64,000 bases of DNA. It comes from Eubacteriales bacterium. Lineage in GTDB: Bacteria; Bacillota; Clostridia; Oscillospirales; QAKW01. This document shows, one piece after another, positions 1 through 64,000 of the stretch. Where the stretch lies: contig JAZQJH010000005.1 in NCBI GenBank assembly GCA_045541555.1, positions 752-64,751 on the forward strand, written 5' to 3'. Position 1 is the first letter of the stretch, and each line of letters begins with the position of its first letter. The position numbers were made by a program, and so were the translations under genes. The notes beneath the pieces were generated by a model. That model did no database searches and was not told the origin of the DNA. It saw only the letters and a list, made by a program, of their open reading frames with translations.

Positions 1-198
1 CTGGCGGTGTTCTCCGGGCACACCCATAAAGCGTACTACGAGCGCCGCGAGGGGACGGAGTTCCATATTCTCGGTTCTCCCACCGCCGATCTGACCGAGT
101 GCGGGACGCCCGACGCCGTTTATTATGAAGTGGACGTTTGCGGCAGAGAGGTCAAGGTTACGGAGCATCTTTTTGAGGTGGGAGAGATCGCAGGATGA
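1..198 (+). CDS. metallophosphoesterase-family protein, C-terminal fragment (5' end outside window)
   Basis: The frame is open from the window edge. A GHTH motif is typical of calcineurin-like phosphoesterases. The stop overlaps the next start (ATGA). Confidence 0.5.
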   Translation: MAVFSGHTHKAYYERREGTEFHILGSPTADLTECGTPDAVYYEVDVCGREVKVTEHLFEVGEIAG

Positions 199-470
199 CA
201 ACCTTTCAGAAGCTGGATCGTTTGACCGCCCTTGCAAGAGGGGATGAAGGCTTGCGCCGTGCCTTGGTGGCGACGGCTGAGACGGCGGAGCCGCTCTGGG
301 AATTCTGCCGCCTGGCGCAGGAGGCCGGAGTGGAGCTTTATCCGGGGGAGCTTTTTGCCATCGGTCAGGAATATTCCGATAATCAATGCAAAAGTACTAA
401 CGGCGGCAATCCCTCTCCCTACGATGCCTTCGATGATGCTTACGAAAATTTTATTTTCTCTATAAAATAA
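195..470 (+). CDS. small Nif11-like domain protein (91 aa)
   Basis: The N-terminal ~55 aa (FQKLDRL..ARGDEGLRRAL..EFCRLAQEAGVEL.PGELFA) follow the Nif11 helical-domain pattern as I recall it. It is translationally coupled to the upstream gene. Confidence 0.4.
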   Translation: MTTFQKLDRLTALARGDEGLRRALVATAETAEPLWEFCRLAQEAGVELYPGELFAIGQEYSDNQCKSTNGGNPSPYDAFDDAYENFIFSIK

Positions 471-489
471 AAATGATATGTAGCAGAGA

Positions 490-655
490 CTTTCAAAAAT
501 GCTTCCGAATTCGTGGGGCCGATCTCATCGGCGTACATGAGTACGGTAGAGAGCGGCCCCGCAGATAGCAGAAAAATTTAATCAAAATCCGCATTTCTAT
601 GCGGATTTTTTCCTTATAAAGAAACAACGAGAAAGAGCAGCATCTCCTTCTCGTC
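490..655 (+). ncRNA. copy C of a repeated structured intergenic element (candidate small RNA / terminator module)
   Basis: Outer stem GGGGCCG (515-521) pairs with CGGCCCC (554-560). Inner hairpin CGTAC-ATGA-GTACG lies at 532-545. Hairpin AAAATCCGC..GCGGATTTTTT lies at 584-611. A second hairpin lies at 628-653. The tail is alignable to the copies at 33811 and 41045. Confidence 0.45.
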
Positions 656-1140
656 ATAATATCACAAAATTGCCACGAACTTTTTGTTTTTTTTATTTTC
701 TGCGATCGGGAGCATTTGTGGAAGTCTCAAATGAAACAACCCTCGGTTTTTCTGCTTTCTCGTCACAGAAAATACCGAGGGTTATTTCATTGAACTTGCA
801 GGTTCCAACATGGTGTACCTCACTCTCTTTGATTTTAGGCTCGTTTCCTCTTTTCGGCTGGGCTGTGACTCATTGTTCCAAAGATTTTTGCCAATCTATA
901 TAAATGGGTTCCGCACTACGGTGCGGCTTTAAAGCGGCAGCCTTGCGAGCCTTTTTATTTATTCCCTTTCTTCGATTATAGAATAACATAAATCTTATGG
1001 CTTTTCAATTGGTATTATCCATAAAATTTAGGATGAAATTTTATTTTAATTGCGAATTGACATTTTGGATATGTTTTTGCTATAATAAATATGTTGGGCG
1101 CCGAAGGGCGCTTTTTTTATTGGCCGGAATAGAATAAACT

Positions 1141-1755
1141 ATGAAGCTGAGTGCGATCTTTGAGAAGTGCTTGAAAGTGCCTTATATTCGGGTGGAGAAC
1201 GAGGCGGATTTTGCGGTTTTACGGGACGGAGACCGGGCGGAAATTTATTTCGAGCCGTCTAAGGGGGCGGTGGATTGGAGCAATAATTTGGATTTCCCCG
1301 TCAAGCCCTATAAAAGAATGGACAATTGCAGCTGGTATGCCCATCGGGGCTTTTTGAAGGTCTGGAAATCGGCGGAGCCGTATCTTGCGGCGACGGTCAC
1401 GGATCGGAATTTAAAGGAAGTCTTGATCGCCGGCTATTCCCATGGTGCGGCGCTGGCGGTACTCTGCCACGAATACTTTTGGTTCCATCGCTCCGATCTG
1501 CGGGAGCGGATGAAGGGATACGGCTTCGGCTGTCCCAGGGTGCTTTGGGGGAGCGTCCCCAAGGGGCGATGGGAGCGGTTTACGGTGGTGCGCAATCTGG
1601 ATGACATTGTCACCCATCTGCCGCCGGCGGTGATGGGCTATACCCATGCCGGGAAATTGCTGGAGATCGGGGAGAAGGGGAGATACTCTGCCGCCGATGC
1701 TCATCGACCGGAAAACATTTTACGTGAATTAAAAAAATATGAGCTACGAAAGTAG
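1141..1755 (+). CDS. class 3 lipase-family (alpha/beta hydrolase) protein
   Basis: 204-aa ORF with the nucleophile elbow GYSHG in LIAGYSHGAALAVL. Promoter TTGACA (1057-1062) and TATAAT (1081-1086) lie upstream. Confidence 0.55.
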   Translation: MKLSAIFEKCLKVPYIRVENEADFAVLRDGDRAEIYFEPSKGAVDWSNNLDFPVKPYKRMDNCSWYAHRGFLKVWKSAEPYLAATVTDRNLKEVLIAGYSHGAALAVLCHEYFWFHRSDLRERMKGYGFGCPRVLWGSVPKGRWERFTVVRNLDDIVTHLPPAVMGYTHAGKLLEIGEKGRYSAADAHRPENILRELKKYELRK

Positions 1756-1775
1756 CTCATATTTTTTGTTGTCTG

Positions 1776-4109
1776 TCAAGAATAAAAGTTTTTAGCGATC
1801 CGGACGGCATCCATGGCATCCTTGCCGTAGTAATCAGCGTGGATGTCTTGGGCATAATCGGGGGTCAGTACCGCGCCGCCCACCATCACCCGGATGGAGG
1901 GGTCTGCTTCGTGGAGCAGGCGAACAGTTTCCGCCATGGCGGGGACGGTGGTGGTCATCAACGCGCTGAGACCTACCAAGGGGCATTGATGCCGCAGGGC
2001 GGCGCTGACCACCTGCTCCGGGTCTACGTCGCGCCCCAAGTCAAAGATCTTAAAGCCGTAACTTTCCAAAAGTACCCGAACGATATTCTTGCCGATATCG
2101 TGGATGTCTCCTTTGACGGTGGCAAGCAGGATGGTTTTGCCGCTTTCGGCGGCCGCCGGCATTTTTGCTTTGACCTTTTCAAAGGCGGCATTGGCCGCAT
2201 CGGCGCTCATCAAAAGCTGGGGAAGGTACGCCTTTTTCTGCTCAAAGGCGGCACCAATCTCATTGAGTGCCGGAATGATCTCTTCATTAATGATCGCCAA
2301 GGGCTCCCTTGATTGCAGAGCCAGATCGGCGGCGAGGGCTGCCTCCTCTTTCATGCCCTTAAGGACGGCATAGCGGAGCGTCACCGCTTCGGTGGCTGCC
2401 GCCGTAACGGGGGCAGAGCGATCCGCATAGGCGATATAGTCCCGGCAGGCGGGATCCATGCCATGGAGGGTACGGAAGGCGTACCAGGCGTCCATCATCC
2501 CTACAGAGAAGGGGTTCATGATGGCACAGTTCAGACCGTTTTCCATGGCGGAGGTAAAGAAGGCGGTGTTGATCTTTTCCCGTGCCGGCAGACCAAAGGA
2601 GATATTGGAGACGCCCAGGCTGGTATAAAAACCGTCCTCTCGCAGAAGGCGGAGGGCTTTCAACGTCACCTTGGCACTCTCCGGATCGGAGGAAACGGTC
2701 AGCGCCAGGGGATCCACGATCAGATCTTTCTTGCCAATGCCGTATTCTGCCGCCCGGGCGGCGATCCGCCGGGCTACTGCCAGCCGCGCTTCGGCGGTGG
2801 CAGGGATGCCGCTTTGATCCATGGTCAGGGCGATGATGCTGCCACCGTATTTTTGCACCAGAGGGAAGACGGCGTCCATGCTGGCGGGCTCGCCGTTTAC
2901 GGAATTGATCAAGGGCTTGCCGTTATAGATCCGCATCGCCTTTTCCAATACCCCGGGGTTGGCGGTATCCAGCTGGAGCGGAAGATCCACCACCGCCTGC
3001 AGAGCGGCGACCGTCTTTTTCATCATCATTTCTTCGTCGATCTCCGGCAGACCCACGTTGACGTCCAGGATCTGCACCCCGGCATCTGCCTGGCGGATGC
3101 CTTCGGTGAGAAGATAGTTCAGATCTTCATTGCGGAGGGCTTCCTTCAGCTTAGGCTTGCCGGTGGGGTTGATCCGCTCACCGATAAGGATGGGTTTTGC
3201 GCCGATCTCTACCGCATGGGTATAGGAGGAAACGACGGTTTTATTTTTTGGGGTGGGGACCGCATAGGGGATGGGGTCTGTCTTTTGCCGCATGGCGCGG
3301 ATATAGTCGGGGGTGGTGCCGCAGCAACCGCCTAAAATACAGCCGCCCTTTTTGGCGATCTCTTCCATAGCAGAGGCGAATTCCTCGGCGCTGACGTTAA
3401 AGACCGTCTTGCCGTCCTGCACCTCCGGCAGTCCCGCATTGGGATTGACGATGATGGGCAGGGAGGTATGCGTCGCAAACTGCTCCACCAGCCGGATCAT
3501 CTGAGCAGGACCCAGCGAGCAGTTCATGCCGACGGCGTCTACGCCCAGTCCCTCTAAAAGAGCGATCATGGCACGGGGATCGGCGCCGGTCATCAGCTTG
3601 CCGCTTCCGTCGTAAACGTTGGTGACGAAGATCGGCAGATCGGTCTGCTCCTTGGCAGCCAGCACCGCCGCCTTGGTTTCGTAGCTATCGTTCATCGTTT
3701 CGATGAGGATGAGGTCGGCACCGTATTTCTGCGCCAGCTTCATATTGGCGGCAAACAGCGCTACCGCCTCCTCAAAGGGAAGATCCCCCAAGGGCTCCAA
3801 CAGACGGCCGGTGGGACCGACGTCGAACGCGATATAGGCATCTTCACGTCCCTCCACCGCCGCTTTGGCACAGTCCATGGCGGCGGCGATCAGTTCTTCG
3901 TAATTTTCATATTTATCCCGATTGATGCCAAAGGTATTGGATTTGATAATATTGGCTCCGGCGTCCAGATAGGCCGCATGGAGGGCGGTGATCTTCTCCG
4001 GATGGGTGAGGTTCCAGCTCTCGGGCGCCTCTCCGGCAGGGAGACCCATGGCTTGCAGTACCGTGCCGGTGCCGCCGTCGAAATAATAGCGTTTCTCAGT
4101 TATTTTCAT
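1776..4109 (-). CDS. metH: cobalamin-dependent methionine synthase (homocysteine S-methyltransferase + pterin-binding + B12-binding domains, no fused activation domain)
   Basis: 777 aa. The N-terminal Hcy-binding region carries GGCCGTTP. A pterin-binding middle region follows. The C-terminal B12 motif is GDIHDIGKNIV (DxHxxG). Confidence 0.9.
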   Translation of the reverse strand: MKITEKRYYFDGGTGTVLQAMGLPAGEAPESWNLTHPEKITALHAAYLDAGANIIKSNTFGINRDKYENYEELIAAAMDCAKAAVEGREDAYIAFDVGPTGRLLEPLGDLPFEEAVALFAANMKLAQKYGADLILIETMNDSYETKAAVLAAKEQTDLPIFVTNVYDGSGKLMTGADPRAMIALLEGLGVDAVGMNCSLGPAQMIRLVEQFATHTSLPIIVNPNAGLPEVQDGKTVFNVSAEEFASAMEEIAKKGGCILGGCCGTTPDYIRAMRQKTDPIPYAVPTPKNKTVVSSYTHAVEIGAKPILIGERINPTGKPKLKEALRNEDLNYLLTEGIRQADAGVQILDVNVGLPEIDEEMMMKKTVAALQAVVDLPLQLDTANPGVLEKAMRIYNGKPLINSVNGEPASMDAVFPLVQKYGGSIIALTMDQSGIPATAEARLAVARRIAARAAEYGIGKKDLIVDPLALTVSSDPESAKVTLKALRLLREDGFYTSLGVSNISFGLPAREKINTAFFTSAMENGLNCAIMNPFSVGMMDAWYAFRTLHGMDPACRDYIAYADRSAPVTAAATEAVTLRYAVLKGMKEEAALAADLALQSREPLAIINEEIIPALNEIGAAFEQKKAYLPQLLMSADAANAAFEKVKAKMPAAAESGKTILLATVKGDIHDIGKNIVRVLLESYGFKIFDLGRDVDPEQVVSAALRHQCPLVGLSALMTTTVPAMAETVRLLHEADPSIRVMVGGAVLTPDYAQDIHADYYGKDAMDAVRIAKNFYS

Positions 4110-4668
4110 CTTTAATCCCCATGATTGCGGTGATGGACTTGGTGGGTACCATCAACCAGTTTTTTGTCAAGGTAATGCCCAGCTGCCGCCCTTGCAGAGT
4201 GTCCAGCAAGGGCTGCTGCAGGGAGAGGGCGAGGTCGCCGTAGCCGGGGCTGTAGCGGCGGGTGCAGGAAAGCCCTTGGGAAAGCTCCTGCTCTGCGATG
4301 TCGCAGGCGGCATCCGCCAGCGCCGAGGCGTAGGCGTCGGTGATAAAGTGTCCGGTGGGATCGGAGGCGGAAAGCCGCATCAAAAGGCGGTCTACCCCAA
4401 GACCCAACGTGACGGCAAAGAGGAAAGCCTCCCGGCATCCCTCCAGCCGTTTGGCAAGGCTCTCGCTTTTAAAGCAACCAAAGCCCAGATCCAGCGTATT
4501 GCCCTCCCGGCAGATGGCGACGCGCTGACAGGAATAGCGGCAGTCGATGGCGCGGCGAAGGGCTTGCTGATATTTTTCCGTCCCCTCGATGGGAATACGG
4601 CTCATCAATCGGGCGCGCAGTTCGATCGGATCGGGACAGAGAGCTTCGGCGTCGATGGTACGGATCAC
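4096..4668 (-). CDS. methionine synthase activation (SAM-binding) domain protein
   Basis: 190 aa, overlapping both metF and metH. The ..RYSPGYGD.. motif is typical of the MetH reactivation domain encoded as a separate polypeptide. Confidence 0.65.
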   Translation of the reverse strand: MIRTIDAEALCPDPIELRARLMSRIPIEGTEKYQQALRRAIDCRYSCQRVAICREGNTLDLGFGCFKSESLAKRLEGCREAFLFAVTLGLGVDRLLMRLSASDPTGHFITDAYASALADAACDIAEQELSQGLSCTRRYSPGYGDLALSLQQPLLDTLQGRQLGITLTKNWLMVPTKSITAIMGIKDENN

Positions 4669-5525
4669 TTGAGGATCTCCGAAAGGTTCTTTTTGATGGC
4701 CTCTGCCACGTCCGGCTTATTCATGGAATAGACGTGGACGGCGTTGATCCCGTTGGCATAAAGGTCAATGATCTGCTCGGTGGCATAGGCGATGCCCGCC
4801 TGCTTCATGGCGGCAGGATCGTCGCCGTAGCGATCTACGATGCGAATGAAGCGCTGGGGCAGTGCCGTCCCGGAGATGGCGCAGATCCGCTTGATCTGCT
4901 TGGGATTGGTCACCGGCATGATGCCGGCTACCACCGGTACGTTGATGCCGGACTGATACATCCGGTACATGAAGTTATAAAGAATGTTATTATCGAAAAA
5001 CATCTGGGTGGTCAAAAACTCACAGCCGTTTTCCACCTTGATCTTGAGCCGATCCAGATCCTCGGTACTGCTTGCACTTTCGGGGTGACCCTCGGGATAG
5101 CAGGCACCGCCGATGCAGAAGCCGCCAAAGTCCCGGATCTCTTTCGTCAGATCGCTGGCGTAGCGGTAGGAAAGGTTTTCGGCGCTCATTCCCTCCGGCA
5201 GGTCGCCTCGGAGTGCCAGGATATTCTCAATGCCCATCGCCCGGAGTGCAGTCAGTTGCTCCCGGATGGTCTCCCGGGAGGCGTGGATACAGCTCAGATG
5301 CACCAAAGGAGTTGTTCCGTTATTTAATAGGCTTTTGGCAATATCAAAGGTAAACTGGGAGGTGCCGCCGCCGGCGCCGTAGGTGACGCTGATATAGCTG
5401 GGGGCGAGGTCGCTGATGGCGTGCGCCGCCGCGTCCACGTCCTGATAGGCTGCGTCGGTTTTGGGCGGAAAGACCTCGAAGGAAAGGCTGGGTCTTTTAC
5501 CGGTGATGATCTCTGATACTTTCAT
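4665..5525 (-). CDS. metF: methylenetetrahydrofolate reductase
   Basis: 286 aa. SFEVFPPKT, VTYGAGG and LALRGD motifs are present. It is the first gene of the metF / activation-domain / metH operon. Confidence 0.9.
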   Translation of the reverse strand: MKVSEIITGKRPSLSFEVFPPKTDAAYQDVDAAAHAISDLAPSYISVTYGAGGGTSQFTFDIAKSLLNNGTTPLVHLSCIHASRETIREQLTALRAMGIENILALRGDLPEGMSAENLSYRYASDLTKEIRDFGGFCIGGACYPEGHPESASSTEDLDRLKIKVENGCEFLTTQMFFDNNILYNFMYRMYQSGINVPVVAGIMPVTNPKQIKRICAISGTALPQRFIRIVDRYGDDPAAMKQAGIAYATEQIIDLYANGINAVHVYSMNKPDVAEAIKKNLSEILK

Positions 5526-5622
5526 AAGTTCACTTCCTGTAAAGATATAGATATATTTATCATATCATAGCGTTTTGCACATTTCAAGGAAAGATTTCTC
5601 ATAGAGTTTAAGGGTGATCTTT

Positions 5623-7146
5623 ATGAATAATCGTAAGTTTTTTCAAAATGCGGTATTACTGACCGGTACGGGATTTTTGCTTCGGGGAGCCGGGCTTTTG
5701 CTTCGGGTCATTCTCGCCAACGTCTTGGGCGAGGAGGGGATGGGGCTTTATTCGCTGACCTTTACGGTCTATAATCTTTTCATTACCCTGGCGCAGTCCG
5801 GCATAGCGGCGGCGGTGACCCGTCTGGTGGCGCAGCATCTGGCTTTATGCCGTCCGGAGCAGGCGAAGGGCGCGCTCCGCGACTGCCTGAAATGGGCGGC
5901 GATTCTGGGGGGTGGCGCTTGCCTGCTCCTCTTTTTCGGGAGCGATTTTTTGGCGCGGATCTGGATCGGGAACGGGGATTGCGCCTTTGCCTTGCGGATG
6001 CTGGCTCTCTCCCTGCCCTTTATGACGATTTCGGGTTGCTATTCCGGCTATTTCGTGGGACGGAGAGAGGTCTGGCCCGGTAGCTTTTCCCAGATCGCGG
6101 AGCAGGCGGTGCGGTTGGGGATCGTCCTTTTGGCGGTCAGCCTTTTCCGGGATCGGGGGTTCTCCGTCTTATTGGGGATGGTCGTTTTGGCCAATACGAT
6201 CTCCGAGGGGGTCTCCTGCCTCTTTTTGGCGGCGGTCAGTCGGCGGCGCCCCATGCCCGGGAAACCGGTGACAAGTGAGCGGGGCAGTATCCGGCGGATC
6301 GCTTTGCCGGTGGCGGCATCCCGGTATCTTTCTACGGCGCTTCATACTACTGAGAATATGCTCATCCCCACCGCCATCGCGCGGTATGCCGGCAGTTATT
6401 CGGTGGGGCTGGCGCAGTTCGGTGCCCTCAAGGGGATGGCCATTCCCTTGCTCTTTTTTCCAGCCTCTTTTTTGACGGCGTTATCCTCTCTCTTGGTGCC
6501 GGAGGTGACCGATACCTCCACCCGGTCGGATTGGCGTTCCACCCGTTCCATCGTGGGGCGGGCGCTGGAGATCACCATCGCCCTTTCGGTGATGATCAGC
6601 GGCGTATTTTTTATCTATGGGGATCTATTGGGAGAATTGCTCTTTCATAGCGATACCGTCAGCATGATGCTTCGGGTACTGGCACCTATTACGCCTTTTA
6701 TGTATATGGACACCATTGCCGACGGTTTGCTCAAGGGACTGGATCGTCAGGGCAAGGCGCTCCGCAACAACACCATCGACTCCATTCTGCGGATCCTATT
6801 GATCACCGTGGCAGTGCCCACCTTTGGCATCTACGGATTTTTGGGGGTGATGGTCTTCAGCAATATCCTGGTGGCGTCCTTGAATATGGCAACCTTGCTT
6901 CGCGCGTGCCGGCTGGGATTTCAATGGAAAGACTGGGTGTTTCGTCCCCTCATTTCCGTGGGGGTTGCCACCGCCGTCTGGGCGCTTCTGCCTTTGCGTG
7001 GGACGGTGCTGAAAATGATAGTTGGCACGGGAATTTGGTGCGGCTTATATCTCTTATTTTATTGGTTGACACTCTCACAAAAAAACTCTATAATTAAATC
7101 AAAGGAAGTGAAAAAGCGTGAAGCATCAACTTTTGGAATATTTTGA
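5623..7146 (+). CDS. MOP-superfamily polysaccharide/lipid II flippase (SpoVB/MurJ-like)
   Basis: About 507 aa and polytopic. The N-terminus NAVLLTGTGFLLRGAGLL..GEEGMGLY resembles SpoVB. I prefer the ATG at 5623 (RBS AAGGGTGA) over the GTG at 5614. Confidence 0.6.
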   Translation: MNNRKFFQNAVLLTGTGFLLRGAGLLLRVILANVLGEEGMGLYSLTFTVYNLFITLAQSGIAAAVTRLVAQHLALCRPEQAKGALRDCLKWAAILGGGACLLLFFGSDFLARIWIGNGDCAFALRMLALSLPFMTISGCYSGYFVGRREVWPGSFSQIAEQAVRLGIVLLAVSLFRDRGFSVLLGMVVLANTISEGVSCLFLAAVSRRRPMPGKPVTSERGSIRRIALPVAASRYLSTALHTTENMLIPTAIARYAGSYSVGLAQFGALKGMAIPLLFFPASFLTALSSLLVPEVTDTSTRSDWRSTRSIVGRALEITIALSVMISGVFFIYGDLLGELLFHSDTVSMMLRVLAPITPFMYMDTIADGLLKGLDRQGKALRNNTIDSILRILLITVAVPTFGIYGFLGVMVFSNILVASLNMATLLRACRLGFQWKDWVFRPLISVGVATAVWALLPLRGTVLKMIVGTGIWCGLYLLFYWLTLSQKNSIIKSKEVKKREASTFGIF

Positions 7147-7681
7147 GCAGGTGCCCATCGTGGCGGCTGCCAAAAGTGAAAAGGAACTGGCGGAATGCCT
7201 GAAAAGCAAAAGCCGGGTTATCTTTTTGCTGTTTGGCGATATTTGCACCATCGAGGCGCTTGTCGAAAGGGTCAAGGCTGCCGACAAGATCGCCATCGTT
7301 CATCTGGATCTGATCGACGGCTTGGCGCCCAAGGACGTGAGTGTGGATTTTATTGCGGAGCAGACGGCGGCGGATGGGATCATCTCCACCAAAAACTCCA
7401 TCATCCGCTATGCACATCAGAAGGGGCTGCTCACCATCCAGCGGTATTTCCTGCTGGATTCCAGGGTGCTGGAGAATATGGAAAAAAACAGTTCTCCGGC
7501 GGATTTTTATGAGGTGCTTCCCGGCGTCATGCCGAAGATCATCCGTCAACTGGCGAAGACGGCAGGAAAGCCCATTATTGCCGGCGGAATGATCCGGGAT
7601 AAGGAAGACGTCATGAATGCTTTATCGGCCGGTGCGGTGGCGATTTCTTCCACCAACCGGGACGTTTGGTTCATTGAGTGA
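7118..7681 (+). CDS. glpP: glycerol-3-phosphate-responsive antiterminator GlpP
   Basis: 187 aa. VHLDLIDGL, ISTK, IQR.FLLDS and LPGVMPKII..AGGMIR..EDV..AL.AGA.A.S.S match my recollection of B. subtilis GlpP. Confidence 0.75.
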   Translation: MKHQLLEYFEQVPIVAAAKSEKELAECLKSKSRVIFLLFGDICTIEALVERVKAADKIAIVHLDLIDGLAPKDVSVDFIAEQTAADGIISTKNSIIRYAHQKGLLTIQRYFLLDSRVLENMEKNSSPADFYEVLPGVMPKIIRQLAKTAGKPIIAGGMIRDKEDVMNALSAGAVAISSTNRDVWFIE

Positions 7682-7691
7682 GGAATACAAT

Positions 7692-9290
7692 ATGAAACTG
7701 AAATTTTTAGGTGCCGCCCATGAGGTGACCGGTTCCTGCACGCTGCTGGAAGCGGCAGGCAAGCGAATTTTAATCGATTGCGGCATGGAGCAGGGTGCGG
7801 ATATTTATGAAAATTGCAGTATGCCCATTTCGGCGGCTGAGGTGGATACCGTCCTTTTGACCCATGCCCATATTGACCATTCCGGCAAGCTGCCAATGCT
7901 GGCGGCGCAGGGGTTTCGGGGTGAGATCTATGCCACCGGTGCCACCGCCAAGCTCTGCGGTATCATGCTGCAGGACTCCGCTCATATTCAGGAGCAGGAG
8001 GCTCTTTGGCGCAATCGTAAGGCGCAGCGCTCCGGCGGTGACGTCTACGTGCCGCTCTATACGGTGCAGGATGCGGTGCAGACCCTTTCTCTTTTCGTGC
8101 CTTGCATTTATCATCAGGAATATCAGATCGCCGAGGGCATCACTGTCCGCTTTCTGGACGCCGGACATCTGATGGGCTCTGCCAGCATTGAAATTACGGT
8201 GGTGGAGAATGGCGAACGGCACGTTCTGCTCTTTTCCGGCGATCTGGGCAACGTCAATCGTCCTTTGATCCGGGATCCGGAAAAGCCCTCCTATGCTGAT
8301 ACCGTCATTATTGAGTCTACTTACGGCAACCGTCTGCACGGTGAACGCAAGGATTACGTCGGGCAGCTGACGGCGGTTTTGCAGGATACCTTTGATCGGG
8401 GAGGAAACGTGGTCATTCCCTCCTTTGCGGTGGGGCGGACGCAGGAATTTCTCTATCTCATTCGAGAGATCAAGGAAAAAGGTCTGGTCAAAGGGCACGA
8501 TGGGTTCCCGGTCTACGTGGATAGCCCCTTGGCAGTGGAAGCCACTAAGATCTATTTTGGGGATCTTACGGAGTATTACGACCAGGAGATGCTGGATCTG
8601 ATCGGCCGGGGCATTAACGTCCTGGACTTCAAGGGCTTGCAGATCTCGGTCACCAGCGAAGAGTCCATGGCAATCAATGAGAATAAGACGCCGAAGGTCA
8701 TTCTCTCCGCCAGCGGAATGTGCGAGGCGGGGCGGATCCGCCATCATCTGAAGCATAACCTCTGGCGTGCCGATAGTACGGTGCTGTTCGTGGGCTACCA
8801 GGCAGAGGGGACGGTGGGACGTCATCTGCAGGACGGCGCCACCGAGGTCAAGCTTTTCGGCGAGACCATCCAGGTCAAGGCCACCATCGCCACCATGGAC
8901 GGCATCAGCGGTCATGCGGATCAAAAGATCATGCTGGATTGGCTGGGTGCTTTGGAGAATCAGCCCCGTGTCTTTGTCAACCACGGCAACGATACCGTCT
9001 GTGATGAGTTCGCCGCCACCATTCGGGAGCGGCTGGGCTTTGAGGCGACGGCACCCTATAACGGTGCGGTCTATGACGTCCGTACCGGGATGCTGCTGGA
9101 GGAAGGAAACCGGGTTCGGCTGGAGAAACGCTCCGCCAAGAAGATCCGGAACGACAGTGTATTCGACCGGCTGCTGGGCGCCGGTAAGCGCCTGATGGCC
9201 GTCATTGAAAGAAGCCGGGGACGGAGCAATAAGGACTTGGCAAAGTTTGCAGATCAAGTCAATCGATTGGCCGATAAATGGGAGGAATAG
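7692..9290 (+). CDS. MBL-fold beta-CASP ribonuclease-like hydrolase
   Basis: The start is MKLKFLGAAHEVTGSC, the HAHIDHSG motif is present, and a beta-CASP / RNA-specificity C-terminus follows. The ATG at 7692 is preferred over the ORF-track start at 7617. Confidence 0.75.
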   Translation: MKLKFLGAAHEVTGSCTLLEAAGKRILIDCGMEQGADIYENCSMPISAAEVDTVLLTHAHIDHSGKLPMLAAQGFRGEIYATGATAKLCGIMLQDSAHIQEQEALWRNRKAQRSGGDVYVPLYTVQDAVQTLSLFVPCIYHQEYQIAEGITVRFLDAGHLMGSASIEITVVENGERHVLLFSGDLGNVNRPLIRDPEKPSYADTVIIESTYGNRLHGERKDYVGQLTAVLQDTFDRGGNVVIPSFAVGRTQEFLYLIREIKEKGLVKGHDGFPVYVDSPLAVEATKIYFGDLTEYYDQEMLDLIGRGINVLDFKGLQISVTSEESMAINENKTPKVILSASGMCEAGRIRHHLKHNLWRADSTVLFVGYQAEGTVGRHLQDGATEVKLFGETIQVKATIATMDGISGHADQKIMLDWLGALENQPRVFVNHGNDTVCDEFAATIRERLGFEATAPYNGAVYDVRTGMLLEEGNRVRLEKRSAKKIRNDSVFDRLLGAGKRLMAVIERSRGRSNKDLAKFADQVNRLADKWEE

Positions 9291-9293
9291 TAA

Positions 9294-10433
9294 ATGAAGA
9301 TCCTATTTGCGGCAGATATGTCGTTTAACTATTTTGACCGTCTGCCTTCTGCGGCAGAGGCGGAGGCGATCATGACCGGAACGGCCGCTCATTTCAAGGC
9401 GGCGGATTTCAGTATTCTCAATCTGGAGAATATCTTCGGTAAGCCGGAGGAGCATATCCCCATCATTAAGGCGGGGCCCAATCTGATCTCCGACGATCGG
9501 TTCTCTGCATTTCTTGACACCTTGAAGCCGACGGTGGTGGGGCTTGCCAATAACCATAGCCGGGATTACGGCGACAACGCGTTGCTTTATACCAAGGAAT
9601 TCCTGGAGAAGAAAGGCTATATTGCTATCGGTGCCGGGAAGAATATCGAGGAGGCCTATCAGCCGGCCGTTCTGGAAAAGGACGGGCTGAAGGTGGCAAT
9701 TATTGCCGTCAACGAAAATGAGTTCGGCATTGCAGACATGGAGCAGGCCGGTACCGCAGGCTACGATCTCACCCGTGTGACCAAGACCATCTTTGCCGCC
9801 AAGGAGCAGGGCGCTCTGCCCATCGTCTATTTCCACGGCGGGAACGAGCACAATCCCTTCCCCTCGCCGGGCAAGGTGGGACTGTACCGTCACTTCATTG
9901 ATCTGGGCGCTAAGGCGGTCATCGCCATGCATACTCATTGCCCCCAGGGCTATGAGTATTATGAGGGCGCGCCCATCGTCTACAGCATGGGTAATTTTTT
10001 CTTCCCATCCAAGAATGAGCGTCCGACCTGGGGCGTAGGTTATATGTCCACCTTGGATATTTCTGAGCAAGAGATCAAGCTGGGCGTCATTCCTTATTCC
10101 TTTGATTTTGATCATCATACCCCCATGGATGAGGAAAAGAAAGCCAAATTCATGGCGTATCTTGAGGAACTGAGCGCGCCCATCGGCGATCCCCAGGAGC
10201 TGCGCAAGTACTTTGACGGCTGGTGCATGGTCATGGGTCTGAAATACGTGGGCTACCTCAGCTTCGGCCTTGAATCGGAGCCCCCTCAGCAGGCACGCTT
10301 GAAGAACAGCTTCTCCTGCGAGGCGCATAACGAGCTGATCGGCAATACCATCAAGATCTATTTTGAGGGTCGGGTGGAGGAGGCCAAGGAAACGGTGCCC
10401 ACCATCGAGCGGTTGCAGAACACAATATTCTAA
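9294..10433 (+). CDS. CapA-family (poly-gamma-glutamate capsule synthesis-like) metallophosphatase
   Basis: 379 aa with LFAADMSF, GLANNHSRDYG and FHGGNEH motifs. Confidence 0.65.
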   Translation: MKILFAADMSFNYFDRLPSAAEAEAIMTGTAAHFKAADFSILNLENIFGKPEEHIPIIKAGPNLISDDRFSAFLDTLKPTVVGLANNHSRDYGDNALLYTKEFLEKKGYIAIGAGKNIEEAYQPAVLEKDGLKVAIIAVNENEFGIADMEQAGTAGYDLTRVTKTIFAAKEQGALPIVYFHGGNEHNPFPSPGKVGLYRHFIDLGAKAVIAMHTHCPQGYEYYEGAPIVYSMGNFFFPSKNERPTWGVGYMSTLDISEQEIKLGVIPYSFDFDHHTPMDEEKKAKFMAYLEELSAPIGDPQELRKYFDGWCMVMGLKYVGYLSFGLESEPPQQARLKNSFSCEAHNELIGNTIKIYFEGRVEEAKETVPTIERLQNTIF

Positions 10434-10510
10434 TCAAAAAAAGGAGCGAAAATTTCGCACCTTTTTTCTTCTTTTTCTACATATAATAGTATGAAAAGGA
10501 GGAATTGAAG

Positions 10511-11110
10511 ATGCCTGAGGTTTATTTATCGCCGTCGCCCCGGCATTTTAATCAGGGCTATGGTACTTACGGAACAGAGGAAGAACGAATGAATTTGATC
10601 GCCGACGTGGTGGAATTGGAGCTGGTACGCAACGGACTGACCACCGCGCGCAACAATCCGGCTTACGACCTACAGACGGTGGTGGCGGATGCCAACGCTC
10701 AAAATTCAGACGTCTACGTGGCTATCCGCTCAGTTTATTGCGATGCGGGGGTGCGGGGGGCCAAGATCTTTTATTTTCGTCCGGGGACAGACAGTCAACG
10801 CTTAGCGGAAGATATTTTTGCGCGGCTCTCGTTGGTGACCCCCGTGGAGGATCGGGGGATCGAAACAGGGCAGAACGTTTACGGGGGCTTGGGCTTTTAC
10901 GAGCTGCGACGCACCCGGATGCCGGCGGTGATCGTGGAGGTGGGGTGCCATGGAGATCCCCAGGAAGCAGATTTTATCGTTCGCAACGTCTATGAGATCG
11001 GGGTAGCCATCGCAACGGGGATTTTAGATTATTTCGGTCTGCCCTATAATCCTGACTCGGTGGAGGAGCAGCAACGGCTGAAGGATGAGTATGATTCCAT
11101 TTTCTTTTGA
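10511..11110 (+). CDS. N-acetylmuramoyl-L-alanine amidase-like protein (Amidase_3-type, possibly degenerate)
   Basis: YLSPSP..N.G...EE.MNLIAD and PAVIVEVGCHGD resemble clostridial MurNAc-LAA proteins. The usual AIHSNA motif reads AIRSVY here. RBS GGAGG lies 8 nt before the ATG at 10511. Confidence 0.45.
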   Translation: MPEVYLSPSPRHFNQGYGTYGTEEERMNLIADVVELELVRNGLTTARNNPAYDLQTVVADANAQNSDVYVAIRSVYCDAGVRGAKIFYFRPGTDSQRLAEDIFARLSLVTPVEDRGIETGQNVYGGLGFYELRRTRMPAVIVEVGCHGDPQEADFIVRNVYEIGVAIATGILDYFGLPYNPDSVEEQQRLKDEYDSIFF

Positions 11111-11318
11111 ATAATATTCAATGCACGTGAATAAAATACAGAGACAAAAGGGTGCATAATGGGAGTGTATATTCATTTTTGTGCATGCTATATAGAATCA
11201 GTGGCGTATATTTGGGAATAATTTTTAAATATTTTTGCATTTTATGCTTGACAACACGAATATTATGCATTATAATACAGACATCACATAAAAAATCCAA
11301 TGAAAAGAGGAACAAACA

Positions 11319-12086
11319 ATGAACATGAAGAAAATTCTGTGTCTGGTTCTGGCTATGCTGATGGTCGTGACCTGCCTGGCAGGCTGCGGCGCGAAGAAGG
11401 ATGATTCCAAGCTGGTTATGGCAACCAATGCTGCATTTCCTCCCTATGAGTATATGGAAGGTGATGAGTTCAAGGGTATCGACATTGAGTTGGCTGAAAA
11501 GCTGGCCGAGAAGCTGGGCAAAGAGCTGGTAATCGAGAACGTAGAGTTCGGCTCCATCGTTACCGGTGTTCAGACCGGCAAGTACGACGTGGGTATCGCC
11601 GGTATGACCGTTACCGACGAGCGTAAGGAAAAGGTAAACTTCTCCGAGTCTTATGCAACCGGTATTCAGGTTGTTATCGTTAAAGAGGATTCTGCAATCA
11701 AGACCTTGGACGATCTGGGTGGTGCTGACGTAATGATCGGCGTTCAGCAGGATACTACCGGTCATATCTACGCTGCTGATACCGTTGAAAACGGCGGTTA
11801 CGGCGAGGATCACGTGAATGCTTACCTGAGCGGTGCAGATGCTGTTAATGCTCTGGTTTCCGATAAGGTTGACGCTGTTATCATTGATAACGAGCCTGCT
11901 AAGAGCTTTGTGGCTGCTAATAAGGGACTGAAGATCCTGGACGCCGAATGGGCTGTTGAGGACTATGCTATCGCGATCAATAAGGAAGATACCAAGCTGC
12001 TGGAAGATATTAATAAAGCAATCGCCGAGATGAAGGCAGACGGTACTTTGAAGTCCATCATCGAGACCTATATCCCTGCTAAATAA
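11319..12086 (+). CDS. amino-acid ABC transporter substrate-binding lipoprotein
   Basis: Lipobox LAGCG and a family-3 SBP pattern (FPPYEY..GIDIELA). Promoter TTGACA / 17 nt / TATAAT lies at about 11249-11277. Confidence 0.85.
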   Translation: MNMKKILCLVLAMLMVVTCLAGCGAKKDDSKLVMATNAAFPPYEYMEGDEFKGIDIELAEKLAEKLGKELVIENVEFGSIVTGVQTGKYDVGIAGMTVTDERKEKVNFSESYATGIQVVIVKEDSAIKTLDDLGGADVMIGVQQDTTGHIYAADTVENGGYGEDHVNAYLSGADAVNALVSDKVDAVIIDNEPAKSFVAANKGLKILDAEWAVEDYAIAINKEDTKLLEDINKAIAEMKADGTLKSIIETYIPAK

Positions 12087-12154
12087 GTGAGAGAAATATT
12101 ACGGGGGGAGCCCTTGCTCCCCCTGTTTTTCTGCATTAGGAAGGAATAAAAACC

Positions 12155-12919
12155 GTGGAATTTTTTGAGACCATTGGAAATTGGTTTAAGGATCTTTGGA
12201 TCGCTTTTGCCAAGGATTTTCATTTCAATTTTATTGCCAGCGACCGCTGGAAATCTATGCTAAAGGGCTTGGGCGCTACCCTGGAGATCACCTTTTTTGC
12301 TCTCTTGATCGGTCTTTTGATCGGTATCATCGTGGCGGCAGTGCGCTCTACTTACGATAAGAATAAGGAGACGATGTCTAAAAAAGGCGGCTTCAGCTGG
12401 GCGGTCATGCGGTTTGTCAATGGAATCTGCAACCTCTACCTGACGGTGGTACGCGGTACGCCGGTGGTGGTGCAGCTGATGATCTTTTATTTCATCATCT
12501 TTGCCTCCTCCCGAAATGGTATTGCCGTGGCGATCATTGCCTTCGGTGTAAACTCCGGTGCCTACGTGGCGGAGATCTTCCGAAGCGGTATCGTTTCGGT
12601 GGATAACGGTCAGTTTGAGGCGGGCAGATCCCTGGGCTTCAGCTATCTGCAGACCATGCTCCATATCATCATCCCTCAGGCGTTTAAAAACGTCCTGCCC
12701 ACCCTCTGCAATGAGTTTATTGTTCTTTTGAAGGAGACCTCTGTTGCCGGTTACGTGGGTGTTATCGACCTGACCAAGGCGGGCGATATTATCCGTGGGC
12801 GGACCTTTTCTGCCTATATGCCCCTGATCGCAGTGGCATTGATCTATCTTTTGATGGTGGTCATTTTGACTGCTTTGGTGCGGAAGCTTGAAAGGAGGTT
12901 GCAGAAAAGTGAGCGATAA
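12155..12919 (+). CDS. amino-acid ABC transporter permease
   Basis: His/Glu/Gln/Arg-type permease pattern ([16 protein letters not shown]). GTG start with RBS AGGAAGGA. Confidence 0.85.
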
Positions 12920-13649
12920 TATTATCCGGGTAAAGGGCTTAAAAAAGCATTATAACGGCGGCGCCATCAAGGCGCTGGACGGCGTGGATATTGATATCAA
13001 GCGCGGCGAGGTCGTGGTGGTTATCGGTCCCTCCGGCAGCGGTAAATCCACCCTGCTCCGCAGCCTGAATCTGCTGGAATCTCCCACTGACGGCGAGATC
13101 TTCGTGGACGGCGTGGATATCAACGGCAAAAAGGTCAATATCAATCTCCATCGGCAGAAGATGGGCATGGTCTTTCAGCATTTTAACCTCTTTCCCCATA
13201 TGACCATCCTGAAGAATATGACCATCGCGCCGATGAAGCTGAAAAAGATACCCAAGGCCGAGGCGGAAGCCAAGGCGCTGGAGCTTTTGAAGAGGGTCGG
13301 GCTCGGTGACCGTGCCGAGGCGTATCCCAGCCAGCTTTCCGGCGGTCAGAAGCAGCGTGTGGCCATCGTCCGTGCGCTTTGCATGGACCCGGAGGTCATG
13401 CTCTTCGATGAGCCCACCTCTGCCTTGGATCCCGAAATGGTCGGAGAGGTACTGGAGGTCATGAAGCAGCTGGCCAATGAGGGGATGACCATGGTGGTGG
13501 TGACCCATGAGATGGGCTTTGCCCGCGAGGTGGGAAGCCGCGTTGTCTTTATGGACGGCGGTACCATCATCGAGGAAGGCACCCCGGCGGAGATCTTTGA
13601 TCAGCCTAAGAGCCCCAGACTGCAGGACTTTTTGGCAAAAGTTCTTTAA
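12909..13649 (+). CDS. amino-acid ABC transporter ATP-binding protein
   Basis: Walker [10 protein letters not shown], signature LSGGQKQR and Walker [13 protein letters not shown] prefer the GTG at 12909 to the upstream ORF-track start. Confidence 0.85.
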
Positions 13650-13707
13650 AAAAGTTTAAAACGGGGGTTGACAATTCAACCCCCGTGTAGTAGAATAGAA
13701 TGGCTGT

Positions 13708-13784
13708 GGAGGCATAGCTCAGCTGGTTAGAGTACTTGCTTGACATGCAAGGGGTCACTGGTTCGATTCCAGTTGTCTCCACCA
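13708..13784 (+). tRNA. tRNA-Val (anticodon GAC), CCA encoded
   Basis: Hand-folded cloverleaf. Acceptor GGAGGCA/TGTCTCC, D arm GCTC..GAGT, anticodon stem CTTGC/GCAAG with loop TTGACAT, T arm ACTGG-TTCGATT-CCAGT, discriminator A, then CCA. Confidence 0.9.
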
Positions 13785-13786
13785 AA
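13766..13786 (+). repeat. attL core (direct repeat, overlaps tRNA-Val 3' end)
   Basis: Identical 21-mer to 23692-23712. Confidence 0.8.
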
Positions 13787-13879
13787 TAGAAAAAACCGCT
13801 TGATTTCAAGCGGTTTTTCTTTTTCTGTACACGATTGGTACACGATTTTTCTTGAAATTCGTGTACGGAATAGAGAAAA

Positions 13880-15007
13880 TCAGGTGATTTTATCCAGGAT
13901 ATTGACCGCCCGATCTTCTTCACGTGGGTATAGGTGGGAGTAGGTATTCCAGGTGATCTCTATTTTAGCGTGACCGAGCCGTCGGGCAACCTCTTGAATG
14001 TTGATCCCTTCATTGGCCAGGAGTGAGGCGTGGCTATGGCGAAAGTCGTGGATCCGGATGATCTTCAGACCGGCTGCCTCTGCATACTGTTTGTTCCGGT
14101 TGCTTACGCTGCTATCACGCAGGGGAGCGGTGCCGCCGCAGATGCGCCAATCGTCTGTGAAGCCCTCTGCGTGCGCTGTGTAGCGTTTTTTGTGCTCGTC
14201 CAAGACTTTTATCAAGGGAGCCGGTAATTTAATATCACGGGCAGACGTGCGGTTTTTGGGCGGTGTTTCACGATCACCGCCTTTTAATTTTTGGTTGATG
14301 GATCGGCGGATCTTGAGGGTATTCCCGTCAATATCAGACCATTTGAGGGCGTGGATCTCTCCCTTGCGCAGTCCGGCATAGAAAGCAATGTTGAAGAATA
14401 CATAGAAATTCCACTCAAAAAAGCCCTCTGTCTCTGCCGCCGTTTTGGCAGCATCCCTGTATTTCAGCCATTCATCGGGGGTGTAATAGTCTATTTCTTT
14501 CTTTTCTGCGTATGCATCACGGAAGCCGCCGAGCTTCTTCAATAAATTGGTGGGAAGATAGTCCATCTTGACGGCATAATCCAGGATCGAGCAGAGCGGC
14601 CGGTAGATATTCCGGCGCATGGAGAGGGCGAGCCCCTTTTCTTCAATCCCCAGTTTCCATCGTTGCAGGATCTGAAGATTGATTTTATTGAGCTTCAGAT
14701 TGCCAAACTCCGGCAGGATATGGTTTTTGATGATATGCTTTTCCTTTTCCAGCGTGGACTCTCTGACGGTGGGTTGCTTTTGACGTATATACTCTTCATA
14801 GAGGGCTTGAAAGGTTCTGCCGGTGGAAGGCACCGGGGCCGCTTTGATCTCCTGGAGCAGTTCACGCTCTTTTTCTTTTGCCTCATTGGCACCGTAGACG
14901 ATCCGGGTGAGTTGCCGGGGTTTTCCGGTGGCGGTGGTGTAGTTGATCCGTACACGGTATTTTTGCTGACCGTCTTTCTTTTCGCCTTCCACTTTGTAGA
15001 TCGGCAT
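13880..15007 (-). CDS. tyrosine site-specific recombinase (phage-type integrase)
   Basis: R..HDFRHSHASLL..LGHAKIEITWNTYSHL catalytic region. ATG at 15007 with GGAGGTGA 8 nt upstream. Confidence 0.9.
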   Translation of the reverse strand: MPIYKVEGEKKDGQQKYRVRINYTTATGKPRQLTRIVYGANEAKEKERELLQEIKAAPVPSTGRTFQALYEEYIRQKQPTVRESTLEKEKHIIKNHILPEFGNLKLNKINLQILQRWKLGIEEKGLALSMRRNIYRPLCSILDYAVKMDYLPTNLLKKLGGFRDAYAEKKEIDYYTPDEWLKYRDAAKTAAETEGFFEWNFYVFFNIAFYAGLRKGEIHALKWSDIDGNTLKIRRSINQKLKGGDRETPPKNRTSARDIKLPAPLIKVLDEHKKRYTAHAEGFTDDWRICGGTAPLRDSSVSNRNKQYAEAAGLKIIRIHDFRHSHASLLANEGINIQEVARRLGHAKIEITWNTYSHLYPREEDRAVNILDKIT

Positions 15008-15027
15008 AAAAATCACCTCCTAAGGTG

Positions 15028-15135
15028 TTGAAAAATCAATGTTGATATAGTATAATATAAATGTGCATGAGCCACGAGTGCGGTGTTTCATGTCCATGAC
15101 AGCCTCCGCCAAGAGCGGAGGCCTCTTTCTTTTTA
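15028..15135 (+). ncRNA. micro transcription unit 1 (promoter + ~75-nt transcript + terminator); possible leaderless 12-aa ORF MCMSHECGVSCP
   Basis: TTGAAA (15028-15033) / 17 nt / TATAAT (15051-15056). Terminator GCCTCCGCC..GGCGGAGGC plus T-run ends at about 15135. Confidence 0.45.
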
Positions 15136-15141
15136 AAAGCC

Positions 15142-15281
15142 TTGCATAAGCGAGGAAGATCTGCTATAATATGGGTGGTTGGTTTAAAGTTTGCAAAAGA
15201 CTCATGCGCAGTTGACGAGCTGCGGAACCAATTCTCCTTAAAATTGCCTCCGTTTCAGTCATAACGGAGGCTTTTTCTTTT
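15142..15281 (+). ncRNA. micro transcription unit 2 (promoter + ~110-nt transcript + terminator)
   Basis: TTGCAT (15142-15147) / 17 nt / TATAAT (15165-15170). Terminator GCCTCCGTT..AACGGAGGC plus T-run lies at 15246-15281. Confidence 0.45.
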
Positions 15282-15298
15282 GTTGGTCTATAAAACAC

Positions 15299-15413
15299 TT
15301 GCAAAAGGCAAGGCGATATGATAAAATATAAATGGTTCCGGGCGTTGTCTGTACCGTACCGGAGCTGCCCTTTATGAACGTCCCTGCACCGCAGCAGGGG
15401 CGTTTTTCTTTTT
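15299..15413 (+). ncRNA. micro transcription unit 3 (promoter + ~85-nt transcript + terminator)
   Basis: TTGCAA (15299-15304) / 17 nt / TAAAAT (15322-15327). Terminator CCCTGC..GCAGGG plus T-run ends at about 15413. Confidence 0.45.
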
Positions 15414-15553
15414 GCCTTAACGTGGATCCTGCTCAGATCGGCAGGAGCTGCGCCTGGATGAGCGGGTAAGGAATGAATTATTTGCCATAATCCTATGGGT
15501 TATTCTCTTTGAAATCAAGGGTTATTCTTTTTAGGTTTTTGTAAATATCTGTA

Positions 15554-16243
15554 TTATGTGAAGTTAAATCCGCTGAAAATCGGAAAAGCAAATACTAAAT
15601 ACACCGTAAATATGGCGGCGAGGAGCCAGCAGAGGAAGATTGGCACACCGACGTTGGCTAACAAGGTAAAAAGCCCGTGGGCAGATATTATTGCTACAAT
15701 GGCGGTGGTGCAAAGGTATGAACCAAGTGCTGCGTCTTTAGCCTTCTTTATCTCTCCCACGTTGGTTAGGTTGTTCAAGGCGGCGAGCCATGCAAGGATT
15801 GGAAACCACACAAGAGATAACAATAAAATGGTGTTGTCGGCTGGGATGATTTTCGGCATGGCAAGAATATAGCCGTAGGTATAAAAGGCGCCGCCGATCA
15901 GAGCGGTGATGCCAAGGACGACGTTGGAATAATTACTGCTCTCTTTATATTTCGGGGGATCTGTATTGTCGTAATTGGGGGCCGCATTGATGGTGATAAC
16001 TCGGCTGCCATGTTCTACTTTTATTTTGGAAATAGGGGAGGCTTTTGGAATATCAAGCCCGTTGAGCTCGCAACGCTCAATTTCTGTTACGATCATTTGT
16101 GTAGCAATATTGAGCAGAGATTGACGATCGGTGAGGAGGTAATTGTCAATAGATACACCCAAATCCGGGATAGTGATTGTATAGTGGCTGTATTCACTTT
16201 CTGGGGTTAGGACAACAGGAAAGGTATAGTTGTTCGTTTTCAT
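15554..16243 (-). CDS. HicB-like N-terminal domain fused to a ~4-TM membrane domain (element cargo)
   Basis: YTFPVVLTPESE..YTITIPDLGVS follows the HicB/UPF0150 pattern. The C-terminal half is hydrophobic. I prefer the ATG at 16243 to the one at 16252, which abuts the RBS. Confidence 0.4.
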   Translation of the reverse strand: MKTNNYTFPVVLTPESEYSHYTITIPDLGVSIDNYLLTDRQSLLNIATQMIVTEIERCELNGLDIPKASPISKIKVEHGSRVITINAAPNYDNTDPPKYKESSNYSNVVLGITALIGGAFYTYGYILAMPKIIPADNTILLLSLVWFPILAWLAALNNLTNVGEIKKAKDAALGSYLCTTAIVAIISAHGLFTLLANVGVPIFLCWLLAAIFTVYLVFAFPIFSGFNFT

Positions 16244-16268
16244 GAATGGCATTCTCCTTTTAGTTTAA

Positions 16269-16778
16269 TCAAGGATTTGTTAGTTTTTCGCTAAATTTCA
16301 ATATATCATCCGCTGAAAATTTTATACAATCGTCGCAAAGATCGTAGTATCCATCTGCTACGGCAGAATCGAGGGATCTGTATTTCTTGCTATTTTCTTT
16401 GTCAGGTTTATGATAACACTCCAGATCGTGGATAGTATGGGTCGTTGTATTTACGATATATCGGTAGTCGTCCTGTGACCAATGGATTATAGCTAAAATA
16501 AGCAGAGTAATTGCAATACCGGTGAGGATGGTTGTGAATACCGGAGAATCGTAGTAAAGCTTTGTAAAGCCTTTCATAGCTAAGATAAAAAGAGCAAGGA
16601 GGGCGGGAAAGCAAAAAACAAGCCCAAGGATCAGGATATAAGGGATAAAGCTAAACCAAATATCAAAAAGAACTATAATGCAAAAAAATGCCAGAATAGC
16701 AATTCCGATAGAGAAAAGAAATAAGATCCAGCCGCCGTCTTTTAGATTCTCTTTGAGGTGTTTAAAGAAATATGACAT
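16269..16778 (-). CDS. membrane protein with C-terminal Cys/His (zinc-ribbon-like) tail (element cargo)
   Basis: 169 aa. About 4 TM segments are followed by HDLECYHKPD...YRSLDSAVADGYYDLCDDC. Confidence 0.4.
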   Translation of the reverse strand: MSYFFKHLKENLKDGGWILFLFSIGIAILAFFCIIVLFDIWFSFIPYILILGLVFCFPALLALFILAMKGFTKLYYDSPVFTTILTGIAITLLILAIIHWSQDDYRYIVNTTTHTIHDLECYHKPDKENSKKYRSLDSAVADGYYDLCDDCIKFSADDILKFSEKLTNP

Positions 16779-16820
16779 AATATTCTCCTTATGATCTCCG
16801 GCTTAGGCGCTGGAGATTTT

Positions 16821-17309
16821 TTAATTGTCGTCTTGTTCATTGTCAATCTGGCTTTCTATATCGGCGATATTGCGCAAAAGGGCTTTTCTTTCTTGATAGG
16901 TGCCGGAAGGCGTGACGGTTTCTTTGGCACCACCAAAGGCAACGATCTTTGCCTGCTCTTGAGCAGGTTCAGTAGGGATCATTCGCAACGTGGGTTCTTC
17001 GATTTTTAGTAAACGATCTACGGCTGGTTGTATATCCGGCTGGTTTCTATAGGCAGTAATTAGTTTTTCTTCATGGCTCGAAAGGGTTAATACTGTGGCT
17101 TTTGTAGGTGCTTCCCAACCCATAAGATAAGCAGGGGTTGTTTTTAGGGCTACTGCGATTGGTTCCAAAAAGTCGATGGGAAGATTTTCAATTTCGCCGT
17201 TTTCATATCGATAAATTGTAGAACGATCTTTTCCTAAACGCTTTCCCAGGTCATTTGCACTCATTTTTAGGGCTTTTCGTCGTTCCTTGATTCTTTGTCC
17301 TATATTCAT
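16821..17309 (-). CDS. XRE-family repressor (CI-like) of the element
   Basis: HTH MNIGQRIKERRKALKMSANDLGKRLG..STIYRYENG. ATG at 17309 with RBS AAAGGAG. It is divergent from the cro-like gene. Confidence 0.8.
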   Translation of the reverse strand: MNIGQRIKERRKALKMSANDLGKRLGKDRSTIYRYENGEIENLPIDFLEPIAVALKTTPAYLMGWEAPTKATVLTLSSHEEKLITAYRNQPDIQPAVDRLLKIEEPTLRMIPTEPAQEQAKIVAFGGAKETVTPSGTYQERKALLRNIADIESQIDNEQDDN

Positions 17310-17345
17310 GAAATCACTCCTTTTATATGTTATTATAAAAGAATT

Positions 17346-17465
17346 GTCGCAAAAATGCAACAACAAAGTTGCTTTTTATAAAAAACAGTCGCAAAATATG
17401 CGAAAATTGATTGACTTTTAAAAAAAGAGGTGATATTATAAAAAAGCAGTCGCAAGTCATGCGAC
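17346..17465. promoter_or_regulatory. divergent promoter region with operator repeats GTCGCA-N5-TGCGAC
   Basis: Sites lie at 17346-17361 (weak), 17388-17404 (1 mismatch) and 17449-17465 (perfect). The plus-strand promoter is TTGACT (17411-17416) / 17 nt / TATTAT. The minus-strand promoter is TTGCAT / 17 nt / TATAAT and overlaps the first site. Confidence 0.6.
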
Positions 17466-17480
17466 ATTGGAGGTGATGAA

Positions 17481-17681
17481 ATGAAGGTCTGCGAATTAAA
17501 GAAAAAAATGGATGAGAGAAGAATCGGGGTTGACGCTTTATCACAAGCATTAGGAATTGACCGCTCTACCATGTATCGAAAACTGGCTGCATTAGAAAAA
17601 ATCACAATCAAAGAAGCTAAAAAAATAGTTAAGATACTCGGCTTTAGCAATGAAGAAGCAATAGCTATTTTTTTTGGTTAA
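17481..17681 (+). CDS. Cro-like small HTH protein
   Basis: 66 aa. HTH in ALSQALGIDRSTMYRKL. RBS GGAGGTGA. Confidence 0.65.
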   Translation: MKVCELKKKMDERRIGVDALSQALGIDRSTMYRKLAALEKITIKEAKKIVKILGFSNEEAIAIFFG

Positions 17682-17682
17682 A

Positions 17683-17703
17683 CAGTCGCATGGTGTGCGA
17701 CTG
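17683..17703. promoter_or_regulatory. fourth operator copy (perfect palindrome CAGTCGCA-TGGTG-TGCGACTG)
   Basis: Same half-sites as the switch region, located just after the cro-like stop. Confidence 0.55.
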
Positions 17704-17727
17704 TTAATTTAAGAAAGGGGCGCCAAT

Positions 17728-17931
17728 ATGGAAAATTGGACAGTACAGGCATTAAGAAAACTAAAAGACAACCACATTAAGCAAAAGGACGCGGCGGAGC
17801 TACTGGGGGTTACCCCGGAGCACGTGAGCCGGATCCTCAATGGGAAAAAGAGAACCCGGTGGGGTGAGTGGCAGATCATGGCCGCCATCGACAAGCTGAC
17901 CGCCGGGAACCGGCAGGAGGTGGCGGGATGA
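17728..17931 (+). CDS. small HTH DNA-binding protein
   Basis: 67 aa with QKDAAELLGVTPEHVSRILNG. Confidence 0.55.
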   Translation: MENWTVQALRKLKDNHIKQKDAAELLGVTPEHVSRILNGKKRTRWGEWQIMAAIDKLTAGNRQEVAG

Positions 17932-18494
17932 AGCTGAAGGATCTATTGAGCGGGTATTGCACCACCGAGGAAGAGATCATTGCCAACGTGCGGCAGGAGG
18001 GCAGTCTTTTTGACCGTGCTTCGGCAGAGGCGTTGATCCAGCAAGCCCGGCAGGAATGGCCGGTGCAGTTTGACGGCGAAGAGGGGGCACCCGAGGAGTT
18101 GACCCCTTTGGAGGCGTGCGTGAGCTGTTATCTCCGAGGAATGTATGTGGCGAAGTCGCAGCTTGATATTTTGGTTGACCGTGTGGCAGAGCTGGAGAAA
18201 AAGAAAGAGGAGTTGCAGGAGCAGATCTGCAAGTCGGATTACACTGCGCAACGTGCTCAGATGATACAGCAATGTTTCCTTGACTTTTTAGACGAGGCGG
18301 TCTTTGTCCGAGGAGAGAAGGACGAAGAAAAGCGGTTGATCTCTGCGGATCATTTCTTTGAAAAGCTGAGCCATCATCAGGAAGAGGTTTATACCGTATT
18401 AGATCTGCTGGCGGACGTGATCACCGATCTGAATGAGCTGCGCTATCTGTTTGCTGGCGGAAATCCGGGACCGGTGAAAGGGGTGGCGAAATGA
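17928..18494 (+). CDS. hypothetical protein (acidic, coiled-coil segment)
   Basis: The ATG at 17928 overlaps the upstream stop (ATGA). I recognise no motif. Confidence 0.45.
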   Translation: MKLKDLLSGYCTTEEEIIANVRQEGSLFDRASAEALIQQARQEWPVQFDGEEGAPEELTPLEACVSCYLRGMYVAKSQLDILVDRVAELEKKKEELQEQICKSDYTAQRAQMIQQCFLDFLDEAVFVRGEKDEEKRLISADHFFEKLSHHQEEVYTVLDLLADVITDLNELRYLFAGGNPGPVKGVAK

Positions 18495-18943
18495 AGCTCC
18501 TAAAATTCTACCTCAAGTATTATCTTTTCCGATCCATCCGGAAGGTGGAAAACATTGAGCGGGTAATCCGGTCTCTGGGGTTTCGAATTTATGAGTATGA
18601 TCCTCTTGAAACGAAGGGGGATATGGTCAAATTTTTGAGTTTGCTGGGCTGTTTGGATTATAGCAAGGATAAAAAAGCTTTTACTTATTGGGCTAATGGT
18701 GCTGTAAATCGTATCGTGTTTACTCAAGAAGGTTTTAATGACGATGATCGGCGCACGTTGCTTTTTCACGAGGCGGCACATATTTGGTATGACCATCTAC
18801 ATATTACCGGATTTACAGATCAGAGCGATATTCAGCAAGAGGTCACGGCAAATCTTTTTGAACGCAGATTACGCATTTTGAAAGGTATTACATATGCTGT
18901 TTTTGCGGTGTTAATATGCGCTGTGTTTGGTTTTTTTGCTTGA
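18491..18943 (+). CDS. HExxH metallopeptidase-like protein with C-terminal TM anchor (ImmA/IrrE- or BlaR1-like), paralog 1
   Basis: LLFHEAAHIWYDHL, with a hydrophobic tail ITYAVFAVLICAVFGFFA. Overlapping start (ATGA). Confidence 0.5.
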   Translation: MKLLKFYLKYYLFRSIRKVENIERVIRSLGFRIYEYDPLETKGDMVKFLSLLGCLDYSKDKKAFTYWANGAVNRIVFTQEGFNDDDRRTLLFHEAAHIWYDHLHITGFTDQSDIQQEVTANLFERRLRILKGITYAVFAVLICAVFGFFA

Positions 18944-18966
18944 ATTACATAGAAAGGGGCACGGTT

Positions 18967-19245
18967 ATGAAAAGACCGGAAATTACAGACATTGCGGCGG
19001 CAATCCGCTGCTATTACGGTGCCGGGTATATCGGCAATAAAGAGATTCAACAGATCTTCGGCAAAATATCGTCGGGGACCGTATCACGGTTGAAAAAGGC
19101 GGTCCGGGAGGAAGAGATACGACAGTCTATCCCCGAGGTAGTGCCGAAAAAGGTTAGCTCCCGGATCGCCTACGAGGTATGGCAGATTGATATTGATTCC
19201 TTGGTGAAGAACTATAAGCAGCTTCAGAAGCTGGGGCTGGTGTAA
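18967..19245 (+). CDS. hypothetical small protein (92 aa)
   Basis: Lies between the two HExxH paralogs, with the ATG at 18967. SGTVSRLKKAV may be an HTH-like segment. Confidence 0.4.
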   Translation: MKRPEITDIAAAIRCYYGAGYIGNKEIQQIFGKISSGTVSRLKKAVREEEIRQSIPEVVPKKVSSRIAYEVWQIDIDSLVKNYKQLQKLGLV

Positions 19246-19246
19246 C

Positions 19247-19702
19247 ATGAAGGTATTGCAATTCTATCTCAAATACTTCCTGTTCCGATCCACCCGGAAG
19301 GTGGAAAACATTGAGCGGGTGATCCGGTCACATGGCTTTAAAATTTATGATTATCGACCGGAGGAAACGACAACAAAGGTTGCTGATTTGATTCGAGCTT
19401 TGGGGGTGGAAGACTTTGCTCAAAGTCAACATGGCTTTGTGGTGGTTAATCCTATTATCAAGGGTGTTTTTATCAAAAAAGGTATGAGTGATGCGGATCG
19501 GATTTGTATTCTTTTTCATGAGGAGGCACATATTTGGTTTAACCATCTTAATACAGAGAATTTCACAAATCAAACGCACGTACAGAAAGAGGCGGCGGCT
19601 CATAATCTGCTTCTTATAGTACGTTTTTTAAAGGCTGTGACGGCTTTTACGGTCGTTGCGGCGTTGGTTATTGCCCTTAGGTTTTGGGGCGTTGTAGCTT
19701 AA
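19247..19702 (+). CDS. HExxH metallopeptidase-like protein with C-terminal TM anchor, paralog 2
   Basis: ILFHEEAHIWFNHL. The N-terminal 40 aa are nearly identical to those of 18491-18943. Confidence 0.5.
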   Translation: MKVLQFYLKYFLFRSTRKVENIERVIRSHGFKIYDYRPEETTTKVADLIRALGVEDFAQSQHGFVVVNPIIKGVFIKKGMSDADRICILFHEEAHIWFNHLNTENFTNQTHVQKEAAAHNLLLIVRFLKAVTAFTVVAALVIALRFWGVVA

Positions 19703-19714
19703 TTTTGATGATAA

Positions 19715-19803
19715 TTTCGCACCGATAGCGTGAGCGCAGAGCTCTAATCATGGAAATATGATCGCACCGATAGCGTGAGGCGATAGCTTCTAAACATGGG
19801 AAA
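19715..19803 (+). repeat. two tandem ~45-bp repeats (core TCGCACCGATAGCGTGAG)
   Basis: The core occurs at 19717-19734 and 19762-19779. Both units end in ..CTAA(T/A)CATGG. Confidence 0.7.
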
Positions 19804-19810
19804 GGAGATC

Positions 19811-20482
19811 ATGATGGAAGGTGTCATGATGGCGGCTGAATCGGCCGCACAAACCGTTGATAACGCAACGGCAGGGGTGGAGGTCGTGGCTTCACCTGAG
19901 GGTGCTGTATCGGAAAATAATGCGGAGGTACAGGGAAGCCCGGAAGGCGGGGAACGTTCACCGGTACAGAGACAGAACCGGGACACCAACGCCTATTTTA
20001 AGGGGCTTCGCCAGAAGGCGGAACAGCAGGCAAAAGAGCAGCAGGATGCGGACGAGCAGGCGGATTTTGAAAGTCGAGTGAGAGAGTCTGATCTATATCG
20101 GGAACTTGAGGCACGGGCAAACCGTGATCGGATGGAAGCCGATATGCTTCGCTCTGATGCAGAGCTGCACCGAGTAGATGAACAGATGCGCGCGGATCTG
20201 GAAGCTATTCAAAAGTTAGATCCCACAGTCCGGTCTTTGGAGGACTTGGGGGATGATTTTGTGGAGTTGGTTCGAGAGCACGATGGCCCTACTGCTTTTC
20301 TGATCATGAAGGGATTGGAGGCATTGAAGCCACCAATTACCGGGGAGATCGGCGGTATGGGAAGTTATGAGCGAGACTTCACCAGCGATGAATTGGATCG
20401 ACTGCAAAAGGGAGATCTGATTAAAAATGACAACCTCTATAAAAAGGCGATGCGCTCTTTGTTAGGGGGGTTAAACGAATAA
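19811..20482 (+). CDS. scaffolding-like acidic coiled-coil protein
   Basis: About 223 aa, rich in E/D/R/Q, with predicted long helices. It sits immediately upstream of the capsid-like gene. RBS AAAGGAG lies before the ATG at 19811. Confidence 0.4.
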   Translation: MMEGVMMAAESAAQTVDNATAGVEVVASPEGAVSENNAEVQGSPEGGERSPVQRQNRDTNAYFKGLRQKAEQQAKEQQDADEQADFESRVRESDLYRELEARANRDRMEADMLRSDAELHRVDEQMRADLEAIQKLDPTVRSLEDLGDDFVELVREHDGPTAFLIMKGLEALKPPITGEIGGMGSYERDFTSDELDRLQKGDLIKNDNLYKKAMRSLLGGLNE

Positions 20483-20507
20483 TTTACAACAAAAGGAGAT
20501 TTTTATT

Positions 20508-21332
20508 ATGGCATATTCTAATTTTAAGCCCGAGATCTGGGCGGCAACGATCGAGAGAACCTTGCGGCAGAAAACTATTTTGACGGATTTCTGCAATACC
20601 AAGGTGGACGGACAACCTACCTACGGTAGTGTAGTCAACATTTTGGGAGCCGGTGTTCCCAGCGTAAGAAAGTATGATCCTGATGCAGGTCTGACCACCA
20701 TTGATAAGCCCGAGGGCAATGTGGTGCGTTTGCTGATCGACCAGGCAAATGAGTTTAACTTCATGGTCGGTGATATTGACAAAGCGCAGACTACTCCGGA
20801 TCTGATGCCTGCTCTGTTGGATGAAGCTGCCGGTGAACTGGCTATGCACCGTGATGTTTATATCGCAGAGCTGGCAAGAAACGCCGCAAATATTTCGGAG
20901 TCTATGGCCATCGCAACGGCAGCAGAGGCGAAAAAAGCGATTGATACCGGATTGCGCCGGTTGCGTGAAAACAACGTGACCCCGGATAAGAACGTCCGCA
21001 TCGAGCTCTCTTACTGGATGTATCAGCTCTTCCGGGATTACCTGGTGGATGCTAAGACGGCCAATGATGCGCTGCTGAAGAACGGCACTATCGGGATGTA
21101 TGATGGCTGTGCCGTTGCATACAGCAATAACATTGCCAAGACGGAGGATGGTACCGATTATCTCTGTATGATTCGTACCGATAAGGCTATTGCTTTGGCG
21201 GCTCAGGTGGAAAAGGTGGAGCCTTACCGCCCGGAGAAATTCTTTGCGGATGCCGTGAAGGGTCTTGACGTATTCGGTGCCAAGATCGCCAGAGAGAACG
21301 AGATCTACGTCGTGAAGTGCCACGAGGCATAA
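20508..21332 (+). CDS. putative major capsid protein (small HK97-fold / P22-coat-like type)
   Basis: 274 aa. The N-terminus MAYSNFKPEIWAA..ER resembles the F(I/K)PEIWS start I recall for ~300-aa firmicute phage capsid proteins. RBS AAAGGAG is strong, and a strong terminator lies at about 21339-21372. Confidence 0.5.
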   Translation: MAYSNFKPEIWAATIERTLRQKTILTDFCNTKVDGQPTYGSVVNILGAGVPSVRKYDPDAGLTTIDKPEGNVVRLLIDQANEFNFMVGDIDKAQTTPDLMPALLDEAAGELAMHRDVYIAELARNAANISESMAIATAAEAKKAIDTGLRRLRENNVTPDKNVRIELSYWMYQLFRDYLVDAKTANDALLKNGTIGMYDGCAVAYSNNIAKTEDGTDYLCMIRTDKAIALAAQVEKVEPYRPEKFFADAVKGLDVFGAKIARENEIYVVKCHEA

Positions 21333-21402
21333 AAACCAATCCCTCCCCATCGAAAACGGTGGGGAGGGTACAAAAAACTAATACATAAAGAAGGGGCTAA
21401 AA

Positions 21403-21660
21403 ATGAAACAGACAATAAACAAACGGCATAAAAAATGTCGATCTTTTGAGCGGGAGCTATTGCGGAAGATTTTCAATATCCTTTGCCGGTGCGGTATGGT
21501 GATCGGCGTGATTGCCTTGATCGGTATATGGGGCGGCGCAGAGTTCGGAGAGCTGCTGATCGGTCGGCGGATCCTCTGGACGGTTATGGATCTTCTTTTG
21601 ATCTGCGCTGCGGCACGTGGCGATTCTATGACAGGGAGGGATCCCGATGGAATTCTTTGA
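21403..21660 (+). CDS. small 2-TM membrane protein
   Basis: 85 aa, with a basic N-terminus followed by two hydrophobic segments. Confidence 0.4.
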   Translation: MKQTINKRHKKCRSFERELLRKIFNILCRCGMVIGVIALIGIWGGAEFGELLIGRRILWTVMDLLLICAAARGDSMTGRDPDGIL

Positions 21661-21871
21661 ACTGCTGGCTGCTATGAAAGCACGTGCGCCGGTGATGACT
21701 CGGATCAAAGAACCGTCTTATGAGGTTTTAATTGTGGGGACGGTTGCAGGGGTCGGTTATCGGTTCGATAAAGACAGCAAGGTGGTCGCACAGGCAGAGA
21801 TCAAGGATCGGAGCAGCAATTCTATTACGGTCGTTGCTTGCGAGAATGTAGAAAAATTGTGGCAGGATTAA
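21647..21871 (+). CDS. hypothetical small protein
   Basis: 74 aa. It overlaps the upstream gene by 14 nt. Confidence 0.35.
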   Translation: MEFFELLAAMKARAPVMTRIKEPSYEVLIVGTVAGVGYRFDKDSKVVAQAEIKDRSSNSITVVACENVEKLWQD

Positions 21872-21932
21872 AGTAAAATCAAATTCCCAAACGCTTGGGA
21901 ATTTGCGGATATAAAGCGAAATTTTAAGAGAA

Positions 21933-22036
21933 AATGCCTCCCTGGAATAACACCCGGGGAGGCATTGGCAACGGAACTGAAAAGGAAAAACGGTTAAGAT
22001 CTGCGGTGCTTGACCGGGGGGAGGCGGTCGCCTCCC
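21933..22036 (+). promoter_or_regulatory. two hairpins sharing GGGAGGC/GCCTCCC arms (candidate replication origin)
   Basis: AATGCCTCCC (21933-21942) pairs with GGGAGGCATT (21957-21966). GGGAGGC-GGTC-GCCTCCC lies at 22019-22036. Both lie directly upstream of the Rep-like gene. Confidence 0.4.
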
Positions 22037-22135
22037 GATGGGCCTTGTATGAAGTATTAACTTAACGCACGTTTTAAAAGGGGCAGCGGTATGGTATTTT
22101 ACAGACAAAATATGACAATAGGCGGAGATTTTGCT

Positions 22136-22897
22136 ATGATTACGGCGGTTCCTGTCTATCAAATGATATCCGGAGTGGCACACAAGCGCCGCAGGCGGTC
22201 GAGATGTAAACCTACAAGGGAGGCGCAAGCGTGGGGGAATAAGAAACGAGCAGAGGAGTATTTCTTTTATCTGGTTCATGAAAACTTTACGCTTGAAGAT
22301 TATCGCCTGGATATTGATTTTAAGGACGAGTGTATGCCAAAGAATGAGCAGGATCTGAAGAAGGTCATGCGGAATTATATTGTGCGCTTGCGCCGTCTTT
22401 ATCAGAAATATGACCTGGAATTAAAGCTGATCTGGATTCCGGAGAGATCCGGCAAGGGACGGATTCATATTCATGGCTTTATCAATGGCGGTGTACCGGT
22501 AGAGGAGATCCGCAAGGCATGGAAAGAACAGGGGCGGGTCAATATGGATCGTTTTCAATATGATCAGCACGGCTTGGAGGGATATGTTCATTACGTCTTT
22601 AAGGATCCGTTGTTAGCTAAGCATTGGTGCGCAACAAAGAATTTGAAAAAGCCGGTGCAGCGTAAATCTGATTACACATTGCGACAAAAGGATGTTTCTG
22701 CGGTTCGCCGTGGAGATCTCCGGGAGCTGGAGCAACGGCTGACGGGCTGGGAAGTGATCGTGGCTCGGGAGGAATGGGAGGAACCCAGCGTTTTAAATTG
22801 GTCTGTAGTGGAATCGGAAGTCCGGGACAACGAGGTGAACGGATATCCGTATCTTTACATAAAGCTATGCCGGAAAAATGCCCGGTTAAGCTATTAG
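22136..22897 (+). CDS. HUH-type rolling-circle replication initiator-like protein
   Basis: The HUH-like motif is GRIHIHGFI. A Tyr-rich motif EGYVHYVFKD lies about 35 aa downstream. The ATG at 22136 has a GGAG RBS, and 22091 is an alternative start. Confidence 0.5.
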   Translation: MITAVPVYQMISGVAHKRRRRSRCKPTREAQAWGNKKRAEEYFFYLVHENFTLEDYRLDIDFKDECMPKNEQDLKKVMRNYIVRLRRLYQKYDLELKLIWIPERSGKGRIHIHGFINGGVPVEEIRKAWKEQGRVNMDRFQYDQHGLEGYVHYVFKDPLLAKHWCATKNLKKPVQRKSDYTLRQKDVSAVRRGDLRELEQRLTGWEVIVAREEWEEPSVLNWSVVESEVRDNEVNGYPYLYIKLCRKNARLSY

Positions 22898-23071
22898 GAA
22901 TTGAATAGTAGCTCCGCATCAGCGGGGCTTATGCTACGTGATTTTGTTAAGATTTGTTAAGATCATTCGTGCGCAGGCGTGCGTGCATATAGCAAGCGCA
23001 CGTGCGCAAATAATATGTTGCTGTTAATGATACCATCTTAACAGCTGGAAAAAGTATGAGGATTTGATGAA

Positions 23072-23353
23072 ATGGCAGAGGTTTTTAGGCAAAATAAGCG
23101 GTTGAAGGTGCCCTATTGGCAGCAGGGATATATCTTTTTTGTATCGAGAAAATATGATAAACTTCCGGCATATCAGCAGGAATGGATCTTGGAACATTGC
23201 CAGGAGGTCGGCAGGGAATATTGGAAGGCGCTTTTTGATTACGTGACTACGGATATCAGCGCAACGGCGGTGTGTATTAAATCTTATATTTCTGAATCTA
23301 CGTTGAATCGGTTGGTGAAACGGTACTATGATGAGTTTCCGAAGGAACTTTGA
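23072..23353 (+). CDS. hypothetical small protein, possible transcription regulator
   Basis: 93 aa. The C-terminal SESTLNRLVKRYY segment is HTH-like. Confidence 0.3.
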   Translation: MAEVFRQNKRLKVPYWQQGYIFFVSRKYDKLPAYQQEWILEHCQEVGREYWKALFDYVTTDISATAVCIKSYISESTLNRLVKRYYDEFPKEL

Positions 23354-23440
23354 GCGGGAGCTGGTCGCCCATCGGCGGCATTCGTGGAGCGGATCAGCGC
23401 CGCAGGGGATAAAAGGAGCGGTGCCTATGATCGTTCTCTG

Positions 23441-23558
23441 TTGACAATGCCTGTATATTGGTGCTATACTATTTGCGAAAGAGATATTGACTGCTGGTGA
23501 CAAGCCTGAGTTATTATGACTCCGCCCACCCTTTCAGCAATGTCTCTTTTTGTTTTTT
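23441..23558 (+). ncRNA. candidate ~80-nt small RNA in the right arm of the element
   Basis: TTGACA (23441-23446) / 18 nt / TATACT (23465-23470). The closing stem pairs GAGATATTGACTG (23481-23493) with CAGCAATGTCTC (23535-23546) and is followed by T5GT7. Confidence 0.35.
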
Positions 23559-23691
23559 TGTACACGATTCGTACACGAATAAATCGAAAAAAAGAAAATG
23601 GTCGGTGTATGACATTGAATAAAAATGCAGATTTCAAGCCACTTTTTGAAGATTTGCGAAAGTGAATAAATGTGAAAAAACAGTACTTTTT

Positions 23692-23712
23692 ATTCCAGTT
23701 GTCTCCACCAAA
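23692..23712 (+). repeat. attR core (direct repeat)
   Basis: Identical 21-mer to 13766-13786. Confidence 0.8.
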
Positions 23713-23756
23713 AAATAAAAGGACTACTTCGGTAGTCCTTTTATTTTTTGGTGGAG
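23703..23756. terminator. 25-bp perfect inverted repeat (bidirectional terminator; presumed native tRNA-Val terminator)
   Basis: CTCCACCAAAAAATAAAAGGACTAC-TTCG-GTAGTCCTTTTATTTTTTGGTGGAG. Confidence 0.7.
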
Positions 23757-23973
23757 TAAGGATTGAACTTTTTTGCATTTTGCAAAAAAGTTCGTTGAGG
23801 TAGCCGCTCGCCGATCGCGAGCGGACTGCCGTGTCTCGAGCAGTGAGAATTTTTCGCATAGTGCCGACCCGCACCACGAAAAATTCCACAGCGCAGAGTT
23901 TCCGGTATAAAGTCTGCGTCTATTTAAAACAACTTTCAAAAAAGTCTCTCAATCTTGCGATTGAGAGACTTTT

Positions 23974-25266
23974 TTATAATACAATTGTTAACCCCAAAAT
24001 CGCCAAGAGAAGCGTGGGGAGGGCTACGGCGGCGCCGTAGCGCGTGAAGCGACCGAAGGAGAGGCGGATGTCGTGGGCGCGCAAAAGCTGCATCCACATG
24101 ATGCCTGCCAGCGCTCCGATGGGGGTGAAGAAGGCACCTAAGTTGGAGCCGATGATGCTGGCATAGAGGGCGGCGGCTTCGCCGCCGGCGGTGATCCGCT
24201 CGAAAAGGACGCTCATGGGAATGTTGTTCATGAGGTTGGCGGCGAGGAAGGAGGAGGTGCCATAGCCCCAGCCGGCCGGAAAGGCGGTGAGTAGCTTGGC
24301 GATCTCCTGGGTGACGCCGTACTTTTCCAGCGCCAGCACCAGAATGAACATGGAAAGGACGAAGGGTGCCATCTCTAAGGGGGCGCGCTTGAGGGTCTCA
24401 CGGATGACCACCAGGCTGCGCTGGCGCGCCAGCAGATAGACGGTGGCGGTGACGAAAAGGCTGAGGAACGCCACCAAGGCGATCAGCCACATAGGCAGGT
24501 CGATATAGGAGGAGAGCACCAAAAAGAGGATGCAGAGGGAGAGGTGCAGGACGCCCAGCCCTACCAACGGACGATCTAAGCGGTGAACCGCCGGCGCGGA
24601 GCGCTGAAGCGGCTCCCGGAGCTTCCTGCGAAAGAGCAGGAGCAGGGCGGCGAGGGAGCCAAGCCCGGAGAGGAGGGTGGGGAGCGCCATGACCTTGATA
24701 TAGCCGAAAAAGGAAAGACCGGCGCCGGTTCCTAAATAGATGTTGGTGGGGTTGCCGATGATAAGCAGCATACTCCAGGTATTGGCGGCGATGAATTCAC
24801 AAAAGAGATAGGGGAGTGGGTCGATCTTCGCGTTGCGGGTGAAATAGCAGATAAAGGGGGTAAAGGTCAGGACGATGATGTCGTTGGAGGTAAAGACCGT
24901 CAGGACGGAGACCGTAACGTAAAGGGTCAGAAAGAGGGAAAGTTGGTTGCCCTTGGCGCGGGAAAGCATCCGCTCCGCTAAGTAGCGGAAGAAGCCGGCG
25001 GCGTCCAGAAAGACGGAGATCAGCGTCATGGAAAAGAAGAGGATCAGAATCTTGATGGGATTCATGGCGGTGGGGGAAGTAAGCCCTCTGAAGATCTCCG
25101 ACCAGCTTAAAGTGCCGGAAAACGCCAAGACCAAAGCTCCCAGTACCGGCGGCAGCCAGTAGATGCTGATCTGCTCCTGACCGATCTTGACGGACGGTTT
25201 TAAAAAGACCAGCCCAATCAATAGCAGACAGGTTAATATACATACTGTTGTGACAAATAACATCAA
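23974..25266 (-). CDS. ArsB/NhaD-superfamily permease
   Basis: 430 aa and polytopic. Its length and pattern are typical of arsenical-pump / citrate-transporter-like proteins. The terminator hairpin lies at 23937-23972. Confidence 0.6.
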   Translation of the reverse strand: MMLFVTTVCILTCLLLIGLVFLKPSVKIGQEQISIYWLPPVLGALVLAFSGTLSWSEIFRGLTSPTAMNPIKILILFFSMTLISVFLDAAGFFRYLAERMLSRAKGNQLSLFLTLYVTVSVLTVFTSNDIIVLTFTPFICYFTRNAKIDPLPYLFCEFIAANTWSMLLIIGNPTNIYLGTGAGLSFFGYIKVMALPTLLSGLGSLAALLLLFRRKLREPLQRSAPAVHRLDRPLVGLGVLHLSLCILFLVLSSYIDLPMWLIALVAFLSLFVTATVYLLARQRSLVVIRETLKRAPLEMAPFVLSMFILVLALEKYGVTQEIAKLLTAFPAGWGYGTSSFLAANLMNNIPMSVLFERITAGGEAAALYASIIGSNLGAFFTPIGALAGIMWMQLLRAHDIRLSFGRFTRYGAAVALPTLLLAILGLTIVL

Positions 25267-25486
25267 ATTCCCCCTTTGCCGGAAGATATTCTATCATATT
25301 CCGCCCAAAGTTGCAATTGTTTTTCGTAAGGTAACAAGGAGTAACATGGAAGTAACAACGTTACATAGAGAAAGAGATAGAGATAGAGTAAGAGTAAGAG
25401 ATAGAAGAAGAGAAGGGTCAGCGTCCCACTCTCATGCAAAAGTCTATGGGGGCGGAAAGATATTCCATTATTATATAACTACAACA

Positions 25487-25762
25487 TTATATAAATGACA
25501 TTTGACCGTAAGTTATATCTTCTCGTAACTGGTTTCATATGTATTCCGCAATGACTTTTTTATTTCTTCCTATCGGATCCACATAGTATCCTTTACACCA
25601 AAAGTGCCTATTTCCGTATTTGTATTTCATATTCGCCTATTTTTCAAATATCATTAAACTACTTTTTCCTTTGAGGTGTCCCATTATCTGTGATACGCTA
25701 TACTTTGGCGGTATTGATACTAACACATGTATGTGGTCTTTGCACAAATCTTTCTGTCTTAT
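25487..25762 (-). pseudogene. IS200/IS605-family TnpA (Y1 transposase) remnant
   Basis: The minus-strand translation is ..KDHIHVLVSIPPKYSVSQIMGHLKGKSSLMIFEK*ANMKYKYGNRHFWCKGYYVDPIGRNKKVIAEYI*NQLREDI.. It has two in-frame stops and the N-terminal part is missing. Confidence 0.8.
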
Positions 25763-25812
25763 AAGTCAATAAAGAGTTGCAGAGTAATCATGGATATGAT
25801 AGAATAAAAAAT

Positions 25813-26298
25813 ATGAAGATTATAAAAAGCAATCGAAAAACTTTATCTTTGTCCATCGACAGAGAGGGTCAGCCGGTGGTGCGTGCGCCTTACGGGTGTT
25901 CCGACGCCTTTATTTTGGAATTCGTGCAAAAGCATCAAGGCTGGATTCAAAAGCATCAGGCCGCCCATCGAAATCATACCGAGGCGGAGATCGCCGCCCT
26001 TCGGGCGCGAGCCAAGGCGTATCTTCCGGGCAGGGTGGCGTACTACGCCCCTTTGATGGGGGTGAAGCCCACCGGCGTCAAGATCACCGCCGCCCGGACG
26101 CGGTACGGCAGCTGCAGTCCTAAAAACAGCCTTTGCTTTTCCCTCTACCTCATGGAGAAGAGTGCGCGCGCCATCGACTACGTGGTGGTGCATGAGCTGG
26201 CGCACATTCTGCGCCGGGATCACAGCAAGCATTTTTACAAAATCATTGAAAAAACGCTCCCCGATTATCGGGAAAGAATAAAGGAATTGAAAGCATGA
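25813..26298 (+). CDS. M48/YgjP-like (DUF45) zinc metallopeptidase
   Basis: The start is MKIIKSNRKTLSLSI and the motif is VVHELAHILRRDHS. Its stop overlaps the start of the downstream ABC gene. Confidence 0.65.
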   Translation: MKIIKSNRKTLSLSIDREGQPVVRAPYGCSDAFILEFVQKHQGWIQKHQAAHRNHTEAEIAALRARAKAYLPGRVAYYAPLMGVKPTGVKITAARTRYGSCSPKNSLCFSLYLMEKSARAIDYVVVHELAHILRRDHSKHFYKIIEKTLPDYRERIKELKA

Positions 26299-28019
26299 TC
26301 AAGAAATTTTTATCCTACTACAAGCCCCATATGAAGCTCTTTTGGGCGGATATGTTCTTCGCCATTCTGAGCGCATCCACCACCCTGGTCATTCCCTTGA
26401 TGGTGCGGAAGATCACCGGGGATTTCGTCCTCCGTCCGGCGGAGGACGCCCTTCGGCTGATTTTGCTCTTTGCCATCGGGATGGTGGCGCTGATCGCCCT
26501 GGAGGCGTATTGCAATTATTTTACCGCCTATTACGGTCATATGATGGGCGCGCGGATGGAATACGGCATGCGCGCCGATCTTTTCCATCATTATCAAAAG
26601 CTTTCCTTTAGTTTTTACGACAATCAAAAAGTGGGTCAGCTGATGAGCCGCATCGGCAACGATCTTTTTGACATTGCGGAGCTTGCCCACCACGGACCGG
26701 AGGATCTCTTTATCTCTGCCATCAAGCTGATCGGTTCGCTGGTCATTATGATGGCGGTGAGCTGGAAGCTGGCGCTGGTGGCGCTTTTGATCCTGCCCCT
26801 CATGATCCTCTACGCCGGCAAGTGCAATAAGCGGATGCGCGCCGCCTTTAAAGAGAACCGGGTGCAGATGGGCAACTTCAATGCCGGGATGGAGGATAAT
26901 CTCTCCGGTATCCGGGTGGTGAAGTCCTTTGCCAACGAGGCGGAGGAGGGCAAGAAATTTAAGATCCTCAACGATAATCTGCTCGCCGCCAAGCGGTGCT
27001 CCTATCAGAATATGGGTATTTTCCATTCGGGACTGGGGGCGTTTACCACCTTTATCACTGTGGCGGTGCTGGTGGTAGGGGCGATCCTCATATCCTATGG
27101 GCAGCTCAACGCCACCGATCTCATTACCTTTGTCCTTTATATCAATAACTTCACTGAGCCGGTGCGCAAGCTCATTAATTTCACCGAGCAGTTCCAGAAC
27201 GGCGCTACCGCTTTCGGTCGGTTCCGGGAGATGATGGACGTGGAGGTGGAGATCCGGGATCTCCCCGGCGCGGTACAGCCGCCCCGGTTCAAGGGAGACG
27301 TGGAGTTCCAGGACGTTTCCTTCCACTATCCGGAGCACGAAAAGACCGTCCTTTCCCGGGTGACCCTCCAGGTGCAGGCCGGAGAATATATCGCCCTGGT
27401 GGGCGAGTCCGGCGCCGGCAAGAGCACCCTTTGCAACCTGATCCCCCGTTTTTACGAGGTGACCGACGGCGCCATCCTCATCGACGGCGAGGATATCCGC
27501 AACTATACCTTAAAAGGCTTGCGAGATCAGATCGGCGTGGTGCAACAGGACGTCTATCTCTTTGCCGGGACGGTGATGGAGAACATCCGCTACGGACGTC
27601 CCGATGCCACCGATGAGGAGATCATCGAGGCCGCCAAAAAGGCTAATGCCCATGAGTTTATCATGGCACTTCCCAACGGATATGAGACGGATATCGGTCA
27701 GCGCGGCGTCAAGCTCTCCGGCGGTCAGAAGCAGCGTCTTTCCATTGCCCGGGTGTTCCTTAAAAATCCGCCCATCCTCATTTTCGATGAGGCTACCTCT
27801 GCTCTCGATAACGAAAGTGAGCGGGTGGTGCAGGAGAGTCTGGAAAAGCTTGCCCAAAACCGTACCACCTTTGTCATTGCCCACCGTCTTTCTACTATCC
27901 GCAATGCGGAGCGGATCCTGGTGCTGACCGAAGAGGGGGTCGCCGAGCAGGGCAGTCACGAAGAGCTTCTCGCCAAAGGCGGCATCTATGCCGAACTTTA
28001 CAATATGCAATTCAATTAA
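26295..28019 (+). CDS. ABC exporter, fused permease/ATPase (MsbA-like)
   Basis: 6-TM N-terminal domain, Walker A GESGAGKST, signature LSGGQKQR and Walker B ILIFDEATSALD. Confidence 0.85.
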   Translation: MIKKFLSYYKPHMKLFWADMFFAILSASTTLVIPLMVRKITGDFVLRPAEDALRLILLFAIGMVALIALEAYCNYFTAYYGHMMGARMEYGMRADLFHHYQKLSFSFYDNQKVGQLMSRIGNDLFDIAELAHHGPEDLFISAIKLIGSLVIMMAVSWKLALVALLILPLMILYAGKCNKRMRAAFKENRVQMGNFNAGMEDNLSGIRVVKSFANEAEEGKKFKILNDNLLAAKRCSYQNMGIFHSGLGAFTTFITVAVLVVGAILISYGQLNATDLITFVLYINNFTEPVRKLINFTEQFQNGATAFGRFREMMDVEVEIRDLPGAVQPPRFKGDVEFQDVSFHYPEHEKTVLSRVTLQVQAGEYIALVGESGAGKSTLCNLIPRFYEVTDGAILIDGEDIRNYTLKGLRDQIGVVQQDVYLFAGTVMENIRYGRPDATDEEIIEAAKKANAHEFIMALPNGYETDIGQRGVKLSGGQKQRLSIARVFLKNPPILIFDEATSALDNESERVVQESLEKLAQNRTTFVIAHRLSTIRNAERILVLTEEGVAEQGSHEELLAKGGIYAELYNMQFN

Positions 28020-28045
28020 AAAAGCAACCCCATCCGGGGTTGCTT

Positions 28046-28378
28046 TTACTTTACTTGGAATAATTTAAAGGGTTTATTCTTCTTTTTGCAATTTTCAAGG
28101 ACGAACCGGGTGCCGCGGGACTGACCGTCCCAAAAGGCCAGCACCAGATCGCTATAGTCGATGATCTCCAAATTACGGAGGAGGGGGGCGCGCCGTCCGT
28201 GGGTCTCATAGTCCGGCAAAAACTCCGTCAGCTTCAGTCCTTTTTCCAATGCGTACCGCCGGGCACAGCGGTCGATGCCGATAGCACCGCCGGAGACGAT
28301 CTCAGTAGTCCCTTCCGGCAGATAGGGGGAAAAATCCCGACAGTTCAAGCCCCGGGATCCGATGATGGCAACCTTCAT
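28046..28378 (-). CDS. SLOG/DprA-like small protein (DUF2493-type)
   Basis: MKVAIIGSRG...IVSGGAIGIDR. ATG at 28378 with RBS AAGGAGGGG. Confidence 0.5.
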   Translation of the reverse strand: MKVAIIGSRGLNCRDFSPYLPEGTTEIVSGGAIGIDRCARRYALEKGLKLTEFLPDYETHGRRAPLLRNLEIIDYSDLVLAFWDGQSRGTRFVLENCKKKNKPFKLFQVK

Positions 28379-28478
28379 ATTTTTCCCCTCCTTGTATAAT
28401 ATCCGCAATATCGGCAAGCGTTGATATTAGCAGACGCTCTATGCGGATATTATAGCACAAATGTTCTAAAATGCAAGT

Positions 28479-29486
28479 CTAAAATAAGAGAAAAAGCTTC
28501 GTCAGCAGAAAGGCCAGTATGCCGCAGGCAGGGAAGGTCAGCAGCCAGGCGAGGAACATGGAGCCTGCGACCTTTTTATCAATACAGCCGTCGTCGCGGG
28601 CGACGGCGGCGCCCATCATGGCGCAGGTCTTTGCGTGGGTGGTGCTGACCGGGAGACCCTGGAGGGTGGAGAGGAACAGGCTTAAAGTTCCTGCTAAATC
28701 GGCGGCAAACCCCTCTTTTTGCTCGATGCGCACCATTTTGGCGCCCACCGTCCGGATGATCCGCCCGCCGCCCAAAAGCGTCCCCAGCCCCATAATAAGG
28801 CTGCAGAGCAACATCATCCAAAGGGGCATGGCGGCAGAGGATGCACCCCAAAAGCTGCCTGCCAAGAGAAGCATGGAGGCGAATTTTGGGGTATCTTGCA
28901 GACCATGGGCAAATGCCATCAGGGCGGCGGAGACCTGCTGACCCAGCCGCCAGACGCCGGGACGGAAGCGAAACTCCTGGAACCAACGGGAGAGGGTCCA
29001 GCCCATGAGAAAGCCGATCCCTACCGACACCACCAGTCCGATGGCGACGCGCATCAGCGCAGGAGAGGAGAGTCCCCCTTCTCCCAGCCCCAGGGCGGCG
29101 CCCATGATGCCTGCCATCAGTCCGTGGCTTTCGCTGGTGGGGATGCCGTAGCGCCAGGCGATCACCGCCCAGAGGATCACCGCGAGCAGTGCCGCCGCCA
29201 GAGCAGAGGCGCCGCGGCGGTCGGGCGAGAAATCGCCCAGATAATAGACGGTCTCCGCCACCTTTTTGCCGAGGATGAGGGCGGCGGAGCCGCCGAAGAT
29301 ATTCATGACCGTCGCCAACAGGACCCCCTGGCGCATGGTCATGGCGCCGGTGGAGACCCCGGACGCAATGGCGTTGGGGGCGTCGGTCCAGCCGTTGACA
29401 AAGAGAACCCCCAAGGTCACTAATACCAATAGCGCGCCCAAGGGGGTAGAAAATGCTCCGCAGAAAAAATCCAACATAAATAACAC
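28479..29486 (-). CDS. inorganic phosphate transporter, PiT family
   Basis: NGWTDAPNAIA and ..TTHA.. motifs, 335 aa, polytopic. Confidence 0.8.
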   Translation of the reverse strand: MLFMLDFFCGAFSTPLGALLVLVTLGVLFVNGWTDAPNAIASGVSTGAMTMRQGVLLATVMNIFGGSAALILGKKVAETVYYLGDFSPDRRGASALAAALLAVILWAVIAWRYGIPTSESHGLMAGIMGAALGLGEGGLSSPALMRVAIGLVVSVGIGFLMGWTLSRWFQEFRFRPGVWRLGQQVSAALMAFAHGLQDTPKFASMLLLAGSFWGASSAAMPLWMMLLCSLIMGLGTLLGGGRIIRTVGAKMVRIEQKEGFAADLAGTLSLFLSTLQGLPVSTTHAKTCAMMGAAVARDDGCIDKKVAGSMFLAWLLTFPACGILAFLLTKLFLLF

Positions 29487-29585
29487 CTCATCAAACTATA
29501 TGATGCGGTTGGACAAATTATGGAAATCTTGCGATTTTTTTCTTATAATATCATTATTTTGAGGTTGGGGTGATAACCGTAATCC

Positions 29586-30374
29586 TCAAGATTTCTTTTG
29601 AATTTTGGATAATGGGACGATCTCGTAGCCCTCGGCGCGGAGTCGGTCAATGAGTGTTCCTAAAATGGCGGCATTGGTCTGGGAGGTGGAGTGCAAGAGC
29701 AGGACGCAGCCGTCGTGCATTCGGCTCATGATCTTTTGGAGGGCGGCCTCCGTATCCGGCTGGTCCTCCTCCACCCAATCGTAATAAGCAAAGCTCCAGA
29801 AGACGGAGGTCAGCCCCAGCTGGCGGTTATAGTCCAGCGCCCGGGCGGAGAATTTACCGCAGGGGAAGCGAAAATAGCCGGAGGGTTGGATGCCGTAGCT
29901 TTGGAGGAGTTCGTCCCAGCCGTCGATCTGCTGGCGGTAGGCGGCAAGGTCGGTCAGCTTGGTCATATCCGCGTGGTTGAGAGTATGGTTGCCGATGGTA
30001 TGTCCCTCCGCCGCCATCCGCTGAACTAAGGCTTCGTTTTGCTTGAGAAAATTGCCGTCCAGGAAAAAGGTGGCGGAGACGTTTTTCTCCTTGAGGGCGT
30101 CTAAAATGGTGGCATGGGTGCCTTTGTCAAAGCCGGCATCAAAGGTGATGGCGACCTGCTTTTTGCCCTCCTCGCCGCAATAGAGCACCGAATAGTCGGT
30201 AAAATCAAACTCCTTGGTCACCTCCGGCTGGCGGTGCTCCTCATTGGGCTGAAAATACCAGTCGTAGGCTTGGGTGGAGGCGGTACTTCCACCGGCGCTC
30301 ATCATAAAAAGCATACTCACCAGCAAGAGTGGCACCGCTAAAAAAACGATCAGATCTTTTCCTTTTACCATCAT
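29586..30374 (-). CDS. pdaA: polysaccharide deacetylase (PdaA-like, spore-cortex delta-lactam type)
   Basis: WYFQPNEEHRQP, ITFDAG.. and GHTIGNHTLNHADM, with a signal anchor. Confidence 0.65.
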   Translation of the reverse strand: MMVKGKDLIVFLAVPLLLVSMLFMMSAGGSTASTQAYDWYFQPNEEHRQPEVTKEFDFTDYSVLYCGEEGKKQVAITFDAGFDKGTHATILDALKEKNVSATFFLDGNFLKQNEALVQRMAAEGHTIGNHTLNHADMTKLTDLAAYRQQIDGWDELLQSYGIQPSGYFRFPCGKFSARALDYNRQLGLTSVFWSFAYYDWVEEDQPDTEAALQKIMSRMHDGCVLLLHSTSQTNAAILGTLIDRLRAEGYEIVPLSKIQKKS

Positions 30375-30513
30375 TTATTTCTCCTTTTACTATATTGTTT
30401 GTATTTGATATAAAAAAATACGGAATTTTGGCAAAAATAGATATGGTAATTTGACGATGGTTTTGATATAATTTAAAATTGTGAAAAATTGTGTAAAAAA
30501 AGAAGGTTTTGGA

Positions 30514-32334
30514 ATGATCAGAGAAGATTTAAGAAATATCGCCATCATCGCCCACGTTGACCACGGTAAGACCACCTTGGTCGATGAGATGCTGAAGCAG
30601 GGCGGTGTTTTCCGGGATAACCAGGCGGTGGCAGACCGCGTCATGGACAGCAACGACCTGGAGCGGGAGCGCGGCATTACCATTTTGGCGAAGAATACCG
30701 CCGCCCATTGGAATGGCACCAAGATCAATATCGTGGACACGCCGGGACACGCCGATTTCAGCGGCGAGGTGGAGCGGATCCTCAAGATGGTAAACGGTGT
30801 TCTTTTGCTGGTGGATGCCTTTGAGGGTGCCATGCCCCAGACCCGTTTCGTCCTGGAAAAGGCGCTGGAGATGGGGCATCAGATCATCGTGGTGGTCAAT
30901 AAGGTGGATCGTCCCGACGCCCGTCCCTTAGAGGTCGTGGACGAAGTATTGGAGCTTTTGATCGAGCTGGGCGCCAGCGACGAGCAGTTGGACAGCCCCA
31001 TCCTCTTCTGCTCCGGCAGAGAGGGTACTGCTTCGCTGACCCCCGACCAAAAGGGCGTAGACCTTGCGCCTCTCTTTGATAAAATTCTGGAGCAGATCCC
31101 GGCTCCCGAGGGTGAAGTGGAGCAGCCGCTGCAGATGCTGGTCTCCTCCATCGACTATAACGACTTTGTGGGTCGGATCGGCATCGGTCGGGTAGAGCGC
31201 GGCGTCATTCATCAGAACGAAGAACTGGCGGTCTGCAACTACCATGAGCCGGGCATCGTCCGTAAGGGGCGCGTCCAGGCGCTTTTTGCCATCGAGGGGC
31301 TGAACCGGGTACCGGTGACCGAGGCTGAGGTGGGAGACATCGTCTGCTTCTCCGGTATTGAGAACGTCACCATCGGTGAGACCCTTTGCGCCGCCGATAC
31401 GCCGGAGCCGCTGCCCTTCGTCAAGATCAGCGAGCCGACCTTGGAAATGAATTTCATGGTCAATAACAGTCCCTTTGCCGGCCGCGAGGGTAAATTCGTC
31501 ACCTCTCGCCACATCCGTGATCGGCTGATGCGCGAGCTTTTGAAGGACGTCTCTCTTCGGGTGGAAGAGGGAGAGACCGCCGATACCTTTAAGGTGGCAG
31601 GCAGAGGTGAAATGCACCTCTCCATCCTTATCGAGACCATGCGCCGGGAGGGCTATGAGTTTGCGGTTTCCATGCCCCACGTTCTTTATAAAGAGATCGA
31701 CGGTGTGAAATGCGAGCCCATCGAGCACGTCTTTATCGACGTGCCGGAGGATTGCGTCGGTGCTGTGGTGGAGCGCCTTGGCTCCCGAAAGGGTGAGATG
31801 CTCTCCATGGAACCCAATGGAAGCCGGATGAAGCTGCAGTATTTAGTTCCTGCCCGGGGTCTGATCGGTTATAAGAGTGACTTTTTGACCGCTACCCGCG
31901 GTGAGGGTATTATGAATACCATTTTCCACGGCTATGAGCCTTATAAGGGCGAGATCCCCGGCCGTTCCACCGGTTCTCTCATTGCCTTTGAGACCGGCGA
32001 GGCGGTGACCTACGGTCTCTTTAACGCCCAGGAGCGCGGCGCGCTCTTTATTGAGCCGTCTACCCCCGTCTATGAGGGCATGATCGTCGGTATGAACCCC
32101 AAGGGGGATGATATTGCAGTCAACGTCTGCAAGCGCAAGCACGTCACCAATATGCGCGCCAGCGGCTCCGATGAGGCTCTGCGCCTCATTCCTCCCAAGA
32201 AGTTGAGCTTGGAGGAGTCCATCGAGTTTATCGCGCCCGATGAGCTGATCGAGGTGACCCCCACCAACATCCGCTTGAGAAAGCAGACCCTCAGCAATAC
32301 TCAGAGAATGAAAGAATTATCTAAATTAAAATAA
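30514..32334 (+). CDS. typA: translational GTPase TypA/BipA
   Basis: [25 protein letters not shown] and NKVDR motifs, about 606 aa. Confidence 0.9.
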
Positions 32335-32380
32335 TGAAAAAAGAGGATCCGTTGATCCTCTTTTTTACAGGAGAATTTTT

Positions 32381-33757
32381 GTGTTTAAAAAATTGATTGG
32401 CGATAGAGCCTTTTATAAAAGACTTTTTGCCCTGATGCTCCCCATTTTGGTGCAGAATGGCATTACCAACTTTGTCAATATGCTGGATAACGTCATGATC
32501 GGTCGGGTGGGGACAGCGGAGATGACCGGCGTGGCGGTGACCAACCAGCTGATCTTCGTCTTTAACCTCTGCATCTTCGGTGCGGTGAGCGGTGCCGGCA
32601 TTTTCGGTGCCCAGTACTACGGTAAGGGCGATCATGAAGGGCTTCGGTATACCTTCCGTTTTAAATTGATGTTCTGCGTGCTTTTGGCGGTGCTGGGAAT
32701 TGGGGCGTTCGTCTTTTTGGGCGAGCCGCTTTTGAACCTTTATATGCAAGGCGACCAGGGGACCACCGATCCTTTGGCGACCTTGGGATTTGCCAAGGAC
32801 TATCTCACCGTCATGCTCTTTGGCTTAATTCCCTTTGCGGTGGTGCAGTGCTACTCCAGTACCCTCCGGGAGACCGGCAATCCCAATCTGCCGATGGTGG
32901 CAGGCTTGGTGGCGGTGCTGGTCAATCTGGTATTGAATGCCCTTTTGATCTTCGGTCTTTGCGGATTTCCTGCTTTGGGCGTCCGGGGTGCCGCGATCGC
33001 GACGGTGATCTCCCGGTTTGCGGAGTTGGCAGTCGTCATGCTGGCTACCCATTTGAATACAAAAAAATACCCCTTTATGAAAGGGGTATTACGCAGCCTG
33101 CACGTGCCTTTGGCGCTGGCAAAGCGGTTCTTTATTAAGGGCTTGCCGCTTCTCTTGAATGAGGCGCTTTGGGCGGCAGGGCTTGCCGTCGTCAACCAAA
33201 GCTATTCAGCCCGGGGCTTGGATGCTATGGGGGCGTTGAATATCTCCCAGACCTTCTGGAACGTCTTTGCCATCGCCTATATGGCGGTGGGGTCTTCCAT
33301 CGGTATCATCCTTGGGCAGATGCTGGGCGCCGGACAACTCAAGGAGGCCAAGCAGGACTGCCGTAAGATGATCGCCTTTTCCGCCTTCGTCTCGCTGGTG
33401 GTGGGAGTGCTTTACGTGGTTTTGGCGGAATTCATTCCGCTGGCCTATAATACCTCCCCGGAGATCCGCCATATGGCCACCCGGATGATGCAGATCTCGG
33501 CCATCGCTATGCCCTTTGATGCGGTGGTGCACGCTTCCTATTTCGCCATGCGATCCGGCGGTAAGATGGCGGTCACCGTCCTCTTTGATAACGGCTTTAT
33601 GTGGGGCGGTAACGTCTTGCTTTCCTTCCTGCTCAGCCGGTTTACCACTATTCCCATTTTGGGACTTTTCACCATTATCCAAAGCATTGCCCTCGTCAAG
33701 GCAGCCCTTGGAATCTATCTGGTGGAAAAAGGAAAATGGATCAAGAATATTACGTAA
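32381..33757 (+). CDS. MATE-family efflux transporter
   Basis: 458 aa with 12 TM segments. The N-terminus ..LMLPILVQNGITNFVNMLDNVMIGRVG fits MATE proteins. The terminator lies at 33759-33792. Confidence 0.8.
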   Translation: MFKKLIGDRAFYKRLFALMLPILVQNGITNFVNMLDNVMIGRVGTAEMTGVAVTNQLIFVFNLCIFGAVSGAGIFGAQYYGKGDHEGLRYTFRFKLMFCVLLAVLGIGAFVFLGEPLLNLYMQGDQGTTDPLATLGFAKDYLTVMLFGLIPFAVVQCYSSTLRETGNPNLPMVAGLVAVLVNLVLNALLIFGLCGFPALGVRGAAIATVISRFAELAVVMLATHLNTKKYPFMKGVLRSLHVPLALAKRFFIKGLPLLLNEALWAAGLAVVNQSYSARGLDAMGALNISQTFWNVFAIAYMAVGSSIGIILGQMLGAGQLKEAKQDCRKMIAFSAFVSLVVGVLYVVLAEFIPLAYNTSPEIRHMATRMMQISAIAMPFDAVVHASYFAMRSGGKMAVTVLFDNGFMWGGNVLLSFLLSRFTTIPILGLFTIIQSIALVKAALGIYLVEKGKWIKNIT

Positions 33758-33810
33758 AAAATGCGGTGTGCATCAGCACACCGCATTTTTTACCGGAGTA
33801 AAGACCGATC

Positions 33811-33970
33811 AAAAAGAGTGCAGATTTTGTCAATGCGACTGAAGGCGTATGTCGATACGCCGATAGGAGCATTGGCGGAAAGGAGAAAAATCAAAATCTG
33901 AAATCCGCTTTTGCGGATTTCTCCTATAAAAACTAAAAAAGGAAAGAGCAGAAACTCTTTCCTTTTTGTT
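33811..33970 (+). ncRNA. copy A of the repeated structured intergenic element
   Basis: Outer stem CAATGC (33831-33836) pairs with GCATTG (33869-33874). Inner hairpin GGCGTAT-GTCG-ATACGCC lies at 33844-33861. Hairpin AAATCCGC..GCGGATTT lies at 33901-33920. Hairpin GGAAAGAG..CTCTTTCC lies at 33941-33962. Confidence 0.5.
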
Positions 33971-34041
33971 TAACTTTTAAAATTGGCAGAAACCAAATGA
34001 TGAAATGTTATTTTCTCCGGTCTGTGCCTTTTTCATCGGTC

Positions 34042-34572
34042 TTAATAGTTGTAGCCCATTTCGAGAGCTTTGATATTCAGCTCCATCAGGTTGGCGCGCT
34101 TGGCGGAGACTACCTTTTTGAGGGCTTCGGTGATGTCGTCGAAGTTGACCAGTCCGGTCTCCTTGATCATCTTGCCCATCATGATCATATTGGCGAGGGT
34201 GGGAATGCCGGCATCCGCCGCCATCTTGGTGGCAGGGATATAGAAGGCATCTACGTCGCTGCGCTCGACCTTACGGCCGATCAAGGTACTATCCACGAAG
34301 ATCTTGCCGCCCTTGACGGTGGCTTCCTCGTATTTATCGAGAGAGGGCAGGTTCATGGCGATCAGCACGTCGGGGGTGGAGACGATGGGAGAGCCTACGG
34401 GATCATCGCTGAGGATGATGCTGCAGTTGGCGGTACCACCGCGCATTTCGGGACCGTAGGAGGGGAGCCAGCTGACTTCCTTTTGCTCCAGAAGACCCTT
34501 ATAAGCGATAAATTTACCGGCAAAGAGAACGCCCTGTCCGCCGAAACCGGCAATGAGAATTTGAGTTGTCAT
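34042..34572 (-). CDS. 2-oxoacid:ferredoxin oxidoreductase, gamma subunit
   Basis: The start is ILIAGFGGQGVLFAGK. 176 aa. Confidence 0.85.
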   Translation of the reverse strand: MTTQILIAGFGGQGVLFAGKFIAYKGLLEQKEVSWLPSYGPEMRGGTANCSIILSDDPVGSPIVSTPDVLIAMNLPSLDKYEEATVKGGKIFVDSTLIGRKVERSDVDAFYIPATKMAADAGIPTLANMIMMGKMIKETGLVNFDDITEALKKVVSAKRANLMELNIKALEMGYNY

Positions 34573-34575
34573 GGC

Positions 34576-35328
34576 TTATTTCTCCTCCTTTGCCCCGGAA
34601 CGGTCTTTATAAACGCCCAAAGGATAGTAAGGGATCATATTCTCGTCGATCCACTCCAAAGCCTTGGAGGGGGTCATACCCCAGTTGGTGGGGCAGGAAG
34701 AAACGACTTCAATAAGAGAGAAGCCTTTCCCCTCGATCTGGTTTTTGAAAGCCTTGAGGATCGCCTTCTTGGCGTTCTTGACGTTCTTCACGTTATTGAC
34801 TGCTACACGCTCGATGTACTCGGGGCCGTCCAGGGTGGAGAGCAGTTCGCTCACCTTGACGGGGTAGCCGGCGGTGGTGACGTCTCTGCCGTAGGGGGAG
34901 GTCTGGGTCACCTGCCCGGGCAGGGAGGTGGGCGCCATCTGACCGCCGGTCATGCCGTAGATGGCATTATTGACAAAGATGATGGTGATGTTTTCATTTC
35001 GGGTAGCGGCGTGAACCGTCTCGGCCATACCGATGGAGGCTAAGTCGCCGTCGCCCTGATAAGTAAAGATGACGTTCTCCGGCATACAACGCTTGAGACC
35101 GGTAGCGACTGCGGGGGCGCGGCCGTGAGCGGCCTCGACCATATCGCAGGCAAAGTAATCATAAGCCATAACGGCGCAACCAACCGGTGCAACACCGACG
35201 GTCTTGCCCACGACGCCCAGTTCATCCAGCGCCTCAGCGACCAAGCGGTGAATGATACCGTGGGTACAGCCGGGGCAATAATGGAGGGGAGCATCGGTCA
35301 ATGCTTTAGGTTTTTCAAATACGACCAT
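34576..35328 (-). CDS. 2-oxoacid:ferredoxin oxidoreductase, beta (TPP-binding) subunit
   Basis: YCPGCTHG and GDGD..IG motifs. 250 aa. Confidence 0.85.
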   Translation of the reverse strand: MVVFEKPKALTDAPLHYCPGCTHGIIHRLVAEALDELGVVGKTVGVAPVGCAVMAYDYFACDMVEAAHGRAPAVATGLKRCMPENVIFTYQGDGDLASIGMAETVHAATRNENITIIFVNNAIYGMTGGQMAPTSLPGQVTQTSPYGRDVTTAGYPVKVSELLSTLDGPEYIERVAVNNVKNVKNAKKAILKAFKNQIEGKGFSLIEVVSSCPTNWGMTPSKALEWIDENMIPYYPLGVYKDRSGAKEEK

Positions 35329-36389
35329 TATTGATTCTCCTTTGCAAGTTTTTCAATGGACTCCAGCACCTCTTCGGGGGTGGGAATCATACCGCCGACA
35401 CGGCAGCACAGCTCCACGGGCTTTTTGCAGCCGGTGGAAAGCTTGACGTCTTCGATCATCTGACCCATGGAAAGCTCCACAGAGAGGAATGCCTTGCATT
35501 GGTCAGCAGCCTTCGCCAGAACGTCCTTGGGGAAGGGCCAGAGGGTGATGGGACGGATCAGACCTACCTTGATGCCTGCCTTGCGGGCGGCGACCACAGC
35601 GTTTTTGGAAACGCGGGCGGCGATACCGAAGGCGACGACGCAGTACTCTGCATCCTCCATCATGAACTCTTCATACAGAACTTCGTTTTCCTCGATGGTC
35701 TTATACCGTTCGAAACGCTCGAAGTTGGTCTCTTCCAGAATTTCGGGCTTTAAGTAGAGAGAGTTGATGATATTATGCTTGCGCTCTTCCTTGGTGCCGC
35801 GCACTGCCCAGGGCTTCTCCACTTCTACGGGAGGAGTGTCCGGCAGTTCTACCGGCTCCATCATCTGACCCATGGTACCGTCGGCCAGCAGCATGGCAGG
35901 GACGCGGTATTTATCGGAAAGATCAAAGGCCTTGATGGTGAGGTCTGCCATTTCCTGAACGGAGGCAGGTGCCAGGACGATCAGGTGATAGTCGCCGTGA
36001 CCGCCGCCCTTGGTAGCCTGGAAATAGTCGGACTGGGAGGGCTGAATGCCACCCAAGCCCGGACCGCCACGCTGGACGTTAACGATCAGCGCCGGCAGAT
36101 CTGCACCGGCGATATAGGAGATACCCTCCTGCTTCAGGGAAACGCCGGGGCTGGAGGAAGAGGTCATAACACGGAAGCCGGCACCGGCAACGCCGTAGAC
36201 CATATTGATGGCTGCCACTTCACTCTCGGCCTGCAGGAAGGTGCCGCCGATCTTGGGCATCCGCTTGGCCATATAGGCCGCGATCTCTGTCTGGGGAGTG
36301 ATGGGATAACCGAAGTAATGGCGGCAGCCTGCCTTGATGGCGGCTTCTGCAATCGCTTCGTTACCTTTCATAAGTACTTTTTCTGCCAT
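35328..36389 (-). CDS. 2-oxoacid:ferredoxin oxidoreductase, alpha subunit
   Basis: MAEKVLMKGNEAIAEAAIKAGCRHYFGYPITPQTEI. ATG at 36389 with RBS GAGGTG. Confidence 0.85.
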   Translation of the reverse strand: MAEKVLMKGNEAIAEAAIKAGCRHYFGYPITPQTEIAAYMAKRMPKIGGTFLQAESEVAAINMVYGVAGAGFRVMTSSSSPGVSLKQEGISYIAGADLPALIVNVQRGGPGLGGIQPSQSDYFQATKGGGHGDYHLIVLAPASVQEMADLTIKAFDLSDKYRVPAMLLADGTMGQMMEPVELPDTPPVEVEKPWAVRGTKEERKHNIINSLYLKPEILEETNFERFERYKTIEENEVLYEEFMMEDAEYCVVAFGIAARVSKNAVVAARKAGIKVGLIRPITLWPFPKDVLAKAADQCKAFLSVELSMGQMIEDVKLSTGCKKPVELCCRVGGMIPTPEEVLESIEKLAKENQ

Positions 36390-36399
36390 TTTGAGCACC

Positions 36400-36606
36400 T
36401 CACTTCTCCACGGTGATCACGCAGTCGGGGCACATGGTGGCGCAGAATGCGCAGCCGATGCAGGCCGCCTGGTCGGTGATCACTGCGGGGGAATGTCCTT
36501 TCGCATTGATTTTGTCCTTGGCGATGGCGAGGATCTTCTTGGGGCAGGCGTCCACGCAGAGGGAGCAGCCTTTGCAAAGATCTTCGTTGAAGGTTACTTT
36601 TGCCAT
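36400..36606 (-). CDS. 2-oxoacid:ferredoxin oxidoreductase, delta (2x[4Fe-4S] ferredoxin) subunit
   Basis: 68 aa with CKGCSLCVDACP and CIGCAFCATMCP. ATG at 36606. Confidence 0.85.
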   Translation of the reverse strand: MAKVTFNEDLCKGCSLCVDACPKKILAIAKDKINAKGHSPAVITDQAACIGCAFCATMCPDCVITVEK

Positions 36607-36619
36607 AAGAATTTCTCCT

Positions 36620-37270
36620 TTAATAGTATTTCTTTTGCAAATCGAGGGGGAAGAAGTCTTCGCCGGTCTCTTTGCAAAGCTCCGCGGTAGCGGAGGTATA
36701 AACCACCGGCAAGCCGGCAAGAGCGGAAAGGGCTTCCGCCTTTTCCATGGTGTCCTTTACCGCTTGGAGGGTGGTATCTTCACCTAAATTGGAATTATTG
36801 ATGATGCCGGTACATTGGATATGCGCCGCCTGCTCGATCTCGCGCATGATGGTGAGCGCATCCTCCGGCGTGGGGGTCAGGGGACGGTAGAAATTGACGA
36901 CGAAATACATTTCATAGTCATTTTCCTCCAAGATCGCCGGTGCATACCGCCCGAGGGCGTAAGCACCTCGATCATCGCCGCCCACGTCCATCACCGCATG
37001 AAAGTCCCGGCGCTGAACCAGGCTATAAAGCTCGGCAGGCAGGGCAGGCAGATCCACGTTAGTATTGGCAAAGGCCGGAGAGATCAAGGGAATCCCTGCC
37101 TCCTCCAATTCCTTGGCGCTGTCCTTGGTGCGGAAATAGGGGTTGACGATGTCCAGGTCGGCAATCTTGACCGGCAGACCCTCTTTTTTCAACTTCAGAG
37201 CGAAGTTGACGGCCAGATTGGTCTTGCCGCTGCCGTAGTGACCGGCAAAAATATGTATTCTTTTAGCCAT
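36620..37270 (-). CDS. P-loop NTPase (MinD/ParA/SIMIBI-like) of unknown role
   Basis: The Walker A-like motif is FAGHYGSGKTNLA. 216 aa. The start overlaps the ilvE stop. Confidence 0.5.
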   Translation of the reverse strand: MAKRIHIFAGHYGSGKTNLAVNFALKLKKEGLPVKIADLDIVNPYFRTKDSAKELEEAGIPLISPAFANTNVDLPALPAELYSLVQRRDFHAVMDVGGDDRGAYALGRYAPAILEENDYEMYFVVNFYRPLTPTPEDALTIMREIEQAAHIQCTGIINNSNLGEDTTLQAVKDTMEKAEALSALAGLPVVYTSATAELCKETGEDFFPLDLQKKYY

Positions 37271-38342
37271 TGCAGACGAATTCGCTCCAGCCGAAGGGAT
37301 CCTCCTGCTTGCCCCACTGAATACCGGTCAGGTTATCGTAGAGCTTCTGGGTCAGAGGACCGATCTCGTTGTTGCAAACGGTGTACTCGGTGCCCTTATA
37401 GAAGAGATGACCGATGGGGGAGACGACGGCAGCGGTGCCGGTGCCCCAGGCTTCTTCCAGAGTGCCGTTCTGGACGGCGTCGAAGAGCTCATCCACGGAG
37501 AACAACCGCTCCTCTACCTCATAGCCCCAGGACTTCAAAAGCTCCACGCAGGACTTCCGGGTGATGCCGGGGAGGACGGAGCCGGTCAGCGCCGGGGTGA
37601 TGATCTTGCCGTTCACCTTGAACATGACGTTCATGGCACCGACTTCTTCGATATACTTACGCTCTACGCCGTCCAGCCAAAGAACCTGGGTATAGCCGTT
37701 GCGCTCGGCACGCTCGCCGGCGCGGAGAGAAGCGGCATAGTTACCGCCGCACTTGGCATAGCCGGTACCGCCGCGGACGGCACGGACATCCTCGGACTCG
37801 ATGGCGATCTTGACGGGGTTCAAGCCTTCGGCATAGTAAGCGCCCACGGGGGAGCAGATGATGGCGAAGGTGGCGTTATGGACGGCGTGGACGCCCAGAT
37901 GGGGGTCGTTACCGAAGAGGAACGGACGGATATAAAGGGAAGTGCCCTCGGAATGGGGAACCCAATCCTTTTCCAATTCCACGATGGTTTTGATGATATC
38001 CAAGCAGGCTTCCTCGTCGATCTCCGGCAGGCAAAGACGCTCTGCGGAGTTGTTCAGCCGCTTGATGTTCTCCATGGGGCGGAAGAGGCGGATGCTGCCG
38101 TCAGCAGCGCGGTAAGCCTTCATGCCCTCGAAGATCTCTGCACCGTAGTGCAGGACGGTAGAGGCCGGATGGATAGGCATCGGGCCAAAGGGGACGATGC
38201 GTGCATCATGCCAGCCCTCCTCCGTATTGTAGTCCATCAGGAACATATGGTCGGTAAAGATGCGGCCAAAGCCCAATTTGGACTCATCGGCAGGACGCTC
38301 CTTGGGAGCGGCAGTCTTGGTGATTTTGATTTCGTACTTCAT
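37263..38342 (-). CDS. ilvE: branched-chain amino acid aminotransferase
   Basis: 359 aa. FGRIFTDHMF, YGAEIFEGMKAY and the fold-type IV pattern are present. Confidence 0.9.
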   Translation of the reverse strand: MKYEIKITKTAAPKERPADESKLGFGRIFTDHMFLMDYNTEEGWHDARIVPFGPMPIHPASTVLHYGAEIFEGMKAYRAADGSIRLFRPMENIKRLNNSAERLCLPEIDEEACLDIIKTIVELEKDWVPHSEGTSLYIRPFLFGNDPHLGVHAVHNATFAIICSPVGAYYAEGLNPVKIAIESEDVRAVRGGTGYAKCGGNYAASLRAGERAERNGYTQVLWLDGVERKYIEEVGAMNVMFKVNGKIITPALTGSVLPGITRKSCVELLKSWGYEVEERLFSVDELFDAVQNGTLEEAWGTGTAAVVSPIGHLFYKGTEYTVCNNEIGPLTQKLYDNLTGIQWGKQEDPFGWSEFVCNG

Positions 38343-38363
38343 ATGTATTCTCCTCTCTGAAAA

Positions 38364-40658
38364 TTACAGCTTATTGCGTTGGATCTTACCGCTGACCGTC
38401 TTGGGAAGGCTATCCCGGAAGACGACCACACGGGGATATTTATAGGGCGCGGTGCGCGCCTTGACGTAATCCTGGATCTCTTTTTTGAGCTCGTCGGTGG
38501 GCTCGGTGCCCTTGACCAGCACGATGCTTGCCTTGACCACCTGGCCGCGAACCTCATCCGGCATGGCGGAGACGCCGCACTCCAGGACGTAGGGAAGCTC
38601 CATGATGACGTTTTCGATCTCGAAGGGTCCGATGCGGTAGCCGGAGGATTTGATGACGTCGTCTACCCGACCCACGTACCAGAAATAACCGTCTTCATCC
38701 CGCCAAGCGGTATCGCCGGTGTGATAATAGCCGTCGTGCCAGCATTCGGCGGTCTTTTCTTCGTCTTTATAGTAACCCTTGAAGAGGCCGCAGGGTGCGC
38801 CCTTGCTGACGTTGATACAGATCTCACCCACGTCACCCACCGGCACGTCCTTGCCGTCGGCATCCAGCAGATGGATGTCATAAAGGGGAACCGGCTTACC
38901 CATAGAGCCCAGCCGCGTCTTGGTACCTGCCAGATTGGCCAGCGCTACGGTAGTCTCGGTCTGACCGAAGCCTTCCATGATCTGCAGACCGGTGGCCTTT
39001 TCAAACTGACGGAATACCTCGGGGTTGAGGGCTTCGCCGGCGGTGGTCATATGCTCGATGGAAGAAAGATCGAATTTGGAAAGATCCTGCTTGATCATCA
39101 GCCGCAGCATGGTGGGCGGCGCGCAGAAGGTGGTGATATTATACTTGGCGAACATCGGCAGAATGTCGTCGGCATCGAAGCGATCGAAGTCGTAGACAAA
39201 GAGGCCGGCTTCGCAAAGCCACTGACCGTAGATCTTACCCCAGGCGGCTTTCGCCCAGCCGGTATCGGAGATGGTCAGGTGCAGACCCTCGGGATTGATG
39301 CAATGCCAATACTTGGCGGTGATCAGGTGACCCAAAGGATATTTATAACTATGCATGGCAATCTTGGGATTGCCGGTGGTGCCGGAGGTGAAGTACATCA
39401 GCATGGGATCGTCGCCGCAGGGAGCGCCCTCGCCTCGATCGTAGCGGCCGGTATAGAGCTCGTACTCTGCATCAAAGGAACGCCAGCCCTCCATGGTGCC
39501 GTTCACCATCAGCTTATGCTCCAGGGTGGGGCAATGGGGCGCGGCTTTATCCACTTCTACCGCCACGTTATCGTCGCAGGTGCAGACCACCATCTTGACG
39601 CCGGCTTTATTGATGCGGTATTCGATATCATGCTCTTTTAACTGGTTGGTGGCAGGGATGGCCACCGCGCCGATCTTATGCAACGCCAGTATACAGAACC
39701 AGAACTGATAGTGCCGCTTCAGCACCAGCATGACCTTATCGCCCTTTTGGATGCCCAAGGATTTAAAGTAGTTGGCAGTCTGGGAGGAGGCGCGCTTCAT
39801 ATCGGAGAAGGTGAAGCGGCGCTCGGTGCCGTCCTTGCTGATATGGAGCATCGCCAGCTTCTCCGGCTGCTCCCGACCCATCCGGTCGATGACGTCAAAG
39901 GCAAAGTTGAAGGAATTCTCATTCTTAAAGGAGATGGCCTTGGGGACGCCGTTCTCATCTTCGTCCACAAAAGCATAGTCCTGCCAGATGCGCTTGCGAT
40001 CTGCCACCTTCTTTTTCGCCGGGGCAATGAAGTCCCGGGTCTTGCCGGCGTGCACCAGCTTGGTGATGGGCTCGCTGGCAGGGTTCAGCACGATGGCGTA
40101 GAAGATACAGTCCTGATCCTCCACGGCGATCATGCCGTGGGGAGTGGAGGAGTCGTAATAAATACTGTCTCCTTCATGGAGGATCTCCACGTGGTCGCCT
40201 ACCTGCACTTTCAAAGCGCCCTTGACCACGATATCACATTCCTGCCCCTCATGGGTGGTCAGCTCGATATCCGCATTCTCGGACTGGGCATTATAGTCCG
40301 ATACCACGTAAAGGGGCTCTGCAATTCTGTTCTTAAAGGAAGATGCCAGATTATAATAGGTCATGCCGTGCGCCTTCTGGATCTCCTGGCCTTCACCCTT
40401 ACGAGTGACGGTATAGCCTGCCAGACGAGGACCGGTACCTTCGATGATCTCGGTGACGTCCACGTTCAGCGCCAAAGCGCAGCGATAGAGGAACGCAAAG
40501 TTCAGATCCTGCTCGCCTGCCTCGCAGCGAAGATATTCCTCTTCGCTGACGCCGGTCTTCAGCGCCATCTCCGCCTGGGTATAGCCAATAATTTCTCGCA
40601 GCGTTTTGATACGCTGCGCCATTTCCTGAATTTTAAATTCAAGTCCGGTTGCTTTCAT
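38364..40658 (-). CDS. fusion protein: XRE HTH + cupin + AMP-forming short/medium-chain acyl-CoA synthetase (behind the Val T-box)
   Basis: The N-terminus reads RIKTLREIIGYTQAEMALKTGVSEEEY (HTH) then HEGQE..GD..H..GDS.YYDS..PH (cupin). The C-terminus carries YFTSGTTGNPK, ISDTGW, YHTGD and GRVDDVIKSSGYRIGPFEIE. Confidence 0.8.
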   Translation of the reverse strand: MKATGLEFKIQEMAQRIKTLREIIGYTQAEMALKTGVSEEEYLRCEAGEQDLNFAFLYRCALALNVDVTEIIEGTGPRLAGYTVTRKGEGQEIQKAHGMTYYNLASSFKNRIAEPLYVVSDYNAQSENADIELTTHEGQECDIVVKGALKVQVGDHVEILHEGDSIYYDSSTPHGMIAVEDQDCIFYAIVLNPASEPITKLVHAGKTRDFIAPAKKKVADRKRIWQDYAFVDEDENGVPKAISFKNENSFNFAFDVIDRMGREQPEKLAMLHISKDGTERRFTFSDMKRASSQTANYFKSLGIQKGDKVMLVLKRHYQFWFCILALHKIGAVAIPATNQLKEHDIEYRINKAGVKMVVCTCDDNVAVEVDKAAPHCPTLEHKLMVNGTMEGWRSFDAEYELYTGRYDRGEGAPCGDDPMLMYFTSGTTGNPKIAMHSYKYPLGHLITAKYWHCINPEGLHLTISDTGWAKAAWGKIYGQWLCEAGLFVYDFDRFDADDILPMFAKYNITTFCAPPTMLRLMIKQDLSKFDLSSIEHMTTAGEALNPEVFRQFEKATGLQIMEGFGQTETTVALANLAGTKTRLGSMGKPVPLYDIHLLDADGKDVPVGDVGEICINVSKGAPCGLFKGYYKDEEKTAECWHDGYYHTGDTAWRDEDGYFWYVGRVDDVIKSSGYRIGPFEIENVIMELPYVLECGVSAMPDEVRGQVVKASIVLVKGTEPTDELKKEIQDYVKARTAPYKYPRVVVFRDSLPKTVSGKIQRNKL

Positions 40659-40689
40659 ACTCGTAAAATTTCCTTTCCCGGCGAGCCTA

Positions 40690-40985
40690 TTTTAAGAAAA
40701 TAAGGGGCTCGCCTCAAAGATATGATTTCTTTGAGACGAGCCTTGAAAATACTTCAATACCCGCGGTACCACTCAAATTGCATCTTGCGATGCCCCTCAG
40801 GCTCCATTAAGCCTTATGCATTAACGCAGCAGTCACGGGGAGGTTCTACTAAGGAATTCCTTTTCTTCCTCCCGGCTCAGAAGCTACAAACATCAGCATC
40901 CTCAGAACGGCTCGCACCGACCGCCGCTTCTCTGACTTCGGAAAATCTCATGCACTCTTCGTCACAGCCTTAAAAGTAGTTTATC
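40690..40985 (-). promoter_or_regulatory. T-box leader, putative Val specifier (GUA, plus-strand 40885-40887)
   Basis: Minus-strand elements: promoter TTGACA / 17 nt / ATAAAC; stem I GCTGTGACGAAG...CTTCTGAGC; AGAGA and GGTGCGAG; T-box AATTTGAGTGGTACCGCGGG; terminator 40701-40744 plus U-run. Confidence 0.75.
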
Positions 40986-41044
40986 ACATCTTGCGAGAAT
41001 TTGTCAATAGTTTATTAATATATTTATATATTATTTAGACTGCC

Positions 41045-41210
41045 GAAAAAGCGTGCAGATTTCGTCAACTCGACCGAAGGCGTATGTGATACGTCGATGG
41101 GAGAGTTGGCGGAAAGCAGAAAATTTCAATCAAATCCGCATTGGCGGATTTTTCCTTATCGAAAAAACAGAGAGAAAGAGTACAAACCCTCCCTCTCTCT
41201 GCGTTTTTAA
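41045..41210 (+). ncRNA. copy B of the repeated structured intergenic element
   Basis: Outer stem CAACTC (41066-41071) pairs with GAGTTG (41103-41108). The inner hairpin lies at 41079-41095. Hairpin AAATCCGC..GCGGATTTTT lies at 41132-41153. A second hairpin lies at 41168-41201. Confidence 0.5.
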
Positions 41211-41272
41211 AATAATTGAAAAACCAGTGTTTTTTGCTTTTCTGCGGTCTGTGCCTTTTTCGGGAGTCGAGG

Positions 41273-43540
41273 TTAGAGCTTATTTCTTTGGATTTTACCG
41301 CTGATGGTCTTGGGCAGTTCGTCCTTGAAGACGATGACCCGGGGATACTTATAGGGGGCGGTATGGGTCTTGACGTAGTTCTGGATCTCCTTTTTGAGTT
41401 CCTCGGTGCCTTCGGTGCCGGGGGTCAGCACGATGCTGGCCTTGACCACCTGACCGCGGATCTCATCGGGAGCGGCGGAAACGCCGCATTCCAGGACGTA
41501 GGGAAGCTCCATGATGACGCTTTCGATCTCAAAGGGTCCGATGCGGTAGCCGGAGGATTTGATGACGTCGTCGATCCGGCTGACGTACCAGAAATAACCG
41601 TCCTCGTCCCGCCATGCGGTATCGCCGGTGTGATACATGCCGTCGTACCAGGCGTTGTCGGTCTTCTCCTGATCGCGGTAATACTGCTTAAAGAGACCGC
41701 AGGGGATGGACTTATCGGTATGGATGACGATTTCGCCGGTCTCGCCATCTGCCACCGGGTTGCCCTCGGGGTCAACGATATCCACGTCGAACTGGGGAGA
41801 TGCCTTGCCCATAGAGCCGATCTTGGGGGCGGTGCCGACCAGGTTGCCGATGGCAAGGGTGGTCTCGGTCTGACCGAAGCCCTCCATGATCTCCAGGCCG
41901 GTGGCATCCCGGAACTGCTTGAATACTTCGGGGTTCAAGGCCTCGCCGGCGGTGGTCATATGATGGATGGAGGAGAGATCGTATTTGGAGAGATCTCCCT
42001 TGATGAGCATTCTCAGCATGGTGGGAGGAGCGCAGAAGGTGGTGATATTGTACTTGGCGAACATGGGGAGGATCTCGTCGGCATCAAAGCGGTCGAAATC
42101 GTAGACGAAGACGGCGCCCTCGCAGAGCCATTGACCGTAGAGCTTACCCCAGAGGGATTTGCCCCAGCCGGTATCGGAGATGGTCAGATGCAAGCCGACC
42201 CGCTCACAACAATGCCAGTACTTAGCGGTAACAAAGTGCCCCAGGCCATAAGTATGCTTATGGGCGGCCATCTTGGGATTGCCGGTGGTGCCGGAGGTGA
42301 AGAACATCAGGGCGATCTCATCACCGCCGCCGCAATCGGCAGTCCGCTCAAATTTGGTGGAGAACCGGGCAAATTCGGTGTTGAAATCATGCCAGCCCTC
42401 TTTCGGCTGACCGACGATGATCTTGGTCTTGAGGCAGTCGCATTTTTCTGCGGCGGCTGCGGCGATATCGGCGGTATCGCCGTCGGAGGTGCAGACGATG
42501 GCGCTGACACCGGCAGCGGTATAACGATATTCAAAGTCGTGCTCCTTGAGCTGGTTGGTGGCCGGGATGGCGATGGCACCCAGCTTATGCAGGGCGATCA
42601 TGGCGAACCAGAACTGATAGTGGCGCTTCAGCACCAGCATGACCCGGTCGCCCTTCTTGATGCCCAGAGAAGCAAAATAGTTTGCGGTCTGGTTGCTGTA
42701 TTTCTTGATATCCTTGAAGGTGAAGCGGCGCTCATTTTTATGAACGTCCAGATGGAGCATCGCCAGCTTATCGGGATACTTATCGGCGATGGCGTCCACG
42801 ATGTCAAAGCCGTAGTTGAAGTGTTCGGTATTGACGAACTCGATCTTTTGCAGACTGCCATGCTCGTCTTCCTGGGTCTTGACGAACTTTTCGCAGATGA
42901 GCTCCTCAGACTTTTTGGCGGTCACGATGCTCTTGCGGACGGTAGACTCCTTGGTCTCCTCGCCGGGCAATACCACTGCCAAAAAGACGCAGTCGGCACC
43001 GTCTACGGCGATCATGCCGTGGGGAGTAGAAGAGTTATAATAGATGCTGTCGCCCTCATGCAGGAGTTCGGTATGTTCGCCGATCTGCACCTTCAGGGAG
43101 CCGCTGAGGATCAGGTCAAATTCCTGACCGCTGTGCTTGGTGAGGTGGATGGGCTTATTCTGCTGAGCGGGATCGTATTCATAGCGTACGTGGTACGGCT
43201 CCGCGATTTTATCCCGGAACATCGGTGCGAGGTTGCGGATGTCAATGCCGTCCTCCTGCGCGGTGGTCTGACCCTGACCCTTCCGGGTGACGGTATAGCT
43301 GGAAAGACGGGCGGAATGACCCTCCAAAAGCTCGGTCAGCTCCACGTCAAAAGCCAATGCACACTTATGTATAAAGGTAAAGGGAATATCCGCTTGAGCG
43401 TTTTCGTAAATCAGATACTGCTCCCGGCTGACTTCTGTTTTGGCAGCCATTTCGCCGACCGACCAGCCCAGAATATCACGCATCTCCTTGATACGGGCGG
43501 CGATCTCAGTCAATCGAAGCATTGCGGTGTTGGTGTTCAT
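41273..43540 (-). CDS. fusion protein: XRE HTH + cupin + AMP-forming acyl-CoA synthetase, paralog (behind the Ile T-box)
   Basis: Same architecture and long identical blocks (DFDRFDAD.ILPMFAKYNITTFCAPPTML). The true start is the ATG at 43540 (MNTNTAML), after the leader terminator. The ORF-track start at 43657 lies inside the T-box. Confidence 0.8.
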   Translation of the reverse strand: MNTNTAMLRLTEIAARIKEMRDILGWSVGEMAAKTEVSREQYLIYENAQADIPFTFIHKCALAFDVELTELLEGHSARLSSYTVTRKGQGQTTAQEDGIDIRNLAPMFRDKIAEPYHVRYEYDPAQQNKPIHLTKHSGQEFDLILSGSLKVQIGEHTELLHEGDSIYYNSSTPHGMIAVDGADCVFLAVVLPGEETKESTVRKSIVTAKKSEELICEKFVKTQEDEHGSLQKIEFVNTEHFNYGFDIVDAIADKYPDKLAMLHLDVHKNERRFTFKDIKKYSNQTANYFASLGIKKGDRVMLVLKRHYQFWFAMIALHKLGAIAIPATNQLKEHDFEYRYTAAGVSAIVCTSDGDTADIAAAAAEKCDCLKTKIIVGQPKEGWHDFNTEFARFSTKFERTADCGGGDEIALMFFTSGTTGNPKMAAHKHTYGLGHFVTAKYWHCCERVGLHLTISDTGWGKSLWGKLYGQWLCEGAVFVYDFDRFDADEILPMFAKYNITTFCAPPTMLRMLIKGDLSKYDLSSIHHMTTAGEALNPEVFKQFRDATGLEIMEGFGQTETTLAIGNLVGTAPKIGSMGKASPQFDVDIVDPEGNPVADGETGEIVIHTDKSIPCGLFKQYYRDQEKTDNAWYDGMYHTGDTAWRDEDGYFWYVSRIDDVIKSSGYRIGPFEIESVIMELPYVLECGVSAAPDEIRGQVVKASIVLTPGTEGTEELKKEIQNYVKTHTAPYKYPRVIVFKDELPKTISGKIQRNKL

Positions 43541-43565
43541 GGTGTTTTCTCCTTTACAAAATTTA

Positions 43566-43837
43566 AAAATAAAAAGACTCGTCTCAAATTTCTTTGAGAC
43601 GAGTCTTGAATAAACAATACCCGCGGTACCACTCAAATTGCATCCAAAGGATGCCACTCAGGCTCTATCAAGCCGTATGCATTCACGCAGCAATCACGAA
43701 GGGCGCCTACCTATCGGACCCTCAGCTCGGAAGTGATGGGAAATTCAGCAGTCCTTTACCGGGATCACACCACCCCCGGCTCTCTTTGAAAATCGTTGCC
43801 GATTCCGTCTTCGTCATCGCTTTTACAATATGAAATT
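43566..43837 (-). promoter_or_regulatory. T-box leader, putative Ile specifier (AUC, plus-strand 43735-43737)
   Basis: Promoter TTGACA (43867-43872, rc) / 17 nt / TAAAAT (43844-43849, rc). Stem I is GCGATGACGAAG...CTTCCGAGC. AGAGAG and GGTGGTG are present. The T-box is AATTTGAGTGGTACCGCGGG. The terminator AAGACTCGTCTC..GAGACGAGTCTT is followed by a U-run. Confidence 0.8.
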
Positions 43838-43888
43838 ATGATTATTTTAGCACCGCTTTTCGGCGTTGTCAATAGTTTTTTGAAAAAA

Positions 43889-46339
43889 TTATTTCAGTCC
43901 CAATTGCTCGATGGAATTTTCTCTCATCTTGTATTTCAGGATCTTACCGGCGGCGTTCATGGGGAAGGAATCGGTGAGGATGAAATAGCGGGGTACCTTA
44001 TGCATCGCCATATGGGCGGCGCCATAAGCGCGCATCTCTTCCTCATCGGAGGTCTGACCCTCATGCAGGATGATCCAGGCGCAGCATTCCTCGCCGTAGC
44101 GCTGGTCGGGAACGCCCACCACCTGCACGTCGCGCACCTTGGGATGGGTGAGATAGAATTCCTCGATCTCCCGGGGGTAGAGGTTTTCACCGCCGCGGAT
44201 GATCATATCCTTCAGCCGTCCGGTAATCTTGTAGTAACCGTCGGGGGTGCGGCAGGCAATATCGCCGCTATGCAGCCAGCCATCGGCGTCGATGGCCTCG
44301 GCAGTCGCCTTGGGCATTTTATAATAGCCCTTCATGATGTTGAAGCCGCGTGCCACGAACTCGCCGTTCTCGCCGTCCGGCAATTCTTCGCCGGTCTCCG
44401 GGTCGATGATCTTACACTCCACGCCGGGGAAGGCGGAACCGACGGTTTCCACCCGGTGATCCAGATCCTCATTGACCTCGCCCATGGTACAGCCGGGGGA
44501 TGCCTCGGTCTGACCATAAACGCTGATGATCTCGCGCATATTCATCTCCACCGAGGCGCGGCGCATCAGATCTGCCGGGCAGTTGGCACCGGCCATGATG
44601 CCGGTACGCATATGGGAGAAATCGGTCTTGCCGAAATCCTCATGGTTAAACATGGCGATGAACATGGTCGGCACGCCGTTAAAGCAGGTGATCTTTTCAT
44701 CGTTGATGCAGGCCAGCGAGGACTTGGGAGAGAAGTAGGGCATGGGGCAGATGGTGCCGCCATGGGTCATCAGGTTGGTCATGGAAAGGACCATGCCGAA
44801 GCAATGGAACATCGGCACCTGGATCATCATACGATCCGCGGTGGAGATATCCATCCGGTCGCCGATGGTCTTGCCGTTATTGATGATATTGCGGTGGGTC
44901 AGCATGACGCCCTTGGGGAAGCCGGTGGTACCGGAGGTGTACTGCATATTGCAGACGTCGTCCGGCTTGACGGCCGCCGCCAGGCGGCGAACCTCCTCCC
45001 GGGGAATGGCATCGCCTTTTTCCACGAACTCATCCCACTCTAAGCAGCCCGCCATCTTAAAGCCGACGGTAATGACGTTGCGCAGGAAGGGCAGATTTTT
45101 GGAATAGAGGGGCTCGCCGGGCCTGGTATTCTTCAGCTCGGGGCAGAGCTCTTCGATAATCCCCTTATAATCGGAATCTCTGCAGTTTTCGATCATGACG
45201 AGGGTATGGGTATCGGACTGGCGGAAGAGGTATTCCGCCTCATGGATCTTATAAGCGGTATTGACTGTTACCAGCACTGCACCGATCTTGACACTGGCCC
45301 AGAAGATGATAAACCATTGGGGGATATTGGTCGCCCAGATGGATACGTGGTGACCGGGCTTGACGCCCATAGCAATGAGGGCGGCTGCCGTGCGGTCCAC
45401 GTCCTCCCGGAACTGGGCATAGGTACGGGTATAATCCAGGGTGGTGTACTTAAAGGCGTACTGGTCGGGGTAGCGCTCCACCATCTCGTCCAATACCTGA
45501 GAGAAGGTCAGGTCGATGACCTCGTACTTCTTCCAGGGGAAGGTGCCGGTCTTATCCCGGTTATAAAAGATCTCCCGGGGCTTTGCGGCGGTGGGGAGTT
45601 TGCCGGAAATATAGCTGATGAAATGGGTCAATACAATATCGGGGTCGGTGATCTCTTCATTCCAGTCCACCGCCAGATAGCCCTCGTAGTTGAGGGAGCG
45701 GAGGGCGTTCATGAAGTCTGCAACCGGCAGAACGCCGTCACCCAAGAGGACGTCCTTGCCCTCTTTGCGGTCACCGATCCGGACGTAGTTGATATAAGCA
45801 CCCAAGTTCTGAATGGTGGTATCGGCATCTTCCTTGGCGGTGAAATAGGTCTCCCGGATATTCCAGCAGACGCCGATGCAGGCAGAGCCGAAGCTGCGGA
45901 TGATCTCGATGATCTTTTGGGTGTCTGCCAGAGCGCCGACGGTCTCGATCAGGATGAGAGCGCCATTTTTCTCTGCTTTTTTAATGGCAGGGGCGAAGAC
46001 CTTTTTCAGCGCATCGGAATCCGGCTCGCCGATCTGCACCACTACGCCCAATGCGGAGGCACGCGCCGCCAGGCTGACGTATTTTTTTAGCAGTTCGGGA
46101 TCGGTGGCGGACGTCACCGGCTCGGGGCAGGTAAGGAAAGAAACGCCGATATGGCGATTGATCAGCTTGCGCTTGGCGGCGGCGTTGACCGCAGAGCGGA
46201 GGATGCTATCCTCATGGGCTTCCTTTTCGGCGATGGGGTCGAAAAGCTCAAAGCCGTCAAAGCCGTATTCAGCCGTCAGATTGCAGAGGTTGATATAACT
46301 CTCTGCCGGTACATTTTTGGTTGAAAAAACTAATTTCAT
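43889..46339 (-). CDS. fusion protein: xylose-isomerase-like TIM barrel + FadD-type AMP-forming acyl-CoA ligase
   Basis: 816 aa. The N-terminal ~260 aa follow the sugar-phosphate isomerase/epimerase-like pattern (..GFDGFELF..). The C-terminus carries MQYTSGTTGFPKGVMLTH, WLHSGD and GRLKDMIIRGGENLYPREIE. Confidence 0.7.
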   Translation of the reverse strand: MKLVFSTKNVPAESYINLCNLTAEYGFDGFELFDPIAEKEAHEDSILRSAVNAAAKRKLINRHIGVSFLTCPEPVTSATDPELLKKYVSLAARASALGVVVQIGEPDSDALKKVFAPAIKKAEKNGALILIETVGALADTQKIIEIIRSFGSACIGVCWNIRETYFTAKEDADTTIQNLGAYINYVRIGDRKEGKDVLLGDGVLPVADFMNALRSLNYEGYLAVDWNEEITDPDIVLTHFISYISGKLPTAAKPREIFYNRDKTGTFPWKKYEVIDLTFSQVLDEMVERYPDQYAFKYTTLDYTRTYAQFREDVDRTAAALIAMGVKPGHHVSIWATNIPQWFIIFWASVKIGAVLVTVNTAYKIHEAEYLFRQSDTHTLVMIENCRDSDYKGIIEELCPELKNTRPGEPLYSKNLPFLRNVITVGFKMAGCLEWDEFVEKGDAIPREEVRRLAAAVKPDDVCNMQYTSGTTGFPKGVMLTHRNIINNGKTIGDRMDISTADRMMIQVPMFHCFGMVLSMTNLMTHGGTICPMPYFSPKSSLACINDEKITCFNGVPTMFIAMFNHEDFGKTDFSHMRTGIMAGANCPADLMRRASVEMNMREIISVYGQTEASPGCTMGEVNEDLDHRVETVGSAFPGVECKIIDPETGEELPDGENGEFVARGFNIMKGYYKMPKATAEAIDADGWLHSGDIACRTPDGYYKITGRLKDMIIRGGENLYPREIEEFYLTHPKVRDVQVVGVPDQRYGEECCAWIILHEGQTSDEEEMRAYGAAHMAMHKVPRYFILTDSFPMNAAGKILKYKMRENSIEQLGLK

Positions 46340-46344
46340 GGTGG

Positions 46345-47712
46345 TTAACCCTCAAATACGATCTTGTTGAGTGCATTGACGTAGGCGCGGATGCAGGCAC
46401 CGATAATATCGGTGGAAACGCCGTTGCCGGAATAAAGCTTGCCGTTTGCACGCAGGCGAATCAGCGCGGAGCCCACCGCCTCGCGGCCTTTGGTGACGGC
46501 TTGAACCTGGAAATCGTCCAGCTCATAATGATGGCCGACGATCTGCTCAATGGCGTGGAAGGCGGCGTCGATGGGGCCGTCGCCGGTGGAAACACCGGTC
46601 AGCTTTTCGCCGTCTTTTTCCAGGGTCAGATTGGCGGTGGCGGTAATGATATTGCCGCTGTTGACGACGTAATTGATGACGTGGAAGGTAGAAGGTACCT
46701 GCATGGCGGCGGAGGCGACGATAGCTTCCATCTCCCGGGCACCGATGGTCTCTTTCTTCTCGATGACGCGCTTGAATTCCTCATAGACCTTGCCCTGATC
46801 CTCATCGGAGAGGTCGTAGCCCAGCTCTTTTACCGCGGCGGCGATCTCAGCCAAGGTGGCGGTATTGCCGAGGGTGGCGGTGCTTTCGGTCTCTGCTACG
46901 GCAGGGGCGGCAGTCCGTTCTTCCTTGCCGCCGGCGATGGAGGCGATGATCTTATGGATCGCCGTATTGTCCAGATTGGTGGCGGCGGAGAGGGTGTCCT
47001 CTTTGGCGCGGAAGATGTCTGCCAGAATATCGGCGCGGAGCGCACCCTTGCAGGCCGCGGTCTTGATGCCGTCGGCACCGGCTTTGACTGCCTCAATGGC
47101 AGAGGAGGCAGCCATGGAAAGGGCATCAGAGGGCTGGACGTAGACCTGAAGACCGCAGGCGGTCTTGATCTCCCGGACGATGGCTGTATAATCCTCGGGG
47201 AAGGAGATGCCGCTATCGTCGCAGACGGTGATGGCGGAAGCGCCGTTTTCCTCAGCGGTCTTGCAGCAGGCGGCGATAAAGCCGTCCTCTGCGCGGGAGG
47301 CATCCCGGGCGACCAGCTCTACCCTGGCGCAAAGAGCGGATGCTTCTTTACAAAGAGCCGCCAATTTTTCCAGCATCTTGGGGGCTTTCAAATGATAGGT
47401 ATATTCCATCTGCACCGTAGAGGTGGGCAGGACGATCTGCAGGATGGGATCCTGCGCGTCCTTGATGCACGCCCAAGCGGCGGCAGGCGCATCGCCCACG
47501 TCGATAGCAACAGACGCATTTTTGACAGCGGAAGCAATGGTTCTGGCGACCACTGCATCCTCTTTTTCGTTCAAAAGCGCGGGAAGCTCAATGGTGTCCA
47601 CCCCGGCTGCGTCCAGCAGCTGGGCAATATTCAGCTTCTCCCGGAAGGAGAGGGCATTTTTTTGCTCGGCATAAGCGCGCAACGTAACGTCGGAAACAAT
47701 GATCTTTTTCAT
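46345..47712 (-). CDS. 2-isopropylmalate-synthase-like protein with degenerate catalytic motifs and an intact LeuA regulatory/dimerisation domain
   Basis: DVTLRAYAEQ replaces DTTLRDGEQ, and VYVQPSDALSMAA replaces H.HND.G.A. The C-terminal GDGPIDAAFHAI..GSALIRL..G.GVSTDII is conserved. The ATG at 47712 follows the leader terminator. Confidence 0.7.
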   Translation of the reverse strand: MKKIIVSDVTLRAYAEQKNALSFREKLNIAQLLDAAGVDTIELPALLNEKEDAVVARTIASAVKNASVAIDVGDAPAAAWACIKDAQDPILQIVLPTSTVQMEYTYHLKAPKMLEKLAALCKEASALCARVELVARDASRAEDGFIAACCKTAEENGASAITVCDDSGISFPEDYTAIVREIKTACGLQVYVQPSDALSMAASSAIEAVKAGADGIKTAACKGALRADILADIFRAKEDTLSAATNLDNTAIHKIIASIAGGKEERTAAPAVAETESTATLGNTATLAEIAAAVKELGYDLSDEDQGKVYEEFKRVIEKKETIGAREMEAIVASAAMQVPSTFHVINYVVNSGNIITATANLTLEKDGEKLTGVSTGDGPIDAAFHAIEQIVGHHYELDDFQVQAVTKGREAVGSALIRLRANGKLYSGNGVSTDIIGACIRAYVNALNKIVFEG

Positions 47713-47730
47713 AACTTCAAATCCTTTCAA

Positions 47731-48012
47731 TAAAAAATCCCGCAAAGAGAAAAAACTCTTTGCGGGATGATCAAACAAATAGAATGACCACGGTACCACC
47801 CGGCCTTGCTTCCTTTTTTAGGGGAAACCACTTTACGGACTCCATCAAGCCCTTGATCTATGACGGGATCTCCCGGGCACTCTTACTAAAGTTCAGAACA
47901 CCAGCTCCGATACGAGACAGGCACCTGCGTCCTCTACCGCCTCGCACCGTCCGGCGGCTCTCTGAAAGAAGCGTTGCAAGCCCTTAATATCATCATCGCA
48001 TTTTTTAAATTT
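47731..48012 (-). promoter_or_regulatory. T-box leader, putative Leu specifier (CUC, plus-strand 47914-47916)
   Basis: Promoter TTGACA (48043-48048, rc) / 17 nt / TAAAAT (48020-48025, rc). Stem I is GCGATGATGATA...TATCGGAGC. AGAGAG and GGTGCGAG are present. The T-box is GGCCGGGTGGTACCGTGG. The terminator CCCGCAAAGAG..CTCTTTGCGGG is followed by a U-run. Confidence 0.8.
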
Positions 48013-48044
48013 GTTAAATATTTTAATGCAACTTTTTGGAAATG

Positions 48045-48833
48045 TCAATACTTTTTTAAAATTTTTTCGGCGTTGCGGTAAGCAATTTTTTCCTTATCCT
48101 CATCCCGGAGGTTCATCTGCAGAAAGTATTCCGCTTCTTCCTTGGGATCCCAAAGGGGGAAGTCGCTTCCGTAGAGCACCCGATCAGCGCCGTAGAGGTC
48201 GATATATTTATAAAAATCCTCTTCGCTCATGAACTGACGGGAGCTGGAAAGATCCACCCAGCAGTTTTCGTTTTTCAGAAGCTCATACGCCATTCCCTGA
48301 ACGCCCCAACCGCCAAAATGGGCACCGATGACCTCCAGCTTCGGAAAGTTTTCCAGCACCTTCAAAAGCCGCCGGGGGTGGGAGTAATCGTAGCGCGGAT
48401 CGCCGGTATGCATGATGATGGGCATTTTGCCCTGGATATAATCATACATGGGGAAAAGCCGCTCGTCGTCGATATTAAAAAGCTGGGTATCGGGATGGAT
48501 CTTGATGCCGAGAAGTCCGCTCTTTTCGATAAACTTCAGTTCTTCCTCCAGATCGTCCATGGCGGCGTGAACGGTGCCAAAGCCATGAAATTCCGGGTGG
48601 AGCGCCACTTCGTCGATAATATTCTGATTGATCTTGCGAACCTGCTTGGGATTGAGTGCTACCGGGAGCACCACGAACTCCGAAATGCCGCCGGCCTTGC
48701 CACGCTCCAGCAAGAATTCTGCCGTGCCGTGGACACCGCCCTGATCCATTTCGTAGAAATCCCGGACTGCCTGGGTTGCCTTATCGGCGATGGCTTCGGG
48801 ATAAATATGGGTATGAAAGTCAATTAATTTCAA
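48045..48833 (-). CDS. amidohydrolase-family (TIM-barrel metal-dependent hydrolase) protein
   Basis: KLIDFHTHIYP is near the N-terminus. I prefer the TTG at 48833 (RBS AAGGTG). The promoter TTGACA / 17 nt / TAAACT would place the transcription start near the ORF-track GTG at 48869. Confidence 0.6.
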   Translation of the reverse strand: MKLIDFHTHIYPEAIADKATQAVRDFYEMDQGGVHGTAEFLLERGKAGGISEFVVLPVALNPKQVRKINQNIIDEVALHPEFHGFGTVHAAMDDLEEELKFIEKSGLLGIKIHPDTQLFNIDDERLFPMYDYIQGKMPIIMHTGDPRYDYSHPRRLLKVLENFPKLEVIGAHFGGWGVQGMAYELLKNENCWVDLSSSRQFMSEEDFYKYIDLYGADRVLYGSDFPLWDPKEEAEYFLQMNLRDEDKEKIAYRNAEKILKKY

Positions 48834-48923
48834 TTTTTTCACCTTCTTTAATGTTAACGAGTTTAGCACGAAAAAAGTGTGATGTCAATAAAAACCGCAG
48901 GGAAAAAATACCCTGCGGAATCA

Positions 48924-49073
48924 TTATTTTTGTTCTTTTTCTTTAATATGTTCTTTCAATACCACGTTGATATACTGCGAAAAGGGACGGTCTGCTTCTT
49001 CAGCAAGCTGCTTGATCTTTTCGATTACCGGTTCATCAAGCGTAATACCAACACTCTTTTTTAATGGTTTCAT
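48924..49073 (-). CDS. small ribbon-helix-helix (CopG-like) protein, 49 aa (not in the ORF track)
   Basis: The minus strand reads GGAGG-N7-ATG, then MKPLKKSVGITLDEPVIEKIKQLAEEADRPFSQYINVVLKEHIKEKEQK. The beta-strand-then-helices pattern fits RHH proteins. Confidence 0.45.
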   Translation of the reverse strand: MKPLKKSVGITLDEPVIEKIKQLAEEADRPFSQYINVVLKEHIKEKEQK

Positions 49074-49178
49074 CATCTGACCTCCCCAAATTGATGATTA
49101 TATTATAGATTAAAATGGGATCAAATATTGACAAATTATACTTTATTATATAAAATTATATGAAATGGAGGTGCGAGA

Positions 49179-49493
49179 ATGGATTGTGGAAAAAAAGAAA
49201 ACTATTACGGAGAATGGGAATTTGAGACAGTAGATGATCTTTTTCGGGATTTGGAAAAGAAAATGGATCGTGTGCCGGAATATCGAAAAGTTTTTATGAA
49301 TCCTCAGCATGAAAAATCAACAGAGTATCATAAAAATGTGGCATTGCTTATTCGTTTTAATTATTTAAGTCCATATTTTTGCAAATTGTTGGAGGAAGTG
49401 GCAGGGCTGACGGAAACGGAAGCAATGGCGGCTTTTATTACGGAAAAGTTCTATTATTATATGAAAAGCAGAATAAAGAAAGAGGACCTTTAA
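49179..49493 (+). CDS. hypothetical protein (104 aa)
   Basis: An ORF with RBS GGAGGTG in an AT-rich islet. A long bidirectional terminator hairpin lies at about 49482-49535. Confidence 0.4.
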   Translation: MDCGKKENYYGEWEFETVDDLFRDLEKKMDRVPEYRKVFMNPQHEKSTEYHKNVALLIRFNYLSPYFCKLLEEVAGLTETEAMAAFITEKFYYYMKSRIKKEDL

Positions 49494-49532
49494 GGGCAGT
49501 CCTTGCGAGGGACTGTCCAAGGTCCTCTTTTT

Positions 49533-51290
49533 TTATTCAAATTGTGCGTTATAGAGTTCTTTATAAAAACCGCCCTTTTGCATTAGTTCTTGATGAGTGC
49601 CGCGCTGGACGATGGCGCCGTCCTTGACTACCAGGATGAGATCAGCGTCCCGGATGGTGGAGAGCCGATGGGCGACCACAAAGCAGGTCTTGCCCTTCAT
49701 CAGCTTCAGCATGGCGCGTTGCACCAGTTTTTCCGTCCGGGTATCCACGTTGGAGGTAGCTTCGTCTAAGATCAGCATCTGGCAGTCCATCAGCATCGCC
49801 CGGGCGATGGTCAGAAGCTGTTTTTGCCCTTTGGAGATATTGGCGGCATCGTCGGTGAGGAGGGTATCGTAGCCCTCCGGCAATCCCATGATAAAGGAAT
49901 GGATACCGGCGGCCTTGGCGGCGGCGATGACCTCCTCTTGGGTGGCATTCGGCCGGCCGTAGGCAATGTTATCGTAGATCGTGCCGTAGAAAAGCCAGGT
50001 CTCCTGCAGTACCATGGAATAGGCCAGCCGCAGGCTGTCACGGGTGATGGACTGGATATCGGTGCCGTCCAGGGAGACGGAGCCTTTTTCGATCTCATAG
50101 AACCGCATCAGCAGATTGATGAGGGTACTCTTTCCGGCGCCGGTGGGACCGACGATGGCGATGGTCTTGCCCGGCTCTGCCACTAAGGAAAAATCATGCA
50201 GGATCTGACGCTCCGGCAGATAGCCGAAATCCACGTTTTTCAAGGTGACCTCGCCCTGAACCTCTGCGACGGGCAGGGCCTTGGGGGCGTCTGCCGGTTC
50301 CGGCAGTTCGTCCATCAGACCGAAAATTCGCTCGGCGGCGGAAAGCGCCGATTGCAGTTCGTTGAAGATATTGGCGATCTCCTGGATGGGGCCGGAAAAC
50401 CGCCGGCTATAGAGGACGAAGCTGGAAATATTACCGATGGAGATGGCGGTTCCGCCGGAGGTGATGTAGAGAAATGCGCCCAGCACGGAGATCAGTGCCA
50501 GGGAAAGGTTATTGACGACGTTCATGGAGGGACCCATGGTGGCGCCGTAGTATTCCGCTTTGTAGTAGGCCTCCACCACCGTCTCGTCCTCGGCATCAAA
50601 GTCCCGGAGGACGTTGGTTTCCTGGTTATAGGACTTCAGCGTCTTTTGCCCGGAGATCTTTTCCTCCACAAAATCGTTGAGTTCGCCCAGCTTACGGCTG
50701 CGACGGCGAAAGAGAGGGCGGGTACGCTTAGTAATAAACCGGGTCATCAGAATGGAGAGTGGGATGGTGATGACGGTGATGATCAGCAGTACGGGGCTGA
50801 TTCGCAACATCATATAAAAGGAACCGACGATGGTGATAAAACCGGTAAAGATATGAACCACATCCGATGCCAGCGATTCGCTGATGTTATCCGCATCGTA
50901 GGAGATGCGGCTGAGGATATCTCCGGGGGGATGGCTGTCGTAAAAGCCCACCGGCAGCTCCGCTAACCGCTCAAAGAGATCCTGCCGGAGACGGAAGGTG
51001 ACGTTTCGGGCGATATGGATCATGACAATCTGCAGGACGTACGACATGGCTGCAGAGATAACGTAAAAGACGGTCATCCAGCCGGCATACCGAAGGACTG
51101 CCGGGAAGTCCACCTTCCCCATGCCGCCTGCAGCGGCGTCGATGGCCTTGCCGGAAAGCTCCGGCGCCAAAAGTGCCAGAATATTGGAGGTGACGGCCAG
51201 AAGGATGGCCAGCATTAAAAACCATTTGAATTTCAAAAGGTACCCGAAGAGCCGCAGCAGTGCGGATCTTTTTCCGTTTCGTTGGCTCAT
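49533..51290 (-). CDS. ABC exporter, fused permease/ATPase (heterodimer partner B)
   Basis: Walker A GPTGAGKST, signature ISKGQKQLL and Walker B LILDEATSNVD. Confidence 0.85.
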   Translation of the reverse strand: MSQRNGKRSALLRLFGYLLKFKWFLMLAILLAVTSNILALLAPELSGKAIDAAAGGMGKVDFPAVLRYAGWMTVFYVISAAMSYVLQIVMIHIARNVTFRLRQDLFERLAELPVGFYDSHPPGDILSRISYDADNISESLASDVVHIFTGFITIVGSFYMMLRISPVLLIITVITIPLSILMTRFITKRTRPLFRRRSRKLGELNDFVEEKISGQKTLKSYNQETNVLRDFDAEDETVVEAYYKAEYYGATMGPSMNVVNNLSLALISVLGAFLYITSGGTAISIGNISSFVLYSRRFSGPIQEIANIFNELQSALSAAERIFGLMDELPEPADAPKALPVAEVQGEVTLKNVDFGYLPERQILHDFSLVAEPGKTIAIVGPTGAGKSTLINLLMRFYEIEKGSVSLDGTDIQSITRDSLRLAYSMVLQETWLFYGTIYDNIAYGRPNATQEEVIAAAKAAGIHSFIMGLPEGYDTLLTDDAANISKGQKQLLTIARAMLMDCQMLILDEATSNVDTRTEKLVQRAMLKLMKGKTCFVVAHRLSTIRDADLILVVKDGAIVQRGTHQELMQKGGFYKELYNAQFE

Positions 51291-52999
51291 GCGATCACCT
51301 CCTCGCCGGTCTGCAAGGTGTAGATCTCTTTATAAAGCGGGCATTCCTTCAAAAGTTCCTCATGGGTACCCAGCCCCATGGGCTTGCCGTCCTCCAATAC
51401 CAGGATCTGATCGCAATGACGCACCGAGCTGACGCGCTGGGCAATGATGATGGAGGTGGTATCGGCGTAGCGCTCCCGGAGGGTCTTGCGCAGTGCCGCG
51501 TCGGTCTTGAAGTCCAGTGCACTGGAGGAGTCGTCCAGGATCAAGTATTCCGGATGACCCGCCAAGGCACGGGCGATGAGCAGACGTTGCTTCTGACCGC
51601 CGGAGAGATTGGATGCCTTGGGCTCGATCAACGCGGTAAGACCGCCCTTTTCCGCCACAAATCCGTCTGCTTGAGCATCCTTTAATGCCTCAAGGAGCTG
51701 GTCGTCGGTCAGCGGTCTGCCGATGCGGATATTTTCGCCGATGGTATCCCGGAAAAGCTGGTCATTTTGAAAGACTACGCCGAAGTTTTTGCGGATCTCG
51801 CAAGGGCTCATACTGCGGAGATCTTTCCCATGCAGCGTGATCTGCCCCTCATCGGGATCGTAAAACCGCATCAGCAGAGCGGCCAGCGTGCTCTTTCCGG
51901 CACCGGTGGGACCTAAGATGCCCAGACTCTCGCCTTTTTTAAGCTGAAAGGAAATCTTGGAGAGATTTTCTCTTTTTTTGTGATAAGAAAAGGTGACGTT
52001 TTCAAAGCAGATGGCGGCGTCCGGATGGCGCTCCTCATGGGCTTCGATCAGCAGGTCGGTGGGCAGATCCAGAATTTCCTGAATGCGCCGCGCCGAGGCA
52101 ATGGAGCGAGAGAACATGGCGATGACCCGGGTGATGGTCATGATGGCATTGAGAATGATTGTGAAATAGGAAAGAAAGGCGGTGATGGTGCCCACGCCGG
52201 TGGCGCCCTGATGGACGCGCCATGCGCCGGCAATGACCACCAAAACCAAGCCTAAATTAAGCAGCAGGTTCATGACGGGGGAGTTGACCGCCATGGTGCG
52301 GTTGGCACGGCTTTCCGCCTTATAAACGCCGCGGTTGACTTGATAAAAACGCTTTTTTTCGTCCTCCGTCTTGGAAAGTGCCTTGATGACCCGTACGCCG
52401 CTGACGTTTTCGCGGACGGTACGCACCAGCTCGTCGTTGCGCTCCTGCAGGGCGGCAAAAAGGGGGACGGTACGTTTGGAAAGCAGGTAGACGCTGATGC
52501 TCATGATGGGGAGCATGGCGGTGAGAATTCCTGCCAGCACCGGATCCAGTGTCCAGGTGATGATAATTCCACCCAGCACCAAGATGGGCGCCCGTACACC
52601 GATGCGCTGCATCATACCGATCATGCGATGGAGATTATAGGTATCGGTGGTCATTCGGGAGATGAGAGAGGGAATGGTGGCGGTGTCTACCTGGCGATTG
52701 GAGAGGGCAAAGATCTTTTGGAAAAGATCGTGGCGGATATCAAAGACTGCATTGCGCGCCACCATGGAGGCAGAGCGGTTGGCGAAGATGTTTCCCAACC
52801 AGGCAAAGGCGGTGCAAAAGAGCATCAGCACGCCCCACCAAATCACGGGGGTCATCGCCTTGGTGGGGATGACGTGATCGATAATATGCGCCAGGATATA
52901 GGGGAGCACCAGATCCATACAGGTGCCGAAGAACTTGATGATAAAGCCGAAGATCATCTGACGAAGATGAGGGCGTATGTATTTGAGGATCAGTTGCAT
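51287..52999 (-). CDS. ABC exporter, fused permease/ATPase (heterodimer partner A)
   Basis: [18 protein letters not shown] and LILDDSSSALD. It overlaps the downstream partner by 4 nt. Confidence 0.85.
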   Translation of the reverse strand: MQLILKYIRPHLRQMIFGFIIKFFGTCMDLVLPYILAHIIDHVIPTKAMTPVIWWGVLMLFCTAFAWLGNIFANRSASMVARNAVFDIRHDLFQKIFALSNRQVDTATIPSLISRMTTDTYNLHRMIGMMQRIGVRAPILVLGGIIITWTLDPVLAGILTAMLPIMSISVYLLSKRTVPLFAALQERNDELVRTVRENVSGVRVIKALSKTEDEKKRFYQVNRGVYKAESRANRTMAVNSPVMNLLLNLGLVLVVIAGAWRVHQGATGVGTITAFLSYFTIILNAIMTITRVIAMFSRSIASARRIQEILDLPTDLLIEAHEERHPDAAICFENVTFSYHKKRENLSKISFQLKKGESLGILGPTGAGKSTLAALLMRFYDPDEGQITLHGKDLRSMSPCEIRKNFGVVFQNDQLFRDTIGENIRIGRPLTDDQLLEALKDAQADGFVAEKGGLTALIEPKASNLSGGQKQRLLIARALAGHPEYLILDDSSSALDFKTDAALRKTLRERYADTTSIIIAQRVSSVRHCDQILVLEDGKPMGLGTHEELLKECPLYKEIYTLQTGEEVIA

Positions 53000-53102
53000 C
53001 CGTAAACCTCGTTCCTTATAGTTTTCTTGCTATTATTATAAAATGCTTTGACCATCCCGTCAATAAAAAAATCCTCCCGGCGAACCGGGAGGATATGAGA
53101 CT

Positions 53103-54857
53103 TTATGCAGTCTTTTTCTTTTGTACCATATAGATGGCGGTAAGAACGGCTAAGAGCAGGAGCAGGGAAACGCCCAGAATGACGAAGACGTTCTGGATAA
53201 AGCCTGCCATCAGATAACCGACCAAGGAAACGGCGGCGACGGTGAGTGCGTAGGGCAGTTGGGTGGCTACGTGGTTGACGTGGTCACTCTTGGCACCGGC
53301 GGAAGCCATGATGGTGGTATCGGAGATGGGGGAGCAATGGTCACCGCAGACCGCACCGGACAGGCAGGCGGCGATGCAGATGACGACCATGGCAGGGATG
53401 GCGGCGCTATCGGTAACGCCGGCCAACTGACCCTCAAAGACACCGGTAACGATGGGAATCAGGATACCGAAGGTGCCCCAAGAGGTACCGGTGGCAAAGG
53501 AAAGACCGCAAGCCACCAGGAAGAGCAGGGCAGGCAGCAGGATCTGCAGTGCCTTGGCACTCTCTACCAGGGCGGCCACGTAGCCGCTGGCATCCAAAAG
53601 CCCGGTCATGGATTTCAGACCCCAGGCGAAGGTCAGGATCAGGATGGCGGGAACCATCTGCTTGAAGCCCTCGGGGATGGCGGCGGTGCACTCTTTGAAG
53701 GAAAGCACGCGGCGGCACATAAAATAGATCATATTCAAGATCAAAGCGGCGATGGAGCCGACGGCCAGACCATAGGCGGCATCGCAGTTGGCAAAGGAAT
53801 TGATAAAGCTTTCGCCGGAGAAGAAGCCGCCGGTATAGATCATACCTGCTACGCAGAGGATGATGAGGATGGCCACCGGGATGATCAGATCCATGACCTT
53901 GCCGCGGGGATTGGATTTTTCATCCTCTTCGCCGGAGAACTGCTCGCCGCCGGAGGTATAAAGATCGCCGTTCAGGGCGTTCTTCTCAAAACGCTTCATG
54001 GGACCGAAATCCATGCCGGTAAAGGCAATGAAAAGCACCATGGCGATGGTCAGCAGGGCATAGAGGTTAAAGGGGATGGTCTGGATAAAGAGCGCCAGTC
54101 CGTTGACTCCCTCCACGGTGCCGGAAACGGCAGCCGCCCAGGAAGAGATGGGGGCAATAATACAGATGGGGGCGGCGGTGGCGTCGATGAGATAGGCCAG
54201 CTTTGCCCGGGAGATGCGTTGCTTATCGGTGATAGGGCGCATGACGCTGCCGACGGTCAGACAGTTGAAATAGTCGTCCACAAAGATGAGGGCGCCCAGA
54301 CCAAAGGTGGCCAGCTGCGCACCGCGGCGGTTTTTGATCTTGGCGGATGCCCATTCGCCGTAGGCGCGGCTGCCGCCGGCGTGGTTCATCATCACCACAA
54401 TGGCGCCCAGCACTACCAGGAAGATCAGAATGCCGACGTTCCATTCATCTGCCAGGTTGGCGATAAAGCCTTCATGAACCACGGCGTTGAACATGGTTTC
54501 AAAGCTGAAACCGGTCTGGCTGATGGCATAAAGCACACCGCCGGAAAGAATACCAAGGAAGAGAGAGGAATAGACCTCCTTGGTGATCAGCGCCAGTACA
54601 ATGGCGATGATCGGGGGGAGCAGTGCCCAGAAGGTGCCTTCAAAGAGAGAGGAATAGGTTTCTTCGGTCTCTTCTGAGCCTGCCCCCTCGATGGGAGCGT
54701 CTTCAGTCACCGTTGCTTCGGTGAGGGTGGGTTCTGCCGGAGCGGCAGAGTCGTCCAGTGCAGCGGCGGAGCAGGCAAAAATCCCCAGCATCCCGATGAC
54801 CAGGATGAGGGCGAAGAAGCGGCTCAGCAGCGTTCTGTTGTTTGAGATAAAATTCAT
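53103..54857 (-). CDS. NhaC-family transporter (candidate lysine transporter)
   Basis: 584 aa and polytopic. ATG at 54857 with RBS AGGAGGG. It sits directly behind a lysine riboswitch. Confidence 0.75.
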   Translation of the reverse strand: MNFISNNRTLLSRFFALILVIGMLGIFACSAAALDDSAAPAEPTLTEATVTEDAPIEGAGSEETEETYSSLFEGTFWALLPPIIAIVLALITKEVYSSLFLGILSGGVLYAISQTGFSFETMFNAVVHEGFIANLADEWNVGILIFLVVLGAIVVMMNHAGGSRAYGEWASAKIKNRRGAQLATFGLGALIFVDDYFNCLTVGSVMRPITDKQRISRAKLAYLIDATAAPICIIAPISSWAAAVSGTVEGVNGLALFIQTIPFNLYALLTIAMVLFIAFTGMDFGPMKRFEKNALNGDLYTSGGEQFSGEEDEKSNPRGKVMDLIIPVAILIILCVAGMIYTGGFFSGESFINSFANCDAAYGLAVGSIAALILNMIYFMCRRVLSFKECTAAIPEGFKQMVPAILILTFAWGLKSMTGLLDASGYVAALVESAKALQILLPALLFLVACGLSFATGTSWGTFGILIPIVTGVFEGQLAGVTDSAAIPAMVVICIAACLSGAVCGDHCSPISDTTIMASAGAKSDHVNHVATQLPYALTVAAVSLVGYLMAGFIQNVFVILGVSLLLLLAVLTAIYMVQKKKTA

Positions 54858-54884
54858 CTTTATCCCTCCTATAAAAAATAATAC

Positions 54885-55122
54885 AAAAAAACAGCCCGTA
54901 AAGAACGTGGAATACATTCTTTACGGGCTATTATCATAGTCTTGTAAAAAAGATGGCACTCCACAAATCCTGTGACAGTCCGGCGCATATTCTGCGGCGA
55001 CCCAGCAACCAAATTCCGGGGGTCTGGAACCTGGAAACTTCGGCGGTAGTGCCTTTCACCGGTGCTCCTTTTAAACCCATTGAGTACCGTTACTGATCAA
55101 TACCGCGCCTCCATCGGCTATT
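54885..55122 (-). promoter_or_regulatory. lysine riboswitch (L-box) with intrinsic terminator
   Basis: Minus-strand motifs in order are GAGGCGC, AGTAA, GGTGAAAGG, CGCCGAAG, GCTGGG, CTGTCA and GTGGAGTGC. The terminator is AGCCCGTAAAGAA..TTCTTTACGGGCT plus T7. The promoter is TTGACA / 18 nt / TACTAT. Confidence 0.8.
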
Positions 55123-55183
55123 CAATTTGCAAAAATAGTAGCATAGGATGAGGGGTATTGTCAAGCAAAAAAATAAAAAAACA

Positions 55184-55816
55184 TCAAATTTCGCTTTGAA
55201 ATGCCACCGCTTTTCCCAGGATGCGGATCTGCTCCAGCTCTGCTCCGCTATAGAGAAGCGGCGGATAATGGGGGTTTTCCGCATTGAGAGAGAGCAGCTG
55301 CTTTTCGGGATCGTAATAAACTCTTTTGAGGGTGGCGGTGTCCTCCACGATGACTGCTGCGATGGTGCCATTTTCAACCGTCTCCTGCCGGCGGATAAAG
55401 ACCAGGTCTCCATCCTTGATTCGGGCACCGATCATACTGTCGCCCTTGGCGCGGAGGCAAAAATCCGCCCGTATGCCGGGGGATAATTGAGCATAATTTC
55501 CATATTCTTCGTTGGCGAAAATAGGCTGACCGCAGGCGATCTCGCCCAATACCGGCACCTGCCGATTTTTAGAGGGAGAATGGTTGAGCGAGAGCCATTC
55601 TTCTTTATTCTTATAAGGGGATTTCCCCAATAAATAATCGGTATCGACTTCAAAAAGCTCCGCCATCGCCGTCACGGTGCCAAAGCCCGGCTCCCGTTCG
55701 CCCCGTTCATACATATTAATACTACTCTTGGAAATACCCAAGAGCTCGGAAAGTCTTTGCTGGGAAAGCTTTTGCTCCTGCCGCAAGGCACGCAAGCGTT
55801 GATAAAATTCTGCCAT
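55184..55816 (-). CDS. LexA/CI-like repressor (XRE HTH + S24 peptidase)
   Basis: The HTH is KLSQQRLSELLGISKSSINMYERG. The S24 motifs are AKGDSM (Ser) and ATLKRV (Lys). Confidence 0.75.
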   Translation of the reverse strand: MAEFYQRLRALRQEQKLSQQRLSELLGISKSSINMYERGEREPGFGTVTAMAELFEVDTDYLLGKSPYKNKEEWLSLNHSPSKNRQVPVLGEIACGQPIFANEEYGNYAQLSPGIRADFCLRAKGDSMIGARIKDGDLVFIRRQETVENGTIAAVIVEDTATLKRVYYDPEKQLLSLNAENPHYPPLLYSGAELEQIRILGKAVAFQSEI

Positions 55817-56227
55817 ATGATCACTCCTTGTATCTATAGTATACTATGAGTGTTCAAAAGTCAAGAGTTTTTGAAAAATATCTTGACAAATGAGCACTAA
55901 TTGTGTATAATGATGCCACAAGACACCTGAATGATGAAGAAAGGATGGTTTCTGCTGTTCTGCAGATTGCTGCTTCCTGCAGAAAAAGGATTTTTAAATC
56001 AGCCGCCGAAGACCCGTTTCCTTCTCCGGTTGCGGGCTGATGGGCAGAAAAATATTTTTTTGATCATAAGACATCTTTCGACTGCTTATGAGAAAATAAT
56101 TTGCTATCATTTGGGTGAATGGGGCGAAAGTAAGGCGACAAGCACGGAAATATCCCGCTTTGAGGCAGATTTGGATTACTCTTGTCACCTTAAGTGTCCC
56201 GGCGCAGAATTGAGGAGGAATTTTTAA

Positions 56228-57007
56228 ATGAAAGAATTGTACGAGAAGATGACGATGGTCTTGCTCCAGGCCGATGAGGAGATGGCCCGTCAAAACCGGG
56301 AGCATTTTTCGGAATTGGGCATGGAGGTGCTGGGGGTATGCGCCAGCGGTCTGGATGCAGTACGGGTGATCACCGATCAGCAGCCGGACGTGGTACTGAT
56401 GGATAGCTTTCTGCCGGGGCGGAGCAGTTATGATATTATTGAGGCGTTGCACGAGGTGGGGTATCGGAAGAATACGGTGCTCGCCGTCCTTTCCCGGGTG
56501 CCCAACGACCGCCTGGCGCAACAGGTGATGGAGGCCGGCGGCGATCTCTTTTTATTAATGCCCTTGGACTATCAATTCGTCCGGGATCGTTTTTCTGCCA
56601 TACTGGATAAGAAAAAGGAAGGGGCGCAAGGGCAGCCGGATGATGGAAAGATCGAATTGGAGCGGTATGTGGCAGACCTGATGCATGAGGTGGGGGTCCC
56701 GGCGCATATCCGGGGGTATGATTATATTCGGGATTCCATTATGCTTTCTTTGGAGGATCGGAATATGCTCAAGGCCATTACCAAAGAGCTTTATCCCACT
56801 GTGGCAAAAAATAATAAAACCACGGCCTCACGGGTCGAGCGTGCCATCCGCCACGCCATCGAGGTGGCTTGGGGTCGTGGAGATATTGATACCTTAAATG
56901 CCATCTTCGGTTTTACGGTCAAAAGCTCCAAGGGTAAACCTACCAACGGAGAATTTATTTCAATGCTGACCGAGCGGATCCGCCTGGATCGAAAAATCGC
57001 AGTATAA
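56228..57007 (+). CDS. spo0A: sporulation master regulator Spo0A
   Basis: The C-terminal signature is TASRVERAIRHAIEVAW..GKPTNGEFI. The receiver domain carries DVVLMD. Confidence 0.85.
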   Translation: MKELYEKMTMVLLQADEEMARQNREHFSELGMEVLGVCASGLDAVRVITDQQPDVVLMDSFLPGRSSYDIIEALHEVGYRKNTVLAVLSRVPNDRLAQQVMEAGGDLFLLMPLDYQFVRDRFSAILDKKKEGAQGQPDDGKIELERYVADLMHEVGVPAHIRGYDYIRDSIMLSLEDRNMLKAITKELYPTVAKNNKTTASRVERAIRHAIEVAWGRGDIDTLNAIFGFTVKSSKGKPTNGEFISMLTERIRLDRKIAV

Positions 57008-57047
57008 AAGAAAAAACGGTTCGGAAACGAACCGTTTTTCTTTTCAG

Positions 57048-58358
57048 TTAGATCTTTGCTTTGTGCTCGCGGATCATATCCTTGGCAACGCCCTGCAGGG
57101 TGGGAGGGGTGATCTCGGTGAAGTTGGTCGTCCGGGCTTCGTAGCCGCCTTCGTTAAAGGCGGAAAGACTGGGCAGATAGCCCTGGGCGCCGTTGCCGTT
57201 ACAGGCGGTCAGAATAAAGAGATCTGGCTCTGCTTCCCGCAGGACGTCGGCGTACTCGGTGAAGGGCTCACCGCCGTAACCAATCACGGCGATCTTACCG
57301 AAGGCTACCATGGATACGGGGATCTTTTGCAAAACATGGAGAGTTTCCATGCGGGAGATCCGGCGGATCTCGCCGGGGATCAGATCCAGATTTTCCGGCA
57401 AGGGCAGATCCTGCTGATAGAGCTCCAGCAGTTTTTTACATTCTTCCACACGCTCGACTCCCTTGGTATTAGAAGGAATGCTGATCATTTTAACGTTGGC
57501 GCTGAGGGTATGGACCTCGGTTTCTTCGGTCTTGTCCCAAAGCTCGGTCACCACATCGGTAATCAGCTGACCCATCTTCCGGCTATGGGCGTATTTGCCG
57601 TCAAAATCGTCATCCGCAAATCGAGGTTTATTGGGATCGAAGTGGTTGGTATCGCCCTGGCATCCGTTGACCAGGATGCAGGAAACGTCGGGGAGCGCTT
57701 CCTCGGTCAGACGGCGTACCCAGCCGGGCCAGTCGGCAGAAAACTTGGTGCCGCCAATGACGTCGGGATGGGTGGCGAAGCCGACCAGAGCAATATCCTT
57801 TGCGCCTTCACGCTCGATCTTGACCAGACGGACGGTATTATCGGCATTTCCCAGGGGATGCAGAATGTCGTTATTGCAGGGCATGGGATTGGTCTGACAG
57901 CTGCCGTCCTTCATGCGGTAACGGCGGATAAAGGAGATGGGCTCTGCCGTCTCTTTCTGCGCCACGGAGATCCTGGCTTCCTTGCGGTCTGCCAATGCCA
58001 TGTTTACCACGTCTACGTATTTTCTCTCCAGCATCTTATTGTAGAACTCGTCGGTCACCGCCAGGAAAGCGTTGCCTGGGGTGGTGGAGGTGTGCTGATG
58101 GATGGCCTGCATCAGAATACGGTCGGCAGGGATGCCGCACTCTTTTTCGATCAGCGCACGGATGGGCGTGACGGCAGGCTCGGTCATATACATAAAGTCC
58201 CCGGTGATAATGACGGCGGTCTCCTCTCCCTCGGTCAGAGCGATGGCATTCAACTGGATGGGATCCAGGACGCCGTCGGAGATCCGGAGGGTATAATAGC
58301 CGGTCAGGGGGGTTCCCAGCTGGGGTGTTACGTCAATTCTTGAAAATCCTACTTGCAT
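57048..58358 (-). CDS. hypothetical hydrolase (neutral-ceramidase-N-terminal-like family)
   Basis: 436 aa. The start VGFSRIDVTPQLGTPLTGY resembles that family as I recall it. This assignment is weak. Confidence 0.3.
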   Translation of the reverse strand: MQVGFSRIDVTPQLGTPLTGYYTLRISDGVLDPIQLNAIALTEGEETAVIITGDFMYMTEPAVTPIRALIEKECGIPADRILMQAIHQHTSTTPGNAFLAVTDEFYNKMLERKYVDVVNMALADRKEARISVAQKETAEPISFIRRYRMKDGSCQTNPMPCNNDILHPLGNADNTVRLVKIEREGAKDIALVGFATHPDVIGGTKFSADWPGWVRRLTEEALPDVSCILVNGCQGDTNHFDPNKPRFADDDFDGKYAHSRKMGQLITDVVTELWDKTEETEVHTLSANVKMISIPSNTKGVERVEECKKLLELYQQDLPLPENLDLIPGEIRRISRMETLHVLQKIPVSMVAFGKIAVIGYGGEPFTEYADVLREAEPDLFILTACNGNGAQGYLPSLSAFNEGGYEARTTNFTEITPPTLQGVAKDMIREHKAKI

Positions 58359-58360
58359 GG

Positions 58361-60145
58361 TTATTCTCCTTTTTCTTCCATTTGTGCGGTATAAAGACTA
58401 TAGTAAAGCCCTTGTTTTTCCAATAATTCTTCGTGAGTGCCCTCTTCCTGGATGCCCTTATCGGCAATATACAGGATCTTATCGCATCCGGCAATGGTGG
58501 AAAGACGGTGAGCGATGATAAAGGAGGTGCGCCCTTTCAAAAGGTTGGCGATGCCTTCCTGCACCAGTTTTTCCGTCTCGGTGTCGATGGAGGAGGTGGC
58601 CTCGTCCAAAATCAAAATTCTCGGATCGGAAAGCACCGTCCGGGCAAAGCAGATCAGCTGACGCTGACCGGAAGAGAGGGTGGAGCCCTTTTCGTTGACC
58701 TCGGTATCGTAGCCGTTTTCGGTGTTCATGATGAAGTCATGGGCGCAGACCGTCTTGGCGGCGGCAATGATCTCCTCATCGGTGGCGTCCAGCTTGCCGT
58801 AGCGGATGTTATCCCGGATGGTGCCGGTGAAGATAAAGCTATCCTGCAGCATGATGCCCATCTGGCTCCGAAGCGAATGGAGGGTGGCGTGGCGGATATC
58901 GTGTCCGTCCAGCTTGATCTTGCCGCCTTGAATATCATAGAAGCGGCAAAGGATATTGACGATGGTACTCTTGCCGGCACCGGTGGGTCCTACCAGGGCA
59001 ATGCTCTGACCGGGCTTGGCATGGAGATTGATATGCTCCAGAATGTTGATGCCCTCTTCATAGGCGAAGGTGACGTCTTCATAGTCCACTCGCCCGGTGA
59101 TCTGCGGCAGATCTTTGGCGTCCGGCTCGTCTTTAATATCGATCTTTTCGTCTAAGGTATCAAAGATCCGCTCCAGATAAGAGCCGGTATTGACCAATTG
59201 ATTATAAATATCGGCGATAGATTGGATGGGACCCCAGAACCGGTTGGCATAGGCCGCCATGGCGATGATGACGCCGGGAGCGTACTGCTCCTCGGTAAAG
59301 AGCATGATCGCCGCGAAATAAAGGAAGCAGACGACGATCCGCATGATGTTGCCGATGAGCAGGGTCATGATGAAATTAATGGACGAGGCTTTATATTGCG
59401 CTTTATTGAGCTTATCCACTAATTCTGCATAGATGCCCCGGTTGACCTTTTCCCGGTTGAAGGCCTGGGTGATCTGCATACCGCTGATGGATTCGCTGAC
59501 GTAGGCGGTGGCGTTGGAATTTTTGGCACTCCAATCCGTCCAGGCCTTACGCTGGCGTTTTTTGATCAGTACCAGGTACAAAACGACAAAGGGAAGTCCG
59601 GCCAGGACGCAGAGGGTCAGTTTGGGACTGAGGCTCAGCATGAAGAAGAGGATCAGCACCACCGTCAGTCCTTGGACGACGATATTGACCAAGCCGCCGG
59701 ACAAAAAGTCCGAAACACTATTGACGTAGTTGACCACCCGCACCAGGATCTTGCCCCGGGGACGGCTGTCAAAGTAGTTGAAGGAAAGCTTTTGAATATG
59801 AGAAAAGATGTCGGCGCGGATCTCGTGGATGATCTGATGGCCGGCCTTGCGGGTGAAGATGGTCTGGACAAAGGTGAAGACCTCCGCCAGTACCAGGGTC
59901 AGGAAATAGAGAAGCGCCACGATGACGACGCCCCGAACGTTTTTATCGGGGATGAGATCGTCGATGATGATCTGGGTATAGGTGGGACCCAAAAGTCCGA
60001 AAACGGTGGTGAGGATGCTGCAGATCAAGGCACCGATCAAGGGCTTGACGTTGCGCTTAATGTAGGGACCGCACCGCAAGAAGTTTTTGATATTAAAAGG
60101 GGTCTCAAGGCTTTCGTCCACCCCGTAAGTATTGCGTTTAGCCAT
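58361..60145 (-). CDS. ABC exporter, fused permease/ATPase
   Basis: GPTGAGKST, LSSGQRQL and LILDEATSSID. The ATG at 60145 overlaps the upstream stop by 8 nt. Confidence 0.85.
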   Translation of the reverse strand: MAKRNTYGVDESLETPFNIKNFLRCGPYIKRNVKPLIGALICSILTTVFGLLGPTYTQIIIDDLIPDKNVRGVVIVALLYFLTLVLAEVFTFVQTIFTRKAGHQIIHEIRADIFSHIQKLSFNYFDSRPRGKILVRVVNYVNSVSDFLSGGLVNIVVQGLTVVLILFFMLSLSPKLTLCVLAGLPFVVLYLVLIKKRQRKAWTDWSAKNSNATAYVSESISGMQITQAFNREKVNRGIYAELVDKLNKAQYKASSINFIMTLLIGNIMRIVVCFLYFAAIMLFTEEQYAPGVIIAMAAYANRFWGPIQSIADIYNQLVNTGSYLERIFDTLDEKIDIKDEPDAKDLPQITGRVDYEDVTFAYEEGINILEHINLHAKPGQSIALVGPTGAGKSTIVNILCRFYDIQGGKIKLDGHDIRHATLHSLRSQMGIMLQDSFIFTGTIRDNIRYGKLDATDEEIIAAAKTVCAHDFIMNTENGYDTEVNEKGSTLSSGQRQLICFARTVLSDPRILILDEATSSIDTETEKLVQEGIANLLKGRTSFIIAHRLSTIAGCDKILYIADKGIQEEGTHEELLEKQGLYYSLYTAQMEEKGE

Positions 60146-61925
60146 GGATCTCCACCTCCTCATCCTGATGGGCGATGCGGTAGATCTCCGCATAATAGCC
60201 ATCCTTTTCCAAGAGCTCTTCATGCTTGCCGCGTTCGGTGATCTTACCCTCCTGGAGGATAATGATCTCGTCGGCGTCCATGACGGAGGTGATGCGCTGA
60301 GCGACGATGACCTTGGCTTTATTGGTGATCTTACGCAGCTCCTGCAGGATGCTGACCTCGGTTTCCATATCCACCGCCGAGGTGGTATCGTCCAGAATGA
60401 TGACCGAGGAGTCCTTTGCCACTGCCCGCGCTAAGGCGATCCGCTGACGCTGACCGCCGGAGAGGCCGATGCCGCGCTCGCCGATGATGGTATCGTAGCC
60501 GTCGGTGAGTTTTTCGATGAAGTCCGCCGCCTGGGCAGTTTCTGCCATCTGGCGTACCACCTCCATCGGCATATCGGGATTGGAATAGGCAATATTACTG
60601 TCGATGGTATCGGAGAAGAGGAAAACGTCCTGGGTGGCAATGGCGATCTCTTTGCGGAGCCGTTGCAGGTCGATGTTGCGAATATCCACGCCGTTGATCA
60701 GGATGGTGCCCTCGGTGGGGTCATAAAGCCGGATCAGGAGCGAGATCAGAATGGTCTTACCGGCACCGGTGGGACCCATAATAGCCAGCGTTTTGCCGGC
60801 GGTTAATTTGAGGTTGATATGATCCAGGATCCGCTGACCGCCCAGATCCAGCGAAACGTTGCGGAATTCAATGGTACGGATGCGGCCGTGCTTGCTTTGG
60901 AGATGGTCGCTGTTTTTGACCTCGGGATCGGTGTTGTAAAGATCGCAGATCTTTTGCGCCGAAACCAGCATCTGCTGGGTGGTATTGATCAGGTTGGTGA
61001 CGGAGCGAACCGGCTCCTGCAGGTTAAAGACAAAGGTATTAAAGACCGTCAGCATACCGATGGTCATTTCCCCGCGGATGACAAAGATCGCCGCCAGGCA
61101 AAGACCGAAAACCGACATCAATCGGCTGACAAGATGGGAAGGGGTAGAGATGGTCAATCGCCGCTTGGCGTTATCCACGGCGATATCCCGGTATTCCGCG
61201 CTGATCTTGTTCATCCGTTCGTTTTCGTAGTCTTCCCGAGCAAAGGCCTTGACCACGCGATAGGCACCTAAGTTTTCATTGACGTAGGTGTTCATTTCGC
61301 TGACCTTATTCCGCGTCCGTTTATGAAGGGAACGGGTATAGCGGAAGACGACAAAGCTCAAGATGGCAATGATCGGCAAAAAGGCGGTGAGGATCAAGGT
61401 CAGGGTGGTGTTGTAATAAAAGAGCATCACCAGGGAAAAAACAAAGAGTGAGATGTTACGCATCCAGTTATAGCAGTCGCTGCTGATCAGGTTTTTGATG
61501 TGAACGACGTCGGAGGTCAGGTTGGCGATCAGCTCGCCGCTGGGGGTATGGGCGTAGAAATCGGCGGAAAGCTCCTGAAGCTTTTCATAGAGCTTGACCC
61601 GGATCCGCCCGGAGGTGACGTTGGAGATATGGAGCAGACCCAGGTGGACAAAGTGGCGCACCACCGTAAAGAATACGGTGATCAAAATGCTGGCTAAGGT
61701 ATAGCGGATCAGCATTTCCGCCTTGCCCATGCCCGGCAGAATGCCTAAAGCGTGCTCCACCCAGGTGATCTCCGTCGAGGTGTCCAGCACGTGGTCCACC
61801 AGGTTCCCGATGATGATGGTCGGAAAGAGGGACAGGATGGTGACCACCACTGTCAAAAAGAGTAAAATAAAAAAGAAGGTCTTTTTTCCGTGCATATTGG
61901 AAAAGATGAATTGGATGGGTTTCAT
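60138..61925 (-). CDS. ABC exporter, fused permease/ATPase
   Basis: GPTGAGKT, LSGGQRQR and IILDDTTSAVD. Confidence 0.85.
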   Translation of the reverse strand: MKPIQFIFSNMHGKKTFFFILLFLTVVVTILSLFPTIIIGNLVDHVLDTSTEITWVEHALGILPGMGKAEMLIRYTLASILITVFFTVVRHFVHLGLLHISNVTSGRIRVKLYEKLQELSADFYAHTPSGELIANLTSDVVHIKNLISSDCYNWMRNISLFVFSLVMLFYYNTTLTLILTAFLPIIAILSFVVFRYTRSLHKRTRNKVSEMNTYVNENLGAYRVVKAFAREDYENERMNKISAEYRDIAVDNAKRRLTISTPSHLVSRLMSVFGLCLAAIFVIRGEMTIGMLTVFNTFVFNLQEPVRSVTNLINTTQQMLVSAQKICDLYNTDPEVKNSDHLQSKHGRIRTIEFRNVSLDLGGQRILDHINLKLTAGKTLAIMGPTGAGKTILISLLIRLYDPTEGTILINGVDIRNIDLQRLRKEIAIATQDVFLFSDTIDSNIAYSNPDMPMEVVRQMAETAQAADFIEKLTDGYDTIIGERGIGLSGGQRQRIALARAVAKDSSVIILDDTTSAVDMETEVSILQELRKITNKAKVIVAQRITSVMDADEIIILQEGKITERGKHEELLEKDGYYAEIYRIAHQDEEVEIHG

Positions 61926-62260
61926 AATTGAAAATGCAGGCGCACGGTGCTTCCCCGGCAGGAAAGCACGGCTCGTTCCTCAGTCCAAGCGGCGCCTCTT
62001 TTTTAAAAGCAGGACTGAGAAAACCCCTTTGCCAATCGCAGAAAATAATATTTCTGCCTTTCATCTTATCACATCGGAAAGACCTCCCCTATGTGTCATT
62101 TTCACCGCTAATTATATTAAAAAATATAGATTTTGCAACCCTTTTTAAGGATTTTTTTGAAAAAAATTTAATAAGAAGGAATTTTAATGGCAGATGCTTT
62201 ACAAAATCTATTTTGTATTATATAATAATTCAGTTAGAAGACGAATGGAGGAGGGAGTTT

Positions 62261-63283
62261 ATGATCTCAGCAAGGGAATATTTTGCAGGTATTTATCATG
62301 AGATACCCAAGGCCATTCTGGTATACGATGAATTGATGCAGGTCGTTTACTGCACGCCGAAAGCCCAGCCGTTTGTATTGCCGGATGCGTTGCGTCGGGC
62401 GGCGGAAGATTGCCGCAAGGAATTGCAAGGCACCGCGCTTTCTCTGCAACTGGACGGGGCGGAAAAGAGCGTTTATCTGACGCCGACGGTGTACGACGGC
62501 AAGACTTATATCGTCGCAGAGCTTGAGGCGGTGCCGGAATATCCCGAACTGCCGGAGCTGATCCGGGTGGTGCGGAATACCCGGGAAAAGCTGGCTGCCT
62601 ACCTCAATGGGCTTTATAGCGTGGCGCAGCGGATCGGGCTTTCCACGCCCAATGGAAAAGAGCTTGGGGAGGACGTGCGCCGGATCATGCGGTTGGCGGA
62701 GCATCTGGATCGCTTGGTGGACGGAGGGCAGCGGATCATCTATCGCGTCCCGATGGATATTGGGCGGTTTGCCGCTGAATATGCAAGAAGTCTGAACGAT
62801 CTGGAGATGGATAAAACTATTTTGACAGCGCCTTATGAGTCGGGCATGATCGCCCGGATCATGCCGGAGGATCTGGAGCTGGTGCTGGCCAATCTGATCA
62901 GTAACGCCTTTCGTTTCGGCGCAAAGCGGGTGACGATCCGTACTGCCCGGATGGAGGATAAAATCCGGCTTACGGTGGCGGATAACGGCCCGGGAATCGC
63001 AGATCCCGAGCGCCTCTTTGAATGGGGCTACCGTACCACCGACTATAAAGGCGTTCAGGGCTTGGGCTTCGGTCTGCCCATGGCGAAGCGTGTCCTGGAA
63101 GAGCAGGATGCAGAACTGCTTTATGAGCGAGTAGAGGGTCAGACCTGCTTCCACATTGACTTTCAGTCCATCGATTTTCCGGAAGGCGGACGGCTGGCTG
63201 AGTGGAAGCCGGAGCCTTTGGAAAACAGTCTTTCTCAGATCCGCGTGGAGATGAGTGATTATATGAAGGAGATGGAGATATGA
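62261..63283 (+). CDS. soluble histidine-kinase-like protein (HATPase_c domain, no TM, H-box not evident)
   Basis: N-box [15 protein letters not shown]1 VADNGPGI and G2 [16 protein letters not shown] at 62261 with RBS GGAGGAGGGAG. Confidence 0.6.
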
Positions 63284-64000
63284 AAGTAATGGTCACAGGC
63301 GGTGCCGGCTATATCGGCTCCCATACGGTGGTAGAGCTTTTGACCGCCGGTCATGAAGTGGTGGTTTTTGATAACTTTTATAATAGTAAGCCCAAGTCTT
63401 TGGAGCGTGTCCGTACCATTACCGGTAAGGATTTCAAATTCTATGAGGCAGATATGCTGGATGCAGAGGCGATGGATCGGATCTTTGGTGCGGAAAAGCC
63501 GGATGCGGTCATCCATTTCGCCGGCTTAAAGGCGGTAGGCGAAAGCTGCGAGAAGCCCTGGCTGTACTACAATAATAATATTGTTGGTACGTTGAATATT
63601 TTGGCTGCCATGAAGAAGCACGGCGTCCATCGCTTGGTCTTTTCCTCTTCGGCTACGGTATACGGCGAGGCCGAGGTCGTCCCCGTTCGGGAGGATTTCC
63701 CCACCGGCGCTACCAATCCTTACGGGCAGACCAAGCTGATGCAGGAGATCATGCTGACCGATATGACCAAGGCGGATCCCTCCATGACGGTCACCCTTTT
63801 GCGGTACTTCAATCCCGTGGGCGCCCATGAGAGCGGTCTGATCGGCGAAGATCCCCAGGGGATCCCCAATAATCTGATGCCCTATATTTCCCAGGTTGCC
63901 ATTGGCAAGCGGGAGTGCCTCTCCGTATTTGGTGACGATTATAATACCCCCGACGGCACCGGCGTCCGGGACTACATCCACGTGGTGGATCTGGCGAAAG
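63280..64000 (+). CDS. galE: UDP-glucose 4-epimerase, N-terminal part (3' end outside window)
   Basis: [28 protein letters not shown] and RYFNPVGAH. The start overlaps the upstream stop. It is absent from the ORF track because no stop falls within the window. Confidence 0.9.

Follow-up and report, generated by a model that had tools for sequence, protein, structure and literature searches.

The repeated unit and its three copies

What sort of sequence is an intergenic element that recurs three times in the same orientation, with stems that change their bases and keep their pairing? The initial annotation of the window (the whole stretch of DNA analysed here, 64,000 nucleotides long) named three candidates: a small RNA, a REP/MITE-like element or a recombination site. 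We conclude that the three copies, designated A, B and C, probably represent a previously undescribed MITE-like, non-coding family of uncultured Oscillospiraceae-type Clostridia, one that inserts at terminator hairpins, supplies terminators and is presumably moved in trans.

Reading and alignment of the regions confirm that there are three copies, all in the plus orientation, and an nhmmer profile and a covariance model, the latter proposed as a check by the annotation, each recover exactly A, B and C within the 64 kb. Over the stretch compared previously, A and B agree at 96 of 110 aligned positions (87%; the earlier estimate by eye was roughly 85%); for the whole unit, the pairwise identities among the three copies are 69–75%. 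The unit itself had been drawn too short, at ~160 nt (41045–41210 for copy B). It measures ~231–243 nt in the window, and 231–393 nt across the family. Terminal inverted repeats of 14–23 nt, with arms that are 87–94% complementary, bound the unit in all three copies and are kept across 24 copies of the family. The element ends are CAGNNTGTCAAA-type repeats, of the form CAG...CTG.

Copy B, with 231 nt, occupies 41038–41268 of the plus strand (nhmmer match 41031–41273; inverted-repeat arms 41038–41051 and 41255–41268). Its closing helix joins the left terminal inverted repeat, GACTGCCGAAAAAGCGTGCAGA (41038–41059), to the right one, TCTGTGCCTTTTTCGGGAGTC (41248–41268), with alignment columns 6–27 pairing with columns 237–258. 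Enclosed by this helix is an irregular hairpin domain, P1/P2, which spans 41060–41114 in the MFE fold (covariance-model match 41052–41124), P1 being the outer stem and P2 the inner hairpin. There follows, still inside the terminal repeats, the 5′ half of a second long-range helix, GCAGAAAA (41116–41123), which pairs with TTTTCTGC (41238–41245; columns 88–95 and 227–234). Between these two halves the terminator scan places T1, an intrinsic-terminator-like hairpin AAATCCGC-ATTG-GCGGATTT followed by a T-run (41132–41156, plus strand), and T2, a terminator-like hairpin with its T-run on the minus strand (41160–41202). The right end of the copy lies 4 nt from the stop codon of a minus-strand gene (41273–43657).

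The other two copies have the same plan on the plus strand. Copy A (243 nt, 33801–34043; arms 33801–33816 and 34028–34043) has its P1/P2 domain at 33825–33880, the second helix at 33882–33889/34011–34018, T1 at 33900–33921 and T2 at 33936–33967. Copy C (243 nt, 486–728; arms 486–508 and 706–728) has P1/P2 at about 509–566, the second helix at 564–575/696–707, T1 at 584–609 on the plus strand and T2 at 624–657 on the minus strand. The second long-range helix has the same sequence in C as in B and is a compensatory variant, GGAGAAAA/TTTTCTCC, in A. A consensus scan for intrinsic terminators (G+C-rich stem-loop plus T-run) detects T2 on the minus strand of all three copies and T1 on the plus strand of B and C; copy A retains only a degraded plus-strand T-run (GCGGATTTCTCC) at T1, and no T1 is listed for it on that strand. 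The earlier description, in which each copy carries a plus-strand terminator followed by a hairpin with a minus-strand T-run, is therefore correct for B and C and fails for the T1 of copy A.

Distribution and close relatives

An exact-pattern scan (T1 plus the T2 arm) of one-genome-per-species contigs yielded 68 loci, and the three-copy nhmmer profile recognises at least 33 full or partial homologous copies in 10 related MAGs, with E-values from 1e-23 to 1e-56; repetition on this scale is far beyond chance. Uncultured “Eubacteriales bacterium” MAGs contain almost all of the copies (SGB_1301 contributes 11 loci and SGB_2618 contributes 8), and many of the copies sit at contig ends, where repeats are to be expected. 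Homologues of one flanking protein bear names such as Oscillospiraceae and Faecousia. The window is 96% identical over 7.6 kb to an SGB_2618 contig (L010) and about 90% identical over 7.3 kb to an SGB_1301 contig (L055).

Searches of Rfam 15 at gathering thresholds found no family that matches the element in the window or in 15 related loci, in keeping with the earlier remark that no known riboswitch consensus fits it; with the threshold at E≤10, copies A and B retrieved only weak hairpin or terminator look-alikes. Apart from a lysine riboswitch and a tRNA, the window has no real Rfam match. A hammerhead-like CUGAAG...GAUAG in copy A was discarded as a candidate: its core is missing in B and C, and there is no Rfam match. 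A blastn search of the extended element against plasmids and phages gave no match, a scan of viral contigs with the right-end motif gave none either, and the exact P1 base motif had 38 chance matches in JGI metagenome contigs, 0 of which match the element profile. Nor did the copies turn out to be fragments of a known IS or MITE, an outcome that the annotation had allowed for: at the sensitivity of these searches, neither Rfam nor the phage and plasmid collections gave a match.

Duplication of whole terminators at the insertion site

Copies of the SGB_1301/SGB_2618 type occur in an extended form, in which a 41-nt perfect hairpin, CAGCGTGTCAAAGA-N13-TCTTTGACACGCTG, stands ahead of the core. In the arms of this hairpin the terminal repeat occurs two more times (cf. 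CAGACTCTCAAAAA at the left end of the core and CAGACTGTCAAAAA, in reverse complement, at the right end). Both flanks are available for 17 extended copies and, in 13 of these, an identical sequence of 20–39 nt abuts both ends of the element within 0–3 nt. The duplicated sequence is always a complete palindrome of A-tract, stem-loop and T-tract, and it is different at every locus (AAAAAAGCCTGCCAAAAGGCAGGCTTTTT in L011 and AAAAACTCCCCGGTCAACCGGGGAGTTTTA in L037 are examples). The length of the duplication is not fixed; it tracks that of the palindrome, and exact duplicated pairs were also recovered blindly by a k-mer search. We read the whole-hairpin flanking duplication as a target-site duplication, which points to a mobile family. 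Since its length follows the palindrome, the simplest geometry would be a transfer of both strands at the base of the hairpin or cruciform. A second repeat family of ~215 nt, in a Ruminococcus MAG, has the left end CAGACTGTAGACAAAC and the same whole-hairpin duplication; it looks otherwise unrelated and shares the end motif CAGACTGT with the present family. The common mode of duplication suggests a shared class of enzyme.

Copies A, B and C themselves have neither the left hairpin nor a consistent flanking direct repeat, and that they too were inserted would follow from their membership of the family. Copy C belongs to a subfamily of copies that are flanked by duplications in the relatives (205 of 240 positions are identical to L011).

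Comparison of close relatives gives a picture of turnover. The L010 contig carries an element beside a terminator; in the window, which is 96% identical to this contig, that terminator has no element (~53060–53100), the upstream flank being different too. The orthologue of copy B in L055 has an internal deletion of ~140 nt and has lost half of the structure. Tandem and truncated copies are present among the relatives, as are short derivatives that keep only the ends and the P1/P2 hairpin (L055, 7476–7595; L062), and the loci L028 and L066 have one flank in common and the other different. Among these loci there was no clean case of orthologues, one filled and one empty, in which both flanks are identical, and at the position of copy A the distant relatives have either different neighbours or a different small element. 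The REP/MITE-like candidate of the annotation is nevertheless supported by the inverted repeats, the multi-copy spread, the hairpin duplications and the differences between close relatives. The family is real, multi-copy and non-coding, and it is of the MITE kind: a small unit (below about 500 nt) with terminal inverted repeats and dispersed copies. Its mobility is indicated by the copies in the relatives, where the 13 target-site duplications occur that are absent from the three window copies.

Eight copies contain, in addition, a 105-nt module of two hairpins with compensatory changes of its own. It is found inside the elements only, one subfamily having it in the loop of P2 and another 3′ of P2. 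At the position of copy A, the orthologues in L107 (~97–98% identical to the window) and L108 (~95%) have the module, which is missing in the window and in L055. A conserved AGGAG-N6-7-ATG within it heads the sole small ORF of the element with an SD-ATG start, but the eight copies have no conserved reading frame, and a coding function was rejected. Since frames and stops differ between the copies and the changes are stem-compensatory, we have treated the module as structural.

A plus-strand fold under selection

The stems on which the annotation had based its suggestion of covariation are real. P1 reads CAATGC/GCATTG in A, CAACTC/GAGTTG in B and GGGGCCG/CGGCCCC in C, and both it and the inner hairpin covary across the three copies. 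On 24 copies, RNAalifold predicts 56 pairs, both sides of which have changed in 22. The paired cells amount to 97.8%, compared with 88.8% in column shuffles, and 0 of 500 shuffles reach the observed value. Doubly changed cells number 112, as opposed to 28 in the shuffles; such cell counts overstate the independent events, because many of the 24 copies are close relatives, but the column-level pattern holds. The covariation score is 0.291, against 0.119 for shuffled columns and at most 0.077 for slid controls, in which no more than 9 pairs (instead of 22) show double changes. The most variable helix is P1, with both sides changed in 8 of its 12 pairs and with one position that appears as AU, GC, CG, UA and GU in different copies. 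The view that selection acts on the pairing, in RNA or in ssDNA, is consequently upheld by the larger sample and its comparison with shuffles.

The two strands are not equivalent in this respect. In the closing helix and P1/P2 there are 111 G·T cells (in 16 columns) versus 5 A·C cells, an imbalance that argues for selection of a plus-strand RNA or ssDNA fold. T2 leans the opposite way, with A·C in 8 copies at one column and in 4 copies at another, both columns being paired otherwise. A covariance model of P1/P2 scores the window copies at 74–88 bits on the plus strand versus 17–19 bits on the minus strand (77.9 and 19.1 bits for copy B). For the complete plus strand of copy B the predicted folding energy is -95.3 kcal/mol (z -9.05), and the 5′ halves of A and B have fold z-scores of about -5 on the plus strand, compared with -3.3 and -1.1 on the minus strand. 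From such sequence patterns, it would seem that the plus-strand fold is needed in a single-stranded form, either in read-through RNA from the 3′ end of the upstream gene or during an ssDNA stage.

Even the outermost bases of the inverted repeats vary with compensation (AGAC/GTCT, AAAC/GTTT, ATAC/GTAT and AAAT/ATTT), which is unusual for ends bound by a transposase and fits a structural constraint better. The stem of T1, by contrast with that of P1, is almost invariant in sequence, only two copies having an altered one. Our reading of the alignment is that GCGGAU, at the 3′ base of P1, is also the hexamer of the T1 3′ arm; it can pair either with AUUCGU (the 5′ base of P1, with two wobbles) or with AUCCGC (the 5′ arm of T1).

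The internal covariation of P1 and the conserved G·U pairs sit awkwardly with a MITE, since a plain double-stranded cut-and-paste leaves them unexplained. It is conceivable, though we consider it unlikely, that the plus-strand fold (closing helices, P1/P2 and the optional 105-nt module) is the working part of the element, either as the ssDNA or RNA of an undescribed hairpin-directed insertion machinery or as a mobile conditional terminator. The machinery would, in the first case, recognise the base of a terminator cruciform and duplicate the terminator, in a manner formally like the repeat duplication of CRISPR spacer integration. In the second, P1 would compete for the GCGGAU strand of T1, and what has spread to the 3′ ends of genes would be a regulatory RNA module. 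A guide-RNA idea, with a P1 stem that matches the duplicated hairpin, was abandoned after inspection by eye of five copies, none of which showed complementarity.

Genomic setting of the copies

The orientation of the flanking genes was determined with a codon-usage gene caller trained on the Pfam-confirmed genes of the window. On the right of the element, 28 of 30 copies have the 3′ end of a convergent gene as their neighbour; on the left, 13 of 16 border on the 3′ end of a co-directional gene; 11 of the 15 sites with both flanks callable lie between convergent gene pairs. Convergent pairs are where bidirectional terminators occur. Pfam identifies the neighbours of copy A as MatE and the POR gamma subunit, and the right end of this copy overlaps the stop codon of the minus-strand POR-gamma gene (34042–34572). 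Copy B is flanked by two HTH-cupin-AMP-binding paralogues and has no plus-strand gene upstream. Copy C has a lipase and a methionine synthase nearby, and its T1 follows a plus-strand ORF that has no Pfam match and whose stop is 16 nt upstream. With their right ends at or near stop codons, A and B offer T2 as the first terminator that the convergent minus-strand genes meet, and the use of T2 by these genes would be an exaptation.

This setting bears on the idea that the element is primarily a functional RNA (a cis-acting attenuator, a riboswitch-like 3′-UTR element or an sRNA) in which P1 controls T1, the repeats having spread secondarily. The strong plus-strand-specific covariation with its conserved G·U pairs would be at home in such an RNA, and so would the layout of the pairings, which resembles the 1:2 / 2:3 / 3:4 scheme of attenuators, with GCGGAU common to the 3′ base of P1 and the 3′ arm of T1. 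Moreover, the T1 stem is nearly invariant, unlike that of an ordinary terminator, and the 105-nt module brings another GCGGAUUUU. We nonetheless judge this to be rather improbable. In the promoter scan, none of the three window copies has a sigma-70-like promoter ahead of it on the plus strand, and no plus-strand gene follows T1. What comes after T1 is a minus-strand terminator and usually a convergent gene, so that there is nothing to regulate. For copy B there is not even a plus-strand gene upstream, and its orthologue has dispensed with half of the fold. In the MFE fold, P1 is predicted to be so stable that T1 would always form. Rfam has no match, and the hairpin duplications and inverted repeats require a process at the level of DNA. 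A free-standing sRNA, as the annotation had contemplated, is not supported: T1 could serve as its terminator, but the missing promoter and the empty plus strand beyond T1 make an sRNA gene or a leader unlikely.

Search for a mobilising enzyme

Neither a transposase nor any longer ORF-bearing element with matching ends, such as would be the cognate autonomous partner of a MITE, was found in the ~0.9 Mb of loci plus the window. An all-against-all blastn of the loci revealed no repeated gene-sized segment, a tblastn with a single IS30 transposase query had no match in the loci examined, and a k-mer search for hairpin duplications 150–6000 nt apart returned MITE-sized spacings only. As regards an IS30-type system, the whole-hairpin duplications in the relatives carry its insertion signature; an IS30-type DDE transposase with inverted repeats that match the element ends was not recovered from these loci by the tblastn.

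Three further readings of the family need to be considered. An ssDNA element of the IS200/IS605-PATE or REP/REPIN type would be moved by an HUH (Y1/RAYT) transposase that recognises hairpins on one strand. Strand-specific hairpins that tolerate G·T, stems that vary under a conserved shape and the short derivatives reduced to ends plus P1/P2 could all be understood in this way. It is very unlikely all the same, because the IS200/IS605 and REP families have no terminal inverted repeats or target duplication, both of which are present here, and because the unit is far longer than a REP; a search of low sensitivity also found no TnpA/RAYT-like repeated gene in the loci. Membership of the REP/REPIN-RAYT or IS200/IS605 PATE groups was rejected on the inverted repeats, the target duplications and the missing repeated gene.

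Alternatively, no transposase may have been involved, the element having been copied from another locus through template switching or repair at stalled terminator hairpins. A duplication whose length follows the palindrome (20–39 nt) instead of being fixed is what such a process could leave behind, and no transposase has turned up in the loci examined. Against this, the junctions are precise to 0–3 nt, with the same element ends at 13 loci; the Ruminococcus family with its CAGACTGT end motif has the same mode of duplication, which points to a dedicated enzyme; and known transposases do exactly this kind of hairpin duplication. We accordingly regard a transposase-free origin as highly improbable.

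Finally, a retron-like msr/msd locus or an integron attC-like recombination site is far-fetched: the inverted repeats that enclose the hairpins do resemble retron a1/a2, and structure is conserved over variable sequence as in attC sites, but Pfam places the flanking genes tested in ordinary metabolism and transport and identifies no reverse transcriptase or integrase in this set; copies are also numerous in each genome, a cassette array is missing and the duplications are specific to their loci. The recombination site proposed in the annotation is likewise unsupported, because the flanking duplications differ at every locus.

A probable terminator-directed MITE-like element

The element consists of two long-range helices that enclose the P1/P2 domain (variable in sequence, conserved in structure), T1, T2 and a variable hairpin. 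Under the explanation that we favour, a MITE-like family that inserts at terminators, both of its strands would be joined to the target at the foot of a terminator palindrome extruded as a hairpin or cruciform; the stagger would then equal the length of the palindrome, and the whole terminator would be duplicated. The enzyme would act in trans and, by analogy, would most likely be a hairpin-targeting DDE transposase of the IS1630/ISMhom-1 (IS30 family) or IS1182 kind. Once in place, the element would, to judge from its position, work as a bidirectional terminator cassette.

If confirmed, this would be, to our knowledge, the first non-autonomous element with a rare insertion mode that is otherwise known from a few IS30- and IS1182-type IS, in which the shape of the DNA (a terminator hairpin) is recognised and not its sequence. 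Between the convergent genes of abundant uncultured gut Clostridia, duplication and replacement of entire terminators would then be routine. With its dozens of insertions and intact copies of their targets, the family is a natural data set for studying how a transposase recognises the base of a cruciform. There is a warning here as well: covariation screens for structured RNAs will catch mobile elements of this sort and, conversely, selected structures of RNA or ssDNA may be present in some “MITEs”. For annotation, the family accounts for many of the contig and synteny breaks in the MAGs of this lineage.

Comparison with known systems

The features that are uncommon among such elements are the duplication of a whole terminator as target and the strongly covarying, plus-strand-specific fold with its modular expansion. 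Attenuators and riboswitch expression platforms are similar in that the 3′ strand of a stable upstream helix repeats the 3′ arm of a terminator, giving mutually exclusive pairings. The present element, a mobile repeat, differs from them in lacking a promoter, a regulated downstream gene and an Rfam family. The IS1202 group was considered for its long target duplications, which are fixed at 16–17 or 27–28 bp, and its ends are 5′-TGT...ACA-3′ (PMC10132070). Membership was rejected, as the present family has CAG...CTG ends and a duplication that, following the palindrome, ranges from 20 to 39 nt.

The duplications made by classical MITEs are typically short and fixed (for example, TA). Small repeats such as Correia/NEMIS, RUP, ERIC, bcr1, SPRITE and EFAR are non-coding and multi-copy, with terminal inverted repeats, and these classical MITEs and small repeats are intergenic and give long RNA stem-loops, some of them with terminator-like hairpins (PMC3184786, PMC10969869, PMC3733652). 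The present family is like them in being small, non-coding, multi-copy and intergenic, with terminal inverted repeats, and the plasmid/phage blastn found no sequence similarity to annotated records. It is unlike them in duplicating a whole terminator of variable length and in having strand-specific covariation and modular insertions; hairpin-length duplications are not described for the classical small repeats in two reviews (PMC3184786, PMC10969869).

IS1272/TnSha1, of the IS1182 family in staphylococci, inserts at or in the stems of terminator hairpins with no primary-sequence specificity (PMC4923244). Terminator hairpins are thus the target in both cases, but IS1272 is an autonomous IS that deletes part of the hairpin and makes no duplication. 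By analogy, IS1272-like behaviour could explain why the window copies abut stop codons without a duplication.

IS30-type elements use IR–IR junctions, and the left 41-nt hairpin of the extended form, which amounts to two abutted end repeats, is reminiscent of these. Within this family, the Mycoplasma element IS1630 makes whole-hairpin duplications of variable length, according to the title of Calcutt et al. (1999) as cited in PMC3317919 and PMC2853133, and ISMhom-1, also from Mycoplasma, behaves in the same way (PMC7648426). These duplications are 16–26 bp long and often at the 3′ ends of genes (PMC3317919, PMC2853133, PMC7648426). The 20–39-nt whole-hairpin duplications described here are the same insertion signature at the target. 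IS1630 and ISMhom-1 are autonomous, transposase-encoding elements of 1.2–1.4 kb, whereas the present element has 231–393 nt and is non-coding and highly structured.

Nested, truncated and neighbouring repeats

The element, the MITE-like non-coding structured repeat of the window, can itself harbor a smaller unit. A 105-nt two-hairpin module lies within the orthologues of copy A in two close relatives (L107 3201-3305 and L108 820-924) and is absent from copy A of the window; further examples are found in L056, L068, L020, L047, L036 and L013. Two subfamilies of the element carry this module, at two different insertion points. The module keeps AGGAG-N6-7-ATG, but the reading frame is unconserved. 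At the related locus L043, the left end of the element is present in truncated form (3418-3510; the left hairpin of the extended form and the beginning of the core) and is fused to a promoter-like site, a perfect TTGACA-N17-TATAAT with a small ORF downstream; the -35 box of this site shares bases with the CGAATT sequence of the element.

Four related loci (L109-L112) have a 97% identical POR-gamma gene, the right neighbor of copy A; within the first ~120 nt past its stop codon, where the window has copy A, they carry a different mini-element of ~115 nt, itself palindromic, and after it an ordinary bidirectional terminator. Neither the element profile nor the covariance model matched this mini-element, within which there is a hairpin (CCGAAGCCGTATGCGATACGGCGAGCGG in reverse complement) resembling P2 of the element's irregular hairpin domain. 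L109 additionally has a minisatellite of the CTCTTACTCT type downstream of POR-gamma.

Two other repeats of the compared genomes are distinct from the element. The ~274-nt insertion at L055 2782-3058, in the related MAG SGB_1301, has terminal inverted repeats of 21 nt (TAGGGTGACAAGAATAATCCG...) and what looks like a TA duplication, and is missing from the window (corresponding position about 36621). It is unrelated to the element and is a second MITE family of this lineage; it sits in the 2-oxoacid:ferredoxin oxidoreductase operon, where it separates two genes. The other is a separate family of ~215 nt with the ends CAGACTGTAGACAAAC ... GAGAGTGCGACTTTGTCGACACTCTC, present at seven loci of Ruminococcus sp. 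MAG CAZKUO (L008, L024, L031, L034, L050, L052 and L057) and at L059. Whole terminator hairpins are directly duplicated at its flanks (for example, L057 2573-2604 = 2814-2845), and it has the end motif CAGACTGT in common with the window's element family.

Genes and other RNA features of the window

Around copy B are three large tandem minus-strand AMP-binding genes of the acyl/aryl-CoA ligase type (38364-40658, 41273-43657 and 43889-46339). A paralogous pair among them has HTH_3/HTH_19 and Cupin_2 fused at the N-terminus and shares blocks of 75-84% DNA identity at a spacing of 2909 nt; the fusion partner of the third (43889-46339) is an AP_endonuc_2 (xylose-isomerase-like TIM barrel) domain. 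Mutually similar, TTGACA-containing promoter-like boxes on the minus strand stand upstream of the genes 38364-40658 and 41273-43657 (41001-41027 and 43866-43892, respectively), and another (48042-48068) is located further upstream without adjoining the third gene (start at 46339). Two adjacent pairs of ABC-transporter-like paralogues, also minus-strand, occupy 49533-52999 and 58361-61925, with Walker-type motifs recurring at 50083, 51846, 58923 and 60709 (spacings of 8840 and 1786 nt).

With respect to known RNA families, Rfam identifies a plus-strand tRNA gene (13708-13781, 68.2 bits) and a full-length minus-strand lysine riboswitch aptamer (54946-55121; RF00168, 88.4 bits), directly downstream of which is a 604-aa minus-strand ORF (53103-54917).

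Follow-up and report, generated by a model that had tools for sequence, protein, structure and literature searches.

The gene at positions 46345..47712 of the 64,000-nucleotide stretch of DNA analysed here (the window) encodes a protein with the overall fold of LeuA. The evidence strongly supports that we are dealing with a paralogue of 2-isopropylmalate synthase that has lost its catalytic function (pseudo-IPMS, or pseudo-LeuA) and, equally strongly, that it works together with the acyl-CoA ligase encoded directly downstream. In our judgement it is about as likely as not that, as further proposed, pseudo-IPMS acts as a leucine-sensing feedback subunit of this ligase within a pathway that salvages branched-chain fatty acids (BCFA) into branched-chain amino acids (BCAA). 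The gene is divided as follows.

46345..47712, (-) strand: LeuA-like gene, ATG at 47712, TAA at 46345-46347, product of 455 aa
46978..47712, (-) strand: HMGL-like TIM barrel, predicted to be catalytically dead, residues 1-245 (PF00682, Foldseek, alignments)
46843..46977, (-) strand: variable linker in place of LeuA subdomain I, residues 246-290 (alignment with E. coli LeuA)
46345..46842, (-) strand: subdomain II and LeuA_dimer regulatory (predicted leucine-binding) domain, residues 291-455 and stop (PF08502)

A longer ORF with a GTG start, extending up to 47799, was rejected because it runs over the T-box terminator. Pfam assigned residues 4-218 to HMGL-like (PF00682, 86.6 bits) and residues 325-451 to LeuA_dimer (PF08502, 105.6 bits, 127 of the 131 profile positions). 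The AlphaFold2 model has a mean pLDDT of 87; in Foldseek its barrel matches the LeuA N-domain 3ewb with an rmsd of 2.0 A and a TMt of 0.89, and full-length M. tuberculosis LeuA (3fig/1sr9) matches the model at E ~1e-21. These results confirm the LeuA fold, a HMGL-like TIM barrel followed by a LeuA_dimer regulatory domain, and with it the whole-length similarity to LeuA/CimA that a preliminary description of this DNA had read from the sequence by eye. Like LeuA (EC 2.3.3.13; TIGR00973/PRK00915; 3rmj, 3ewb, 1sr9/3fig), the protein combines the barrel with a helical subdomain II and LeuA_dimer. The linker is poorly ordered in the model (pLDDT < 50 at residues 264-278) and poorly conserved, with a mean pairwise identity of 0.20 across relatives.

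The LeuA fold and domain order, together with the fact that leucine biosynthetic genes are the usual targets of Leu T-boxes, are what would be expected of a genuine divergent isopropylmalate/citramalate synthase with sequence-shifted metal ligands, a reading that the alignments make extremely improbable. In HMMER alignments to 3ewb and 3rmj, DVTLRAYAEQ pairs with DTTLRD-GEQ, the Asp being replaced by Ala and one residue being inserted, exactly as first described, and Q-P-S pairs with H-C-H, both His being gone. The preliminary description had correctly recognised the loss of the two His, although it placed this motif one or two residues out of register. A MAFFT alignment with E. coli LeuA further showed that the SxxH His is replaced by Gln and the ED Glu by Arg, that GERAGN is shortened, and that about 45 residues including AFAHSSGIHQDG (HSSGIH motif, subdomain I) are deleted. 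The NCBIfam profiles agree with both alignments: the best match, NF002086, reaches 227.7 bits against a cutoff of 532, followed by TIGR00973 (210 against 599), NifV (88 against 463) and CimA (38.6 against 450), so that the protein scores under half of the cutoff of every LeuA, CimA and NifV equivalog model. The substitutions are general among relatives. In the 77 family sequences examined, His was found at neither HxH position in any member, the metal-ligand Asp is kept in only 4 and the catalytic ED Glu in 9; the SxxH His has become Gln in 61, and the Arg of the RDG motif is replaced in 49, by Lys in 30 of these. A scan of the same 77 sequences for shifted ligands revealed neither His nor Asp in the vicinity of the canonical sites, and no His adjoining the HxH positions. 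Unlike LeuA, pseudo-LeuA thus has no Asp/His/His metal site, catalytic Glu, SxxH His or subdomain I, scores 228 bits where the LeuA cutoffs are at least 532, and is encoded beside an acyl-CoA ligase, no leuBCD genes having been found near it.

Pseudogene decay was also rejected, because dN/dS is low and the family is widespread. The dN/dS values are 0.08-0.13 for the barrel, 0.33-0.56 for the linker and 0.02-0.05 for the regulatory domain, and the family is present in at least 569 species-level genomes and in about 120 clusters at 50% identity, all members being 453-497 aa long. Carriers include Christensenellaceae, Acutalibacteraceae, Oscillospiraceae and others, the relatives being rumen and hindgut Clostridia. 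The residues for the Claisen condensation are thus lost family-wide while purifying selection persists, in line with the pseudoenzyme proposed at the outset.

The gene lies behind a T-box leader whose elements are listed below.

48020..48048, (-) strand: sigma-70-like promoter of the Leu T-box operon, TTGACA-17-TAAAAT (consensus scan, 11/12 matches)
47760..48005, (-) strand: T-box leader, specifier CUC (Leu) followed by G (RF00230)
47737..47768, (-) strand: intrinsic terminator of the Leu T-box, 13-bp stem and U-run (sequence)

The leader matches RF00230 over its full length with 91.2 bits (E 1.3e-20), 1.8 bits below the gathering score of 93. With this covariance model, leaders of orthologous genes score 102-137 bits. 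CUC-G stands ahead of a UAUC/GAUA helix, and the UGGN T-box bulge region, GGGUGGUACCG, is present. CUC occupies the same leader position in 40 related loci, and a Leu specifier was read in 41 of 44 parsed related leaders, the regex parser having failed or been ambiguous in about a third of loci. A covariance-model search over 12 loci recovered T-boxes in most; of the 9 further loci with sufficient upstream sequence, 8 have such a match upstream of the LeuA-like homologue. The position of the gene behind a Leu-specifier T-box, noted earlier, is thus borne out by the specifier, the T-box bulge and the terminator, an arrangement often found for leu operons in Firmicutes. Promoters analogous to that of the Leu T-box precede the Ile and Val T-boxes of the window. 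It should be noted that tandem Leu and Ile T-boxes stand on the same operon in some genomes, so that leucine specificity of the ligase may not extend to every carrier.

The product encoded downstream of the LeuA-like gene has 816 aa and consists, in Pfam, of an AP_endonuc_2 TIM barrel, AMP-binding and AMP-binding_C.

45530..46339, (-) strand: xylose-isomerase-like TIM domain, N-terminal part of the ligase fusion (PF01261)
43889..45529, (-) strand: AMP-forming acyl-CoA ligase domain, putative isovalerate-CoA ligase of the Leu branch (PF00501 and PF13193)

The ligase carries the motif SGTTGFPKG, is 68-92% identical across 80 loci and has as its best NCBIfam match PRK12583 (676 bits, under the cutoff of 832), a generic family model. 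The TIM domain is modelled by AlphaFold2 with a pLDDT of 88 and resembles ketose 3-epimerases at a TM of ~0.7 (Foldseek). Its predicted metal-ligand positions read E-N-E-R-D here and E-D-H-H-E in 11 of 76 aligned relatives; judged by these positions, the metal site is degenerate in this lineage. PDB and NCBIfam matches assigned no substrate to the ligase domain, to the TIM domain or to the Amidohydro_2 protein encoded nearby, all of them being generic. The matches of a word-indexed search with the TIM domain were for the most part contig-truncated fragments, which carry no information on a fusion with the LeuA-like protein.

The TIM::ligase gene directly follows the LeuA-like gene in 80 of the 80 related loci whose contig runs past the gene. 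The two are separated by the 5 nt (ccacc) reported previously, and a GAGGG ribosome-binding site lies within the 3' end of the LeuA-like gene, so that the pair is probably translationally coupled. Pairwise identities of the dead barrel and of the ligase TIM domain are correlated (r = 0.87, confounded by phylogeny); when the ligase domain is controlled for, the partial correlation with the TIM domain is 0.64 for the barrel versus 0.28 for the regulatory domain, likewise confounded by phylogeny. The best 150 representatives out of 1.84 billion clusters include no LeuA-like/TIM::ligase fusion, and there is therefore no Rosetta-stone support for the pairing. Taken together, the invariant synteny, the coupled junction and the co-variation of barrel and TIM rates strongly support the partnership with the ligase suggested in the preliminary description; a physical complex, leucine binding and the direction of regulation would be further attributes of pseudo-IPMS that we infer.

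The regulatory domain, described from the start as well conserved, is almost invariant family-wide and is the most conserved part of the protein, above the barrel. By sequence it matches PDB entries 3f6g (E 3e-5) and 1sr9 (E 0.012), weak similarities that are usable for motif alignment only. In these alignments GDGPIDA pairs with GNGPLAA of M. tuberculosis LeuA, and L398/F401/A412 with V551/Y554/A565. The residue aligned with E. coli G462, which is G414 in the window protein, does not vary within the family. In M. tuberculosis LeuA the glycine-rich GxGPxxA loop and the pocket positions line the leucine site. Pseudo-LeuA thus keeps the regulatory motifs GxGPxDA, G462 column and TDI...A..A.N of LeuA, and the retained GDGPIDA loop and G462 column fit a leucine sensor. 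An improbable alternative is that pseudo-LeuA is a purely structural partner, an obligatory scaffold or assembly subunit which would, for example, dimerise the ligase via LeuA_dimer and would not respond to leucine. The C-terminal domain of LeuA is indeed a dimerisation domain (Pfam PF08502 description), and synteny and the coupled junction indicate partnership while being silent on ligand sensing; yet the conservation of the GxGPxxA loop, the leucine-pocket residues and the G462 column exceeds what a dimer interface needs, and Leu-specific T-box control makes a link to leucine natural.

The Leu-branch pair belongs to a wider cluster, whose remaining members are given here.

48045..48869, (-) strand: Amidohydro_2 gene (PF04909)
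43592..43826, (-) strand: T-box leader, specifier AUC (Ile), RF00230 84.5 bits
41273..43543, (-) strand: HTH-cupin::MbcS-like acyl-CoA ligase, putative 2-methylbutyrate-CoA ligase (Pfam HTH_19/HTH_3, Cupin_2, AMP-binding)
40729..40974, (-) strand: T-box leader, specifier GUA (Val), RF00230 78.6 bits
38364..40658, (-) strand: HTH-cupin::acyl-CoA ligase paralogue, MbcS-like, putative isobutyrate-CoA ligase (Pfam)
37263..38342, (-) strand: branched-chain amino acid aminotransferase IlvE (NF009897, 480.6 bits, above the cutoff of 307)
36620..37270, (-) strand: P-loop (CbiA/ParA-like) protein, conserved position in related loci (weak Pfam matches)
34042..36606, (-) strand: four-subunit 2-ketoisovalerate:ferredoxin oxidoreductase, VOR (Pfam POR_N/PFOR_II, TPP_enzyme_C, POR, Fer4)
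36400-36606, (-) strand: VOR delta subunit
35328-36398, (-) strand: VOR alpha subunit
34576-35328, (-) strand: VOR beta subunit
34042-34572, (-) strand: VOR gamma subunit

The specifiers are uniform among orthologous leaders, AUC being read in 21 of 21 parsed Ile leaders and GUA in 13 of 13 parsed Val leaders. The alpha subunit of VOR matches NF005507 VorB with 566 bits (cutoff 399). VOR is conserved in related loci, where ligases, VOR and the branched-chain aminotransferase are kept together, and in Christensenellaceae-type loci IlvE, the P-loop protein and VOR come directly after the LeuA-like/ligase pair. The Amidohydro_2 gene, whose product has the uncharacterised 3irs as its best PDB match, always accompanies the module; in related loci it stands immediately before or immediately after the pair.

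Because the Leu, Ile and Val T-box ligases, IlvE and VOR stand together, the most likely function of the cluster, judged from gene content, is to make Leu, Ile and Val from isovalerate, 2-methylbutyrate and isobutyrate by way of reductive carboxylation. A catabolic cluster (BCAA to BCFA) was considered and rejected because the chemistry of AMP-forming ligases runs towards acyl-CoA and T-boxes switch genes on in response to uncharged tRNA. The biosynthetic direction is thus inferred from the specifiers, the similarity to MbcS and the AMP-forming chemistry. The ligase substrates are predictions, made for the Leu branch from the T-box specifier and context only and for the Ile and Val branches also from similarity to MbcS. 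MbcS, the S. aureus methylbutyryl-CoA synthetase, is the best NCBIfam match of the Ile-T-box ligase (453 bits, under the cutoff of 850) and the closest named family of both the Ile- and Val-T-box ligases; its substrates match the specifiers, since the purified enzyme activates 2-methylbutyrate and isobutyrate, and isovalerate only poorly (PMC10026030). Unlike these two ligases, MbcS feeds fatty-acid synthesis and has no HTH-cupin extension, whereas the Leu-branch ligase, unlike MbcS, belongs to another ANL subfamily (PRK12583-like) and comes with the TIM domain and pseudo-LeuA. Carboxylation of isovalerate by rumen bacteria, followed by amination to leucine, is cited in PMC7356843. The enzyme set predicted here, an acyl-CoA ligase, VOR and IlvE, is the one needed for such reductive carboxylation of BCFA to BCAA in rumen and gut anaerobes.

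In the scheme we propose, pseudo-IPMS and TIM::ligase would be co-transcribed under the T-box sensing tRNA-Leu. The ligase would carry out the entry step of the Leu branch, from isovalerate to isovaleryl-CoA, which the clustered VOR would reductively carboxylate to 2-ketoisocaproate and the clustered IlvE would convert to leucine; the Ile and Val branches would run in parallel from their own T-box-controlled MbcS-like ligases. Pseudo-IPMS would dock on the ligase, probably through contacts of its barrel with the TIM domain, and the leucine occupancy of its regulatory domain would be relayed to the ligase, giving feedback inhibition of the first committed step in addition to transcriptional control by the T-box. 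The Ile and Val T-boxes on two more ligases, with IlvE and VOR, go beyond the preliminary description and give this regulatory idea a physiological rationale. More tentatively, and with the balance tipping slightly against it, the pseudo-LeuA feedback subunit of the isovalerate-CoA ligase, the two HTH-cupin ligases, IlvE and VOR may together form a hitherto unassigned gene set for reductive carboxylation of BCFA to BCAA in gut and rumen Clostridia, each branch gated by its cognate T-box. The Amidohydro_2 enzyme of the module has no role in the leucine-feedback scheme, which counts against it.

Another reading, which we consider rather unlikely, is that the barrel has been neo-functionalised, its remodelled pocket binding or transforming isovaleryl-CoA, isovaleryl-AMP or 2-ketoisocaproate; it might hand over acyl-CoA from the ligase to VOR, or catalyse a metal-independent reaction, possibly with the ligase TIM domain and Amidohydro_2. 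The family has invariant barrel residues of its own (STVQMEY-YH-K, D137/R140, CDD-G, K217), among which Q101, E103, Y104, H107, K109, D166 and K217 are foreign to LeuA, position 12 is basic (K or R) in 58 of the 77 sequences, and a barrel dN/dS of ~0.1 indicates strong purifying selection. There are known channelling complexes in which an HMGL-like barrel is paired with a protein that handles acyl-CoA, as in aldolase-dehydrogenases, structures of which (1nvm, 4jn6, 8ih7) are among the Foldseek matches, and the conserved Amidohydro_2 neighbour is suggestive of additional chemistry. However, the route from isovalerate to Leu needs no catalyst beyond ligase, VOR and IlvE, the positions that serve LeuA as substrate and metal ligands are variable among family members, unlike those of a conserved active site, and it is the regulatory domain, not the barrel, that is most conserved. 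Instead of a docking surface, the invariant barrel residues may outline a new pocket for ligand binding or catalysis, a possibility that counts against the leucine-sensor reading.

The leucine-sensing subunit proposed here has conceptual precedents. HisZ is an inactive histidyl-tRNA-synthetase paralogue that serves as regulatory subunit of the ATP phosphoribosyltransferase HisG(S). Pseudo-LeuA would likewise be an inactive paralogue of an enzyme that recognises the amino acid of the pathway, acting as allosteric, end-product-sensing subunit of the first committed enzyme, and it combines, as in HisZ, lost catalytic residues with maintained purifying selection; the fold and pathway differ, and the complex and regulation are experimental for HisZ whereas they are predicted for pseudo-LeuA. 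The small subunits of AHAS, IlvN/IlvH, are ACT-domain valine sensors that confer BCAA feedback on the entry enzyme as a separate polypeptide, the role proposed for pseudo-LeuA; unlike it, they are no degenerate enzymes, and their partner is acetohydroxyacid synthase.

It is long established that anaerobes of the rumen and gut require or exploit isovalerate, 2-methylbutyrate and isobutyrate for BCAA synthesis. In the mainly non-subscription literature searched, we found no description of pseudo-LeuA or its cluster; the search likewise returned no gene-level description of the BCFA to BCAA route in Clostridia, no assignment of this physiology to these genes, and no account that includes the T-box wiring or pseudo-LeuA. 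As the T-box specifiers label three ligases by amino acid, with VOR and IlvE alongside, the gene assignment is directly testable. If the proposal is true, pseudo-LeuA would add a new example in which a biosynthetic enzyme has been recycled as end-product sensor for a different, salvage route to the same amino acid, and it would be one of the few pseudoenzymes documented in the core metabolism of bacteria. In NCBI, family members are named 'hypothetical protein' or 'regulatory domain-containing protein'. Some sources label the family 2-isopropylmalate synthase, a name that in metabolic reconstructions would wrongly attribute to its carriers the initial step of classical leucine synthesis.

The gene for the LeuA-like protein, a relative of 2-isopropylmalate synthase, lies behind a T-box leader and directly precedes the gene for a ligase fusion (TIM::ligase):

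Window 47760..48005, minus strand: Leu T-box leader (RF00230, 91.2 bits, E ~1e-20)
Window 46345..47712, minus strand: LeuA-like gene (ATG at 47712, TAA at 46345-46347; product of 455 aa)
Window 43889..46339, minus strand: TIM::ligase (816 aa), a xylose-isomerase-like TIM barrel fused to an AMP-forming acyl-CoA ligase (domain 43889..45529)

The leader was not found by the default Rfam scan because its score falls just under the gathering score. At the base of its Stem I stands the specifier CUC, with G as the next base; the leader also contains the T-box sequence GGGUGGUACCG and a terminator (13-bp stem, U-run), and a near-consensus promoter is located upstream. In agreement with the preliminary description, a Leu-specifier T-box precedes the gene, and TIM::ligase starts 5 nt past the LeuA-like stop codon, its ribosome-binding site GAGGG lying within the LeuA-like gene.

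Pfam detected HMGL-like (residues 4-218, 86.6 bits) and LeuA_dimer (residues 325-451, 105.6 bits) domains in the LeuA-like protein. An AlphaFold2 model built from an alignment of 72 homologues had a mean pLDDT of 87, with disorder confined to residues 264-278; in Foldseek searches its barrel superposed on LeuA N-domains (3ewb, rmsd 2.0 Å) and the whole chain matched M. tuberculosis LeuA (3fig/1sr9, E ~1e-21). HMMER alignments to LeuA structures paired DVTLRAYAEQ with DTTLRD-GEQ, confirming the proposed replacement of the Asp ligand (by Ala) and the insertion of one residue. Both His ligands are gone as claimed, although the register first read was slightly off, Q-P-S standing opposite H-C-H. 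A MAFFT alignment with E. coli LeuA further revealed changes of the SxxH His to Gln, the ED-motif Glu to Arg and the DTVG Thr to Asp, a shorter GERAGN motif, and deletion of subdomain I (about 45 residues including AFAHSSGIHQDG). Together with the scores of the LeuA, CimA and NifV equivalog models, every one of which was less than half of its cutoff, these losses support well the assignment of the protein as a pseudoenzyme. The losses extend across the family: among 77 sequences (44-97% identity), His occurred at either HxH position in none, Asp at the metal-ligand position in 4 and Glu at the catalytic Glu position in 9, and the SxxH His position was Gln in 61.

A word-indexed search with the LeuA-like protein gave over 100 matches of 454-460 aa from Clostridia MAGs (60-89% identity), named by NCBI either 'hypothetical protein' or 'alpha-isopropylmalate synthase regulatory domain-containing protein'. 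An exhaustive representative search put the family at about 120 clusters (50% identity level), whose lengths all fall within 453-497 aa, separated by a clear score gap from canonical LeuAs, which because of the deletion matched in two stretches with at most 190 bits. A genome scan found the gene in at least 569 species-level genomes. Mean pairwise identity in the family was 0.41 for the barrel, 0.20 for the linker and 0.71 for the regulatory domain, and dN/dS of the gene against three relatives was 0.08-0.13, 0.33-0.56 and 0.02-0.05 for the barrel, the linker and subdomain II plus regulatory domain, respectively. Selection thus still acts on the dead barrel, and acts very strongly on the regulatory domain, correctly described as retained. 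Judged from its sequences, this is a conserved family and not an accident.

Within the regulatory domain, GDGPIDA, invariant in the family, pairs with GNGPLAA in M. tuberculosis LeuA, and L398, F401 and A412 stand opposite V551, Y554 and A565, residues which, with the GNGPLAA loop, line the leucine site in Leu-bound 3FIG. The column of E. coli LeuA G462 is also invariant in the MAFFT alignment; G462D is the feedback-resistant E. coli LeuA used in metabolic engineering.

The best family for the ligase part of TIM::ligase was the generic PRK12583. Its TIM domain (45530..46339, minus strand) has a ketose-3-epimerase-like fold, and alignment on partial HMMER matches to 4kw2 and 2zds gave E-N-E-R-D as the inferred metal ligands in the window lineage; the canonical E-D-H-H-E was present in only 11 of 76 aligned relatives, a divergent subgroup, and E-D-S-H-E in 3 more. 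With degenerate ligands in the LeuA-like barrel as well, both barrels therefore look non-catalytic in this lineage, and the TIM domain may give the module a second pseudoenzyme domain.

The proposed partnership with the downstream ligase is well supported, as TIM::ligase directly follows the LeuA-like gene wherever the contig continues in 80 related loci. Identity to the window proteins there is 68-92% for the ligase domain, 28-98% for the TIM domain and 44-97% for the LeuA-like protein. An Amidohydro_2 gene always adjoins the pair, either upstream of the T-box or in the Leu operon behind the ligase:

Window 48045..48869, minus strand: Amidohydro_2 gene (intact N-terminal HxH motif; best PDB relative the uncharacterised BB4693, 3irs; no match in an NCBIfam search)

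A permissive Rfam scan found two further T-boxes on the same strand, both scoring just under the Rfam gathering score and each with its own promoter and terminator:

Window 43592..43826, minus strand: Ile T-box (specifier AUC-A, 84.5 bits)
Window 41273..43543, minus strand: HTH-cupin::acyl-CoA ligase after the Ile T-box
Window 40729..40974, minus strand: Val T-box (specifier GUA-G, 78.6 bits)
Window 38364..40658, minus strand: HTH-cupin::acyl-CoA ligase after the Val T-box
Window 36620..37270, minus strand: P-loop protein (216 aa; weak CbiA/ParA matches, no match in an NCBIfam search)

Both ligases are unusual HTH_3-Cupin_2-AMP-binding fusions; MbcS is the nearest family to their ligase part, and when purified it activates 2-methylbutyrate and isobutyrate but isovalerate only poorly (PMC10026030). 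Downstream are IlvE (480 bits; cutoff 307) and a 2-oxoacid:ferredoxin oxidoreductase of four subunits; its alpha subunit exceeds the VorB cutoff (566 bits; cutoff 399), as expected of the 2-ketoisovalerate enzyme (VOR). In more than 30 related loci the P-loop gene keeps its place between IlvE and the VOR delta subunit, and its product may serve VOR as an Fe-S or maturation factor. In related loci one or two HTH-cupin ligases often follow the LeuA-like/TIM::ligase pair, then IlvE-P-loop-VOR; in Christensenellaceae-type loci the latter directly follows the pair, without separate Ile or Val ligases.

A simple structural parser was applied to 74 loci and in 65 placed a T-box motif no more than 200 nt before the LeuA-like gene. 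Specifiers were Leu in 41 of 44 parsed leaders before this gene (40 CUC, 1 CUG), AUC in 21/21 before the first HTH-cupin ligase and GUA in 13/13 before the second. Among 12 further loci searched with a covariance model, 9 had enough upstream sequence, and 8 of these showed the T-box before the gene. Five Christensenellaceae-type loci (L008, L031, L011, L016 and L035) carry tandem T-boxes with different specifiers before the LeuA-like gene, in L008 Leu (CUC, 4475-4691) then Ile (AUC, 4793-5002), which suggests a possible role for the ligase there in more than one branch; terminators in series that respond to different tRNAs would constitute an unusual AND logic. No T-box motif was found upstream of the LeuA-like gene in L049, L050, L051, L056, L059, L068, L070 and L073, nor by the covariance model within 1.1 kb in L070 (1..1095); not every copy of the module is therefore under T-box control.

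Because an uncharged cognate tRNA is the signal by which T-boxes turn genes on, and because the reaction of AMP-forming ligases proceeds towards acyl-CoA, the cluster would be biosynthetic. The ligases would convert branched short-chain acids to acyl-CoAs, VOR would reductively carboxylate these to 2-keto acids, and IlvE would yield the amino acids. Leucine formation from isovalerate by carboxylation and amination is long-known rumen physiology, as cited in PMC7356843. The T-box specifiers would label the three ligases as Leu, Ile and Val branches, with substrates predicted accordingly.

The HTH-cupin module of the Ile and Val ligases is plausibly a small-molecule sensor; the Leu-branch ligase has in its place the TIM domain and, from a separate gene, the pseudo-LeuA. 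On the most economical interpretation, pseudo-LeuA would be a leucine-sensing regulatory subunit of this ligase, in analogy with HisZ and HisG. Indirect support comes from pairwise identities, which correlate between the dead barrel and the TIM domain (r = 0.87; partial correlation 0.64 with the ligase domain removed); coupling of the regulatory domain to the TIM domain is far weaker (0.28). Alternatively, the barrel may be neo-functionalised, the residues invariant in it possibly outlining a new ligand pocket. The earlier interpretation is partly supported overall, the sensor role being what we infer. A published description of the protein or cluster was not found in a partial coverage of the literature, and prior work is possible. 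What appears new is the presence of a pseudoenzyme of the LeuA family in an unannotated cluster, controlled by three T-boxes, for predicted salvage of branched short-chain fatty acids to branched-chain amino acids, a context that adds weight to the pseudo-LeuA finding.

Elsewhere in the window, a lysine riboswitch (54946..55121, minus strand; RF00168, 88 bits) precedes a gene (53103..54917, minus strand) whose product, a membrane protein of the Na_H_antiporter family (NhaC-like), presumably transports lysine. A tRNA gene (13708..13781, plus strand) is immediately followed by a phage-type integrase gene (13880..15016, minus strand), suggesting that an integrated mobile element starts there.
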